Source: Desertifilum tharense IPPAS B-1220 (GTDB taxonomy: Bacteria > Cyanobacteriota > Cyanobacteriia > Cyanobacteriales > Desertifilaceae). From it: a stretch of 40,000 nucleotides of DNA. Under the pieces are notes generated by a model that saw only the letters and a program-made list of their open reading frames with translations, did not search any database and was not told the DNA's origin. A program made the translations under genes and the position numbers. This document shows positions 1 to 40,000 of this stretch, piece after piece. The DNA is taken from NCBI RefSeq assembly GCF_001746915.2, contig NZ_CM124774.1, positions 2,078,707 through 2,118,706 on the forward strand. Direction: 5' to 3'. Positions within the stretch are counted from its first letter, which is position 1. Every line of letters begins with the position of its first letter.

Positions 1-104
1 GCTTTATAGGCACACCAAGAACTCATTTGCAGATAAAGATGGGAAGAAAACATTTCTAGGTTGATTTGTTCGTTCAACCGATCAATCATCGCGGCAGATA
101 GCAC
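1..104 (-). CDS. Ferritin (non-haem Ftn type), 5' fragment; gene continues beyond the left edge
   Basis: Reverse-strand reading from GTG 104-102 (AGGAGA at 117-112, 7 nt upstream) gives [34 protein letters not shown]. This parallels the N-terminus of bacterial ferritins as I recall E. coli FtnA ([31 protein letters not shown]). Alternative ATG at 89-87. Absent from the ORF track because it is truncated. Confidence 0.6.
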
Positions 105-127
105 GATCGTATCTCCTAAATTAAAAG

Positions 128-343
128 TCAATTGATCCACTCGTAAAGTTCTAAATGTTCTGGGGCGCAGCTACAGCAGCTACCGCATTGTTTTTGGGCG
201 AGTTTACGCACCCGTCCTTTGCGAATGAGGAGGTTGAGCATTTCCCGCAACGCATCAGCATCGGTTTGGAAGTGATGGGCTAAGTCTTCTAGGGAAGTTT
301 GGGTATGGTTGCGGAGATAGTTTTGGAGTTGTTGCAGAATCAT
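128..343 (-). CDS. feoC: FeoC-like small winged-helix protein with C-terminal Cys cluster
   Basis: Track ORF 128..433. The internal ATG at 343 gives 71 aa ([25 protein letters not shown]...[10 protein letters not shown]...CGSCCSC), directly downstream of feoB. The 101-aa form would overlap feoB by 55 nt. Confidence 0.6.
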
Positions 344-378
344 GGGTTTGTTCTGTCGAGTCCAAACGGGTTTAGCGC

Positions 379-2739
379 TTACTTGCGGCTGGCTTGTAGG
401 GTGCGGTTGGTGCGTAGAAATTTGGATAACCACCCAATAGAGCGATCGCTATAACTCTTGAGGCCGAGTAAAGTCACGCTCATCACCAGTAATAAACTCA
501 CTAACCAGGCGATCGCGCTTGTGGGGTGTTGGTTCAATGTCATGAACTGATAGTAGAAAACGGCGACCCAATAGGCAATTCCCGTTGTCCAGCAGGCTAC
601 AAAAATCGTCCAGCCGAGATTGGTTTCTCGATAAATCGCGGCGGTGGCTGAGACACAGGGGAAGTAGAGCAACACAAATAACAAAAAGGCGATCGCGGCG
701 GTTGAACTGCCAAACCGGGCGGACATTTGCCCAAAGGTTGTGTAATGCACCTGTTGTTCTTCGGCGGCGGCTTCTAGATCGTCGGTACTGCCTAAAATTC
801 CCAATCCAATCGGATCTAGCACTTGATTAGTTAAATCTGCCAGGTTGGCGGGAATGCTAGCAAAGGCTTCGCCAATACCGCCCCAAAGGTCAAATTCTTC
901 CGGCGGTTCGCTGTTAGCCGCTTCCTGCTGTCCGAGTTGGGAGTAGAGCGAATCCATTGCCCCCACCATCACCTCTTTCGCAAAGACGCCTGTAAATAAT
1001 CCCACGGTTGCCGGCCAATTTTCCTGTTGAATGCCCATCGGCGCGAAAACGGGCGTCACGGTGCGACCAATGGCGCTGAGAATCGAATCTTGGCTATTTT
1101 GTTTGCCAAAAGAACCGTCAACGCCCACGGAGTTAATTAACCCCAAAATCACCACCATAATCACGATCATTTTGCCCGCTTTGGTAATAAAGGCTTTGAG
1201 CCGATCCCAAGCGCGGAGCAAGACGCCTTTAAAGGTGGGGATATGGTAGGGGGGTAACTCCATGACAAACGGCGCAGCATCCCCCCGGAAAAGGGTTTGC
1301 TTCATCACTAATCCGGTGAAAATGGCGGCGAGAATGCCGAGGATATACAGGATGAAGACAATATTTTGTCCGTTGGTGGGGAAAAACGCCGCGCAGAATA
1401 GGGCATAGACGGGCAGACGCGCCCCGCAGGACATGAAGGGATTCATGAGGATGGTCATCAGGCGATCGCGCCGATTTTCTAAGGTGCGAGTTGCCATAAT
1501 TCCGGGAATATTGCAGCCAAAGCCCACCATCATCGGGACGAAGGATTTGCCCGGAAGCCCGACAAAGCGCATCAGCCGATCCATGACAAAGGCTGCCCGC
1601 GCCAGATAGCCAGAATCTTCAAGAATGGCGAGGAAGATAAACAGCAAGCCAATTTGAGGAATAAAGGTGGCTGTGGTTTGAATCCCGCCGCCGACGCCAT
1701 CAGCCAGCAAGCCAACTAACCAGCCAGGGCTATTGATTTGCTCCAACAGGTGAGCCGTTCCGCCGACAAAGAGGGTGCCAATGCCAATATCAAAAAAGTC
1801 GATAAACGCGCCGCCGAGGTTAATGGAGACGAGAAACATTAGATACATCACCATCAAGAAGATGGGAATGCCTAACCAGCGGTTGAGGGTGAAGGCGTCA
1901 AGGCGATCGGAAACGCTTTGCTTGACGCGATGGGTATGTTCTACGGTGTCTTGAATTAAATGGCGAATCCAGGTATAGCGACTGTCGGCAATTAAGAGGT
2001 CGGTATCTTCTCCGAGGGTACGATGAATCCGATGGCGATGTTCGATAATGCGTCGCAGGGTGTCTTGTCCGAGATCGCTGAGGTGGCGATCGTCGTATTG
2101 CAACAGGTTTAGGGCAAACCAGCGCAGGTTCGCGGGGGGAGTCGCGGAGGTGGTTTCTAGGATTGAAGTTAAATCGGCGATCGCTTCTTCAATAACGGGC
2201 GGATAGGCAACGTAGGTGGTGGGGACTTTGGGATGGGCAAGGGCTTGATGAATGGCGGCTTGTAATTCTGGCAGACCTTTGCCGCTATGGGCGCTTAGGG
2301 GAATGGCAATCGCGCCTAAGCGTTCCGAAAGCTGTTGCGGATCGATGCGAATTTCCCGCTTGCTGGCTAAGTCGATCATGTTGAGGGCAATTAGGGTGGG
2401 GATGCCCATTTCTAGAATTTGCGTGGTGAGGTAGAAATTCCGCTCTAGGTTGGCGGCATCCACGATGTTGATAATCAGATCGGCTTCGCCAGATAGCAAA
2501 TAGTCCCGCGCTACGAGTTCGTCTAAGCCGGTGGTGTTGTCTCCGGCATCTACGGAGTAAACCCCAGGTAAATCGACAACGACGATCTGCTGCCCCTGGA
2601 AGCGATAGCTGCCTTCTTTGCGTTCCACGGTGACGCCGGGCCAGTTGCCAACGTGCTGGTTGGCTCCGGTTAAGGCGTTGAAGAGGGTGGTTTTGCCGCA
2701 ATTGGGGTTGCCGACTAGGGCGATGGTGGGGGGTTTCAC
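379..2739 (-). CDS. feoB: Ferrous iron transporter FeoB
   Basis: 786 aa. N-terminal G domain (GNPNCGKTTLFNALTG, DLPG) followed by a long polytopic membrane domain. The start is GTG at 2739-2737, overlapping the feoA stop (GTGA). Confidence 0.95.
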   Translation of the reverse strand: MKPPTIALVGNPNCGKTTLFNALTGANQHVGNWPGVTVERKEGSYRFQGQQIVVVDLPGVYSVDAGDNTTGLDELVARDYLLSGEADLIINIVDAANLERNFYLTTQILEMGIPTLIALNMIDLASKREIRIDPQQLSERLGAIAIPLSAHSGKGLPELQAAIHQALAHPKVPTTYVAYPPVIEEAIADLTSILETTSATPPANLRWFALNLLQYDDRHLSDLGQDTLRRIIEHRHRIHRTLGEDTDLLIADSRYTWIRHLIQDTVEHTHRVKQSVSDRLDAFTLNRWLGIPIFLMVMYLMFLVSINLGGAFIDFFDIGIGTLFVGGTAHLLEQINSPGWLVGLLADGVGGGIQTTATFIPQIGLLFIFLAILEDSGYLARAAFVMDRLMRFVGLPGKSFVPMMVGFGCNIPGIMATRTLENRRDRLMTILMNPFMSCGARLPVYALFCAAFFPTNGQNIVFILYILGILAAIFTGLVMKQTLFRGDAAPFVMELPPYHIPTFKGVLLRAWDRLKAFITKAGKMIVIMVVILGLINSVGVDGSFGKQNSQDSILSAIGRTVTPVFAPMGIQQENWPATVGLFTGVFAKEVMVGAMDSLYSQLGQQEAANSEPPEEFDLWGGIGEAFASIPANLADLTNQVLDPIGLGILGSTDDLEAAAEEQQVHYTTFGQMSARFGSSTAAIAFLLFVLLYFPCVSATAAIYRETNLGWTIFVACWTTGIAYWVAVFYYQFMTLNQHPTSAIAWLVSLLLVMSVTLLGLKSYSDRSIGWLSKFLRTNRTLQASRK

Positions 2740-3374
2740 GAGTCACCTCCTACAATGATTTCGACCATCAGGGCGTCGGCTTCGTGTTTCCGCAAACTCA
2801 GCTTATAACCGCGCACTTCAATTTCTGTGGGGTCTCCGAGTGGGGCGTGGCGGTTAACGCGCAGTTCGGTTCCGGGGGTGAGTCCCATTGCCAGTAATTT
2901 GCGCTTGTAGTCGCGGGCGGTGGGTTCGTAGCCAATGACTCTGAGGTGGGCACCAATGGCGGCTTCTCGGAGTTTGAGGGTGGAAGTAGGCGATGGCATA
3001 TCCATAGGGGAATGGCTCCTGGCGGGTGGAACGAGGGCATCGACAACGAGAATCTGTTGGGCCATTTCTGCACCCACTCCTAAGCGTTGGGAGCCGCTGG
3101 AGTTGTACAGGGCGACGATCGCCGATCCGGTGCCCGTGCGACTGATGATTTGCAAGATGACGCCCGGTATAAATCCCATCCCTAGGAGTCGGTGATTGGA
3201 TTCGCCGCAGTTGAGGGAAAGGATGCGGACGCGATCGCCAACTTGCCGAGCCGATAGGGGCAGGATTTGAGGACAGGCGCTCTCTGGCGGGCTGGCGGCC
3301 TCTAGATGGTTCTGCCAGCCCCGATGCCGGAGCCTTCTTAACGAGCGATTAACCCAATTACGTCCACTAGGCAT
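2736..3374 (-). CDS. feoA: FeoA-family protein with two tandem FeoA domains
   Basis: 212 aa. Two FeoA-like segments: VGDRVRILSLNCGESNHRLLGMGFIPGVILQIISR... and IGAHLRVIGYEPTARDYKRKLLAMGLTPGTELRVNRHAPLGDPTEIEVRGYKLSLRKHEA. Coupled to feoB by a 4-nt overlap. Confidence 0.85.
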   Translation of the reverse strand: MPSGRNWVNRSLRRLRHRGWQNHLEAASPPESACPQILPLSARQVGDRVRILSLNCGESNHRLLGMGFIPGVILQIISRTGTGSAIVALYNSSGSQRLGVGAEMAQQILVVDALVPPARSHSPMDMPSPTSTLKLREAAIGAHLRVIGYEPTARDYKRKLLAMGLTPGTELRVNRHAPLGDPTEIEVRGYKLSLRKHEADALMVEIIVGGDS

Positions 3375-3798
3375 GGGAAACCTCTACACCCGCGTTATCT
3401 TTACTAAGAAATCTTCTCAAATATTCTCCTGACAATCGGGTTCCTTTAATATACTTAACAACTATCAAGCGATTAAGTTATCATAAATAACATTACACTT
3501 CAAGTTGCTGAAATGCTAGAGTGTTTCCTGAATCTGAAGAGATCGGAAAAAAGCGAACAATGGGGAATTTGGCAACCTTATCCCCATCGGTTGTAATCTG
3601 GGGTGTTAATGGGGATTAAAGGAACTCAAACGTTCAGTGGCGGTTTAATGAGAATTATTATTAATGATCTCATCAAAATCAAAATCTGCCCTACTCTTTA
3701 TCAATCCTTAAGGAATGGGTGAGTTCAATCCGTAGGTTTTCAGAGGGGCGGGCGTATAATTAAGCCAGGATGTACGATTGTTTTAATGAGGTGCGAAG

Positions 3799-4125
3799 AT
3801 GCAACAGATGCATCCAGGAAATCTAAGTTTGAGAGCGCGAGTTGCCGAACTTGCAGCCGACCCAAACGCTAGGACGATCGCCGTTGGGGTTGCGACTGTG
3901 GCGATCGCGCCTTTGCTTTTACCTTTGGTCAAACCCGCGTTAAAAGCAACAATTAAAACGGGGGTGATGTTGATGGAGAAAACCAAGGGAGCGATCGCCG
4001 AAACCGGAGAAGCGATCGCCGATATTGCGGCTGAAGCGAGAGCCGAAGCCCTAGCTGAAGCCCAGCAAAAAGCCGCATTCCCCGCCGTTCTCCCGATCGC
4101 CAAATCCCCCTCCACGGAAGGCTAA
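3799..4125 (+). CDS. Small conserved cyanobacterial protein (DUF5132-like)
   Basis: 108 aa, ATG with GAGG 8 nt upstream. The APLLLPLVKPALKATIKTGVMLMEKTKGAIAETGEAIADIAAEA pattern is typical of what I recall as DUF5132. The antisense ORF 3783..4115 is treated as a shadow. Confidence 0.55.
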   Translation: MQQMHPGNLSLRARVAELAADPNARTIAVGVATVAIAPLLLPLVKPALKATIKTGVMLMEKTKGAIAETGEAIADIAAEARAEALAEAQQKAAFPAVLPIAKSPSTEG

Positions 4126-4141
4126 AGCCGACGCCCCCAAG

Positions 4142-4169
4142 GTCGCAGAGTCAAACCCCCTGCGACTTT
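4142..4169 (+). terminator. Weak hairpin terminator candidate after the DUF5132-like gene
   Basis: GTCGCAG (4142-4148) pairs with CTGCGAC (4160-4166) and is followed by TTT. The T-run is short and the loop is 11 nt. Confidence 0.3.
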
Positions 4170-4195
4170 AGGAGCCGTCTCGATCTCCCTCGCGT

Positions 4196-5803
4196 TCAAC
4201 CAATGCCCAGAATTTGCCGCAACAGGGCTAGCTCTTTAGAAGCGGGTTGAAAACGACCCCGTTCCACATCGCGCACCCAACTCTGGCTTTTGCCAATTTG
4301 ATGGGCGAGCGCCCGTTGACTGAGCTGGAGCTGTTTGCGTGCCTCTGCAATTTGTGGGCCGGAAAGCGTGAATTGAGAGGAGAGTAATAACTGAGTGCGG
4401 CTTTTGCGACGGCGCGTTTGTTTGGCTTTCGCCGAGGTCGGTTTTTGCCAATCGTCCGGTAACTCAAAACGCAGCAAACGAGCATTCATCAGGCGGTTCC
4501 ATTTGCCTTTAGGAGCCGCATCAGTGAGCCGAGAATTGCGATCGCCATCATTAATCCAAAATTCTAGCGCCGCTTCTGGATCGTCTGGTAAATCGGCAAG
4601 TTTAGCCCACAGGGGTTGAATTTCCACCGGGTAAGTTACCGGATCGAAAATGGGTTTAATGCCGTAGTGGTTTAACACCTCTAAATCGCTTTCAAAAGCT
4701 CGCAGCAACCGCTTTCTCCCTTCGAGTTGAGTGGAAACCTGCATTAACTTTGTTTCCCCGTAAGCCACTCGCATCAGGGTGGGAACGGTAATGCGCTGTT
4801 CTTGTCCCATTTTGGTTTTAAACAACAACCACAACAGGATACGGGCAGCTCCTTCGTGTTGCTGCCAAATGCTCATAATGTTAGCGAGCAGCGTTTTGGG
4901 TAGCGTTCCGTATTGATAAAAAGCCGTCTGCTGTTTGGAGCCTTTGCGGTTTAAGAAGTAATAAGCCCATAACCCAGCTTTGATTTTAAAGGTTAAACCC
5001 GTCAGATGCTTGCATCCGAGTTCGTCTTCTTGAAAATAATGTTCGATGTCGAGCAAATACCAGAGGCGGCTGGCGTTTAGGGAAAATCCCTTCATTTTTC
5101 CCTGCGACTGCCACTGGAGAGTGACGGAAATTTTGCACGGCTGTTGAGCGAGTTCTTTAATTAAGCTTAATTTGGCGGTTTTGCTGAGGTCTTTGCGTTT
5201 GTCTAGACCGAGGTAGGTTTCAATTTGGCGATCGCTAATGCTAAATTCCTGTTGCCACGGCTGTTCGAGTGCAGTGGCATAGGCTGCATAAATCAAATGC
5301 AGACAAGCCGCCCGAATATCAAACCCCTCCAGCGCCGTCAACGCCTCTGGCGCATCTAACGCCACGCAAGGCTGAGAATCAAACGCATCCGTCACCTGGA
5401 ACGTCATTAAACTCTGACCTTGGTTAACCTGGCGTTGATAGTAAAGTTTTCCCTCGCTATCGGTGCGCCACGGAAGCGAGTCGCGTTGGGCCAAAATGTT
5501 GCACAATTCCCAAATGGCGATCGCCGAAGCAAAAGAATTCGTCTTACCATTAGCAAACAAGTCAGGCTGCGTTGGCGTTCTCTGCGTTGTCTTGCATCTC
5601 CCTTTTTTCGCCTGAAGCGGAATTGGAGAGTCTACAGGACAAACCAGCTTGCACTGCGGCTCTGGATAATACCCCTCGCAATTGTTACATAGCGTTGGGT
5701 CGATCCAAAACTCCTGACCCTCAATCTGAGAAATCGCCCCCGTAGGGCAAAGCGGAATACAAGTATCGCACTGAGTACACCGATTGGTAATAGCGTAAGG
5801 CAT
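4196..5803 (-). CDS. cnfR: CnfR/PatB-type nif transcriptional activator (N-terminal 2x[4Fe-4S] ferredoxin-like domain, C-terminal XRE HTH)
   Basis: 535 aa. The N-terminus (CTQCDTCIPLCP ... CNNCEGYYPEPQCKLVCP) resembles fdxN. The C-terminus is LSGPQIAEARKQLQLSQRALAHQIGKSQSWVRDVERG (HTH_XRE). This architecture matches PatB (Anabaena) and CnfR (Leptolyngbya boryana). Confidence 0.85.
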   Translation of the reverse strand: MPYAITNRCTQCDTCIPLCPTGAISQIEGQEFWIDPTLCNNCEGYYPEPQCKLVCPVDSPIPLQAKKGRCKTTQRTPTQPDLFANGKTNSFASAIAIWELCNILAQRDSLPWRTDSEGKLYYQRQVNQGQSLMTFQVTDAFDSQPCVALDAPEALTALEGFDIRAACLHLIYAAYATALEQPWQQEFSISDRQIETYLGLDKRKDLSKTAKLSLIKELAQQPCKISVTLQWQSQGKMKGFSLNASRLWYLLDIEHYFQEDELGCKHLTGLTFKIKAGLWAYYFLNRKGSKQQTAFYQYGTLPKTLLANIMSIWQQHEGAARILLWLLFKTKMGQEQRITVPTLMRVAYGETKLMQVSTQLEGRKRLLRAFESDLEVLNHYGIKPIFDPVTYPVEIQPLWAKLADLPDDPEAALEFWINDGDRNSRLTDAAPKGKWNRLMNARLLRFELPDDWQKPTSAKAKQTRRRKSRTQLLLSSQFTLSGPQIAEARKQLQLSQRALAHQIGKSQSWVRDVERGRFQPASKELALLRQILGIG

Positions 5804-6001
5804 AGTATGGCTTTCTCAATCTTAAAAAATTGAACCAGAACATATCTGCACTTTCTTGAAAGTTGTTTGCGTGTTGTAAACCGAATCAATAATATTCGTA
5901 GCCAAGAAAGCGATCGATTTTTGTTCGGGTTGAGCGTATATAGACTTTCTTAACTTTTGTCCCCACCATTTTGTTCATAGTAAACGTTTTGCGAAATTCT
6001 C

Positions 6002-6034
6002 AAAAAAATCAAGCTCCTGGCTTAACCAGAAGCT
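6002..6034 (-). terminator. Rho-independent terminator closing the long minus-strand nif operon (after fdxB)
   Basis: On the minus strand: AGCTTCTGG-ttaag-CCAGGAGCT (9 bp, one G.U), followed by TGATTTTTTT. It lies 38 nt after the fdxB stop. Confidence 0.7.
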
Positions 6035-6071
6035 CGATAGCGAGAAACCTGTTGAGTTAGAAGATCGGTCC

Positions 6072-6368
6072 TTAGTTCAAGTCTAAGGCACTGTGGCTAT
6101 AACAATTCTTCGGACAGACTCGCGAACAAGCTTGACATCCCACACAATTCTCCGAATGAGCGATAGTCATTACCTTGCGCTCAATTTCCTCGTCGTCTTC
6201 ATTATCAACAAACTCGCCCTCATCGTTCATTGCTCGCAGGGATAATACATCCCGCCCGCAAACCTTAAAACATCGACCACATCCCAAACACGTCGCTTGG
6301 TTTATAGATTGCACAAACTGAGGCGTCCAAGATTTTTGACCGAGGGTTAAACCCGTTAAATGTGCCAT
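6072..6368 (-). CDS. fdxB: nif-associated 2x[4Fe-4S] ferredoxin (FdxB / ferredoxin III type)
   Basis: 98 aa. Motifs [11 protein letters not shown] and [12 protein letters not shown], with an acidic insert (DNEDDEE). Confidence 0.8.
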
Positions 6369-6426
6369 GACTATCCCTCTACTGGATATAATTTTAACTG
6401 ACGATTCTCATCTCTCATCAAGGGTC

Positions 6427-6636
6427 TTAATCAACACCAACCAGAACATCTGAAGACTTAATTGCCACGTAAGCTTCTTTGCCTTCCGTTAGATCGAGAC
6501 GTTCTGCGGATGATTTCGTAATAATTGAAACAATTTCAATGCCTGGAGCAATCTCAATCGTTACTTCTGTATTAATTGCGCCGACTGAGATTTCCTTGAC
6601 TGTACCTTTAAGAACGTTGCGCGCGCTAATCTTCAT
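6427..6636 (-). CDS. mop: Molybdenum-pterin/molybdate-binding protein Mop (single TOBE domain)
   Basis: 69 aa. MKISARNVLKGTVKEI...EIVSIITKSSAERLDLTEGKEAYVAIKSSDV is a classic Mop/TOBE sequence. Confidence 0.8.
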   Translation of the reverse strand: MKISARNVLKGTVKEISVGAINTEVTIEIAPGIEIVSIITKSSAERLDLTEGKEAYVAIKSSDVLVGVD

Positions 6637-6686
6637 GTTTTGACTTCCATAAGCCTGACCTCAACAAGACTTTAATATACCAGGTT

Positions 6687-6986
6687 TTACACTAAGTAAG
6701 CCTCTTGATGAGTCCGAATTGTGCAGTCAGAACGCGGGTAAGTGACGCATAGCAAAATAAACCCTTTAGCAACTTGATCGTCATCTAGAAAAACCTGTTC
6801 TGACTGATCGATTTCTCCTTCAACTAACTTACCCACACAACTCGAACAAGACCCAGACTGGCAAGAAAAAGGTAACTCTAATTCCTGCGCTTCTGCGGCG
6901 TCTAAAATTGTCACATCCTCATCTACGGGAATGGTAATGTCCAAAGCCCGTTTTTTATTAATCAAGCGCACTTGATAAGTAGCCAT
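6687..6986 (-). CDS. fdxH: Plant-type [2Fe-2S] ferredoxin, nif-associated (FdxH type)
   Basis: The ATG at 6986 (GGAGAA upstream) gives 99 aa: [12 protein letters not shown]...[13 protein letters not shown]...LLCVTYP. The track ORF extends to 7025. Confidence 0.85.
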
Positions 6987-7042
6987 TTCAGTATTCTCCG
7001 TTACAGACTTGAGCAATAGATACAAAACTTTTCGTTCTAGCC

Positions 7043-7411
7043 TTAACTACAAGGCACTCCAGTGGGCGAACAATCTCCAGTTTGGAAAGACTGCCCGCAG
7101 CCACAAGTTGAAGTTGCATTAGGATTGCTAAATTTAAAACCGCTTTGGGTTAAGCCTTCCACATAATCCACAACAACCCCTTCCAACAAAGATGCACTTT
7201 TGGCATCAACATAAACGTTCAAACTGCCTTGCTGAACTAACGTATCATCCGGCTTAGGTTCGCCCACTAAATTAAGAGCATATTGGTAGCCGCTGCATCC
7301 TCCATCTTCCACTGAAATCCGAATACCTTGGACAGAATCATCGCTTTTGCGGCTTGCTTGAATAAAAGTCCGCAAACGTAACTCTGCAATCTCAGTTAAT
7401 AGCAAAGACAT
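7043..7411 (-). CDS. hesB: HesB/IscA-family Fe-S cluster assembly protein
   Basis: 122 aa. Contains GGCSGYQY and a C-terminal CGCGQSF motif. GGAG Shine-Dalgarno upstream. Confidence 0.85.
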
Positions 7412-7517
7412 AAAATCTCCTAAGAGGTGAGAAAAGGTGATCTTGTGAGTTAGGGTGTAACTTTTGAAAATTTACAGCCTATTTCTAATGTGTTGAATTG
7501 CAACCCAAAATCATTTT

Positions 7518-8297
7518 CTATCCTGCGGTTGCTAGCAGCGATTTGGCAACCTCAACCGGTTTTCCACAAACAGGACAATCAGGGTCATGATAAGGATGGC
7601 GCTTGGCAAACTCTAGCCGACCTAAATCCATTGTTAGCAACTGAGAAAGTAGCGGTTCGCCCACCCCAGCAATCAGCTTAATGGCTTCCAAAGCCGTTAA
7701 ACAAGCTAGCGTTCCTGACACTGCCCCTAGTACGCCAAACCCTCGTCTATCCCAATCCGGTTTTTCAGGAAAAATGCAAGATAAACAAGGCGTTTGACCG
7801 GGAACAATGGTGGTTAGATAAGCTTCCATATCGTTCATTGCAGCTTCCACCATTGGCGTTTTCCATCGCACGCAAGCTGCATTAAGTAAGTTTCGTTCGT
7901 CAAAGTTATGGGCGCAGTCTAAAGCAACATCGGCAACGCGCACCAGTTGGTCTACATTTTCGGGATTAATGTATTCGCAAATTGCTTCTACCTGAATATC
8001 AGGATTAATCGCTTCTAAGGTTTCCTTCGCCTTAAAAACTCGTGGCTTATTCACCCAATCATCCGTCATCAAAACCTGACGATTCATATCATCTAAACGC
8101 AGTTCGCCGCCCCGTACCAGAATGAGTCGTCCAACTCCGGCTACAGCCAGGTAAAGTGCTGCGGTTCCTCCCAATCCACCTACACCTGTAACTAAAATAG
8201 TAGAGGCTTTCAGGCGTTGTTGGGCGGCTTCACCAAAGCCAGGAAGCATGATTTGGCGGCGATATCGTTCTAACTCAGTGGGGGTGAGGTTTATCAT
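7518..8297 (-). CDS. hesA: HesA (ThiF/MoeB-family adenylyltransferase)
   Basis: The ATG at 8297 gives MINLTPTELERYRRQIMLPGFGEAAQQRL...GVGGLGG...CPVCG. The track ORF extends to 8390, but that N-terminal extension has no family resemblance. Confidence 0.85.
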   Translation of the reverse strand: MINLTPTELERYRRQIMLPGFGEAAQQRLKASTILVTGVGGLGGTAALYLAVAGVGRLILVRGGELRLDDMNRQVLMTDDWVNKPRVFKAKETLEAINPDIQVEAICEYINPENVDQLVRVADVALDCAHNFDERNLLNAACVRWKTPMVEAAMNDMEAYLTTIVPGQTPCLSCIFPEKPDWDRRGFGVLGAVSGTLACLTALEAIKLIAGVGEPLLSQLLTMDLGRLEFAKRHPYHDPDCPVCGKPVEVAKSLLATAG

Positions 8298-8402
8298 CTC
8301 AATTCTCTTCTCTGGGTGAGTAGATGGGGCTGGTTGGCTGAAAAAACTGCTGAAAGTTGTAGTTGGATTAGCGTTAGCGAAACTCAACAACAGCTAGGGT
8401 TA

Positions 8403-8433
8403 TGTTGGGTTTCGTACCTCAACCCAACCTACG
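8403..8433. repeat. GTTGGGTT-loop-AACCCAAC hairpin repeat (copy in the hesA-nifW spacer)
   Basis: TGTTGGGTTTCGTACCTCAACCCAACCTACG is identical to 31874-31904. It has an 8-bp stem and a 9-nt loop. Confidence 0.8.
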
Positions 8434-8475
8434 CGAAAGTGTCAGTCAACCAGTAGATGGGGAGCAAAAAGCGGT

Positions 8476-8787
8476 TTATTCAGAGCCAATGTCTTCCAGT
8501 AGAACCAAGTTGTTAGATTTCTTTTGAAAAACTTTGAACAGCTTTTGCTCTAACGAGTTAGACGTAAGAAAGAGTGAATAAGCTTGCTGGAATGCCAAAC
8601 GATACTGCTCTAAAATTTGCGTTTCGCTGAGTTCAGCAATATCTATTTCTTGGATAAGCTGAGAGAATTTTTGCAAAATATGCAGGCGATTAACATTTAC
8701 AATTGTGGCGTCGTAGGGCAGATCGAAAAATGCAAAATATTGCTCTGCATCTGTCAGTTGATTGAATTCAGCAAGCGTTACACTCAT
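8476..8787 (-). CDS. nifW: Nitrogenase-stabilising/protective protein NifW
   Basis: 103 aa. LTDAEQYFAFFDLPYD...VNVNRLHILQKF is the NifW N-terminal signature. The ATG overlaps the upstream stop (ATGA). Confidence 0.85.
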   Translation of the reverse strand: MSVTLAEFNQLTDAEQYFAFFDLPYDATIVNVNRLHILQKFSQLIQEIDIAELSETQILEQYRLAFQQAYSLFLTSNSLEQKLFKVFQKKSNNLVLLEDIGSE

Positions 8788-8990
8788 AATTTCTGCTCCA
8801 CTTGTTTGAGTTGCTTTTTAAGTTCATCGAGTTGGCGATAGATAGCGTAGGTTTCGTTCGCCAGGGGTAGCAAATTTTCAAAGTTTTCGGGGAGACCTTC
8901 TGCGAGGTCGTGCAAGTCCATTTTGATTTGACCTGCTTTACTATTGAGGCGTTTAATTTGGGTCTTTAGCTCGTCTGTGGATTGAGGCAT
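8784..8990 (-). CDS. DUF683 / CCE_0567-family nif-associated small protein
   Basis: The ATG at 8990 gives 68 aa: MPQSTDELKTQIKRLNSKAGQIKMDLHDLAEGLPENFENLLPLANETYAIYRQLDELKKQL. The upstream part of the track ORF is hairpin-repeat sequence. Confidence 0.7.
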   Translation of the reverse strand: MPQSTDELKTQIKRLNSKAGQIKMDLHDLAEGLPENFENLLPLANETYAIYRQLDELKKQLKQVEQKL

Positions 8991-9019
8991 ACTCCAAGGA
9001 CATTGGGTAATGTTTGTGA

Positions 9020-9051
9020 GGGTTGGGTTTCCCTTGCGTTCTACCCAACCC
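9020..9051. repeat. GGGTTGGGT-loop-ACCCAACCC hairpin repeat (copy in the DUF269-DUF683 spacer)
   Basis: 9-bp perfect stem (9020-9028 / 9043-9051) with a 14-nt loop. Same family as 8403 and 31827. Confidence 0.7.
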
Positions 9052-9066
9052 ACGGGATGAGAGGAA

Positions 9067-9531
9067 TTAAAGTTTGCAGATATTGGCGTAGTTTGTGGCT
9101 AGGTCTATGCCTGAGTTGACTAACTTTTCGCCTTCTGCAATCAGCTTTTCTAGGGAGTCAAATCCAAATCTTTGGGCATCTCGTAGGGTACGAACGACGA
9201 TGAGGAGGCGGCCGGAAAAAACAAGGGCCCAACCAAAGCCTTCGTGACTGAGGTCAATGACGACTTGGGAGAGTTGTCCGGTTTCTTGCTCGATGCGGGC
9301 TGCGATCGCGCGATAGAATGCCATAATCCGGCCTTGGGTAATCGGATCGACTTCTCCTTCTACTGAAATTCCGCGTTTCTGGGCGCGAGTCACCACAAAG
9401 GGTTTGAGTAAGATTTCGTCCGACCAGTTGCGATAGGTTCCGTAAGGGTCGTTAGCCCGGATTTGTTGCACTAAGGCTTTGGCAAAGGCAGAGTCGAGGA
9501 GAGTTGGGGACGTAATTTCTGTAGTCGTCAT
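9067..9531 (-). CDS. NifX-associated nitrogen fixation protein (DUF269)
   Basis: 154 aa, immediately after nifX. The segment ...IMAFYRAIAARIEQETGQLSQVVIDLSHEGFGWALVFSGRLLIV is typical of DUF269. Confidence 0.85.
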   Translation of the reverse strand: MTTTEITSPTLLDSAFAKALVQQIRANDPYGTYRNWSDEILLKPFVVTRAQKRGISVEGEVDPITQGRIMAFYRAIAARIEQETGQLSQVVIDLSHEGFGWALVFSGRLLIVVRTLRDAQRFGFDSLEKLIAEGEKLVNSGIDLATNYANICKL

Positions 9532-9534
9532 CTG

Positions 9535-9942
9535 TTATACCGTTACTTCTTCTAATTCATCCAGGGTGTGGGATTGCTGTTTCAAGACTTTGCGTAACCA
9601 GGGGGGAGGATTGCCGTTGAGGGTTTGGACTAATTTATTGAGAATTTCAATAATTTCGTCATCCTCGCTATTGGCTTTAATGGGGGTAACGTTCCGGCGA
9701 ATCAGGCGGGCGGCGGCGCTTCCCCCAATGGCAGAAACATAAACAATCGTGCAATCTGCTAGGGCTTCGAGTTTTGGGACTAATTTGTCTTCGTTCCCGT
9801 CTTCTTTGAGGTCGCCAGCAAATTCAAGCGTTTCGATAAACTGGAAGCCTTGGGGGGTGACATCATAGACGGCGAGTTGTTTAGCCCACCCGAAATGAGC
9901 ATTAATGTGAATCAAATCATTGGTGGCGAAGGCTATTTTCAT
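9535..9942 (-). CDS. nifX: NifX (FeMo-cofactor intermediate carrier)
   Basis: 135 aa. MKIAFATND...[13 protein letters not shown]...[17 protein letters not shown] matches the NifX/NafY fold family. The start overlaps the nifEN 3' end by 26 nt. Confidence 0.85.
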
Positions 9943-12793
9943 GGTGCTTCTCCGTTTCCATCTCTAAAAATAAGTTGCCAATCTCAAACAAAAGCTGCAT
10001 AGTGCCGCGATAGCCAATGGTGGTGCGTTGGCCGTTACCCAAGCGGTCAAAGATTGGAAATCCGAGGCGATAGAGGGGTATATTGAGACGATGAGCGATC
10101 GCGCTGGCGTTGGAATTCGCAATCAGCAAATCACTTCCCACGGCGAGTTGCTCAAAGTCATCTAAATCGCCAATCGTCACGGTTTCAATCGGCAAATTTT
10201 CCAATAAAGGAGATTTGGTGGTGGTGACTGCGGCGTGAATTTCTGCCCCCATGAAGTGCAACCACCAAGCAATGGAGTACAGTAAATCCGGTTCTAGGGC
10301 CAAAGATACCCGCTTGCGACCTAAATAGAAGTGAGTATCGAGCATGGCATCTTGCAACTGGCGGCGCATTCTGCGGTACGTGTCTGGCACGTCTACCCCA
10401 CTCAAATCGCTTAAAGCCTGCAAAAATCGATCGACCGCCTCTAACCCAGTCAGTTGGGGGAAAACCTCGTAGGGAATGCCAAAGCGCTGTTCGAGGATAT
10501 CGGCGGCTGTTCGCATACTTTCCCCGATAGCGAAGGTATAGACAGAACGCCCAATATTGCGTAACTGAGCAACGGTGGTTCCTCCCGCCGTCACCGCGCT
10601 GTAGCTATCTTCTAAATGACCATCCAAAGAGTCCGACAGATCGGGGACAATAATAGCAGTTAGGCCAAACGCTGCGATCGCATCCTTGAGTTCTTGCACG
10701 TCGCCTGGAGTGAGGGCAGGCCCGGCTAAAATGGTAATTTGATCGGGTCTAGCAGAGTTAACCAGGGGCAGTTCCTTCACTAAACCTTCCACTGCCGCCG
10801 CAAACCCATCTTGCAACGAGCCTTTAAAGTCTGCTGTAGAAACCAATACAATCGGCAACTCCTCATCTGTGGGAGTCTGACTCAATAGCTGAGGCTGGCG
10901 TTTGCGGAACTCGCGCAGAATTCTTTCCATATCATCCCCACGGGTTTCCGTTAGCCCAGTGGTGCATAATCCAATGATTTCTGGCTTAAACTTCTCCACA
11001 ATCGTCAGAATTGCCTGTTCGACATTCTCTTCCCCACCTAAAATCGTGGTAACTTCCGTCATCGCCGTCGTTGCGAGGGGAATAGCTTCCCGGAAATGCC
11101 GCACTAGCATGACTTTGGCAAACGCCGTACAGCCTTGGGAACCGTGAAATAAAGGCATCATCCCCTGAATTCCCAAGAAAGCCAGCGCCGCCCCCAAAGG
11201 TTGGCTTTGTTTGAGAGGATTAATTGCGATCGCCTTTTTCGGAGTCACAATTTGAGTAGGAGGGTGGGGGGAAAGGAGTGCAAAGTTCCGAGTTCCAAGT
11301 TCCGAGTAAGGAAGAGGGTGGGGGGATGGAGACTTTGCTGCTAACTTCTCACTCTCTTCCCACTCAGCACTCAGCACTTTACACTCAGCACTTAGAGAAG
11401 CACTCAGCACTTTACACTCAGCACTCTCTTCCCAAGGGGCTACCTGCCGCACTTGCTGCCAGATGGGACTGTAGAGGGCTTCTTCCAACTCTCGCGCCAT
11501 TTCCACCATGCCTGCATACCCGGCATAGGAATGATGGCGTTCCTGGTTAATATCTAAAAAGGGAATTCTGGCTTTTAGGGCGGTGTATTGGTTGCGTCCG
11601 CCTGCAATCAGCATATCAGCGTTGGTTTGGGCAATGACGCGCAGCAATTCCTGAGCGTTGCCCTTTTCCAACATAATCCCATCTTGACCGAGCAAGAGTT
11701 TAATCCGCGCCTTATCTTCTTCCGTGCTTTTCTTGGTACTGGTGGCTACCACCTGCATCCCCAAGTCCTTCGCGGCTGAGACAATCGACCAACTTTTAAC
11801 GCCGCCCGTATAGAGAACCACCCGCTTTCCTTGCAGGCGATCGCGATAGGGTGCTAAGGTGCGATCTAAAGTTGCCGTTTCCTCTGCAATCAGGCATTCT
11901 ACCCGGTCTTGCAAATCCGCATCGCCCAACTTTAGCGCCACATTTCGCAAACAGCGATTCATATCCTCAACACCGTAGAACGACTCCTCAATGTAAGGAA
12001 TGCCATAGCGTTCTTCCATCTTGCGGGCCATATTAATCAACGCTTTAGAACAAATCATCACGTTGAGTTTGGCGCGATGGGCATAGGCGATTTCTTGGTA
12101 ACGAGCATCGCCCGTAATTTTCGCAAGAACTCGAATCCCTAGCTTTTCAAATAGGGGTAAAACATTCCACAATTCCCCGGCAATGTTATATTCCCCAATC
12201 AAATTAATATCGTAGGGCGTCGTATATTCCGGTTCTGCGGTACCCACCACATATTCCAGTAAGGCTTCGCCCCCTACCCGATTTCCCAAGTTCTTGCTAC
12301 CAATAAAACCAGGAGAATTCACCGGAATAATCGGCGTCCCCGTCTTTTTCGCCGCCTTTTGACACACCGCATCCAAGTCATCGCCAATTAAAGCAGTAAC
12401 GCAGGTGGAATAGACAAAAATTGCGGCGGGTTGATAGCGCTGTTGGACTTCCAAAATAGATTGATACAGGCGCTTTTCACCGCCAAAAATCACATCATTT
12501 TCGGATAAATCGGTCGTGAACCCCATCTTATAGAGCAAAGGGCCAGAGGAAAGACTGCCGCGACTGCCCCAGGAATTCCCCGCACAAGCAATCGGACCGT
12601 GAACTAAATGAGCCGCATCCGTAATCGGAACGAGGGCAATCATCGCGCCATCAAAGGCACAGCCCCCTTGCGCTGCACCGGGTTGCGCTTGTTGGGTACA
12701 GGCTTTATTTTTCTTGTCTCCGTGCTTCTGGTGGTTGTGTTCGCAACCCGGTTCAGTCAGCAGTTCTTTAATTTTGCCTTGGGTCATTTTCAT
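9917..12793 (-). CDS. nifEN: Fused NifE-NifN FeMo-cofactor scaffold (single ORF)
   Basis: Uninterrupted 958 codons. Residues 1-454 are NifE (GCAFDGA..., ...[34 protein letters not shown]). Residues ~515-958 are NifN ([41 protein letters not shown]...). Residues 455-514 are repeat-derived. Confidence 0.9.
11252..11431 (-). repeat. Mosaic heptamer-repeat copy embedded in frame between the NifE and NifN moieties
   Basis: The sense strand reads GGGAAGAGAGTGCTGAGTGTAAAGTGCTGAGTGCTTCTCTAAGTGCTGAGTGTAAAGTGCTGAGTGCTGAGTGGGAAGAG...CCATCCCCCCACCCTCTTCC...CGGAACTTGGAACTCGGAACTTTGCACTC...CCCCCCACCCTCC. The same modules occur at 24217, 30082, 34261 and 35153. Confidence 0.9.
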
Positions 12794-12838
12794 GGCCGGG
12801 GCCCTAGATGATGGGTGGATAAGGAGGTAGGAAAGAGA

Positions 12839-13153
12839 CTAAGCTATATACTTCGTGACCTCTTCGCCGCATTCATCAGCGAGATAGGTAAGGGCCCGAA
12901 GACGCAAATACGCCAATTCGTTATAGAGGGGGTTGAGTTTGCACAGGGCTTGAATGTGGTAAGTCTGACCAAACAGAGTAATATCTCTTTCAAAAGCACA
13001 GCGGCTAGGGATAATTTGGCAGACTTGATGAGCCAGTTGAGGGTTGTGGAATTCAATCTGATTCAGCCATTGACGCGCCGGGGCTAACCAATCGAGGGGC
13101 TGTTGTCTTGGGAGACTCCACAACGGGAAGCGTTTGGGGAAAATCGTCACCAT
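12839..13153 (-). CDS. Mo-dependent nitrogenase C-terminal-domain family protein (Mo-nitro_C)
   Basis: The ATG at 13153 gives 104 aa: ...WLNQIEFHNPQLAHQVCQIIPSRCAFERDITLFGQTYHIQALCKLNPLYNELAYLRLRALTYLADECGEE. The 135-aa track form starts at a TAATG overlap with nifK, but its extra N-terminus is the hairpin at 13181-13227. Confidence 0.75.
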   Translation of the reverse strand: MVTIFPKRFPLWSLPRQQPLDWLAPARQWLNQIEFHNPQLAHQVCQIIPSRCAFERDITLFGQTYHIQALCKLNPLYNELAYLRLRALTYLADECGEEVTKYIA

Positions 13154-13180
13154 AGCGCAAGAGGGAAGAATAAAGGTAAC

Positions 13181-13227
13181 GAGAAACCGGGTTGATTGGG
13201 GTTCGGCAACCCAGAACCCGGTTTGTC
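13181..13227 (-). other. Nested RNA hairpin just 3' of nifK
   Basis: GAGAAACCGGGTT (13181-13193) pairs with AACCCGGTTTGTC (13215-13227): 10 perfect bp, then one mismatch and 2 more bp. The loop holds an inner TGGGTT-cggc-AACCCA hairpin. Confidence 0.6.
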
Positions 13228-13245
13228 TTCGCATCCGCACCGACA

Positions 13246-14781
13246 TTAACGGATCAAGTCGTAGGAGATGTCAGTTTTAGACGGAATAATGGTATTGCGA
13301 TCGAGATCGTCGAGGATCGTGTTAATAATCCAGTTGAGCCAATTAAGCGCCCCAGCATAGCCTAATGTGGAATAGCGATGCAGGTGATGGCGGTCAAAGA
13401 TGGGATAGCCAATGCGGGCGAGGGGCGTTTTGGTATCGCGCCAGAGGTATTTTCCGTAGGAATTCCCAATCAACAAATCTACAGGCTCAGTGAACATTAG
13501 CGATCGCAGATGCCACAGGTCTTTACCGCCCCAAATCTTGGCATTTGCTCCGTACTGGCTAGAATCCAGCAGCGCTTGCAGTTCAGCTTCAAACACTTCA
13601 TTGCTATTGGTGACAACAATGTGAGTCGGTTCTGCACCCAGTTCGAGCAAGAAGCCCACCAAACCATAGACCAAATCGGGATCGCCATACAGAGCTACAC
13701 TCTTACCATGAATCCAGGCTTGAGAATCCGTCATCGCATCAACAGTACGGCCGCGTTCAATTTCGAGTTCTCTGGGAATCGGTTTACCGCTAATTTCCGA
13801 GAGTTTTTGCAAGAACTGGTCGGTGCCTTGAATTCCGAAGGGGCGCAGAACGGTGGCTTGTTGATTCCACTCTTTTTGAATATATTCCCGCGTCTTGATC
13901 GTAGAGTAGGCTTGTAGCGCGATCGTGCCTTCAGCATTAATCGAATCTGCGGCTTCTTCTAGGGTAGTCTTGCCCTGATACATCACAAATTCGCCTTCAT
14001 TCGGAGAATCAAACGTATCAGAGTTATCCGCCAACACCGTATGGTCAATGCCAAATAAATCAAGAATCCGACGCAGTTCGCGGTTATTCGCCGTGTAAGT
14101 ATCAAAGCCGGGAATAAAGTTCCATTTCCCGTTAGTGGTTTCCGTCTTCTTGCCTTCGGTGAGATTGGTCAAAATCCCCTTAAGCATATTGTCATATCCC
14201 GTAATGTGGGAACCGACAAAGCTAGGCGTATGGGCATAGGGGACTGGGAAATCTTCAGGAATCGAGCCTTTTTCTTTTGAGGTTTTGATGAACGCTTGCA
14301 AGTCATCTCCAATCACCTCAGCCATGCAAGTCGTACACATGGCAATCATCTTCGGCTTGTACAACTCGTAGGAGTTCGCCAGACCATCAATCATGTTTTG
14401 CAGGCCGCCAAATACCGCCGCATCTTCAGTCATCGAAGAGGAAACCGCCGAGAAGGGTTCTTTAAAGTGGCGGGTTAAGTGAGTGCGGAAGTAAGCAACG
14501 CAACCTTGGGAACCATGTACAAAGGGCAGAGTACCTTCAAATCCAGAGGCCGCAAAAATTGCACCGAGGGGCTGACAAGCTTTCGCTGGGTTAATGGTGA
14601 GGGCTTCGCGAGCAAAGTTCTTTTCGCGATATTCCCAGCTTTTCGTCCATTCTGCAACTCTTGCGACTTCTTCGGCACTGTGGCAATCTTCAAATTGCTT
14701 TTTAACTTTAAACAGTTCCTGATATTCCGGCTGGTGAAAGAGTTCTACGTGGTCTTTAATTTGGTCAACATTCTGAGCCAT
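13246..14781 (-). CDS. nifK: Nitrogenase MoFe protein beta chain NifK
   Basis: The ATG at 14781 (GGAGAG upstream) gives 511 aa: [15 protein letters not shown]...[11 protein letters not shown]...[12 protein letters not shown]. The track ORF extends to 14868. Confidence 0.95.
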
Positions 14782-14836
14782 GACTTTCTCTCCTGTGTGG
14801 GTCGGGGGGGGGATAGCGTAGCGTACAAGGGGGCTT

Positions 14837-14868
14837 GTGAGTAGATGGTGAGGATTGCATCTACTCAC
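14837..14868 (-). other. Hairpin in the nifD-nifK spacer
   Basis: GTGAGTAGATG (14837-14847) pairs with CATCTACTCAC (14858-14868): 11-bp perfect stem, 10-nt loop. Confidence 0.6.
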
Positions 14869-14877
14869 TCACCTCAT

Positions 14878-16365
14878 CTACTCCTCGGTTTGCTTCCAAG
14901 GGGCTTTGACTAAACCCCAAGTTGGACTGTTAAGGGCGAGATCCATATCGCGAGCAAAGATGGCAAACCCGTCATAGCCGTGATAGGGGCCGGAATAATC
15001 CCAGGAGTGCATTTGCCGGAACGGAAGGGCCATTTTTTGGAAGACGTACTTCTCTTTAATGCCCGCTGCAATTAAGTCTGGTTTGAGTTGCTGGGCAAAT
15101 TGTTCAAATTCATAGCCCGAAACATCGTCGTAAATGATGGTGCCATCGTCGATGTATTCGGCGGTGCGTTTGTAGTCGTCGTTGTGTCCAAACTCGTAGC
15201 CTGTACCGACGATGATCATTCCTAAATCGCGGAAGGCGGGGATGACGTGGCGAGGACGCAAGCCACCGACCATCAGCATGACGGTTTTGCCGTCTAAGCG
15301 GGGGCGATACTTGGCAATCACTGCATCGCTTTGGGCTTGATATTTGGCGATGACGCGTTCTGCACCTTCTTGGATTTTCTCGTCAAATTTGGCCGCGATC
15401 GCTCTGAGAGATTCAGCAATATGCGTTGGCCCAAAGAAGTTAAACTCCATCCAGGGAATCCCGTAGGTTTCTTCCATGTGGCGGCAGATGTAGTTCATCG
15501 ACCGATAGCAGTGGATGAGATTTAACTTCACCTGGGTGGTGAGTAGCACTTCGTTCCAAGTGCCATCTCCAGAGAACTGAGTCACAACGCGCAGACCCAT
15601 TTCTTCGAGTAAAATCCGAGAAGACCAAGCATCTCCACCAATGTTGTAGTCCCCAATTACGGCGACATCATAGGGAGACGGTTCAAAGTTTAAGGTTCCG
15701 TCTTTGGCTTTCTGGTCAGCAATGGGAAACGCCCAGTCGCGCACCGTGTCGTTGGCAATGTGGTGGCCTAACGACTGGGAAACGCCCCGGAAGCCTTCGC
15801 AACGTACAGGAATTACGGGTTTGCCAATCTCTTTAGCCGCTTTCTTCGAGACGGCCTCAATATCATCTCCAATTAACCCTACTGGGCATTCCGATTCAAT
15901 CGTGACGCCTTTGACGAGGGGGAACAGTTCGTCCATTTCGGTGAGTAGCTTGGCTAGCTTTTTGTCACCGCCGAAGACGATATCGCGTTCTTGGAAATCG
16001 GAGGTAAATTGCATCGTGCCAAAGGTATCAATCCCTGTGGTACCGATGTAATAGTTACGCCGTCCAGACCAAGAATAATAGCCGCAACCGACTGGGCCAT
16101 GACTGAGGTGAATCATATCCTTGACCGGGCCCCAAACGACCCCTTTTGCGCCAGCGTAGGCACAACCGCGAGTCGTCATAACGCCTGGAACGGATTTAAT
16201 GTTGGACTTTACACCACAATCTGATTTGCCTTCTTCATGCACATTCAGATGCTTTGCCCGCTTTTTGGCGGCCTTTTCAGGATAGGCTTCTAGGACTTCT
16301 TTAATAACGGCTTTCTTATCCACTGGGGTGGGTATTACTTCGAGGGTATCGTTGGGAGGTGTCAT
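14878..16365 (-). CDS. nifD: Nitrogenase MoFe protein alpha chain NifD
   Basis: The ATG at 16365 gives 495 aa: [10 protein letters not shown]...[14 protein letters not shown]...HCYRSMNY...[10 protein letters not shown]. The track ORF extends to 16452. Confidence 0.95.
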
Positions 16366-16473
16366 GTTCTGCCTCTGGTGAGTGGGTAGGTCGAGAAAAG
16401 GGCAATGAGGGGAATCAGGTGCGTTTGCTTGGGTGTGTTGCTCTCTCCCCATTGCCTCCCGAAGGTGTCTTGA

Positions 16474-17692
<1,219 letters not shown>

Positions 17693-17695
<3 letters not shown>

Positions 17696-18571
17696 GATGG
17701 CTTCAACAACTAAGGTGGGTAGAACGCGTTCTTGCAATCTGGCTTCCACCGCTATTTTGAGGGTGGCGGTACTGGAGGAACAGGAACCACAGGCCCCTTT
17801 GAGGACAACTTTCACGGTGTTTCCTTCCACGTCGTAAAGTTCAACATCGCCACCATCTGCCATTAATACGGGACGGACTTCTTCATCGAGGACGCGCTGA
17901 ATTAAGGTAATCTTTTGAACGATTGTTAGCGGCGGTTGGGGAATGGCTTCGCGCAGGGCAATTTCTGCGGCTAGGGTTTTGGCTTCCTTATAGAGATCGG
18001 TGAGGACATCTTCAATAGCGGCTGCACAGGAACTACAACCCCCTCCGGCTTTGACGTAGCTGGTGACTTGTTCGACGGTGGTGAGGTTATTTTCAATCGC
18101 CACGCGCCGGATCTTGTTTTCGCTAACGCCATAGCAAGCGCAGATTAAAGCCCCTTCATCTTCTTCGTGATGTTCGATTTCAATGCCGCGATACTTATAA
18201 ATGGCGGCTTCTAGGGCTTCTTGTCCCATTACAGAACAGTGCATTTTGGCTTCGGGTAGTCCTCCGAGATAATCGGCGATCTCTTTGTTGGTGACGTGCA
18301 GCGCTGCGTCTAAGGTGAGTCCTTTAATGAGTTCAGTCAGTGCTGAAGAAGAAGCGATCGCGCTGGTGCAGCCAAAGGTCTGAAAGCGGGCATCCAGAAT
18401 TTTATCGGAGGCGATATCAATCTGAAGATGCAGTCGCAGCGCGTCTCCGCAAGCAATGCTACCCACTTCGCCGAAGACAACGGCAATTCCCGGTTCTTCG
18501 CAGGGTGCGATCGCGCCTTGGTTTTTGGGGTTATAGAACAGGTCTAATACTTTGTCGGTGTAGTCCCACAT
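17693..18571 (-). CDS. nifU: NifU Fe-S cluster scaffold
   Basis: 292 aa. IscU-like N-terminus (GSIACGDALRLHL), central 2Fe-2S region (LICACYGV...GGGCSSC) and Nfu-like C-terminus (GACGSCSSS). Confidence 0.95.
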
Positions 18572-18626
18572 GGCTTTACGAGGTGCTGAGTAAGGAAGGG
18601 AATTGGAAGTTCGGGCAGAGGGTTGT

Positions 18627-19826
18627 TTATTTACTGGCGAGGGCTTCTTCTCGGTCTTGCAGCCAGTCGGCGCGATCGCTATTGAAGGGGGAAATGGCCC
18701 GCAGGCGTTCGATAATCGGAGGCATCAGTTCTAGAACGCGATCGACTTCGGCGGCGGTGGTGTAGCGAGAGAGGCTAAACCGAATGGAACCGTGCAGAAT
18801 GGTGTAAGGTATGCCCATCGCCCGCAGAACATGGGAAGGTTCTAGGGAACCGGAGGTACAAGCCGAACCGGAGGAGGCACAAACGCCGTATTGGTTCAGT
18901 GAGAGTAAAATGGCTTCCCCTTCGATATATTTGAAACCGATATTGGTGGTATTGGGGAGGCGTTGCGTTGGGTGTCCGTTGACCTGACAATCGGAGATAG
19001 TAGCCAGCAGACCTTGTTCGAGGCGATCGCGCAACTGTTGTTCTAGGGTTGTACTTTGGAAATGCTGTTGGGCGAGTTCGGCTGCTTTACCCAAGGCAAC
19101 AATGCCAGCCACATTCTCGGTCCCCGCGCGGCGTCCCCGTTCTTGATGTCCGCCCAGGAGGAGGGGACGGAAGCGGAACCCCCGCCGGACGTACAGCGCC
19201 CCAACGCCTTTGGGGGCGTGCAGTTTATGACCGGAAAGCGTTAACAGGTCAATAGTGCTGGTTTTCAGGTTCAGGGGCAGTTTCCCGACGGCTTGCACGG
19301 CATCGACGTGGAAGGCTGCGCCGTAGGATTTTGCGAGTGCGCCAATTTCTTCGATGGGGAAGACGACTCCCGTTTCGTTATTGGCGTACATGGTCGTCAC
19401 GAGGGCGGTGCTTCCAGTTAAGGCGGCTTCGAGTTCGGTGAGGTCAATTTGTCCGTGCCGATCGACTGAGAGGTAGGTAACGGTGTAACCTTGTTTTTCG
19501 AGTTGCTTGCAAACGTTGAGGACGCAGGCGTGTTCAACTTGGGTGGTAATAATGCGATCGCGATCCGGTTGGGCGGCTAAGGCGGCGCGGATGGCGGTGT
19601 TGTTCCCTTCTGTGCCGCAACTGGTGAAGACGATTTCCGAATCTTCTGCCCCCAGGAGGCTAGCGAGTTGCGATCGCGCGGCTTGAATCGCTTTACTCAC
19701 CTGGCCGCCAAAGCTGTGCATTGAAGAAGGATTGCCATAATACTCTTGCAGATAAGGCAGCATGGCTTCCAGCACGATCGGGTCTACTTGGGTGGTGGCA
19801 TTGTTGTCAAAATAGATAATATTCAC
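18627..19826 (-). CDS. nifS: NifS cysteine desulfurase
   Basis: GTG at 19826-19824 overlaps the fdxN stop (GTGA) and gives 399 aa: (V)NIIYFDNNATTQVDP...SGHKLHAPKG...SSGSACTSG. The track ORF's 27 extra residues lie inside fdxN. Confidence 0.9.
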   Translation of the reverse strand: MNIIYFDNNATTQVDPIVLEAMLPYLQEYYGNPSSMHSFGGQVSKAIQAARSQLASLLGAEDSEIVFTSCGTEGNNTAIRAALAAQPDRDRIITTQVEHACVLNVCKQLEKQGYTVTYLSVDRHGQIDLTELEAALTGSTALVTTMYANNETGVVFPIEEIGALAKSYGAAFHVDAVQAVGKLPLNLKTSTIDLLTLSGHKLHAPKGVGALYVRRGFRFRPLLLGGHQERGRRAGTENVAGIVALGKAAELAQQHFQSTTLEQQLRDRLEQGLLATISDCQVNGHPTQRLPNTTNIGFKYIEGEAILLSLNQYGVCASSGSACTSGSLEPSHVLRAMGIPYTILHGSIRFSLSRYTTAAEVDRVLELMPPIIERLRAISPFNSDRADWLQDREEALASK

Positions 19827-20215
19827 GCGTCTGTCCCTATAGCCTGATGGGCGGATTGAAGTAAGCCGGAAATGCGGTAAGCGTAGCGATCGAACCAAGA
19901 ATCCCAATATTCTGAATGTCTGGCTAAATGGAGTTGGGCAACCATGCGGTTATAAGTGTCAAACCATTTTTCCCAGTAGTCTTGCGAACCGTTTAAGGCA
20001 ATCGAGGTATTGAAGGGTTTATCGACGCCGGGAATACAACCGTGGTTGGTGGGGCAAGCTGACCAGCATTGCGCGACTGCATAATGACCGATACAGTTAT
20101 TACAAAGGTTGGGGTTAATTTCGTAACGCTGCCCGTTGTGTTGAATGGCTCCTGTGGGACAGGCTAAGACGCAGCGATCGCAATCAATACACCGATCGGT
20201 AATCGAGTAAGTCAT
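19823..20215 (-). CDS. fdxN: nif-associated 2x[4Fe-4S] ferredoxin FdxN
   Basis: 130 aa. Motifs CIDCDRCVLACP and CNNCIGHYAVAQCWSACP. It sits in the canonical nifB-fdxN-nifS-nifU position. Confidence 0.85.
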   Translation of the reverse strand: MTYSITDRCIDCDRCVLACPTGAIQHNGQRYEINPNLCNNCIGHYAVAQCWSACPTNHGCIPGVDKPFNTSIALNGSQDYWEKWFDTYNRMVAQLHLARHSEYWDSWFDRYAYRISGLLQSAHQAIGTDA

Positions 20216-20229
20216 GGCTTCCCTCCCAA

Positions 20230-21660
20230 TTAAGCTTGATAGGTTTGCAGATATTGGTCGTAAAACGCTCTGGCTACGGTTTCAATTACGTCATAGGCTT
20301 CAACTGATTGAATTCCAGCTTTTTGCAACTCGGTTTGCGGACAGTGACCGATCTTAGACACCAACACCGCTTTGCAATCGCCGATCGTTTGGATAATGTT
20401 GTCTAAGGTGGCTTCCTCGCCGTAACCGCTTTGGCAATAATGGTCAATCTTGCGATGACCGACAAACCGCGCTTCGTTGGCATCCACTTCGTAAATCATG
20501 AATTCCTTAGCATGACCGAAGTGTTGATTGACTAAGCCGCCGCCTTTGGTTGCCACTGCCACTAGGACTTTCGGACTATCAACCACTGGGGTAGCAGCCG
20601 TGACAGCCGCTTTGGCCCGTTTGAGTTCGGCTTTGAATTTCTCAATCCCAGCATGGACTTCTCGCCGCGTCTCCAGGTTGTACTCTGGTGCCATTTCCTT
20701 GAATTTGTCTTTGGTAAATTCTTGGGAACGGTCTTCTCCAAGCAGTCCCACGGCATCAGCGCGACATTGGCGGCAGTGGCGCATCATTTTCATGTTGCCA
20801 GAACAACTATCTTGAACGGCTTTCAGTTCCTTGGGGTTAGGGCCGCGCTGTCCGGTTAAGCCGAAGTGGGTGCCGTGTTCGGGGGCGGAAATCAGGGGCA
20901 TAATATTGTGGAGGAATGCGCCTTTTTCCCGAATCACCTGATTGACTTCTACGAGGTGTTGGTCGTTGATGCCGGGAATCATCACGGAGTTAACTTTACA
21001 AAGAATATCGGCTTCTTTTAAGGCTTGCAGGCCTTCCATTTGCCGTTCGTGCAAGATGCGGGCAGCTTCTAAGCCTCTGTAGCGCTTGCGCTTGTAGTGA
21101 ACCCAAGGATAGATTTGGGTGCCAATCTCTGGATCGACCATATTAATCGTGATCGTGACATGATCGATGTTGAGTTGTTTGATGCGATCGACGTATTCCG
21201 GCAGCATCAGACCGTTGGTTGACAGACAGAGTTTGATGTCGGGGGCTTGGTCGGCAATCAGTTCAAAGGTGCGAAAGGTCTTTTCGGGGTTGGCTAGCGG
21301 ATCGCCGGGGCCTGCGATGCCCAGAACGGTCATCTGGGGGATTTTTCCGGCAATGACGAGAACTTTGTGTGCGGCTTCTTCTGGGGTGAGGAGTTCGCTG
21401 ACAACACCAGGGCGGCTTTCGTTAGCGCAGTCGTATTTGCGGTTGCAGTAGTTGCATTGAATGTTACAAGCAGGAGCAACGGCAACGTGCATCCGGGCGT
21501 AGTGGTGATGCGCTTCTTCGCTGTAGCACGGATGTTTTTCAATCCGTTCCCGCATTTTGGCGTCAATGGCGTCGGCGGTGTTGGTGCTGCTACTGCTGCA
21601 AGCGCAATTCCCGGTTTTTTGAGTAGGTGGAGTGAGGAGCGTTGTGGGTGGTGGTGTCAT
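20230..21660 (-). CDS. nifB: NifB radical-SAM FeMo-cofactor biosynthesis protein
   Basis: 476 aa. Radical SAM motif [15 protein letters not shown] and a C-terminal NifX-like domain ([26 protein letters not shown]). Confidence 0.95.
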
Positions 21661-21919
21661 CGAATTTCCAATGAATTAGGTGAGCATACCGCCACTGTGG
21701 AGATGCTTGGGCATCACTCCACTCACTTCAACTCCGCGATGAGCGCTAATCAAAATCTGCGTTCTCGATTGGAGGACTAGTGACTGGCGTTAGTAGGGTT
21801 ATACCAGCCCTCCTCGGCGCGTTACCTGCTAGGTCGCCGATCAGAATTATTGGAATATTAGGAATGTACTCAGCGGCTCTATTGCTGATTCTGCCGACGT
21901 TTAAATTTTCTTTAGGGTC

Positions 21920-21956
21920 GGGGTGCGAGTATTTTTAATAAGAGGGACGAGTATTT
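21920..21956 (-). promoter_or_regulatory. Bipartite 37-bp direct-repeat element facing nifB (candidate activator/CnfR site)
   Basis: The minus strand reads AAATACTCGTCCCTC-ttattaa-AAATACTCGCACCCC, with half-sites 22 bp apart. The proximal edge is 260 bp upstream of the nifB ATG. About 33/42 positions match the element at 22427. Confidence 0.5.
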
Positions 21957-22043
21957 ATGAGGGTGGGGGACTGGCTTTCTTGCACTCAGTTGAAAACAAG
22001 AGAGCGCAAGCAATGGAACGGAATTTTTACTTTTTATTCAAAA

Positions 22044-22057
22044 GTAGATTGGGGTAC
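22044..22057. promoter_or_regulatory. NtcA-consensus site GTA-N8-TAC
   Basis: GTAGATTGGGGTAC matches GTAN8TAC exactly. No properly spaced TAN3T -10 box was found on either side. Confidence 0.3.
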
Positions 22058-22426
22058 TCAAACTGAGAGGAAACCTCTGCTTGAGTTGCTTCCTAAATTC
22101 TTCTTAATTTATTTCTGTGTTTAATTTAGCACTTTCACGTTTTATTTTGCAACTTTAGATACTTTTCGGAAAATTTAAGATTTAGTCCAAGGGATTATTG
22201 GTATCATAAGCAACATAAAAGGCGGGCGATCGCAGTTCTCCCAATCTCAGCAAAGCGCCCACCCCAATAAAGGTTGTCAGAGCAAGCACAAGGTCTAAGT
22301 CGGCAGCCATGCAGCGACCCAATTGAGTACAAAGTTTGACTCAACTAGCTCCCTGCTAAAATGCCCTCAAAGCTTGCTAGGACTTGAGTTTGGCTTGAGT
22401 GTAAAATTACAAGCCCCCTTTGTTGT

Positions 22427-22463
22427 AAATACTTGTCCCCCTGAATTAAAATACTTGTCCCCC
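22427..22463 (+). promoter_or_regulatory. Bipartite 37-bp direct-repeat element facing nifP (candidate activator/CnfR site)
   Basis: AAATACTTGTCCCCC-tgaatta-AAATACTTGTCCCCC, with half-sites 22 bp apart. The distal edge is 157 bp upstream of the nifP ATG. It is the inverted counterpart of 21920-21956. Confidence 0.5.
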
Positions 22464-22619
22464 CACCCTCAAACAAACTTGAAAGCTTTAAGTTTTAAGC
22501 CTTTTCGGGACTGAGTACAGCTTTAATACTTCTAATAAATTCAATTCACAAAAATCAAAAGTTGGGTAAAAGGCATCTGATATACAAAAGACACGACTCG
22601 CCTTCAACCCGAAACAGCA

Positions 22620-23393
22620 ATGGTACAGATCGACGAGCATCTCTTCACTCAGAAAGCAACAGTCATTCAACAAACACTGGCGACAGCGATCGCTCGCACC
22701 AAATCCAGTTTGGACGCTTTGCTTTCCCTGATGACGCCCCTGCAATCTTCTCCCCTAGTAGAAGATTTCCGAATGATTTTTGAGCGAGATCCGGCTGCTC
22801 GTCACTGGTTAGAAGTTCTCTGTTGTTATCCGGGGTTCCACGCGCTCATCAGCTATCGGTTTGCCCACTGGCTGCATCGTCGGAATATCCCTTTCTTTCC
22901 CCGCCTCATTTCCCATCTCGGACGATTCTTCACCGGAATTGAAATCCATCCAGGAGCCGTTCTGGGTAAAGGAATTGTTATCGATCATGGCATGGGCGTC
23001 ACGATTGGAGAAACCGCGATCGTCGGAGATTATGCCCTCATCTATCAGGAAGTCACCCTAGGGGGTACGGGCAAAGAGAGCGGGAAACGGCATCCCACCA
23101 TCGGGGATCGCGTTGTCATTGGGGCGGGAGCCAAGATCCTCGGTAATATTCGCATTGGTCACTCTGCTCGCATTGGTGCAGGTTCTGTTGTTCTGCGAGA
23201 TGTCCCCAACCATTGTACGGCAGTCGGCGTGCCGAGTCGGAACTGCTGCCGCACGCCCAAGAGCGATCGCGCTTCAGAACCCGAAACGACATTGGATTCA
23301 ATTCGCCGCCTTGCAGATCGAATTGAAAATCTAGAACGACAATTGCAAACCTTAACACTTTCTCAGAGCCAAAACCATGCAAACGCCTCTTAA
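22620..23393 (+). CDS. cysE: Serine O-acetyltransferase, nif-cluster copy (NifP/CysE)
   Basis: 257 aa. ...[31 protein letters not shown]... followed by hexapeptide repeats ([26 protein letters not shown]..., [26 protein letters not shown]). Confidence 0.85.
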
Positions 23394-23628
23394 ATGTCAG
23401 CTCTTGGTTTCCCGGTGCGATCGCTGGCGCATCCACCATCGCTTGCAAGAATTAAGCATCGTCTGCTCTTGTCCCGCCGACGGTTCGCTGCAAGTCGAAG
23501 TGCATCATGGCATTGATTTAATTCTAGTTCGCAGTACCGTTCAGCAATTTACCGCCTCTCGTCAAGAACTGGTGAGTTGGTTAGAACGATGCTGGCTTGC
23601 TTCTACAGAAAAAACAGCTTGCTCTTAA
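23377..23628 (+). CDS. Small conserved nif-cluster protein (resembles what I recall as the Asr1405/Asl0597 family)
   Basis: 83 aa with an ATG start. It overlaps the nifP 3' end by 17 nt and lies between nifP and dps, as in other cyanobacterial nif clusters. Confidence 0.5.
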
Positions 23629-23660
23629 GCCTAGTTAAGCCCTTATAACGGAGTACGTCT

Positions 23661-24206
23661 ATGACATCATTACAGGCAACGGTACAAGAATTCGGTCAAG
23701 TCGGAGAAAACCCCATTGGTTTAGACTTAGAAGCGACAGTCGCCATTTGTGAAGGTCTGAATTTGGTCTTTGCTAGTTTTCAAGGCCTTTACTTGCAATA
23801 CCAGAAACATCACTTCGTTATTGAAGGGGCAGAATTTTACTCCCTGCATGAGTTTTTCCAAGAAGGCTATGAAGCCGTTAAAGATCACGCGCACGATCTA
23901 GCAGAACGCCTCAATGGGTTAGGAGGCGTTCCAGCGGCCAGTTTTGACAAACTCGCAGAACTCTGCTGTTTTACCTCCGAACCCGATGGAATTTGCACGG
24001 CGCGTCAAATGGTTGAAAACGATCTGCAAGCCGAACAAAGCATCATTGAAATGATTCGGCGACAAGCATCGCAAGCCGAGAGTTTAGGCGATCGCGCTAC
24101 CCGCTATCTCTACGAACAAATCTTGCTGAAAACCGAAGATCGCGCCTTTCATCTAGCCCATTTCCTCGCCGCCGATAGCTTAGTTCTCAGTTTCCTACCC
24201 GACTAA
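23661..24206 (+). CDS. dps: Dps-family ferritin-like DNA-binding/iron-detoxifying protein
   Basis: 181 aa. ...[42 protein letters not shown]... is the Dps ferroxidase-site helix pattern. Confidence 0.85.
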
Positions 24207-24216
24207 GCGTTTCTAA

Positions 24217-24535
24217 GTGCTGAGTGTAAAGTGCTGAGTGCTGAGTGGGAAGAGGGTGGGGGAAGTGAGTGCTGAGTGTAAAGTGCTGAGTGCTGAGTGG
24301 GAAAGAGGGTAGGGGAAAGAGTGCAAAGTTCCGAGTTCCGTAGCTTGCTTCCGCGTAGCGGTGTTCCTAGTAGGAAGACAGTGCTGAGTTAATCGTTACC
24401 AAGTTTTCCTAACTCCTCTTCCCCCAACTCCTAACTCCCAATTCCCAACTCCCTTCTTCCCCCCACCTCCCCATCCCCCCACCTCCTCTTCCCCCAACTC
24501 CCAACTCCCAATTCCCAACCCCCTTCTCCCCTGGA
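24217..24535 (+). repeat. Mosaic repeat copy in the dps-nifV spacer
   Basis: 2 x GTGCTGAGTGTAAAGTGCTGAGTGCTGAGTGGGAAGAGGGTGGGGG, then AGTGCAAAGTTCCGAGTTCCGTAGCTTGCTTCCGCGTAGCGGTGTTCC, then C-rich CTCCTAACTCCCAATTCCCAACTCCC modules. It begins 10 nt after the dps stop. Confidence 0.9.
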
Positions 24536-24542
24536 GGTCATT

Positions 24543-24668
24543 ATGCTAGCCACCTTTAGCGTTCTGTGTTTCTTCTTGATGTATATGTTTGCCCATGCTT
24601 ATGTCTTGGACAGACTTCTAAAAGATACTGCTCAGTCTACTAAGTATTCCCATCCCATCCAACGATAA
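24543..24668 (+). CDS. Candidate 41-aa single-TM peptide upstream of nifV (unsupported by homology)
   Basis: ATG preceded by GGAGG (24533-24537, 5-nt spacer). Translation: MLATFSVLCFFLMYMFAHAYVLDRLLKDTAQSTKYSHPIQR. Below the ORF-track length cutoff. Confidence 0.25.
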   Translation: MLATFSVLCFFLMYMFAHAYVLDRLLKDTAQSTKYSHPIQR

Positions 24669-24714
24669 CGATTTGTGATGCGCCTAGCTTGATACACAAA
24701 GTTGAGACAACACC

Positions 24715-25869
24715 ATGAACGAACCCGCGAACACTCAGTCGATTCAAATTAATGACACAACCCTGCGAGATGGCGAACAGGCGGCAGGTGTGGCATTTAA
24801 TGTAGAGGAGAAGATCGCGATCGCGAAATTTCTCGATTGCATAGGCGTGCAAGAATTAGAGGTTGGGATTCCCGCAATGGGCCACCAGGAAGCCGAGGCG
24901 ATTAAAGCGATCGCCGATTTAGGATTAAACGCCCAATTGCTTGGTTGGAATCGTGCTAATGCTGCTGATATTAAAGCCTCAGTGGCGTGCGGACTCAAGC
25001 GGGTTCATGTTTCTGTCCCCGTTTCCGAAATTCAAATTGCAGCCAAGTTTCACGGACAATGGCAAGTTATGCTCGATCGGCTGCGAGATATCATTCACTT
25101 TGCCTTAGATTGCGGCTTATCCGTCTCTGTGGGCGGTGAAGACTCTTCTAGGGCCGATCCGCTATTTCTCCGGGATGTGGCTTGTTATGCCCAAAGTTTA
25201 GGCGCATTTCGCTTCCGTTTCTGCGATACCGTTGGCATTCTCGATCCGCTAACCACCTTTCAGAAGGTGCAACAACTCGTGCAATATCTCCAGATTCCTG
25301 TAGAAATGCACACTCACAACGATTTGGGGTTAGCCACAGCCAATGCTTTAGCCGGAATTCAAGCGGGGGCCTTATCGGTGAATACCACCGTTAATGGTTT
25401 GGGAGAACGGGCGGGAAATGCGGCGTTAGAAGAAGTGGTGATGGCTCTCAAGCGCATTTACAACATTAATTTGGGAGTGAATACTAAACGGTTGCTGGAA
25501 CTGTCGCGTTTGGTGGCGAGTGCGTCTCGCTGTCCGGTTCCCCCCTGGAAAGCGGTGGTGGGTGAAAATGCCTTTGTTCACGAGTCGGGAATTCATGCTC
25601 ATGGCGTTCTGCATAACCCGGTGACGTATCAACCCTTCGATCCGGCTGAGGTGGGTTGGGAACATCGGTTTGTGGTGGGTAAACATTCGGGCCGCCACTT
25701 GTTACAGAAGGTGTTGCAAGGATATGGGGTAACGCTCAATCCCGATGAAACTCAAGCGGTTCTGCAAGCTGTGCGCGATCGCTCTGTACAAGTTAAGCGC
25801 AACCTCACCCCCGATGAGCTTTTAAGTTTAGTCCCATCTGCTAGGAGTGCTATTTATGCAACCCGATGA
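24715..25869 (+). CDS. nifV: Homocitrate synthase NifV
   Basis: 384 aa. [33 protein letters not shown]. Confidence 0.92.
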
Positions 25870-26113
25870 GTTAGAACTCAATTTACCGCCTTATTTTGAA
25901 ATTGGCGAAAAGGTACGCACGCGGAAATTGATCCGCAACGATGGCACATTCCCCGGTCAAGATATTGGTGCAACGTTAGCCAAAAAAGGCGATGTGGGAT
26001 ATGTCATTAGTATCGGGACTTTCTTGCAGTCTTCCTATATCTATGCGGTGCATTTTCTCGAACGGGGATTTGTCGTTGGCTGTCGCCGTAAGGAATTAGA
26101 ACTCGTTGAATAA
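25856..26113 (+). CDS. nifZ: NifZ
   Basis: The ATG at 25856 (GGAG 8 nt upstream) gives 85 aa: [34 protein letters not shown]...GYVISIG...YAVHF. It overlaps nifV by 14 nt. Confidence 0.85.
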
Positions 26114-26227
26114 GGTCACAAACCCTTTTTATTGATGACTCAGAAAATATGGCTGTCATCTTGAAAGCTAGGAATAAAGGAACGCATTCAGACGGGTAAT
26201 CGATCGACAACTCAGGTGAAAACAAAT

Positions 26228-26431
26228 ATGAAAGTTATGCTACGTCGCAATCCATCCGGAACATTACTCGTCTATGTTGCTAAGAAAGATTTGGAAGAAG
26301 AAGTGATTTCGGAAAGCGATACGGATGAAGGAAAGCATTTTGTGCTGGCGAATGGTTGGGAACTGTTAGCCCCTGATTTATCCGATCCGCTGAAGTTACC
26401 GCAGACAGTTGAAATGAGACGACTTGCTTAG
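26228..26431 (+). CDS. nifT: NifT/FixU
   Basis: The ATG at 26228 gives 67 aa: MKVMLRRNPSGTLLVYVAKKDLEEEVIS...GWEL. Confidence 0.85.
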   Translation: MKVMLRRNPSGTLLVYVAKKDLEEEVISESDTDEGKHFVLANGWELLAPDLSDPLKLPQTVEMRRLA

Positions 26432-26444
26432 ATTTGGGAAATTG

Positions 26445-26471
26445 CCCCTAAATGAAAGTTTAGGGGTTTTT
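26445..26471 (+). terminator. Rho-independent terminator after nifT
   Basis: CCCCTAAA-tgaaag-TTTAGGGG followed by TTTTT. Confidence 0.75.
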
Positions 26472-26477
26472 ACTTGT

Positions 26478-27194
26478 TTAATGATTGCCTTGTGCGGCTT
26501 GAATGAAGGCGGTGAAAATCCGTTGCTGTAAGGGATCGTGGGGGGACATTTCTGGATGCCATTGTAGCGCGATCGCCCAAGGATGGGTTTCGTGTTCTAA
26601 GGCTTCAATTAACCCATCGGGTGCTTTCGCACAAACTCGCCATCCTTCCGGTGCATGACTCACCGCCTGATGGTGCCAGGAAACTACCTGCACGGAAGAT
26701 TGACCTAAAACACCTCCTAAGCACGTATCTGGAAAAATGTCAACCGAATGAGAAGAAGGGGTTAAGCGTTCGACGCGATGTAAGACGGTTTCCCCAAAGA
26801 CATCGGGAATATGAGTAATGAGACTTCCCCCGCAGGCGACATTGAGAATTTCTAATCCCCGACAAATGCCTAAAATGGGTTTGTCTAGCTTCAGCAAATG
26901 ATGAGCTAAGTTTAATTCTGCGGTATCGCGATCGCGATCGGTGCCATAAATCGTCGGATGCTCCACTCCCCCATAACACTCTGGCTCAATATCCCCTCCC
27001 CCGGTTAAAATCACCCCATCGATTCGTTCTAAGATGGCTGACACATCGAGTTGCATGGGGGGTAGTAAAATCGGAATGCCTCCCGCCCGCTGAACGGCTT
27101 TACTATAGGCCGCAGGAGAACAGAAACTATTAATATCGTGGGCAACGTAGCTAGTAATTCCGATAATGGGTGAGGTAGAAGATAAAATTGCCAT
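26478..27194 (-). CDS. Class-I glutamine amidotransferase / peptidase C26 (gamma-glutamyl-GABA hydrolase-like)
   Basis: 238 aa. Nucleophile elbow ILGICRGLEILN, plus WHHQAV and ALQWHPE. Confidence 0.85.
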   Translation of the reverse strand: MAILSSTSPIIGITSYVAHDINSFCSPAAYSKAVQRAGGIPILLPPMQLDVSAILERIDGVILTGGGDIEPECYGGVEHPTIYGTDRDRDTAELNLAHHLLKLDKPILGICRGLEILNVACGGSLITHIPDVFGETVLHRVERLTPSSHSVDIFPDTCLGGVLGQSSVQVVSWHHQAVSHAPEGWRVCAKAPDGLIEALEHETHPWAIALQWHPEMSPHDPLQQRIFTAFIQAAQGNH

Positions 27195-27603
27195 CGATTG
27201 ACGGTAAAAACGCTTAAAACCTTGATTCTAGTCGAGACTGGGTTAAGCCTTGCGAGACTCACCCCAATGTTACACGACCAGAGCGATCGCGAGCAGAGTT
27301 GGGTTATACCTAACGCCCAAGCTACACCAACCCGCCTCAACCTAACCAACGTCAAAATCCTTGTACAGCCTTTTTCAGATTCGTGAAGCATACTTTCATT
27401 CAAAGTCCCCCTTTTTAAGGGGAATTTAGGGGGATCGCTCCGGATTTCATCCAATCAAAAAACGCTATATATTAACTAATCGACTTATTGTAAAAATCAG
27501 TCTCAAGGACCAAAATATTTGACCTTATTTCTTCTAAAAGTAAAGGGACGAATTGAGTTGGCGAATCGATCCAACTCATTAGAAATCAACCCTTAAAATC
27601 GCT

Positions 27604-30081
27604 ATGACAATTTCACCGATAAAACCTCAAACCCCGGCTTCAAGTACGTCTAACAACTGGGCAACTGTAGAGGAAAGTCCACTAACACCGGACGAACTGA
27701 ATAAAATCAATGCTTACTGGCGGGCTGCTAATTATTTATCGGTGGGACAAATCTATTTATTAGATAATCCGTTACTGAAAGAACCCCTAAAACTCGAACA
27801 TATCAAACCTAGATTGCTCGGTCATTGGGGAACGACACCGGGTTTAAACTTTATTTACGCTCACCTCAACCGCGTCATTAAACGAGATGACCTGGATATG
27901 ATTTATATTGCAGGGCCAGGTCATGGGGGGCCGGCTTTGGTAGCAAATGTTTACTTAGAAGGGACGTATAGCGAATATTATCCCGACATTAGCCAGGATG
28001 AGGCGGGTATGAAGGCCTTGTTTAAACAATTCTCCTTCCCCGGCGGTATTCCTAGCCATGTGGCCCCAGAAACTCCGGGTTCCATCCACGAAGGCGGCGA
28101 ACTGGGTTACGCGCTGTCTCACGCCTATGGCGCGGCGTTTGATAACCCCGATCTGATTGTCGCTTGTGTGGTGGGCGATGGGGAAGCAGAAACCGGAGCA
28201 TTAGCCACTGCTTGGCACTCTAACAAATTTCTCAACCCAATCGGCGATGGGGCTGTTTTACCGATTTTGCACCTGAATGGGTATAAAATTGCTAATCCTA
28301 CGATTTTGGCGCGTTTAACTCAACATGAGTTAGAAAGCCTGTTTGTTGGCTATGGCTATAAACCCTATTTTGTGGAAGGGTCAGATCCAGAAACCTTGCA
28401 TCAGTATATGGCGGCGACGGTGGATCGAGCGATCGCCGATATCCGTTCCATCCAGCAACAAGCGCGTACCCAGGGGTTGCAAGGTAGACCTTGTTGGCCG
28501 ATGATTATTTTGCGATCGCCCAAAGGATGGACCGGACCTGCTGAAGTGGATGGAAAGAAAACAGAAGGCTATTGGCGATCGCACCAAGTCCCTTTTTCTA
28601 ATATGGCTAATAATCCCAACCATATCGCGCTATTGGAAAACTGGATGAAGGGTTACAAACCTGAAGAACTCTTTGATAAGAACGGTACGCTTATTCCCGA
28701 ACTCGCAGAACTGGCCCCTAAAGGTCATCGTCGCATGGGCGATAACCCCCACGCCAACGGCGGTTTATTACTCAAAGCCCTAAAAATGCCTTCTTTTCAA
28801 AACTATGCGGTTGAAGTTCCCGAACCCGGAACCACGATCGCCCAGGCAACAAAGGTAATGGGTGAATTTCTGCGCGATATTATTAAACTCAATTCCCGTA
28901 GCTTTCGCTTATTCGGCCCGGATGAAACCGCCTCTAACCGCCTAAGTGCCGTATTTGAAGAGAGCGATCGCACCTGGCTAGCCCAAATGTATCCCGACGA
29001 CGATCATCTGTCTACCGACGGTCGAGTTATGGAAGTCTTAAGCGAACATACCTGTCAAGGATGGTTAGAAGGATACCTGCTAACAGGTCGTCACGGCTTA
29101 TTCTCTTGCTATGAAGCCTTTATCCACATCATCGACTCAATGTTTAACCAGCACGCCAAATGGTTGAAAACAACCAACGATATCATCTGGCGGCGTCCCA
29201 TTGCTTCCTTAACCTACCTGCTAACGTCCCATGTCTGGCGACAAGATCATAACGGCTTTTCTCACCAAGATCCCGGCTTTATTGACCATGTTGCGAACAA
29301 AAAAGCCGAAGTCATCCGCGTTTACTTACCCCCAGATGCCAATACCTTACTCTCCGTTACCGATCACTGCTTGCGGAGTTGCCAATATGTCAACGTCATC
29401 GTCGCCGGAAAGCAACCCGCCTTGCAATATCTGGATATGCCTTCAGCCATTAAACACTGTACGAAAGGAATCGGGATTTGGGAATGGGCTAGCAGCGATC
29501 GCGGTGCAGAACCTGACTTGGTGATGGCTTGTGCGGGCGATGTTCCCACAATGGAAACCTTAGCAGCAGTCGATCTCCTCAGACAACATTTCCCAGAACT
29601 CAAGGTGCGCGTCGTCAATATCGTAGACTTAATGAAGTTGCAGCCCGAAAGCGAACATCCCCACGGCTTAAGCGATAAAGACTTTGATGCCATCTTCACG
29701 ACAGATAAACCGATTATTTTTGCCTATCATGGTTATCCTTGGCTGATTCATCGCTTGACCTATCGCCGGACTAACCACCATAACTTGCACGTTCGCGGCT
29801 ATAAGGAAGAAGGCACCACAACAACGCCGTTTGATATGGTGGTCTTGAATGAGTTAGACCGCTTTCACCTGGTTATGGATGCGATCGATCGCGTTCCTCA
29901 ACTGGGTTATGCGGCGGCGTATATCAAGCAAATGCTGCAAGATCGCTTAATTGAACACCAGCAATATGTCCGCCAGCATGGAGACGATCTCCCAGAGATC
30001 CGCAACTGGAAATGGCCCTACAGCAGTCCCGCAAACGCTAGCAATGGGGAGTCTGAGAGTCATTCCTCGCCATCTCATTAA
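27604..30081 (+). CDS. xfp: Phosphoketolase (xylulose-5-P/fructose-6-P)
   Basis: 825 aa. ...[20 protein letters not shown]...[10 protein letters not shown]...[15 protein letters not shown]...GDGEAETG. Confidence 0.95.
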
Positions 30082-30230
30082 GTGCTGAGTGTAAAGTGCT
30101 GAGTGCTGAGTGAGAAGTAAGTGCTGAGTGTAAAGTGCTGAGTGCTGAGTAAGTTCCGAGTTCCGAGTTCCGAGTTCCGAGTTCCGAGTCGGGAAGAGAG
30201 TGCTGAGTTAATAGTTACCAAGTTTTCCTG
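30082..30230 (+). repeat. Mosaic repeat copy starting at the xfp stop (GTGCTGA and GTTCCGA heptamer modules)
   Basis: TAA|GTGCTGAGTGTAAAGTGCTGAGTGCTGAGTGAGAAGTAAGTGCTGAGTGTAAAGTGCTGAGTGCTGAGTAA, then 5 x GTTCCGA in tandem, then GGGAAGAGAGTGCTGAGTTAATAGTTACCAAG. Confidence 0.92.
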
Positions 30231-30450
30231 TCTCTTCTTCCCCCCAACTCCTAACTCCCAATTCCCAACTCCCCTCTTCCCCCCAACTCCTAACTCCCAA
30301 TTCCCAACTCCCCTTTTCCCCCCAACTCCTAACTCCCAATTCCCAACTCCCCTCTTCCCCCCAACTCCTAACTCCCAATTCCCAACTCCCCTCTTCCCCC
30401 CAACTCCTAACTCCCAATTCCCAACTCCCCTCTTCCCCCCATCCCCCCAT
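30231..30450 (+). repeat. Tandem array, 5 x 39 bp (AACTCCTAACTCCCAATTCCCAACTCCCCTCTTCCCCCC) with partial flanks
   Basis: Units start at 30246, 30285, 30324, 30363 and 30402, giving an exact 39-bp period. Only one substitution was seen (unit 2: CTTTTCC versus CTCTTCC). No unique spacers. Confidence 0.95.
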
Positions 30451-30573
30451 CTCTCAGAGTGAGGAAGGTTGTTTAGATACAGCCGAATTTGAAAATAAAC
30501 CCTAAAAATAGGGGATTACCAAAATGCTGGTGTATGTTTCCTCTGAGTGGGTCTGCATAAAGGAATTTGCGAC

Positions 30574-31749
30574 ATGGCTAAAAGCTTACTAGAGCAACTG
30601 CGGGAAATGACCGTTGTGGTTGCGGATACGGGCGATATTCAAGCAATTGAAAAATTTACGCCCCGCGATGCTACCACAAATCCCTCTTTGATTACAGCGG
30701 CCGCCCAAATGCCGCAATATCAGGAAATTGTGGACGAAACGCTGCTACAGGCGAAAAAAGATTCAGGTTCGAGTGCGACAGAAACCCAAATTGCGACGTT
30801 AGCCTTCGATCGTCTGGCGGTATCTTTTGGGAAGAAGATTCTGGAAATTATCCCTCAACGCGTGTCTACTGAGGTGGATGCACGCCTCTCCTATGATACA
30901 GAAGCAACGATCGCCAAAGCCCGCGATCTGATCGCTCAATATGAAGCTTCGGGGATTGGGCGCGATCGCGTTTTAATTAAAATAGCCTCAACCTGGGAAG
31001 GCATCAAGGCCGCAGAAGTCTTAGAAAAAGAAGACATTCACTGCAATCTCACGTTACTATTTGGGTTGCATCAGGCGATCGCTTGTGCTGAAGCTAATAT
31101 CACGCTGATTTCTCCGTTTGTCGGTCGTATCCTTGACTGGTACACGAAGGAAACCGGGAAAGAGTATATCGGCGCAGAAGATCCTGGGGTTCAGTCTGTC
31201 ACCAAAATCTACAATTACTACAAGAAATTTGGCTACAAAACTGAAGTCATGGGTGCGAGTTTCCGCAATATTAGCGAAATTACAGAACTCGCGGGTTGCG
31301 ACTTACTGACTATTTCCCCCAAACTTCTCGCCGAGTTAGACACTAGCGAAGAACAACTGATCCGCAAACTCTCGCCCGATACCGCAATGGCGATGGATAT
31401 TGAGAAAATAACAATGGACAAAGCCACCTTTGACCAAATGCACGCAGCGGATCGGATGGCGAATGAAAAGCTAGATGAAGGGATCAAAGGTTTTACCAAA
31501 GCCCTAGAAACCCTAGAACAACTCCTGGCTGCGCGTCTATTCCGCCTAGAGGCGGGTGAATCTGTGGGTCATGCTGCCGAAGAAATCTTTTTAGCGTACG
31601 ATTTAGATGGCGATGGCTTCATTACGCGGGAAGAATGGCTAGGCAGCGATGCGGTTTTTGACGCCCTCGATGAAGACCACGATGGCAAAATTTCCCCCGA
31701 AGAAATGGGCGTTGGCTTAGGCGGCGTGTTCCAACTCGTCAAGGCTTGA
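30574..31749 (+). CDS. tal: Transaldolase with a C-terminal two-EF-hand extension
   Basis: The ATG at 30574 (AAGGA upstream) gives 391 aa: ...[25 protein letters not shown]...[12 protein letters not shown]. The tail carries [12 protein letters not shown] (31600-31635) and [12 protein letters not shown] (31669-31704). The track ORF starts at GTG 30547. Confidence 0.9.
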
Positions 31750-31826
31750 TAAGCTAATGCAGAAGGTGCAAATTAACTCGACTTTGCCCTAATTGACTGA
31801 AAAAACTCTCAAAACCCTAATACCTT

Positions 31827-31904
31827 CGTAGGTTGGGTTAGCGTCAGCGTAACCCAACACTCGCGACTAGGACTGTTGGGTTTCGTACCTCAACCCAACC
31901 TACG
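31827..31904. repeat. Composite of two GTTGGGTT/AACCCAAC hairpin repeats in inverted arrangement
   Basis: CGTAGGTTGGGTT (31827-31839) is perfectly complementary to AACCCAACCTACG (31892-31904). Each half also forms its own 8-9-bp hairpin. Confidence 0.8.
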
Positions 31905-31928
31905 AAAAAGATTTGTCAATCTGAAACA

Positions 31929-31960
31929 TAAAAAAGGATAGGCGTATAACCTATCCTTTC
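31929..31960. terminator. Bidirectional rho-independent terminator between convergent tal and petA
   Basis: AAAAAA-AGGATAGG-cgtataa-CCTATCCT-TTC. The T-run is strong on the minus strand (petA) and weaker on the plus strand. Confidence 0.65.
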
Positions 31961-32037
31961 TAATATTGCTAGTTGACTAATCTCCCTAAAAGCGGGAATT
32001 GAAAAAAGAAAAAGACTGACTTCTCAACTTCTAATTC

Positions 32038-32084
32038 TGCACTCAGCACTCAGCACTTTCTACTCAGCACTAAAAGAAGCACTA
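32038..32084 (-). repeat. Short mosaic-repeat copy starting on the petA stop
   Basis: The minus strand reads TAGTGCTTCTTTTAGTGCTGAGTAGAAAGTGCTGAGTGCTGAGTGCAG. Confidence 0.8.
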
Positions 32085-33071
32085 GAAGTTCATTTCAGCC
32101 GCTTGGACTTTCTCAATTTGTTTCTTCTTAAGAACCAGCATGACTTGAGAAAGCATGACTGCAACTAAGAAAGCAATTAAGCCTTTCACGCGAGTCGCGC
32201 TTTGTAGAACAATTTCGGTATCAACTTGACCAAAACCGCCCACGTTGGGGTTATTGCTTAAAGGTACGCCTGCTGCGATGGTTTGACCTTCAGAAACCAC
32301 TAGTTCTAAGCCAGCAGGAATTTTATCGGTGACAGTGGTACCATCTTCAGCTTGGATGCTGACTTCATAAGCGCCATCTTCAAGTTGCTGAATTTGGCTG
32401 ATGGTTCCGGTCGCAGAAGCGTTATAAATTGCGTTGTTGGTCTTTTCTCCAGTGGGATACACTTGTCCGCGACCCCGGTTTCCGCCAACGTGGACGGAGT
32501 ATTTACCAAATTGGAGATTTTTGTCGATACGCGGATCGGGAGAGAGTACGGGGAAGATAATTTCTTGATATTGTTCGCCCGGTAAGGGACCAACAATAAT
32601 CACGTTCTCAGAGTTTTCGTTATAGGTTTGGTAGTACAAGTCCCCGACTTTTTCTTTCATTTCTTCGGGGATGCGATCCGGGGGGGCAATTTTGAAGCCT
32701 TCGGGAAGCATTAATACAGCACCCACGTTCAATGGGCCTTTGCTACCATCGCCTTGGAGTTGTTGTTGGGTGGTATCGTAGGGGATTTTAACAACAGCTT
32801 CAAAAACGGTATCGGGTAAAACGGACTGGGGAACTTCAATTTCCGTCTTTTTTGCCCCTAGGTGGCAGTTGGCACAAACGATGCGTCCGGTTGCTTCGCG
32901 GGGGGTTTCTGGGGCGGTTTGTTGCGCCCAGAAGGGATAAGCCGCAGCCGCTTGGGGATAGGCAAGATCGCTGGCGAGGAAAAGGCCAAGAGAGGCGATC
33001 GCAACTAGGGTCGTTTTCAGCAAGGCCTGTTTGCTGCGACGCCAAAGCGCTAATACAGAAACGTTTTTCAT
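32082..33071 (-). CDS. petA: Cytochrome f (apocytochrome f precursor)
   Basis: The ATG at 33071 gives 329 aa. Signal peptide, then [27 protein letters not shown], and a C-terminal TM anchor. The track ORF starts at TTG 33083. Confidence 0.93.
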
Positions 33072-33184
33072 TTCTTGGGACAAGGGTCTGAATTACAAAA
33101 TAGGGGTTGTCTTTGGTCAATGGGAAACCGCATTAAGCATCTTGACTCGATGCTGACTTACCCATGACTCGCGATCGAGGGGGG

Positions 33185-33724
33185 TTAACTCCACCAAGGA
33201 TCTTCGCCGGTACGGAAGTCCGTTTCTGTCCACGGGGTAAAGACTACCTTGTCATCAGATACTTCTGCATGTACTAAGGCAAGCGAGAGAGGCGCGGGGC
33301 CGCGAACGACTTTGCCCGTGTTATCGTACTGCGAACCGTGGCAGGGACAAATAAATTTGTTTTCGCCACCATTCCAAGGCACGACGCAACCCAAGTGGGT
33401 GCAAACGGCGTTGAGACCGTAGCTTTCTAACGTCTTGTCGGCATCGACAATTAAGTAGGTGGGGTCGCCTTTTAAACCTTGCGATAACATGCGATCGCCG
33501 ACATTATGAGTATCTAAAAACTCGCTGACTTGAATGTCATTGCCAAGGGCGTCTTTAGCGGTGACGCCACCACCCGTTCCACCGCTAGAGGGGGGAATAA
33601 AATATTTGACAACGGGATACAGGGCACCTAAAGCTGTGCCTGTAACTGCGCCAAACGTTAACAAATTCATAAATTGACGACGCCCCATATTTGGGACATC
33701 CGCAGATCCTGAAACTTGAGCCAT
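33185..33724 (-). CDS. petC: Cytochrome b6f Rieske iron-sulfur subunit
   Basis: 179 aa. [11 protein letters not shown] ... CPCHGSQY. Confidence 0.93.
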
Positions 33725-33954
33725 GACCTCAGATGTTTGTATGTGTTAGCTTATGTGTCTATAGTCAACGACGTTTTGCTCTTAGGTTCGCAAGAAACTT
33801 CACCGCTTGAATGCAGGGAGTGCTTCAGCCCTCTAAGTAGCCATCTTTTTTCTTGCAATACGCAGTTTACCGTCTTTCTGAGAGCATTATTACACTTTTT
33901 TACAGGCTAACGAGATTCTAAGCTAAAGAAATGTAAACAAGGAGTGAATCCTCA

Positions 33955-34263
33955 ATGACAGGACAGGACTTACGCCAGTTATTGCTGCAAAAATGGGGCT
34001 GCTCTTATGACATCCAACTCCGACAGACGCAAGGGAAAGTGTTTGTACAAGTGATGTGGAAGTATCTAGAGCAAGCTTCTTTTCCCCTGTCCGAAATTGA
34101 GTATATCCAGCGTCTAGACCGGGTGGCAACGTATCTCAATGACTGGGGATGTATCGAACGGGTGCGAACTTACATCGAACAAACTCGCGATCGCCCCCGT
34201 TTGGGTAAGGCGGTTAGCATTCCTGTCGAATTAGGCGATCGCGCTTCGGAATGGATCTTGTGA
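33955..34263 (+). CDS. DUF3067-family conserved cyanobacterial/plastid-lineage protein
   Basis: 102 aa, AAGGAG Shine-Dalgarno upstream. MTGQDLRQLLLQKWGCSYDIQLRQTQGKVFVQVMWKYLEQASFPLSE. Confidence 0.7.
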   Translation: MTGQDLRQLLLQKWGCSYDIQLRQTQGKVFVQVMWKYLEQASFPLSEIEYIQRLDRVATYLNDWGCIERVRTYIEQTRDRPRLGKAVSIPVELGDRASEWIL

Positions 34264-34341
34264 GTACCGAGTTCCGAGTGGGAAAAGAGTGCTGAGTGTA
34301 AAGTGCTGAGTGCTGAGTGGGTTTAAGAGTGTTGAGTAAAG
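34261..34341 (+). repeat. Mosaic repeat copy starting on the DUF3067 stop
   Basis: TGAGTACCGAGTTCCGAGTGGGAAAAGAGTGCTGAGTGTAAAGTGCTGAGTGCTGAGTGGGTTTAAGAGTGTTGAGTAAAG. Confidence 0.85.
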
Positions 34342-34483
34342 TTTTACCTTTGATGTTGCTTTGCACTAAGGTCGATCTTGCGGAATGTCCCGTTGTGTTA
34401 TATTGTGTGAACTTTTGCGGATTAATTGCTTTCGGCGTTAGACAATAGCGCTACTAGATGACTGCAATCGAGACGGTATTCCC

Positions 34484-35101
34484 ATGATCCGAACTGCTAG
34501 TAGCCCTTCCCAACCGGAAACGCAAACCCGCGATCGCATCCTCAAAGCGGCTCAACACTTGTTTGCACGCAAAGGATATGACGGAACTACAACTCGCGAT
34601 CTCGCTCAGGCTGCTGGGGTAGCAGAAGGTACGCTGTTTCGGCATTTTACCAATAAAAAAGCCATCTTAATTGAAATTGCGACTCAAGGTTGGGTTGAAA
34701 TTCTCACCGACTTGCTGACAGAATTGAGCGAAATGGGCAGTTACAAAGCAGTTGCTCAAGTGATGCGGCGGCGGATGCTGAATTTACACCAAAACGCAGA
34801 TATGTTGCGGGTGTGCTTTATGGAAGCCCAATTTCACCCCGATTTGCGCGATCAAATTCAATCGGAAGTGATTGGTAAAATGACGGATGTGGCAGAAGCT
34901 TTCTTTCAAACCGCAATGGATCGGGGAACCTATCGCCGCATGAACCCCCGCATCGTCGCCCAAGTTTTTCTAGGGATGTTTACCATTGCCGGATTCAGTC
35001 AAGATACCATTATGGACTCTAACTCGTCCCCCAAAGCCATGCAAGAAATGGCCGAAGGACTCGCTGATATCTTCCTCAACGGCGTCTTAGCCAAAGATTG
35101 A
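34484..35101 (+). CDS. TetR/AcrR-family transcriptional regulator
   Basis: 205 aa. N-terminal HTH: RDRILKAAQHLFARKGYDGTTTRDLAQAAGVAEGTLFRHFTNKKAI. Confidence 0.85.
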   Translation: MIRTASSPSQPETQTRDRILKAAQHLFARKGYDGTTTRDLAQAAGVAEGTLFRHFTNKKAILIEIATQGWVEILTDLLTELSEMGSYKAVAQVMRRRMLNLHQNADMLRVCFMEAQFHPDLRDQIQSEVIGKMTDVAEAFFQTAMDRGTYRRMNPRIVAQVFLGMFTIAGFSQDTIMDSNSSPKAMQEMAEGLADIFLNGVLAKD

Positions 35102-35152
35102 CACTCCCCTGGCTAAAGCCGAGGGGATTCTACATTCACAGACTCACCGATA

Positions 35153-35395
35153 ACCCTCTTCCCCACTCAGCACTAACTTCCCCCACCCTCTTCCCCACTC
35201 GGAACACCACCACGCGGAAGCAAGCGCAACAGCACTTTAAACTCAGGACTAAGAACCCCACTCAGCACACCGCTACTTGGTGTGCAAGCTACAGCACTTT
35301 ACACTCAGCGCTCTTTCCCCCCACCTCCCCATCTCCCCATCCCCCCACCCTCTTCCCCACTCAGCACTCAGCACTCAGCACTCAGCACTCACTTA
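35153..35395 (-). repeat. Mosaic repeat copy starting on the stop of the 35393-35866 ORF
   Basis: The minus strand reads TAAGTGA, then 4 x GTGCTGA, then GTGGGGAAGAGGGTGGGGGGATGGGGAGATGGGGAGGTGGGGGG...GCTGAGTGTAAAGTGCTG...CTTGCTTCCGCGTGGTGGTGTTCCGAGTGGGGAAGAGGGTGGGGG. Confidence 0.85.
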
Positions 35396-35866
35396 CTGCG
35401 ATCGCCAACGCTTCTGAACCGGATGTAACCCTGCTAGCTTGGCGATTAATTCCGTCGGGATTTTTTTCGCTTCTTCGATCCCCACCCATTCCGCTAACTG
35501 AAGTTTCATCAAGCGAGAACGATGGGGCGAAGAGGGTTCAAGGGCAATTTGTTCTAACTTTTTGATATAGTTAATCCGATTTTTGAACGCGGTTTGACGT
35601 TCTTCGTAAGTTTCCGGGACGTTAAAGCGCACCACGCCCGCGACGTAGACAAATTGACACTGAATATCAAAAGTTCCTCCAACAGCGGCTCCTGAGCCAG
35701 CGAAGTCGGCATAGAAGTCCTTAAGCAGGATTAACCCTCCAGGCGAGTCTTCCGTAATCGATAAAAACTGTCCGCTCTGAAACAAAGAGACAGGAACAGA
35801 CGAAACGCCCTCATTTTCTTGTTCGGCTGGCTTCATCTGTAAAGACGACAGGGAAAGGACTTGCAT
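35393..35866 (-). CDS. Hypothetical protein, family not recognised
   Basis: Track ORF 35393..35893 (TTG start). The first ATG is at 35866 and another at 35836. The ORF is non-repetitive and convergent with tetR. Confidence 0.45.
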   Translation of the reverse strand: MQVLSLSSLQMKPAEQENEGVSSVPVSLFQSGQFLSITEDSPGGLILLKDFYADFAGSGAAVGGTFDIQCQFVYVAGVVRFNVPETYEERQTAFKNRINYIKKLEQIALEPSSPHRSRLMKLQLAEWVGIEEAKKIPTELIAKLAGLHPVQKRWRSQ

Positions 35867-36018
35867 AAATATAAGCGCAAGAGAGGGAATCAACTCTCTC
35901 TCGTTATATATCCCACAATGAGATAAATATGCGCCTAATGTTACGTTTAAACAACAATCAATTTAATTCTTGCCTTTGACCCGTTTCAAGGAGGGAATCT
36001 CTTCCCTCCTCAAATAGG

Positions 36019-38832
36019 CTAAACAATTTCAGATTTGGCTTGTACCGTAGTTTGCGGTTGCGGTTGGAACTGGAAGAGGGAGTAAACGACGTTCCGGCGG
36101 ATCGAAATCATCATTTCCAGGAACAGTTCGTAGCCTTCACTCTTATACTCAATCAGCGGGTCTTTTTGCCCGTAACCGCGCAACCCAACCGACTCGCGCA
36201 ACGCATCCATTTGTTGGAGGTGTTCGCGCCAGAGGGTATCAATTTGCTGCAAGATAAAGAAACGCTCGGCTTGGCGCATTAGACCGGGTTGAATTTGGTC
36301 AATTTGCGCTTCCTTGAGGTCGTAGGCGATGCGGATCTGTTCGTGCAGGAAGGTCTTCATTTCTGCAAAGCTGAGGTCTTCGAGTTGTTCGGGTTCCAAG
36401 TCAGCTAGCAGATAGACGAATTCTTTGACCTTGCTCACCAGTTGCGCCAGTTCCCAATCTTCGGGGGGCAATTCTGGGTTAACGTAGGCTTCTACGATGT
36501 CATCCATCGTTTTTTCGGCGTATTTAATCACCTGTTCTTTCAGGTCTTGACCTTCAAGGACGCGGCGACGTTCGGCGTAGATGGCGCGGCGTTGGTTGTT
36601 CATTACCTCGTCGTACTCAAACACCTGTTTGCGGATGTCGTAGTAGTAGGTTTCAACCTTTTTCTGAGCGCCTTCTAAGGAACGAGTTAAGATACCCGAT
36701 TCAATGGGCATATCTTCTTCAACTTTAAACGCTTCCATCAGGCCGCGAACGCGATCGCCTCCAAAGATCCGCAGCAAGTTATCTTCCAAACTCAGGAAGA
36801 ACTTGGTTGCGCCGGGGTCTCCTTGGCGTCCGGCGCGTCCCCGCAGTTGGTTATCGATCCGGCGAGAGTCGTGGCGTTCTGTACCGATGACGTACAAGCC
36901 GCCTAAATTGACCACTTCTTCGTGTTCGCGATGGGTGAAAACTTCGTATTCTTCGCGAATGCGGTTAAACACTTCCCGCAATTTTTGAATCACGAGGTCT
37001 TCCGTGGGGGCTTTTTCCGCAGCAACGGCGACCTTATCTTCAGCGGCTAACTCCGAGAGCGATCGCTCTCCGTACTGCTTCACCGCAAAGTCTACCGCCT
37101 CTTTGAGTAGCTTTTCCGTTTCCTTGGATAACTCCGTCGGGAAAATCTGAGGGGAAGCCTTCCAGGTTTTCACCTTCTTGTTATCGCCAAACCCTTGTCC
37201 GCCACCTTTACCGCCTGCGGCTGGAACTTTCGCTAAGTTAAAATTACCCTCTTCATCGGGTTGGACAATGCGGGGCATAAAGTATTCCCGCAGCTTCAAG
37301 CGGGCCATGTAGTCCGCATTCCCCCCCAAAATAATATCGGTTCCGCGTCCGGCCATGTTAGTGGCGATCGTTACGGCTCCCTTGCGGCCGGCTTGGGCGA
37401 CAATTTCCGACTCCCGTTCCACGTTTTCCGGCTTTGCGTTCAGCAGTTGGTGGGGGACTTTCAACTCCGTGAGGAGGGTAGATAGCACCTCAGACTTCTC
37501 AACGCTGGTGGTTCCTACCAGTACCGGGCGGCCCTTTTCGTGCATTTCCGCACAGTCCCGCGCCACCGCCTGCCATTTACCCAACTCCGTTTTGTACACC
37601 ACATCGGAGAGGTCAGCCCGTTTGGTGGAGCGGTTTGTGGGGACAACCGTCACTTCCAGGTTATAAATTTTCTCAAATTCAGCCTCTTCAGTTTTCGCCG
37701 TCCCCGTCATCCCCGACAGTTTGGGGTACAGCAAGAAGAAGTTTTGATAGGTAATGGTTGCTAGAGTTTGGGTTTCTGGCTGAATTTCTACATGTTCTTT
37801 GGCTTCAATGGCTTGGTGCAAACCATCGCTCCAACGACGACCGGGCATAACGCGTCCGGTAAACTCGTCTACAATCACAATTTCGTCATTGCGGACGATG
37901 TAGTTAACATCTTTAATAAACAGTTCCTTGGCTTTAATCGCATTAAACACAAAATGCGCCCAAGGATCTTTAGGGTCAAACAGATCGTCTACGCCTAATG
38001 CTTGCTCGGCGGCGATATACCCTTCATCGGTAAGCAGGACGTTCCGAGCTTTCTCATCCACTTCGTAATGGTCGTCGCTATTGAGTTGACGGGCAACATC
38101 GGCGGCGCGCAAATACTTTTCGCTCGGACGGTCTACCTGACCGGAGATAATCAAAGGGGTACGGGCTTCATCGACCAGTACCGAGTCTACCTCGTCAATC
38201 ACGCAGAAGTTAAACGGACGCTGCACGACTTCTGCCATTGAGTTAGACATGTTATCGCGCAGGTAGTCAAACCCAACTTCGCTGTTGGTGGCGTAGGTAA
38301 TATCGCAGGCGTAGTTGCGCTGGCGTTCCTCTGGCCCCATACTTTGTTGAATCAGACCGACGCTTAAGCCCAGGAAGCGGTGAACTTGCCCCATCCACTC
38401 GGCGTCGCGGCGGGCGAGGTAGTCGTTAACGGTGATGACGTGGACGCCTTTCCCGCTGAGAGCATTGAGGTAGGCGGGAAGGGTGGAAACCAGGGTTTTG
38501 CCTTCCCCGGTTTTCATTTCGGCAATTTGTCCGTCGTGCAAGACCATACCGCCAATCAACTGTACGTCAAAGTGGCGCATTCCCAGAACTCGGCGCGAGG
38601 CTTCGCGGACGACTGCAAAGGCTTCTGGCAGCAGCTCGTCTAGCATCTCTTTTTGCTCGTTATCGGATTTAGCCTTTGCTAGCCGCGCTTTGAATTCTGC
38701 TGTTTTGCCCACTAAATCCTGGTCGGATAGGGCTTGGACTTCTTCCTCTAGTAGCTTGATTTCGGCAACGTAAGGTTGATATTTTTTGAGCTTACGTGCA
38801 TTGGGATCGCCCAACAAATTTTTCAGGAACAT
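36019..38832 (-). CDS. secA: Preprotein translocase ATPase SecA
   Basis: 937 aa. ...[20 protein letters not shown]...[21 protein letters not shown]...[10 protein letters not shown]. Confidence 0.97.
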
Positions 38833-38986
38833 AGCAGAAAAAAGAGATGTTTGAAAAACGCTGTCAGCTTGGAATTGAGTGCTGTCAGATTTATTATTTT
38901 TATCCTATCACTCTCGCCGCCATTGGCCGGGAAAGTTGCAGGGGGTGAATCCCGAACGAACCCAGCATTGGGCTAGAGTTTTAATT

Positions 38987-39541
38987 CTAATCGACCCATT
39001 CGGGGCTGAGGGTGCGAAAATCGTACTCGTTTGCGCCAATGTGACAGCTTGTGCAGTTTTTCAGGTTGACGGGTTGGGGGAGTTGGACGTTGGGGTGTAG
39101 GGCGTTGAAAAAGCGAGAACTGGCGATCCGGTAGGGCGTGCGTTCTTCTGGGGAACGGGGGCGCGAGTAGATGCGAAGATAGTTCCAAATTAAAAGGCGT
39201 TGCGGATCGACGAGGGGTTGAATGCGGACGCCGTAGTGTTGCGGATCTTGGATGAGTTCCAGCCAGGTTTGGGTGGGGAGAACCGCCGGGGGAATGGCGA
39301 TGTGACAGCTTCCGCAATTTTCAATATAGAGTTGTTGACCGAGGCTGTAGCGGGGAAGGACGGGATCGACGGCTTTGGTTTGGCGGACTAACTCTGTCTG
39401 GGGGGGGATTTTGGCGGTAGCGATCGCGAAGGCGCTACCTAAGCCGATACTCCAAATGGCAATGAGGATAATTAGCACTAAGGGCGATCGCCATTTTCGC
39501 AGTTGCCCGCAGCGCTTGTTGAACCCAAAATGACGGAACAT
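38987..39541 (-). CDS. Membrane-anchored dihaem c-type cytochrome family protein
   Basis: 184 aa. N-terminal TM helix and two CxxCH motifs (CGSCH, CTSCH). Confidence 0.7.
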   Translation of the reverse strand: MFRHFGFNKRCGQLRKWRSPLVLIILIAIWSIGLGSAFAIATAKIPPQTELVRQTKAVDPVLPRYSLGQQLYIENCGSCHIAIPPAVLPTQTWLELIQDPQHYGVRIQPLVDPQRLLIWNYLRIYSRPRSPEERTPYRIASSRFFNALHPNVQLPQPVNLKNCTSCHIGANEYDFRTLSPEWVD

Positions 39542-39840
39542 ACCTCACACTCTCACTCTTGAAACTTGCAAACACCAGACTAGCAGGATCGCGCTATCGT
39601 TCCTCATTTGCCAAAATCTGAAGGGGAAATGTTGGCCCTCAAAAAGTCTCAGTTTTCTGACTTTTGCGATACCCCATTAGCAAAAGTCGGTTGTTATACT
39701 GATTTTCGGAATCGTTGGCTAGAGTCCAGTCTTCAAGTGAGTTTGTTGGATGCAACTCCCGATCGGGGGTTTGAAGGGGTGACTCGTTGGTTCTTGAACT
39801 GCCCATCAGGGTTTAGATTGACAGAGGAATGCATTACAGC

Positions 39841-40000
39841 ATGGATTGCCGTCATATTCAATTTTGTGCGAACCCGGACGCGATTGATTTCGAGCAACTG
39901 CAAGCTTTGTTTAATTTAGCGGCTTTTTGGGCAAAAGATCGGCGCGTTGAAGATTGGCAAATTGCGATCGCCAACAGCAGTCCCGTTATTAGTATGTGGG
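39841..40000 (+). CDS. GNAT-family N-acetyltransferase, 5' fragment running off the right edge
   Basis: The ATG at 39841 gives MDCRHIQFCANPDAIDFEQLQALFNLAAFWAKDRRVEDWQIAIANSSPVISMW, an N-terminal pattern common to small cyanobacterial GNAT proteins. It is truncated and therefore not in the track. Confidence 0.5.
   Translation, partial: MDCRHIQFCANPDAIDFEQLQALFNLAAFWAKDRRVEDWQIAIANSSPVISMW

Follow-up and report, generated by a model that had tools for sequence, protein, structure and literature searches.

The window, i.e. the whole stretch of 40 kb of Desertifilum DNA that was analysed, carries on its reverse strand one frame of 958 codons which, judged by its sequence, is a bifunctional NifEN and a member of NF011047 within a Mo-nitrogenase cluster (Table 1). 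No internal stop codon is present, and both halves are matched by a profile of their own, TIGR01283 (nifE) with 735 bits (cutoff 505) and TIGR01285 (nifN) with 659 bits (cutoff 327), which confirms that nifE and nifN share a single ORF as the preliminary description of this DNA had stated. With NF011047, whose cutoff is 1229 bits, the product reaches 1440.9 bits, and its residues 7-953 correspond to positions 2-915 of the 917 in the profile. The NifE domain ends with its conserved C-terminal stretch (the ...APWE border), and the NifN domain begins without a methionine. Upstream of the gene lie nifB, an fdxN-like gene, nifS, nifU, nifH, nifD, nifK and Mo-nitro_C, and downstream nifX, DUF269, a Rop-like gene, nifW, hesA, hesB and fdxH; this order is that of the nif2 cluster of A. 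variabilis. The identical 958-aa protein is listed under four NCBI accessions with the name NifEN.

In comparison with A. vinelandii NifE (3PDI_A) the NifE half keeps the cysteines within CAFDG, ACAGNSW, STCVTAL and MICSKA, while the NifN half can be aligned to A. vinelandii NifN (3PDI_B) from residue 4-5 on and keeps the cysteine of HGSQGC. C45, C70, C131, C248 and C555 of Desertifilum NifEN align to the matching motifs of the two chains, and the cluster and cofactor cysteines are invariant across an alignment of 29 sequences. The corresponding residues of A. vinelandii are C37, C62, C124 and C250 of NifE and C44 of NifN; they comprise the ligands of the [4Fe-4S] cluster between E and N and the cysteine of the cofactor site.

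Table 1. Features of the nifEN gene, its linker and the related repeats in the window.
Feature	Position	Strand	Remark
nifEN (bifunctional FeMo-cofactor scaffold NifEN)	9917..12793	-	single 958-codon ORF
NifE domain, residues 1-454	11432..12793	-	TIGR01283, residues 5-454
NifN domain, residues 515-958, plus stop codon	9917..11251	-	TIGR01285, residues 514-943
Inter-domain linker, 60 codons	11252..11431	-	translation and frame check
Left repeat patch, with the AGTGCTGAGTGTAAAGTGCTGAGTGC module present twice	11354..11431	-	13-mer mask; TRF period 7/14
Non-repeat core AGAGTGAGAAGTTAGCAGCAAAGT, encodes ..SEKLAAKS	11330..11353	-	24 nt, no recurrence in the window
Right repeat patch: CCCCCCACCCTCTTCC, AGTTCCG heptamers in reverse complement, GAGTGCAAAG, CCCCCCACCCTCC	11260..11329	-	families D4, D11
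72-nt unit (24 codons), delimited by direct repeats of 13 nt (TGGGAAGAGAGTG, at 11434 and 11362)	11363..11434	-	
54-nt unit (18 codons), delimited by direct repeats of 13 nt (TCCCCCCACCCTC, at 11326 and 11272)	11273..11326	-	
GTG codon (Val516), proposed internal NifN start	11246..11248	-	not supported
Array in the nifU-nifH spacer	17504..17695	-	
Array between Dps/ferritin-like gene and nifV, reference copy of the modules	24212..24519	+	
Array between phosphoketolase and transaldolase, start inside the TAA stop codon	30079..30451	+	
Copy overlapping the petA stop codon	32020..32088	-	
Copy whose start falls within the TGA stop codon of the DUF3067 gene	34263..34331	+	
Array downstream of TetR-family gene	35148..35409	-	

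The linker and the repeats of the window

The 180 nt between the two domains translate exactly to the peptide of the preliminary description. The other two sense frames of this segment contain 4 and 5 stop codons, so that on the sense strand the linker is indeed crossed in the only open frame. As repeat mask we used the recurrence of 13-mers within the window, 11-mers having been dropped due to a too high background. By this measure 74% of the linker bases belong to 13-mers which recur elsewhere in the window, compared with a mean of 2.2% and a maximum of 14% for the rest of nifEN (40 tiles of 180 nt). The claim that the linker is a copy of a dispersed mosaic repeat thus holds for most of its length but not for the core at 11330-11353, nor for the last 8 nt (11252-11259), which do not recur in the window either. 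Tandem Repeats Finder (TRF) reports period-7 arrays at 11284-11307 (AGTTCCG) and 11361-11426 (CACTCAG). The left patch has the orientation of the array arms beginning at 24214 and 30079, and segment 11361-11404 is 91% identical to 32040-32083 (family D5). Heptamers were judged on the DNA, as a search for 7-residue periodicity in the protein was uninformative.

The linker of Leptolyngbya sp. AN02str contains, at a similar position and in an identical frame, GAGAAGTTAGGAAGCAAAAC (EKLGSK), which is matched by GAGAAGTTAG plus AGCAAA of the core; by a rough estimate a 10-nt exact match would arise by chance with a probability of ~1e-3. The core is therefore likely to have survived from the ancestral linker, a homology based on about 16 nt. 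The first copy of the direct repeat around the 72-nt unit takes in the codons of the conserved W-E at the C-terminal end of NifE, and when both units are subtracted the linker comes to 18 codons, which equals the length of the Oculatella linker. As parts of repeat modules themselves, the bracketing 13-nt repeats need not mark insertion boundaries; as a sign of insertion they are suggestive only.

With its 60 residues the linker is the longest when set against 102 fused homologues, in which it ranges from 15 to 59 residues with a median of 23. AlphaFold2 gives a pLDDT below 50 over residues 458-508, and the linker is predicted to be disordered. Its RNA folds somewhat better than shuffled controls (z = -2.84), with a long imperfect hairpin as the predicted structure. 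At gathering thresholds no Rfam family was found in the window, and a promoter and terminator scan of 10900-11800 gave no promoter-like site and nothing within the linker, the sole terminator-like site being located outside it at 10901-10919 on the + strand.

The modules of the linker recur in six further patches within the window (Table 1). All of these are placed between Pfam-recognisable genes and start 0 to about 50 nt from the stop codon of the upstream gene, in agreement with the earlier statement that the repeat elsewhere occupies intergenic DNA right after stop codons. The repeat units are AGTGCTG, AGTTCCG, CCCAACT and CCCCCCAT, the mosaic including C-rich and G-rich modules, and additional TRF tracts of period 7 were found at 24216-24299, 30081-30189, 30243-30429 and 35358-35391. 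The array at 24212..24519 on the + strand also gives a long imperfect hairpin (z = -3.3). Two ORFs which run across the array at 35148..35409 (35098-35565 and 35393-35893) have no Pfam match.

Age of the fusion and origin of the linker

Single-chain NifEN is already catalogued, has been shown to be functional elsewhere and is structurally solved, and the Desertifilum protein itself is already named NifEN in NCBI. Fused nifEN genes were described for A. variabilis nif2 and C. thermalis (PMC4284476), for nine named cyanobacterial genomes with Trichodesmium among them (PMC8071049) and for 29 assemblies (PMC8399215), and the fusions of A. variabilis and G. metallireducens are single polypeptides which support FeMo-co maturation (PMC10865832); the Desertifilum product would likewise be one chain of ~105 kDa. 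The 919-residue chain of PDB entries 9I0G/9I0H matches both NifEN halves in sequence; a literature search on the code 9I0G and on "naturally fused" NifEN retrieved nothing. A NifEN paper in Nat Catal 2026 was rejected as an E-N precedent, as it deals with an engineered NifEN-B fusion. Among the matches listed, all 120 homologues are fusions (897-990 aa). The fusion had been presented as a departure from known biology, and with a curated NCBI family, the published cases and these homologues this can not be maintained.

The nearest homologues among the matches listed, from Oculatella, Leptolyngbya and Egbenema, are 83-84% identical and fused, and they have the same borders as Desertifilum (APWE...TQ[IV][IV]T-KKA), again without a methionine at the start of NifN. 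The linkers of Oculatella, Leptolyngbya AN02str and Egbenema, for which the DNA was read, measure 18-25 codons (54-75 nt); no 12-mer of these linkers recurs elsewhere in the fetched locus of its genome, and the Desertifilum repeat is absent. Conserved borders with a hypervariable linker between them are also seen in the 29-sequence alignment. In a neighbour-joining tree, built without support values, the Desertifilum gene groups with these three fused relatives, and the Desertifilum/Oculatella clade adjoins the split lineages Crinalium, Elainella and Scytolyngbya; a re-fusion in the common ancestor of the clade is possible. Because the nearest relatives are fused with the same borders and yet are free of the repeat, the NifEN fusion is, as far as these junctions tell, older than the repeat, whose effect was limited to extending a linker already in place. 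What is unusual is the linker alone, grown to about three times its likely original length through the uptake of repeats of the genome.

The preliminary description had inferred the opposite order, in which a recent ancestor had separate nifE and nifN genes and the repeat, by inserting or expanding at the end of nifE, took away the stop codon and so made the fusion. Such an event would fit with the position of the repeat elsewhere in the window, where it adjoins or overlaps stop codons, and little change would be needed, as in relatives with two genes an in-frame nifN ATG frequently comes directly after the stop of nifE; in addition, the same GAGTGCT heptamers are present in Cylindrospermum NIES-4074, in the spacer between its split genes. 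We nevertheless consider this order very improbable: comparison of the junctions in close relatives, which had been proposed as a check, gave fused genes and no stop and start where the repeat is absent, the tree places the Desertifilum gene with these fused relatives, and the remnant of an earlier linker persists between the two repeat patches.

The split junctions in a sample of 80 loci are almost all in the same frame. We put this down to a ranking bias, because single tblastn segments which span both genes score higher, and do not count it as evidence. A scan of genome contigs covered 347 cyanobacterial E-N loci, with no Desertifilum genome among them. No relative at the level of Desertifilum without the repeat ("empty site") was found, the next relative being 84% identical; two exact-pattern scans of metagenome contigs, with the linker core and with the linker/NifN border, gave 0 matches and no polymorphic Desertifilum alleles, and a protein search with residues 330-520 for the 3' end of nifE and the left repeat patch in a Desertifilum metagenome-derived assembly (MAG) retrieved only fragments from other taxa. 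With no empty-site allele recovered, the sequence in which the two patches were inserted, and when, is inferred.

The best overall explanation, which we hold with considerable confidence, is that Desertifilum, a filamentous cyanobacterium without heterocysts, has an inherited fusion whose linker was enlarged in frame by the mosaic repeat of the genome. The fusion would have been inherited in a form common to the closest relatives and many other cyanobacteria, in which NifE (...APWE) is joined to NifN (TQ[IV][IV]T-KKA...) by a short, unconserved and probably disordered tether. In the Desertifilum lineage this tether would have grown from roughly 18-25 codons to 60 by the gain of two mosaic-repeat patches, between which a short piece of the former linker was left. 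That repeats were tolerated within nifEN may be put down to the lack of structural constraint on the segment, to unit lengths (72 and 54 nt) that are multiples of three and to the use of the only frame without TGA or TAA. Entry may have taken place by slippage or illegitimate recombination at microhomology, e.g. between the native TGGGAAGAG (W-E-E) and GAGTGGGAAGAGGGTG of the repeat. The extra 42 residues, whose neutrality is assumed, would be neutral or nearly so and serve only as a longer flexible tether, which presumably fixes the E:N ratio at 1:1, as any NifEN fusion does. The predicted fold of the linker RNA leaves room, however, for a role at the RNA level.

An assembly artefact, i.e. 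an indel or collapse in the repeat which masks a stop or frameshift between genes that are really separate, deserves attention as short-read assembly does fail at this place: in the Desertifilum MAG GCA_021208125 a contig breaks inside the linker, and NifN is annotated there as a separate 444-aa protein. This MAG, which is 97.5% identical, also contains the right patch, in frame and with two differences, both synonymous, within the 66 nt compared. These 66 nt, which precede the called GTG, have no stop in the nifEN frame. One and the same 958-aa protein is recorded under the four accessions, strain IPPAS B-1220 yields this sequence too, with its start annotated elsewhere, and fusion is the norm of the family. 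On the sequences compared an assembly error is excluded, with next to no probability left to it, and the "separate NifN" of the MAG results from a contig that breaks off within the repeat. The same contig (L081), which begins 67 nt upstream of the GTG and inside the repeat, is the only place where this codon is used as a start. Internal initiation of NifN at the GTG, suggested earlier, finds no confirmation, as the codon is not conserved (relatives read VIT, IIT, VVT or VQI) and no purine-rich, Shine-Dalgarno-like run is visible upstream of it. It is quite improbable that free NifN is made in addition to the fusion, be it from this GTG or by cleavage of the mRNA or protein in the linker. The GTG is present, a long disordered linker would be open to proteases, and the hairpin predicted for the linker RNA is of the kind at which nif transcripts of cyanobacteria are processed, as known from the nif mRNA processing of A. 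variabilis. However, there is no promoter-like site in 10900-11800 either, and functional fusions with shorter linkers indicate that no such device is needed.

Selection for the longer linker is a further explanation which we regard as improbable. The repeat extension could have been selected because it lengthens the reach from domain to domain or from one half of the (EN)2 complex to the other. In another form of the same reading its hairpin could stall the ribosome, giving NifE time to fold and to take up its cluster ahead of the appearance of NifN. The record length among the homologues measured, the synonymous nature of both differences from the MAG and the RNA fold would agree with this; but two synonymous changes carry no statistical weight, the linkers of the family are unconstrained in length and sequence (15-59 aa), the same repeats occupy non-coding spacers and split E-N junctions, and the tendency to form hairpins belongs to the repeat arrays themselves.

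Enlargement of an inherited linker is of little weight for nitrogenase biology; it is ordinary biology and a modest curiosity. It does offer a clean natural case of selfish short repeats tolerated in frame in an essential gene because their landing site is a disordered tether. It also suggests that the NifEN linker can be stretched from 15 to 60 residues, which could be of use for fused nif genes in plants or yeast, and it calls for caution in annotation, as contig breaks in the Desertifilum repeat yield spurious "separate NifN" entries. Other cyanobacterial E-N junctions, split or fused, likewise hold heptamer repeats, a lead on repeat-driven change of gene architecture. It is a speculative and rather doubtful idea that the E-N junction is a general sink for the short tandem repeats of each cyanobacterial genome, which, in place of point mutation, would be the source of most diversity in linker length and sequence and of several split/fused toggles during the evolution of cyanobacteria. 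If this were true, in-frame stops added or removed by repeats would toggle the locus, and loss of the nifE stop to a repeat would be the right mechanism in some lineage, though not in Desertifilum.

Comparison with known systems

Desertifilum NifEN shares the order NifE-linker-NifN with the natural fusions of A. variabilis nif2, Chroococcidiopsis thermalis PCC 7203 and Trichodesmium erythraeum IMS101; further named cases come from Calothrix spp. and Geobacter metallireducens, all within family NF011047/PRK14477. The borders, the cluster-binding cysteines and the slot after nifK and Mo-nitro_C and before nifX are those of this family, from which Desertifilum differs by a linker of 60 instead of a median of 23 residues, made mostly of the genome's own dispersed repeat. 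Translational fusions of NifE-N and NifD-K have reportedly been engineered (Suh et al., BBRC, 2002), and engineered nif translational fusions are also said to be part of a study on a polyprotein strategy. In these, as presumably in Desertifilum, the tether locks the two partners into a 1:1 ratio without preventing function; the engineered fusions are man-made with designed linkers, whereas the Desertifilum fusion is natural and the sequence of its linker accidental. Neighbouring nitrogenase-assembly genes are merged into one ORF also in nifN-B of Clostridia and vnfDG of A. variabilis, although with other partner genes (PMC8399215, PMC4284476).

The repeats of the Desertifilum window resemble the heptamer repeats of cyanobacteria in their short tandem runs of 7 nt, their mosaic mixtures, their intergenic scatter and their proximity to stop codons. 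Tandem heptamer repeats (STRR) were reportedly described in cyanobacteria by Mazel et al. in 1990, and small dispersed repeats of cyanobacteria are said to have been treated by Elhai et al. in 2008. The unit sequences in Desertifilum differ from those of the known heptamer repeats. In Nostoc, GGGGA(C/T)T repeats are concentrated 0-50 bp from stop codons, some of which they overlap, and a minority is intragenic (PMC4692102). Unlike there, the host here belongs to the Desertifilales and not to the heterocystous order, and, unlike the known cyanobacterial repeats, the Desertifilum copy lies within the reading frame of an essential nif gene, where it encodes a linker.

A single-chain NifEN in a complete nif cluster

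In profile searches TIGR01283, the equivalog for NifE, covers the first 454 residues encoded by the Desertifilum tharense nifEN gene (735 bits), and TIGR01285, the one for NifN, covers residues 514-943 (659 bits). The protein also passes NF011047, the curated NCBIfam equivalog for single-chain NifEN, from end to end (1440.9 bits, cutoff 1229), and the cluster-binding cysteines are intact in both halves. The gene belongs to a full Mo-nitrogenase cluster (nifB, ferredoxin, nifS, nifU, nifH, nifD, nifK, Mo-nitro_C, nifEN, nifX, DUF269, Rop-like, nifW, hesA, hesB, fdxH) with nifV nearby; A. variabilis nif2 has its genes in the same order. The start of nifX overlaps nifEN by 26 nt (9917-9942), as it also does in the gene calls of the Desertifilum MAG GCA_021208125 (1377-1402 of the fetched locus), which suggests translational coupling of the two genes.

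Fused nifEN genes are known from A. variabilis nif2 and Chroococcidiopsis thermalis (PMC4284476), from nine named cyanobacterial genomes, Trichodesmium among them (PMC8071049), and from 29 assemblies of Cyanobacteria and Nitrospira (PMC8399215), and those occurring naturally in A. variabilis and Geobacter metallireducens have been shown to work in A. vinelandii (PMC10865832). The 919-residue single chain in PDB 9I0G/9I0H matches both halves, and all 120 listed homologues are fusions of 897-990 residues. The Desertifilum gene thus falls into an established family, single-chain NifEN, and is unusual in the length of its linker, which derives from genomic repeats.

The linker and the mosaic repeat

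The preliminary description of the linker was confirmed in all particulars. The 180 nt at 11252-11431 are free of stops and translate exactly into the peptide quoted there, while the other two sense frames hold four and five stops, so that only one frame is open. That the linker is largely a copy of the dispersed mosaic repeat is borne out by 74% of its bases lying in 13-mers which recur elsewhere in the window, against a mean of 2.2% and a maximum of 14% for forty tiles of 180 nt taken from the remainder of nifEN. Tandem Repeats Finder detects period-7 arrays of AGTTCCG and CACTCAG inside it, and a repeat search of the window links it to arrays at 17.5, 24.2-24.5, 30.1-30.5, 32.0, 34.3 and 35.1-35.4 kb. 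These arrays do sit in intergenic DNA, as had been described; they lie between Pfam-recognisable genes and start at or just past stop codons, namely those of a Dps/ferritin-like gene, phosphoketolase, petA, a DUF3067 gene and a TetR gene. The phosphoketolase TAA has its last A in common with the first AGTGCTG unit, a GAGTACC heptamer takes in the DUF3067 TGA, and the petA TAG is embedded in the repeat; the mosaic repeat may supply or replace gene 3' ends.

Coordinates of nifEN, the parts of its linker and other features of the window
Feature	Position	Strand	Remarks
nifEN ORF	9917..12793	-	958 codons
Left repeat patch	11354-11431	-	two AGTGCTGAGTGTAAAGTGCTGAGTGC copies, oriented as in the post-stop arrays at 24.2 and 30.1 kb
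Unique core	11330-11353	-	24 nt, from recurrence mask
Right repeat patch	11260-11329	-	CCCCCCACCCTCTTCC, reverse-complemented AGTTCCG heptamers, GAGTGCAAAG, CCCCCCACCCTCC
Linker end	11252-11259	-	last 8 nt; ACTCAA (T-Q) codons common to Oculatella and Leptolyngbya AN02str
Array starts	24204-24216, 30079-30081, 32082-32084, 34261-34263		inside a stop codon or a few bases from one
ORFs through arrays or antisense to linker	11278-11550, 30142-30462, 35098-35565	+	90-155 codons
37-nt element TGTTGGGTTTCGTACCTCAACCCAACCTACG..	8403-8439, 31874-31910		two copies, 95% identity
Transaldolase ORF	30547-31749	+	C-terminal EF-hand matches, about residues 345-387
SecA	36019-38832	-	P-loop_SecA match, 304 residues for 205 profile positions

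The recurrence mask splits the linker into four parts. Its core GAGAAGTTAGCAGCAAAG (EKLAAK) matches, in the identical frame, GAGAAGTTAGGAAGCAAAAC (EKLGSK) of the Leptolyngbya AN02str linker; by a rough estimate a 10-nt exact match between the two has a chance of about 1e-3. The patches are bracketed by 13-nt direct repeats, TGGGAAGAGAGTG spaced 72 nt and TCCCCCCACCCTC spaced 54 nt, and if one copy of each is excised together with the DNA in between, the linker shrinks to 18 codons and is then as long as that of Oculatella. The first TGGGAAGAG encodes the native W-E-E of the NifE C-terminus; it is similar to the GAGTGGGAAGAGGGTG module of the mosaic repeat.

With the left patch running forward and the right one reversed, folding predicts a long imperfect hairpin for the linker RNA (-68.6 kcal/mol, z = -2.84). 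Long imperfect hairpins, with a G-rich and then a C-rich arm, are also predicted for the intergenic arrays 24205-24545 and 17490-17700 (z = -3.3 and -3.7); the tendency belongs to the repeat and does not speak for a function in nifEN. Rfam gave no family match. One of these two arrays lies between nifU and nifH, a spacer that in other cyanobacteria is known for mRNA processing or stabilising structures.

The plus-strand ORFs 30142-30462 and 35098-35565 have no Pfam match, and the repeat-spanning ORFs are probably by-products of stop-poor repeat frames which gene callers could take for genes. The 37-nt element, found in the hesA-nifW and transaldolase-petA spacers, contains a GTTGGGTT/AACCCAAC inverted repeat; it is possibly a small dispersed palindrome and not part of the heptamer mosaic. 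The SecA match points to about 100 extra residues inserted within the P-loop_SecA domain.

Age of the fusion and entry of the repeat

It had been proposed that the repeat, inserted at the nifE stop, created the fusion. This is contradicted by the nearest relatives. We surveyed 80 genomic loci out of 347, a sample biased toward in-frame junctions, and found the junction open in Oculatella, Leptolyngbya AN02str, Egbenema, the Trichodesmium/Okeania/Dapis group and several Elainellaceae and Leptolyngbyaceae MAGs, and split in the remaining lineages, mostly Nostocales but also Crinalium, Elainella, Scytolyngbya and the Roseiarcus outgroup. In a neighbour-joining tree of the concatenated E and N parts (Roseiarcus root, a distance tree without support values) the window clusters with Oculatella, Leptolyngbya AN02str and Egbenema. 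The genes of these three are fusions, with linkers of 18, 25 and 25 codons in which no 12-mer recurs elsewhere in the respective fetched locus; therefore the fusion is older than the Desertifilum repeat. An assembly artefact was rejected, as the identical protein is found under four Desertifilum (Desertifilales) NCBI accessions, each named "bifunctional ... NifEN"; the IPPAS B-1220 record holds the same protein with a different annotated start. The apparent exception is a free-standing 444-aa NifN in the MAG GCA_021208125 (contig JAJOKC010000083.1). This contig, 97.5% identical to the window over the first 3.9 kb aligned, from nifN onward, starts inside the right patch (1-120 of the fetched locus), 67 nt 5' of the called GTG, and the bases upstream are open in the nifEN frame with two synonymous differences. 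The separate NifN is an annotation artefact, and contig breaks in the repeat could inflate counts of split nifE/nifN. Since the right patch is present in the MAG, it is older than the split of the two lineages. The same GTG (11248-11246) had been considered as an internal NifN start, a reading which finds no further support: the codon is not conserved and is used as a start only in this contig beginning inside the repeat. No Shine-Dalgarno-like run is visible upstream of it, nor any promoter-like site in 10900-11800.

The repeat would thus have entered an existing linker, by slippage or illegitimate recombination at a microhomology such as TGGGAAGAG / GAGTGGGAAGAGGGTG. In a 29-sequence alignment conservation is zero between the left border ...SPIWxQVRxxAPWE and the right border (P)TQ[IV][IV]T(S/P)KKA[IV]A[IV]NPLK. 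AlphaFold2, run on this alignment, models much of the NifE and NifN domains at moderate to high confidence, and residues 458-508 with pLDDT below 50 (block means about 30). Linkers of 102 fused homologues range from 15 to 59 residues (median 23), the Desertifilum one being the longest. Because the segment has no sequence or length constraint, its lengthening would be tolerated, and it could accept any insertion which is a multiple of three and keeps the frame open, as the Desertifilum insertions are and do.

Repeats at other cyanobacterial E-N junctions

Short tandem repeats are also found at the junctions of other cyanobacteria, split and fused. Split spacers carry (GAGTGCT)n in Cylindrospermum NIES-4074, (GGGAGCA)n and (CTCCTGA)n in Anabaena UHCC 0451, CAGTTAA and CAATTAC runs in the cyanobacterial MAG J06621_15 and (AATCCAA)n in a Coleofasciculaceae MAG. 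Fused linkers contain AAATCCA-type units in a Leptolyngbyaceae MAG, GGAGCAG units encoding GEQRSRGAEEQRG in A. variabilis nif2 and (GAGCAGGG)5 in a Cyanothece MAG, and in Nostoc CALU 12-mers shared with the rest of its own locus, including its nifS-nifU spacer, cover 41% of the linker. In seven loci the units are genome-specific, tandem and 7 or 8 nt long, and the peptide IQNPKSKIQN, which recurs in several linkers, is translated (AATCCAA)n. Thus the Desertifilum linker is an extreme case of a common situation rather than singular.

Split and fused states are interleaved in the neighbour-joining tree, which has no support values and a sample biased toward in-frame junctions, and junction repeats may have switched the locus between the two states in some lineages. 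Split pairs in the 80-locus sample (L004-L075) are nearly all in the same frame, often with the nifN ATG immediately after the nifE stop, an excess which is probably due to ranking bias of the tblastn confirmation step. The pattern of repeats at cyanobacterial E-N junctions agrees with that reported for heptamer repeats of Nostoc, where they are over-represented, lie 0-50 bp from stop codons and in about one third of cases are intragenic (PMC4692102).

Follow-up and report, generated by a model that had tools for sequence, protein, structure and literature searches.

Mirror-image modules between nifB and nifP of Desertifilum tharense are probable CnfR-responsive upstream elements

Introduction

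CnfR is active in cyanobacteria at low oxygen and under nitrogen deficiency; its binding to its element and CnfR-dependent transcription are known only from L. boryana, A. variabilis and Nostoc PCC 7120. Papers from the Fujita laboratory describe conservation of its cis-element ahead of nifB in the canonical nif clusters of cyanobacteria. Upstream of A. variabilis nifB1, nifB2 and nifP, and in the nifB-nifP region of L. boryana, three TGAGTACA motifs have been reported (1A, 1B and 1C), with A/C-rich motifs, 2A and 2B, sitting between 1B and 1C (10.1101/2025.04.01.646610). This preprint equates 2A and 2B with the L. boryana boxes IV-V and VI-VII, and refers to experiments in which Nostoc CnfR bound such fragments in vitro (10.1101/2025.04.01.646610). 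According to the same text, changing either 2A or 2B kills CnfR-dependent activation of a reporter in Synechocystis, whereas changing 1B (boxes I-II) has little effect. At nifB1 of A. variabilis, expression is halved by loss of 1A or of 1B, and the effects of individual motifs vary between genes (PMC8510180; 10.1101/2025.04.01.646610). The conserved elements are presumed to be CnfR sites, and the promoters of nifB1 and nifB2 carry an extended -10 but lack a -35 (PMC8510180). Mapped start sites in A. variabilis lie 328 nt ahead of the nifB1 ATG and 33-34 nt ahead of the nifP ATG.

Here we examine the nifB-nifP region of a 40-kb stretch of Desertifilum DNA, hereafter the window. A first-pass annotation, made from the sequence alone, had proposed that two 37-bp units in this region are candidate CnfR cis-elements. 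That proposal is supported by the conservation of the units, by their position between TGAGTACA boxes and by a cnfR-type gene in the window. In our reading the two units are probably the core of two mirror-image CnfR-responsive upstream activating modules, one driving the nifB operon and the other nifP. The system has been published before, and this element is one orthologous instance of it; finding it is a correct rediscovery, not a new discovery.

Results

A divergent nif control region and a cnfR-type gene in the same window

The genes flanking the units are nifB and nifP, as the first-pass annotation had named them. nifB (20230-21660, minus strand) is identified by a match to TIGR01290 (E = 1.8e-205), and a nifP-type serine O-acetyltransferase gene (22620-23393, plus strand) by a match to TIGR01172 (E = 2e-73) together with its neighbouring genes. 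Between them lies the divergent control region, whose length of 959 bp (21661-22619) agrees with that given earlier. nifB heads the operon nifB-fdxN-nifS-nifU-nifH-nifD-nifK-nifEN, in which nifEN is fused; past nifEN, on the same strand, follow a NifX-associated gene and a hesA-like gene. The divergent set headed by nifP comprises nifP, an asr1405-like (asr1405-family) gene, dpsA and nifV.

Motifs and homologues identify a cnfR/patB-type regulator gene at 4196-5803 on the minus strand. Its 535-aa product carries two N-terminal ferredoxin-like Cys (4Fe-4S) motifs, one made up of C9/12/15/19 and the other of C39/42/51/55, with an XRE-type HTH at the C-terminus (residues 482-534), the same layout as the CnfR/PatB architecture described in PMC8510180. 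Full-length homologues with 61-80% identity are found across cyanobacteria of diazotrophic genera, including one in A. variabilis ATCC 29413 with 63% identity.

Four 15-mers form two oriented pairs

The 15-mer AAATACTYGYMCCYC is matched exactly at 21920-21934 and 21942-21956 on the minus strand and at 22427-22441 and 22449-22463 on the plus strand. One pair is aimed at nifB and the other at nifP. Within each pair the start-to-start distance is 22 bp, and the distance from the end of the pair to the ATG is 260 bp for nifB and 157 bp for nifP. On re-reading the sequence, the sites, strands, spacing and ATG distances were all as the first-pass annotation had given them. Each 15-mer consists of two conserved sub-boxes, AAATACT and ACCCC.

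Beyond these four sites, allowing up to two mismatches, we found a single match to AAATACTYGYMCCYC in the window, inside secA, and the resulting total of five was reached in 0 of 100 shuffles. We also scored the window with a weight matrix derived from 67 unique half-sites in other cyanobacteria, from which the window and its near-identical closest relative (L001) had been left out. The four sites scored 21.9-23.3 bits, as against 10.5 bits for the runner-up in the 40 kb, which is also the best non-intergenic score. No further CnfR-type site was found in the window, whether upstream of cnfR, hesA, nifH, feoA, the phosphoketolase gene or others. The shuffles and the cross-species matrix exclude chance as the origin of the four 15-mers and rule out a low-complexity repeat.

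The heptamer AAATACT alone is not enriched, with 6 matches in the window against 4.5 expected, and at least six were reached in 36 of 100 shuffles. The match inside secA that had been reported earlier is present, but the total is six rather than five, a match inside the cytochrome f gene (32498-32504, minus strand) having been overlooked.

The tandem is conserved upstream of nifB and nifP across cyanobacteria

Phylogenetic footprinting of nifB and nifP upstream regions had been suggested as a check on the proposal, and the element passed it. A scan seeded with NifB, taking one genome per species, yielded 68 cyanobacterial nifB loci and 12 non-cyanobacterial control loci, the latter proteobacterial or acidobacterial, 711 kb in all; L. 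boryana is absent from these 80 loci. A nifB-facing 22-bp tandem is present in 63 of the 68 cyanobacterial loci and in none of the 12 controls, and a nifP-facing tandem in 21 of the 27 loci with a divergent nifP. The lineages that carry the tandem span Trichodesmium to Nostoc.

This conservation holds in both directions. Searching with a consensus from the window only, we found the 22-bp tandem with 0-6 mismatches out of 30 in nearly all cyanobacterial nifB upstream regions, while in the 12 non-cyanobacterial controls even the closest pairs had 11-14 mismatches; conversely, the matrix lacking the window and its closest relative ranked the window's four sites first. Spacing between same-strand matches was 22 bp in 108 cases, 23 bp in 7 and 44 bp in 27, with almost nothing besides. 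Across the 711 kb, no tandem occurred downstream of the nifB start, that is, inside nifB or later genes.

Among the five cyanobacterial loci without a tandem, three are short or incomplete contigs or have a fragmentary nifB match, and two have a degenerate tandem only. In two further loci the tandem lies ~2.5 kb upstream and the nifB match begins at residue 10 or 53, from which we infer that nifB is interrupted there. Three loci carry the tandem on the strand opposite nifB, with no nifP match detected. The closest genome, that of Desertifilum sp. SIO1I2, has a NifB 97% identical to that of the window and an intergenic region that is likewise 97% identical.

Each pair belongs to a module of about 270 bp with fixed internal distances

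The 37-bp two-part unit of the first-pass annotation is present, but it makes up two thirds of a three-unit array rather than the whole of it, and this array is part of a rigid module of ~270 bp. Read toward the gene, the module consists of a TGAGTACA box, ~72 bp, a TGAGTRYA box, three 22-bp-phased units, an ACCC + A/T tract, a second TGAGTACA box and an extended -10 (TGnTATAA). The anchored-alignment consensus runs from ctGAGTACAAA (box 1B) through unit 0 (nAAAnCCTGAACCCC), 7 nt, unit 1 (AAATACTnGnACCCC), 7 nt and unit 2 to tACCCnAAAAAAAnTTTTT; after a further 47-50 or 57-62 nt come GGnTTT..TTTGAGTACAA (box 1C) and then nnnTAATaAaTCcAATAAAT. The outermost TGAGTACA box, 1A, lies ~72 bp upstream of 1B, and on the nifB side a conserved ATAtCGCCAAtCAC block comes after the extended -10.

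No part of the module is as rich in information as the units, and in each module the pair of strong units is the best-conserved part. Unit 0 is found at its offset in 67 of 89 modules, as compared with 0.2% of background positions. Box 1B (TGAGTRYR) lies 52-54 nt ahead of unit 2 in 75 of the 89 and box 1A 123-128 nt ahead of unit 2 in 66. An extended -10 of the form cTGnTATAA, 68-71 nt past GAGTAC, is present in 64 of 82 modules.

On the nifB side of the window, where all features are on the minus strand, box 1A (TGAGTACC, 22053-22060) lies 126 nt ahead of unit 2, and box 1B (TGAGTGCA, 21981-21988), a degenerate TGAGTACA, abuts unit 0; both are placed by their conserved offsets. Unit 0 (GAAAGCCAGTCCCCC, 21965-21979), a degenerate third unit recognised by its sequence and conserved offset, is 23 bp ahead of unit 1 (AAATACTCGTCCCTC, 21942-21956; 21.9 bits with the other-species matrix). 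Unit 2 (AAATACTCGCACCCC, 21920-21934; 23.3 bits) follows 22 bp past unit 1 and is identical in Desertifilum sp. SIO1I2. Straight after it comes the ACCC + A/T tract (GACCCTAAAGAAAATTTAAAC, 21899-21919), for which the cross-species consensus is tACCCnAAAAAAAnTTTTT and which is part of a 58-nt mirrored arm (I1). Box 1C, identified from alignments and a mirrored arm (I4), spans 21847-21872, with TGAGTACA itself at 21865-21872 and a conserved TAAT..CAATAA tail; the gap from unit 2 to the G of GAGTAC in this box is 48 nt. From its pattern, we predict the extended -10 of the nifB promoter at 21798-21806 (TGGTATAAC), which would put the start site near 21791 and give a leader of ~131 nt.

The nifP side repeats this arrangement on the plus strand, with internal distances that agree with those of the nifB side within 1 bp. 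Box 1A is an exact TGAGTACA at its conserved offset (22324-22331), 125 nt ahead of unit 2, and box 1B (TGAGTGTA, 22396-22403), again degenerate, of TGAGTACA type and placed by conserved offset, abuts unit 0. Unit 0 (AATTACAAGCCCCCT, 22405-22419; 9.7 bits), whose offset is conserved, is 22 bp ahead of unit 1. Units 1 (22427-22441) and 2 (22449-22463) both read AAATACTTGTCCCCC and score 22.1 bits each. Alignments and a mirrored arm define the ACCC + A/T tract past unit 2 (CACCCTCAAACAAACTTGAAAGCTTTAAGTTTTAAG, 22464-22499) as well as box 1C (22512-22545, with TGAGTACA at 22512-22519 and a TAAT/AATAA tail), and here the gap from unit 2 to the G of GAGTAC is 49 nt. The extended -10 of the nifP promoter is predicted, also from its pattern, at 22578-22586 (TGATATACA), with a putative start site near 22593, ~27 nt ahead of the ATG.

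Each side thus has three TGAGTACA-type boxes, with 1C and the nifP-side 1A exact and 1B degenerate, and both sides conform to the general module with deviations of no more than 1 bp. A repeat finder independently returned 58-nt and 18-nt mirrored arms over the units and box 1C. Both predicted extended -10s, which we located with a clade-specific consensus ending in TATAAA or TATAAC, sit at the conserved distance of 68 nt from GAGTAC. A generic sigma-70 scan gave one weak match, inside the repeats and no better than shuffles, and no canonical -35/-10 pair at the extended -10s.

Several shorter sequences lie in or near the modules. The CTTGAGT copies listed in the first-pass annotation are at the coordinates it gave (a pair at 22383-22400 and one at 22080-22086), and with the one at 22394-22400 begins the nifP-side box 1B. 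An additional partial copy stands at 22383, and that at 22080 opens a stretch resembling box 1C and its tail (inverted repeat I7). A HIP1 site, GCGATCGC, is found nearby at 22228-22235. A perfect GTA-N8-TAC at 22044-22057 overlaps the nifB-side box 1A and was considered as an NtcA site; the Desertifilum relative with 97% identity does not have it, and elsewhere GTA-N8-TAC stands beside only 3 of 69 1A boxes, so that we rejected it as not conserved. A TACT/AGTA or GTAC core common to the units and the TGAGTACA boxes was likewise rejected, as the ~4 nt shared is too weak a likeness.

The distance from unit 2 to box 1C changes in steps of about 11 bp

In the 76 modules for which we could place box 1C, the gap from unit 2 is either 47-50 or 57-62 nt, apart from a single case of 37 nt; a gap of 51-56 nt occurs in none of the 76. 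Each gap class is represented in more than one lineage, and the two classes can even face each other within a single genome (L015, L030, L058). From the units to the promoter-proximal box, the distance shifts only in ~11-bp steps. The TGAGTACA boxes are ~7 and ~11 or 12 turns apart and the three repeats two turns apart. Such a quantised gap points to selection for helical phase, and taken together with the A/T tract and the fixed placement of the boxes it suggests bending or looping.

It is conceivable, though we regard it as the less probable case, that the module is a rigid, helically phased nucleoprotein scaffold and not a loose set of sites. If so, the face that repeat-bound CnfR occupies would have to be fixed with respect to box 1C and the extended -10, suggesting a wrapped or looped higher-order complex. 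The quantised spacing may be the only new detail of the module: we did not find the rule stated in the literature accessible to us.

Comparison with described activator sites

The nearest counterpart is the CnfR element between nifB and nifP of L. boryana (Tsujimoto, Kamiya and Fujita 2016, Mol Microbiol 101:411). Both are shared divergent control regions with one conserved element per direction, and in both cases cnfR lies in the same cluster. Two tandem A/C-rich boxes (IV-V and VI-VII) adjoin a TGAGTACA-type box (I-II) in L. boryana, an arrangement that the window shares. The two regions differ in cluster order, with nifV on the nifP side and nifEN fused in the window, and in box 1B, which is degenerate in the window (TGAGTGCA and TGAGTGTA).

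The motifs 1A-1C and 2A/2B of A. variabilis nifB1, nifB2 and nifP, also called CS1-CS3 (Vernon et al. 2017; Pratte and Thiel 2021; Pratte, Vernon and Thiel 2025 preprint), resemble the window in having an extended -10 without a -35. The nifP leader is short in both, 33-34 nt as mapped in A. variabilis and ~27 nt as predicted in the window. In A. variabilis, however, nifP is unlinked to nifB, whereas the two are divergent neighbours in the window, and regulation is split between CnfR1 in heterocysts and CnfR2 in anoxic vegetative cells. In Nostocales, most nifB-side gaps from unit 2 to box 1C measure 57-60 nt, as compared with 48-49 nt in the window.

A functional analogue is provided by the upstream activator sequences of proteobacterial NifA (TGT-N10-ACA), where an oxygen-responsive, nif-specific activator binds 100-200 bp upstream of nif promoters, often on behalf of divergent operons. 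Like the role proposed for the CnfR module, NifA sites need DNA bending to reach polymerase. The proteins are unrelated, NifA being a sigma-54 enhancer-binding AAA+ protein and CnfR an XRE-HTH and ferredoxin-like protein. The sites of NifA take the form of inverted repeats and its targets are sigma-54 -24/-12 promoters, while the window has direct repeats and extended -10 promoters.

Assignment of the 15-mers to CnfR

We read the 15-mers as CnfR-dependent elements. They hold exactly the same position as 2A and 2B between the TGAGTACA boxes. Between 1B and 1C the only strongly conserved sequences are the 15-mers, the degenerate third unit and the ACCC + A/T tract. The equation of the 15-mers with boxes IV-VII and 2A/2B rests on this position, on their A/C-rich composition and on a secondary description of those boxes, not on a letter match. 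The two sub-boxes of each 15-mer, AAATACT and ACCCC, would be in keeping with the pairing of the box numbers as IV-V and VI-VII.

As a rule, proteins with an XRE-type HTH recognise inverted repeats and do so as dimers. For this family, direct repeats at a two-turn spacing are an unusual target, and the pseudo-palindromic TGAGTACA boxes would be a more conventional one. CnfR might thus contact the TGAGTACA boxes, with another conserved cyanobacterial protein, a co-activator or an architectural protein, on the AAATACTnGnACCCC repeats; the 15-mers would then belong to the module and yet not be the CnfR recognition sequence. The GTAC dyad core of TGAGTACA is more typical of HTH dimers, these boxes are placed as rigidly as the units, and loss of 1A or 1B halves nifB1 expression in A. 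variabilis. However, the units are richer in information than any other part of the module, and in the Synechocystis reporter CnfR activation was abolished by changes in 2A or 2B and little affected by a change in 1B. A second factor would also need to exist in Synechocystis, a non-diazotroph. We therefore consider this arrangement unlikely, and favour CnfR-responsive modules in which CnfR acts on the 15-mers.

The strict strand polarity of the units relative to the gene would also be compatible with an RNA element, with the repeats forming part of a long leader or of a divergent non-coding transcript, and long nifB leaders do exist, the median predicted leader in other species being ~300 nt. 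Yet the units are 113-115 nt upstream of the conserved extended -10, and the mapped A. variabilis starts (328 nt for nifB1, 33-34 nt for nifP) would put the motifs upstream of transcription. Rfam returned no match at E <= 1, and the 22-bp period and 11-bp steps point to the geometry of the DNA helix. An action as RNA is accordingly very improbable. A chance similarity, or the remnant of a dispersed repeat or mobile element without a regulatory role, can be set aside with near certainty: short dispersed repeats abound in cyanobacterial genomes and the HIP1 site GCGATCGC is close by, but the tandems in the sampled loci are upstream of nifB or nifP or opposite nifB (3 loci), their polarity and spacing are fixed throughout, the 40-kb window holds no further strong copy, and the comparative data already refute such an origin.

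Discussion

The first reading of this region overlooked that there is a third unit, that TGAGTACA boxes flank the array and that the element had been published before. With these points in place, the two CnfR-responsive modules can be fitted into a model of nifB and nifP activation. Under low oxygen and nitrogen starvation, the product of the gene at 4196-5803 would become active as CnfR. Active CnfR would then occupy the phased repeats, all on the same face of the helix, with centres ~136, 158 and 181 bp ahead of the predicted start sites. Of the three repeats, on their 22-bp, two-turn period, the strong ones would be the two 15-mers (consensus AAATACTnGnACCCC) that the first-pass annotation had picked out. 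From there CnfR would switch on a weak extended -10 promoter that has no -35, for which bending or looping of the DNA over the A/T tract and box 1C is probably needed. The sequence, geometry, conservation, orientation rule and gene context behind this model come from the present analysis, and the CnfR dependence of 2A/2B in L. boryana and A. variabilis, like the in vitro binding of Nostoc CnfR, from published work; the direct contact of CnfR with the 15-mers, its stoichiometry, the bending and the start sites in Desertifilum are inferred.

CnfR and its cis-element form the master switch of cyanobacterial nitrogenase genes, and they are in use for moving nif clusters into non-diazotrophic phototrophs (PMC5943405). 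To this the Desertifilum-type cluster adds one orthologous instance, and the practical gain is modest. It does illustrate that a real regulatory site can be picked out by tool-free reading of raw sequence. The three-unit array, the positions of the boxes and the predicted promoters could guide promoter design, and the 11-bp quantised spacing offers a simple, testable rule for communication between activator and promoter.

Conserved sequence downstream of the extended -10

Among the nifB-facing modules, the probable CnfR-responsive arrays directed at nifB, we found a block directly 3' of the extended -10 that is conserved across cyanobacteria (~60 loci) and spans the predicted start site. Its consensus is TATAAAtCttATAtCGCCAAtCAC, represented in the window by CTACTAACGCCAGTCAC (21781-21797, minus strand). 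The nifP side also has a conserved block, TGaTATAAGCAggA, which is unlike that on the nifB side.

Further along the nifB mRNA (minus strand), the predicted leader contains 14 nt complementary to nifB codons ~9-13 (21622-21635 and 21714-21727). This pairing is predicted to form a long-range stem surrounding the nifB start codon, with a minimum free energy of -51.6 kcal/mol (z = -2.0). In A. variabilis, a sequence within the 5' coding region is reported to be required for nifB2 expression.

NtcA-type boxes and the intergenic centre

The nifB-side TGAGTAC box 1A overlaps a perfect NtcA-type box, GTAGATTGGGGTAC (22044-22057), and the nifP-side box 1A is overlapped by GT-N10-AC at 22327. Neither is conserved: the box at 22044-22057 is absent from the relative Desertifilum sp. 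SIO1I2, whose intergenic region is 97% identical, and an NtcA-type box accompanies only 3 of the 69 1A boxes in other loci.

Mid-intergenic sequence TTGAGTTGCTTCCTAA (22080-22096, plus strand) resembles box 1C plus its tail, matching the nifB-side version, TGAGTACATTCCTAA, at 80% (inverted repeat I7 of the repeat search). It lies outside both modules and is oriented toward nifP. The intergenic centre also carries the HIP1 octamer GCGATCGC (22228-22235), which recurs within nifP (22686-22693); such octamers are typical of cyanobacterial genomes.

Layout of the nif cluster

Here nifE and nifN are fused into a single 958-aa gene (9917-12793, minus strand; NF011047, bifunctional NifEN) and nifV is placed on the nifP side, so the cluster layout is not the one that PMC5943405 quotes for L. 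boryana. cnfR is followed on its own strand by feoB and a feoA-domain gene (379-3374, minus strand). At the nifP end of the cluster, the nif genes give way to a glutamine amidotransferase-like gene, phosphoketolase and transaldolase. Within the window, none of these genes has a CnfR-type unit upstream.

Distant tandems in other loci

At L057 and L065, and also L067, all nifB loci from our NifB-seeded comparison, ~2.5 kb separate the tandem of two 15-mer units from the matched nifB segment downstream of it, and the match to NifB starts only from residue 10, 53 or 66. Together, this distance and late start suggest that an inserted element interrupts nifB in these loci, as has been described for Calothrix NIES-4101.

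Follow-up and report, generated by a model that had tools for sequence, protein, structure and literature searches.

A family of STRR-like heptamer mosaics abutting stop codons in Desertifilum

Cyanobacterial heptamer repeats have been known for 35 years. The short tandemly repeated repetitive (STRR) heptamers of Calothrix, Anabaena and Nostoc were described by Mazel et al. in 1990, as cited in PMC2670836 and PMC4692102. STRR units are CCCCAGT (STRR1), TTGGTCA (STRR2) and CAACAGT (STRR3). They were originally said to be restricted to heterocystous cyanobacteria. The small dispersed repeats (SDR) of Elhai et al. 2008 are reportedly 21-27 nt long. In the hupS-hupL spacer, STRR hairpins have been proposed to act in transcript stability or translational coupling, and an STRR hairpin in Lyngbya has been cited as well (PMC2670836); because of the latter, the heterocystous-only criterion is outdated.

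Several other repeat families are comparable in position or size. Rehm et al. [quoted passage not shown] TAACTGA direct repeats of Beggiatoaceae, Cyanobacteria and Bacteroidetes (MacGregor 2015) contain stops in all frames when read forward, and overlap stop codons (PMC4679880). SDR (Genome Res 18:1484) are summarised in PMC5861425 and PMC3116915, and the former reports them only in Nostocaceae. REP/BIME, REPIN and bacterial MITE sequences are small non-coding intergenic repeats which are often situated in 3' UTRs, are transcribed, form hairpins and can alter mRNA stability (PMC3733652).

We analysed a 40,000-nt stretch of DNA (the window) from Desertifilum, a non-heterocystous filamentous cyanobacterium. 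It contains a family belonging to the repeat class known since 1990, of which it is a further member with its own heptamers. The seven copies proposed by a sequence-only reading of this DNA were all found at or near the coordinates given there, with period-7 arrays at 7/7 sites (Tandem Repeats Finder). Heptamer elements account for 3.6% of the window; 6/7 copies are intergenic and 1/7 lies within the NifEN linker. Neighbouring gene identities were verified for xfp, nifU, petA, dpsA and DUF3067. Every copy is either one-armed or two-armed, as listed here:

11252..11433, minus strand: copy c1, two-armed, an in-frame part of the NifE-NifN linker
17504..17692, minus strand: copy c2, two-armed, in the nifU-nifH spacer, flush with the nifU TAA
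24207..24530, plus strand: copy c3, two-armed, in the dpsA-nifV spacer, hinge at 24381-24410
30079..30453, plus strand: copy c4, full two-armed, in the spacer between xfp and a transaldolase gene, beginning on the TAA of xfp
32038..32084, minus strand: copy c5, one short arm only, located in the petA 3' UTR, TAG overlapping the first module
34261..34340, plus strand: copy c6, single arm after DUF3067, beginning TGA/GTACCGAGTTCCGA
35153..35395, minus strand: copy c7, single long arm between convergent genes, sense to a 166-aa ORF and flush with its TAA

In composition the elements are mosaics of the STRR kind, in which heptamers sharing an AGT register (AGTGCTG, AGTGTAA, AGTTCCG, AGTGCAA, AGTTGGG and AGTTAGG in the arms) are combined with G-rich blocks, e.g. 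GGGAAGAGGGTGGGGG and GATGGGG. Arms contain 49% G and 6.6% C, one AGT lies 7 nt from the next in 293 cases, and the triplet ACT is absent from arms read in G-rich orientation. The modules named beforehand were all present, with counts far above chance: GTGCTGAGTG occurred 27 times in the 40,000-nt window (0.06 expected) and GTTCCGAGT 12 times (0.26 expected), and an exact 31-mer, GTGCTGAGTGTAAAGTGCTGAGTGCTGAGTG, was present five times. In many two-armed copies a conserved hinge (..GAGTGCTGA GTTRATNNTTAYCAAGTTTT CCTRYCTCTTCTTCCCC..) joins the arms, and its pattern GTTRAT..TTAYCARGTTTT was found in ten copies when the window and the sister species, Desertifilum sp. SIO1I2, were taken together.

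The proposed STRR type with heptamers other than STRR1-3 agrees with the window, which held no tandem CCCCAGT, TTGGTCA or CAACAGT, dimers included. STRR1 (CCCCAGT) and STRR3 (CAACAGT) are AGT-phased likewise. Both groups consist of tandem heptanucleotides in many dispersed intergenic copies, with hairpin potential and sites between co-transcribed genes (hupS-hupL for STRR). The Desertifilum family differs in its non-heterocystous host and probably also in its mosaic of heptamer types, its G-rich blocks, its hinge and its strict arm polarity.

Copy c4, the copy first noted, is the largest local member of this Desertifilum STRR-class (long simple-sequence) intergenic family. The span originally reported for it, 30079-30230, is real but comprises the 5' arm alone, as the element extends to approximately 30453. 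Its module string reads AaAA..AaAA-BBBBB-G-A, then the hinge, then (39-mer)x5-CCCCCCATC. It is flush with the stop of the ORF at 27604..30081, and 93-95 nt separate its end from the start of the next ORF (30547). Its parts are:

30082..30207, plus strand: G/T-rich 5' arm, (GTGCTGA/GTGTAAA) blocks followed by (GTTCCGA)x5
30200..30229, plus strand: conserved hinge, GTGCTGA-GTTAATAGTTACCAAGTTTT-CCT
30236..30441, plus strand: C-rich 3' arm, 39-mer TCTTCCCCCCAACTCCTAACTCCCAATTCCCAACTCCCC x5.3 with 98% matches

The (GTTCCGA)x5.4 array spans 30152-30189, and the C-rich 39-mer, when read on the opposite strand, consists of AGT-phased heptamers (GGGAGTT, GGGAATT, AGGAGTT).

The leading edge of the elements had been placed at the stop codon of the upstream gene, and we verified flush junctions (the slash follows the stop) for xfp (CAT TAA/GTGCTGA), nifU (ATC TAA/GTTCCGA), petA (TTC TAG/TGCTTCTTTTAGTGCTGAG), the 166-aa ORF (CAG TAA/GTGAGTGCTGAG) and DUF3067 (TTG TGA/GTACCGAGTTCCGA). 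The dps copy, for which an offset of 10 nt had been reported, proves to be flush as well when the sister species is compared: its version reads TAA/GTGCTTCTCTAAGTGCTTCTCTAA, and that of the window is degenerate (TAAGCGTTTCTAA). For positional statistics the window was pooled with 31 further element loci from a scan of the SIO1I2 genome contigs, a fragmented MAG in which these repeats interrupt the contigs. Gene calls came from a codon-usage model that had learned from the annotated genes of the window, and repeats were delimited with an 11-mer mask for the edge distances. In this pooled sample the median distance of an element edge was 3 nt to stops and 66 nt to starts (Mann-Whitney p=0.011), and placement in co-directional spacers departed from a uniform null (Fisher p=2e-5). 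An element was found within 15 nt of the stop in 43 of 153 genes, and its G-rich arm was on the sense strand in 37/43 of these stop-flush genes compared with 49/110 in the background. Elements occupied 10/17 convergent, 20/55 co-directional and 4/20 divergent spacers. The association with stop codons is real and not a small-sample accident.

Stop triplets account for 5.8% of positions in the G-rich orientation versus 1.0% in the C-rich one, and because of this density ORFs cannot run far into G-rich arms. A stop was present in only 130 of 219 arm frames; (GTGCTGA)n has stops in all three frames, and GTTCCGA arrays have zero stop triplets in any frame. Both nifU and DUF3067 end at their canonical C-termini although they are flush with such stop-free arrays, thus built-in stops cannot explain every flush junction. 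That an element may itself supply the stop codon is supported by xfp of SIO1I2: its reading frame crosses a G-block-like stretch, gaining 9 codons (HGEEAGVRS), and then ends on an element-borne TAA/GTGCTTCTCTAA. The C-terminus of xfp differs between the species, and both versions terminate on an element TAA.

Contrary to the earlier claim, the elements are not always in sense orientation: the nifEN copy has antisense GTTCCGA and G-rich modules, and A/B runs in SIO1I2 number 22 sense and 14 opposite relative to the gene on the 5' side. The rule is one of polarity: read 5' to 3', the G-rich strand leads outward from each flanking gene. Two-armed copies thus pass from G-rich to C-rich on either strand, and it is because of this dyad polarity that sense orientation is seen beside stops. 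Among 38 bidirectional elements, 34 were perfectly '+ then -' and one was reversed. Hit pairs were concordant in 2416 cases and discordant in 22, and a module-free GC-skew test gave 24 L+R- and 0 L-R+. The same geometry was shown by 10/10 array pairs in loci of Calothrix, Elusimicrobia and Gemmatimonas. At tetR of SIO1I2 the arm that directly follows the stop is a C-rich one, and some arms adjoin the start-codon sides of genes.

Copy c1 translates in frame into the NifE-NifN linker (61-residue translation). The NifEN model match scored 1441 bits, and the closest homologs have a linker that is shorter by about 45 aa. The gene nifEN is ancestrally fused in many cyanobacteria, and c1 is an in-frame linker copy. 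The absence of a stop at nifE, remarked on earlier, reflects the ancestral fusion and not a special behaviour of the element. An apparent split of nifE and nifN in another MAG was discarded, since its 'NifN alone' results from a contig break inside the element.

The positional geometry described by Rehm et al. is shared by the Desertifilum elements. Their units differ, however, and the Desertifilum arms are paired into two-armed elements. Blocks with at least 4 G-tracts (GATGGGG/GGTGGGGG) occur in some copies (e.g. c7), while most of each arm consists of AGTGCTG or AGTTCCG; the GATGGGG blocks alone are candidate G-quadruplex motifs. With the TAACTGA repeats the family has in common that forward heptamers with three-frame stops overlap ORF ends and that the distribution is patchy across phyla. 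In contrast, TAACTGA repeats are mostly located just upstream of start codons and form short uniform arrays instead of mosaics.

Genes of SIO1I2 are approximately 95.5% identical to those of the window (approximately 90% at third codon positions), and 6/6 comparable element sites are common to both, with no whole-element empty site among these six. The c4 hinge is identical at 56/56 nt, and the 39-mer amplification is missing at the orthologous SIO1I2 site. Unit numbers differ between orthologous sites. The c2 ortholog begins TAA/GTTCCGAGTTCCGAGATTAAG.., the c3 ortholog is present in SIO1I2 locus L058, and the c5 ortholog has an identical start and is shorter. At c6 there are 2 B units in the window versus 6 in SIO1I2, and a 39-nt block (GTGGGAAAAGA+AaAA) is found in the window and not in SIO1I2. 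The species also differ in a mini-insert of 22-25 nt with 23 copies, which invariably follows GTGCTG or GTTCCG in the orientation of the arm. Examples are:

24341..24362, plus strand: 22-nt mini-insert TAGCTTGCTTCCGCGTAGCGGT inside the c3 GTTCCGA array
17658..17679, minus strand: 22-nt mini-insert of the same sequence in c2, absent at the orthologous SIO1I2 position
35269..35291, minus strand: 23-nt variant TAGCTTGCACACCAAGTAGCGGT inside the c7 GTGCTGA array
35206..35229, minus strand: 24-nt variant TTGCGCTTGCTTCCGCGTGGTGGT in c7

The site of the c3 mini-insert is empty in SIO1I2 (GTTCCGAGTTCCGAGTTCCTAG), and presence or absence differs at 5 positions between the window and SIO1I2. Shared sites with differing unit numbers, the 39-mer array and the mini-insert indicate rapid in-situ turnover, and the elements appear to be long-standing residents which evolve in place very quickly. 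Two species at about 5% coding divergence thereby record heptamer slippage, 39-nt amplification and mini-insert gain and loss. Among the spreading mechanisms suggested earlier, replication slippage contributes, to judge by the differing unit numbers of orthologous copies. An insertion targeted to the 3' ends of genes is neither needed nor favoured, given that sites are occupied in both species and that a C-rich arm sits at the tetR stop. The mini-insert resembles SDR, said to be 21-27 nt long, in size, dispersion and presence or absence at orthologous positions. It differs in host, SDR being reported only from Nostocaceae. We also considered the mini-insert as a GTAG-tagged REP; GTAG motifs are present, but its stems measure only 4-5 bp and it was not classed as one.

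The hinge and the identical 31-mer recur at many loci, also in other phyla, and the AGT-phased 31-mer together with convergent geometry was found in Cyanobacteria, Elusimicrobia, Gemmatimonadota and Chloroflexi. Such recurrence is hard to obtain by local slippage alone and implies that conversion, recombination or transposition has carried some sequence from locus to locus. Rfam scans of the window and six foreign loci at gathering thresholds returned no family for the elements. A BLASTN search of c3 against PLSDB plasmids gave no match, for which low-complexity masking is a possible reason. The hinge pattern was not found in JGI metagenome contigs, and a 22-mer was present in only 7 metagenome contigs.

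Two-armed copies showed folding z-scores of -2.3 to -4.2, and no significant folding structure was seen in the single-arm copies c5-c7. Arm-to-arm interaction averaged -40 kcal/mol, compared with -8 for a same-orientation control. Native arm pairs were however weaker than chimeric ones (-40 vs -61 kcal/mol, p=1.5e-5), which rules out a hairpin optimised in cis. As native pairs are less complementary, hairpin strength is not optimised and the RNA-structure part of the explanation is weakened. No intrinsic terminator (GC-rich stem-loop plus T-tract) coincides with an element in the region 23500-36000, and petA has a separate canonical terminator (stem-loop plus T-tract) at 31930-31961, downstream of c5. 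The elements were rejected as intrinsic terminators, as no T-tract follows them, petA possesses its own terminator and the nifEN copy is translated. They are likely to be inter-cistronic or 3'-UTR elements and not classical terminators.

Any mechanism must explain that arms begin within a few bases of stops, that the G-rich strand leads away from the gene, and that the arms are, as it were 'deliberately', imperfect complements of each other. We favour, with a probability of roughly 0.6, a reading in which the family consists of STRR-class elements with polar arms which evolve in place, meet stop codons through built-in stops and space filling, and have a role as RNA. Heptamers end in TGA or TAA and G-rich arms are stop-dense, to which we attribute the stop-codon edge in part; when in register, an arm can overlap with the stop of the gene, take its place or act as a second stop behind it. 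As a further cause, arms may fill all the DNA free of constraint until coding sequence is reached, with some 60-200 nt before the next start presumably reserved for promoter and ribosome-binding site. Changes in place would comprise gain and loss of heptamers by slippage, amplification of the 39-nt super-unit, and gain and loss of the 22-25-nt mini-insert. Presumably transcribed as 3'-UTR or inter-cistronic RNA, the elements might form long imperfect hairpins, and probably affect how stable mRNA segments are or act as insulators between adjacent cistrons.

Alternatively, the arms could be selected as a direction-independent RNA or DNA structure, a 3'-end hairpin or insulator blocking read-through or exonucleases from either side. 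To our knowledge, cyanobacteria lack Rho, hence such an insulator would be useful. Dyad polarity is consistent with this, since transcripts from either side meet a G-rich and then a C-rich arm. So are the folding z-scores of -2.3 to -4.2, the mean arm-to-arm energy of -40 kcal/mol, the enrichment in convergent and depletion in divergent spacers, the hinge that is identical at 56/56 nt against approximately 90% at third codon positions, and the stability roles proposed for STRR hairpins (PMC2670836). We nevertheless regard selection for structure as doubtful, as arms combined at random bind each other better than native partners do, single arms (c5-c7) have no significant structure, T-tracts are missing after elements while petA retains a separate terminator, one copy is translated within nifEN, and internal sequence turns over extremely fast. 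A MITE-like mobile element inserting specifically at stop codons by recognising T-purine-A followed by G is unlikely. It would account for the hinge and exact 31-mer common to dispersed copies, for the Gemmatimonas copy which is likewise flush with a stop, and for the last A of the stop being the A of the first AGT in 10/43 flush junctions versus 8/110 in the background; the presence/absence polymorphism of the mini-insert also shows that some mobility exists in the system. Yet 6/6 comparable sites are occupied in SIO1I2 with no whole-element empty site, TAA, TAG and TGA all occur at flush junctions and the modules behind them vary, the tetR stop of SIO1I2 carries a flush C-rich arm, and arms adjoin start-codon sides too. 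The earlier statement that transposase and terminal inverted repeats are lacking stands at sequence level for the window, where element ends are different modules and no transposase was found, but strand composition is inverted around the conserved hinge. No target-site duplication was unambiguous, the tandem context being a confounder. The elements resemble REP/BIME, REPIN and MITEs (ERIC, NEMIS/Correia, Nezha) in being small, intergenic, non-coding and hairpin-forming, and differ in having no defined palindrome, terminal inverted repeat or linked RAYT or transposase, and in arms that are expandable tandem arrays.

Rather improbable, in our judgement, is that the arms are gene-boundary-anchored polar arrays whose growth or maintenance is coupled to expression, or all-frame stop or insulator cassettes, with a shared mechanism or horizontal spread across phyla. 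Under expression coupling, arrays could for instance start where the ribosome leaves the mRNA, and naked G-rich RNA or a displaced G-rich strand (R-loop, slipped structures) could drive directional heptamer expansion. If the coupled or the cassette version were true, the 31-mer and convergent geometry in four phyla would mean a shared mechanism or a horizontally spreading element. That random intergenic simple-sequence repeats unrelated to stops or strand produced the pattern by accident, an outcome which the sequence-only reading had itself allowed for, is extremely improbable. Seven copies with 7/7 sense would give only p ~1/64, and A/B modules are merely 22:14 in SIO1I2, but the pooled data show stop enrichment (3 nt vs 66 nt, Fisher p=2e-5), orientation bias (37:6 G-rich sense at stops) and a GC-skew polarity of 24:0.

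The elements also matter in practice. Short-read assemblies break at them, and they create spurious ORFs, can alter protein C-termini as in xfp, and can turn into coding sequence as in the NifEN linker. A separate GTAG-tagged REP-like palindrome is located in the window at 31827-31904.

Repeat elements built of heptamers covered 3.6% of the window, where GTGCTGAGTG occurred 27 times (0.06 expected from shuffles), GTTCCGAGT 12 times (0.26 expected) and the exact 31-mer GTGCTGAGTGTAAAGTGCTGAGTGCTGAGTG five times. A common module set was found at all seven sites listed by the sequence-only reading:

11252-11433, minus strand: c1, nifEN linker
17504-17692, minus strand: c2, between nifU and nifH
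24207-24530, plus strand: c3, between dpsA and nifV
30079-30453, plus strand: c4, between xfp and the transaldolase gene
32038-32084, minus strand: c5, petA 3' UTR
34261-34340, plus strand: c6, after DUF3067
35153-35395, minus strand: c7, after a 166-aa ORF

The module order described earlier for 30079-30230 in c4 was borne out: the TAA of an 825-aa ORF is followed by GTGCTGA GTGTAAA GTGCTGA GTGCTGA GTG.., a second like block and (GTTCCGA)x5. The element extends past 30230 with a unique segment and 5.3 copies of a C-rich 39-mer (98% identity, 30236-30441), ending near 30453. Read in the G-rich direction, all modules are heptamers in a shared AGT register (AGTGCTG, AGTGTAA, AGTTCCG, AGTGCAA, AGTTGGG, AGTTAGG), among which GGGAAGAGGGTGGGGG and GATGGGG blocks are scattered; the C-rich 39-mer of c4 is the reverse complement of such heptamers. 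In 73 arms (heptamer arrays, 6 kb) from the window and the sister species, the G-rich orientation had 49% G and 6.6% C, showed 7-nt AGT-to-AGT spacing in 293 cases and contained no ACT. Two-armed copies had a conserved hinge in common, ..GAGTGCTGA GTTRATNNTTAYCAAGTTTT CCTRYCTCTTCTTCCCC.. (10 copies), and arrays were broken up by a mini-insert of 22-25 nt (23 copies of four sequence types, e.g. TAGCTTGCTTCCGCGTAGCGGT), always after GTGCTG or GTTCCG and in the orientation of the arm. Super-units of 39 nt (13 codons, not a multiple of 7) were found in the C-type array as well as in A-type (GTGCTGA-type) arrays (GTGCTGAGTGTAAAGTGCTGAGTGCTGAGTGGGAATAGA), and also as the block inserted in c6:

30236-30441, window
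2679-2825, scan locus L011
7359-7505, scan locus L037
4812-4936, scan locus L041

The elements had been described as always in sense orientation, which did not hold. Copy c1 has its GTTCCGA and G-block modules antisense to nifEN. In the sister-species MAG Desertifilum sp. SIO1I2, with genes predicted from codon usage by a caller that had been validated on the window, 22 A/B runs had the direction of the gene lying 5' of them and 14 the opposite one. What we found instead was a strict polarity. Among 38 elements with modules in both directions, all G-rich-orientation modules preceded all C-rich ones in 34 and the reverse was seen in one; by pairs of matches the order was concordant in 2416 and discordant in 22. 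GC skew, a module-free test on elements defined by 11-mers, ran from positive to negative in 24 and never the reverse. Since the reverse complement of this G-then-C pattern has the same form, a gene reading in from either side meets the G-rich AGT-phased arm first, which accounts for the apparent sense pattern in the window. Each single arm (c5, c6, c7) touches the stop of one gene and runs in the sense direction of that gene.

The claimed start at stop codons was upheld, with the element edge and the stop 0-4 nt apart at xfp, nifU, petA, DUF3067 and the 166-aa ORF. The dps copy, previously set apart from its stop, is flush too, its degenerate first module being recognisable from SIO1I2, where TAA directly precedes GTGCTTCTCTAAGTGCTTCTCTAA. 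In SIO1I2 the dps stop is also followed by TAAGTGCTTCTC at a 12-nt period, giving two more in-frame TAA codons (L058 6544-6575). The association with stop codons is real and also stood in a pooled sample of 204 kb: the median edge distance was 3 nt to a stop and 66 nt to a predicted start (p=0.011), and uniform placement was rejected in co-directional spacers (Fisher p=2e-5). Elements occupied 10/17 convergent, 20/55 co-directional and 4/20 divergent spacers. They lay within 15 nt of the stop in 43 of 153 predicted genes, of which 37 had a sense-strand G-rich arm, against 49/110 in the background.

Two properties of the arms bear on why edges fall on stops. Stop triplets make up 5.8% of their G-rich orientation and 1.0% of the opposite one (73 arms). 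(GTGCTGA)n has a stop in each frame, so ORFs cannot run into A-type arms; for TAACTGA repeats, of which the window held no arrays, this all-frame-stop argument is already published (PMC4679880). The 31-mer leaves exactly one frame open and (GTTCCGA)n has no stops, and arm stop content thus leaves flush GTTCCGA arms unexplained. Arms would fill all unconstrained DNA until they reach coding sequence, and would spare the region before the next gene that holds its promoter and ribosome-binding site. Loss of spacer by deletion, even of the native stop, would then be tolerated because the arm supplies substitute stops. NifU, PetA and DUF3067 keep canonical C-termini, so the element adjoins the native stop there. 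The earlier suggestion that an element may itself supply the stop was confirmed at xfp: its C-terminal tail is non-conserved and species-specific (..SPSH* in the window, ..SPSQHGEEAGVRS* in SIO1I2), both tails end on a TAA before the GTGCT module, and the extra SIO1I2 codons come from a G-block-like stretch. The tetR boundary supports a moving boundary: the 54-nt spacer of the window, which holds a small hairpin, has no counterpart in SIO1I2, and a C-rich arm there sits right at another stop codon:

35106-35126, plus strand: hairpin CCCCTGGCTAAAGCCGAGGGG directly after the tetR stop, missing in SIO1I2

Nostoc PCC 7120 and Xanthomonas have other G-rich heptamers that are reported to follow the same positional rule (PMC4692102).

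We screened species-representative genomes for GTGCTGAGTGTAAAGTGCTGAG and obtained 47 loci, 31 of them from SIO1I2, a fragmented MAG on which all sister-species figures rest; the others were in Calothrix, Nostoc, an Elusimicrobia MAG, Flexifilum/Anaerolineae and Gemmatimonas. Two of the SIO1I2 contigs match the window as orthologs, L052 from xfp to the TetR gene and L058 from nifU to nifT. Their genes are about 95.5% identical to those of the window, a figure that falls to about 90% for third codon positions. At each of the six comparable sites both species had an element, its unique segments nearly identical between them, and the c4 hinge was identical at 56/56 positions. GTTCCGA/GTACCGA units numbered 2 in the window and 6 in SIO1I2 after DUF3067, and 5 and about 3 after xfp. 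The c4 39-mer amplification and the 39-nt block of c6 (GTGGGAAAAGA plus the 31-mer core) were found in the window only. Mini-insert presence differed at five positions (window only in c2 and the c3 B-array; SIO1I2 only in the c3 A-array and both c4 arrays). As sites and unique segments are common to both species while arrays differ, the elements are old at their sites, with very fast internal turnover. The divergent petC/DUF3067 spacer was 100% identical over 230 nt between species (flanking genes 95-96%), which suggests strong constraint or recent conversion:

33725-33954, window
6273-6502, L052

Contigs of short-read assemblies (Logan, MAGs) broke about 25-150 nt from elements (L001-L004, L053-L057, L066), so that contigs end at xfp, nifH and nifN, and NifN is wrongly annotated as a protein of its own.

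Copy c1 is translated. The earlier remark that nifE lacks a stop there points to no special behaviour of the element, because nifE is part of a NifEN fusion: the 958-aa ORF (9917-12793, minus strand) matched the NifEN fusion model of NCBIfam with 1441 bits, and more than 100 fused cyanobacterial homologs of 897-990 aa exist, including an Anabaena variabilis protein. Compared with its closest relatives, the Desertifilum protein has about 45 additional residues in the NifE-NifN linker, the extra part being the element read through the single open frame of its A-type arm and then its stop-free C-rich arm. A 'NifN alone' protein in another MAG was rejected, its contig breaking inside the repeat. 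The linker of fused NifEN is hypervariable among cyanobacteria (here 11252-11433; proteins P0034, P0041, P0048, P0051). In several other lineages its residues recur with a period of eight (..RGAGEQGSRGAGEE..), as if an 8-nt tandem repeat had been translated, so this linker may be where simple repeats commonly settle.

Two-armed copies gave more stable folds than shuffled sequences (z = -2.3 to -4.2); single arms did not. Arm-to-arm interaction averaged -40 kcal/mol versus -8 for a same-orientation control. Chimeric pairs from different elements bound better than native ones (-61 kcal/mol, p=1.5e-5), so perfect complementarity is avoided, not selected. Classical terminators were rejected, since no element in 23500-36000 matched a terminator pattern and petA keeps its own terminator beyond c5:

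31930-31961, minus strand: petA canonical terminator (stem-loop and T-tract), 120 nt downstream
26444-26467, plus strand: nifT canonical terminator (stem-loop and T-tract)

The elements would be transcribed as 3'-UTR or inter-cistronic RNA, and a role in segment stability or insulation is plausible; for the STRR hairpins that separate hupS from hupL, a stability-type role has been put forward (PMC2670836).

By exact protein matches the window belongs to Desertifilum (D. tharense IPPAS B-1220, FACHB strains), a filamentous cyanobacterium that forms no heterocysts. The window spans a nif region (fused nifEN, nifX, nifK, nifD, nifH, nifU, nifS, nifB, with dpsA, nifV, nifZ and nifT) and xfp, the transaldolase gene, petA, petC, DUF3067, a TetR-family gene, secA and feoAB. 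As noted before, its genes include no transposase; no Rfam family matched its elements. Spurious ORFs of 80-106 aa arise in stop-free C-rich arms, and gene callers could annotate them:

30142-30462, plus strand
30208-30450, minus strand
17518-17760, plus strand
11278-11550, plus strand

Being heptameric, dispersed and intergenic, the elements belong to the STRR-type class as proposed, and they are a new, lineage-specific addition to the STRR / long-SSR heptamers. Their units differ from the classical STRR1-3, no array of which occurs in the window, and their host departs from the historical restriction to heterocystous species. The mini-insert resembles SDR elements (Elhai) in behaviour; SDR reports are limited to Nostocaceae (PMC5861425). 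In papers later than the original STRR and SDR accounts, we found no description of the strict polarity, the hinge, the translated nifEN copy or a 22- to 31-mer shared across phyla. The latter, AGTGCTGAGTGTAAAGTGCTGAG(TGCTGAGT), occurred exactly in several phyla in DNA of 33-67% GC, with a chance expectation for the 22-mer of about 0.07 given the collection size:

L019, L022, L030, L048, L049: Elusimicrobia MAG
L034, L059, L060: Gemmatimonas-like
L043, L051: Flexifilum
L008, L016, L017, L046: Calothrix
L009, L026, L029: Nostoc
L007: further locus

In most cases it made up the 5' arm of a hairpin and was paired with an inverted heptamer array as the 3' arm; in L034 this inverted arm directly abuts the stop of a 371-aa ORF. 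The G-then-C geometry was seen in 10/10 array pairs from Calothrix, Elusimicrobia and Gemmatimonas loci. Either horizontal transfer or convergence might underlie this distribution.

A GTAG-tagged, REP-like perfect palindrome in the tal-petA spacer (31827-31904; k-mers also at 8381-8433) is a second small repeat family unrelated to the heptamer elements. It has the form CGTAGGTTGGGTTA..TAACCCAACCTACG in SIO1I2 (L052, about 4440-4490); the window version has an insertion of about 40 nt nested inside it.
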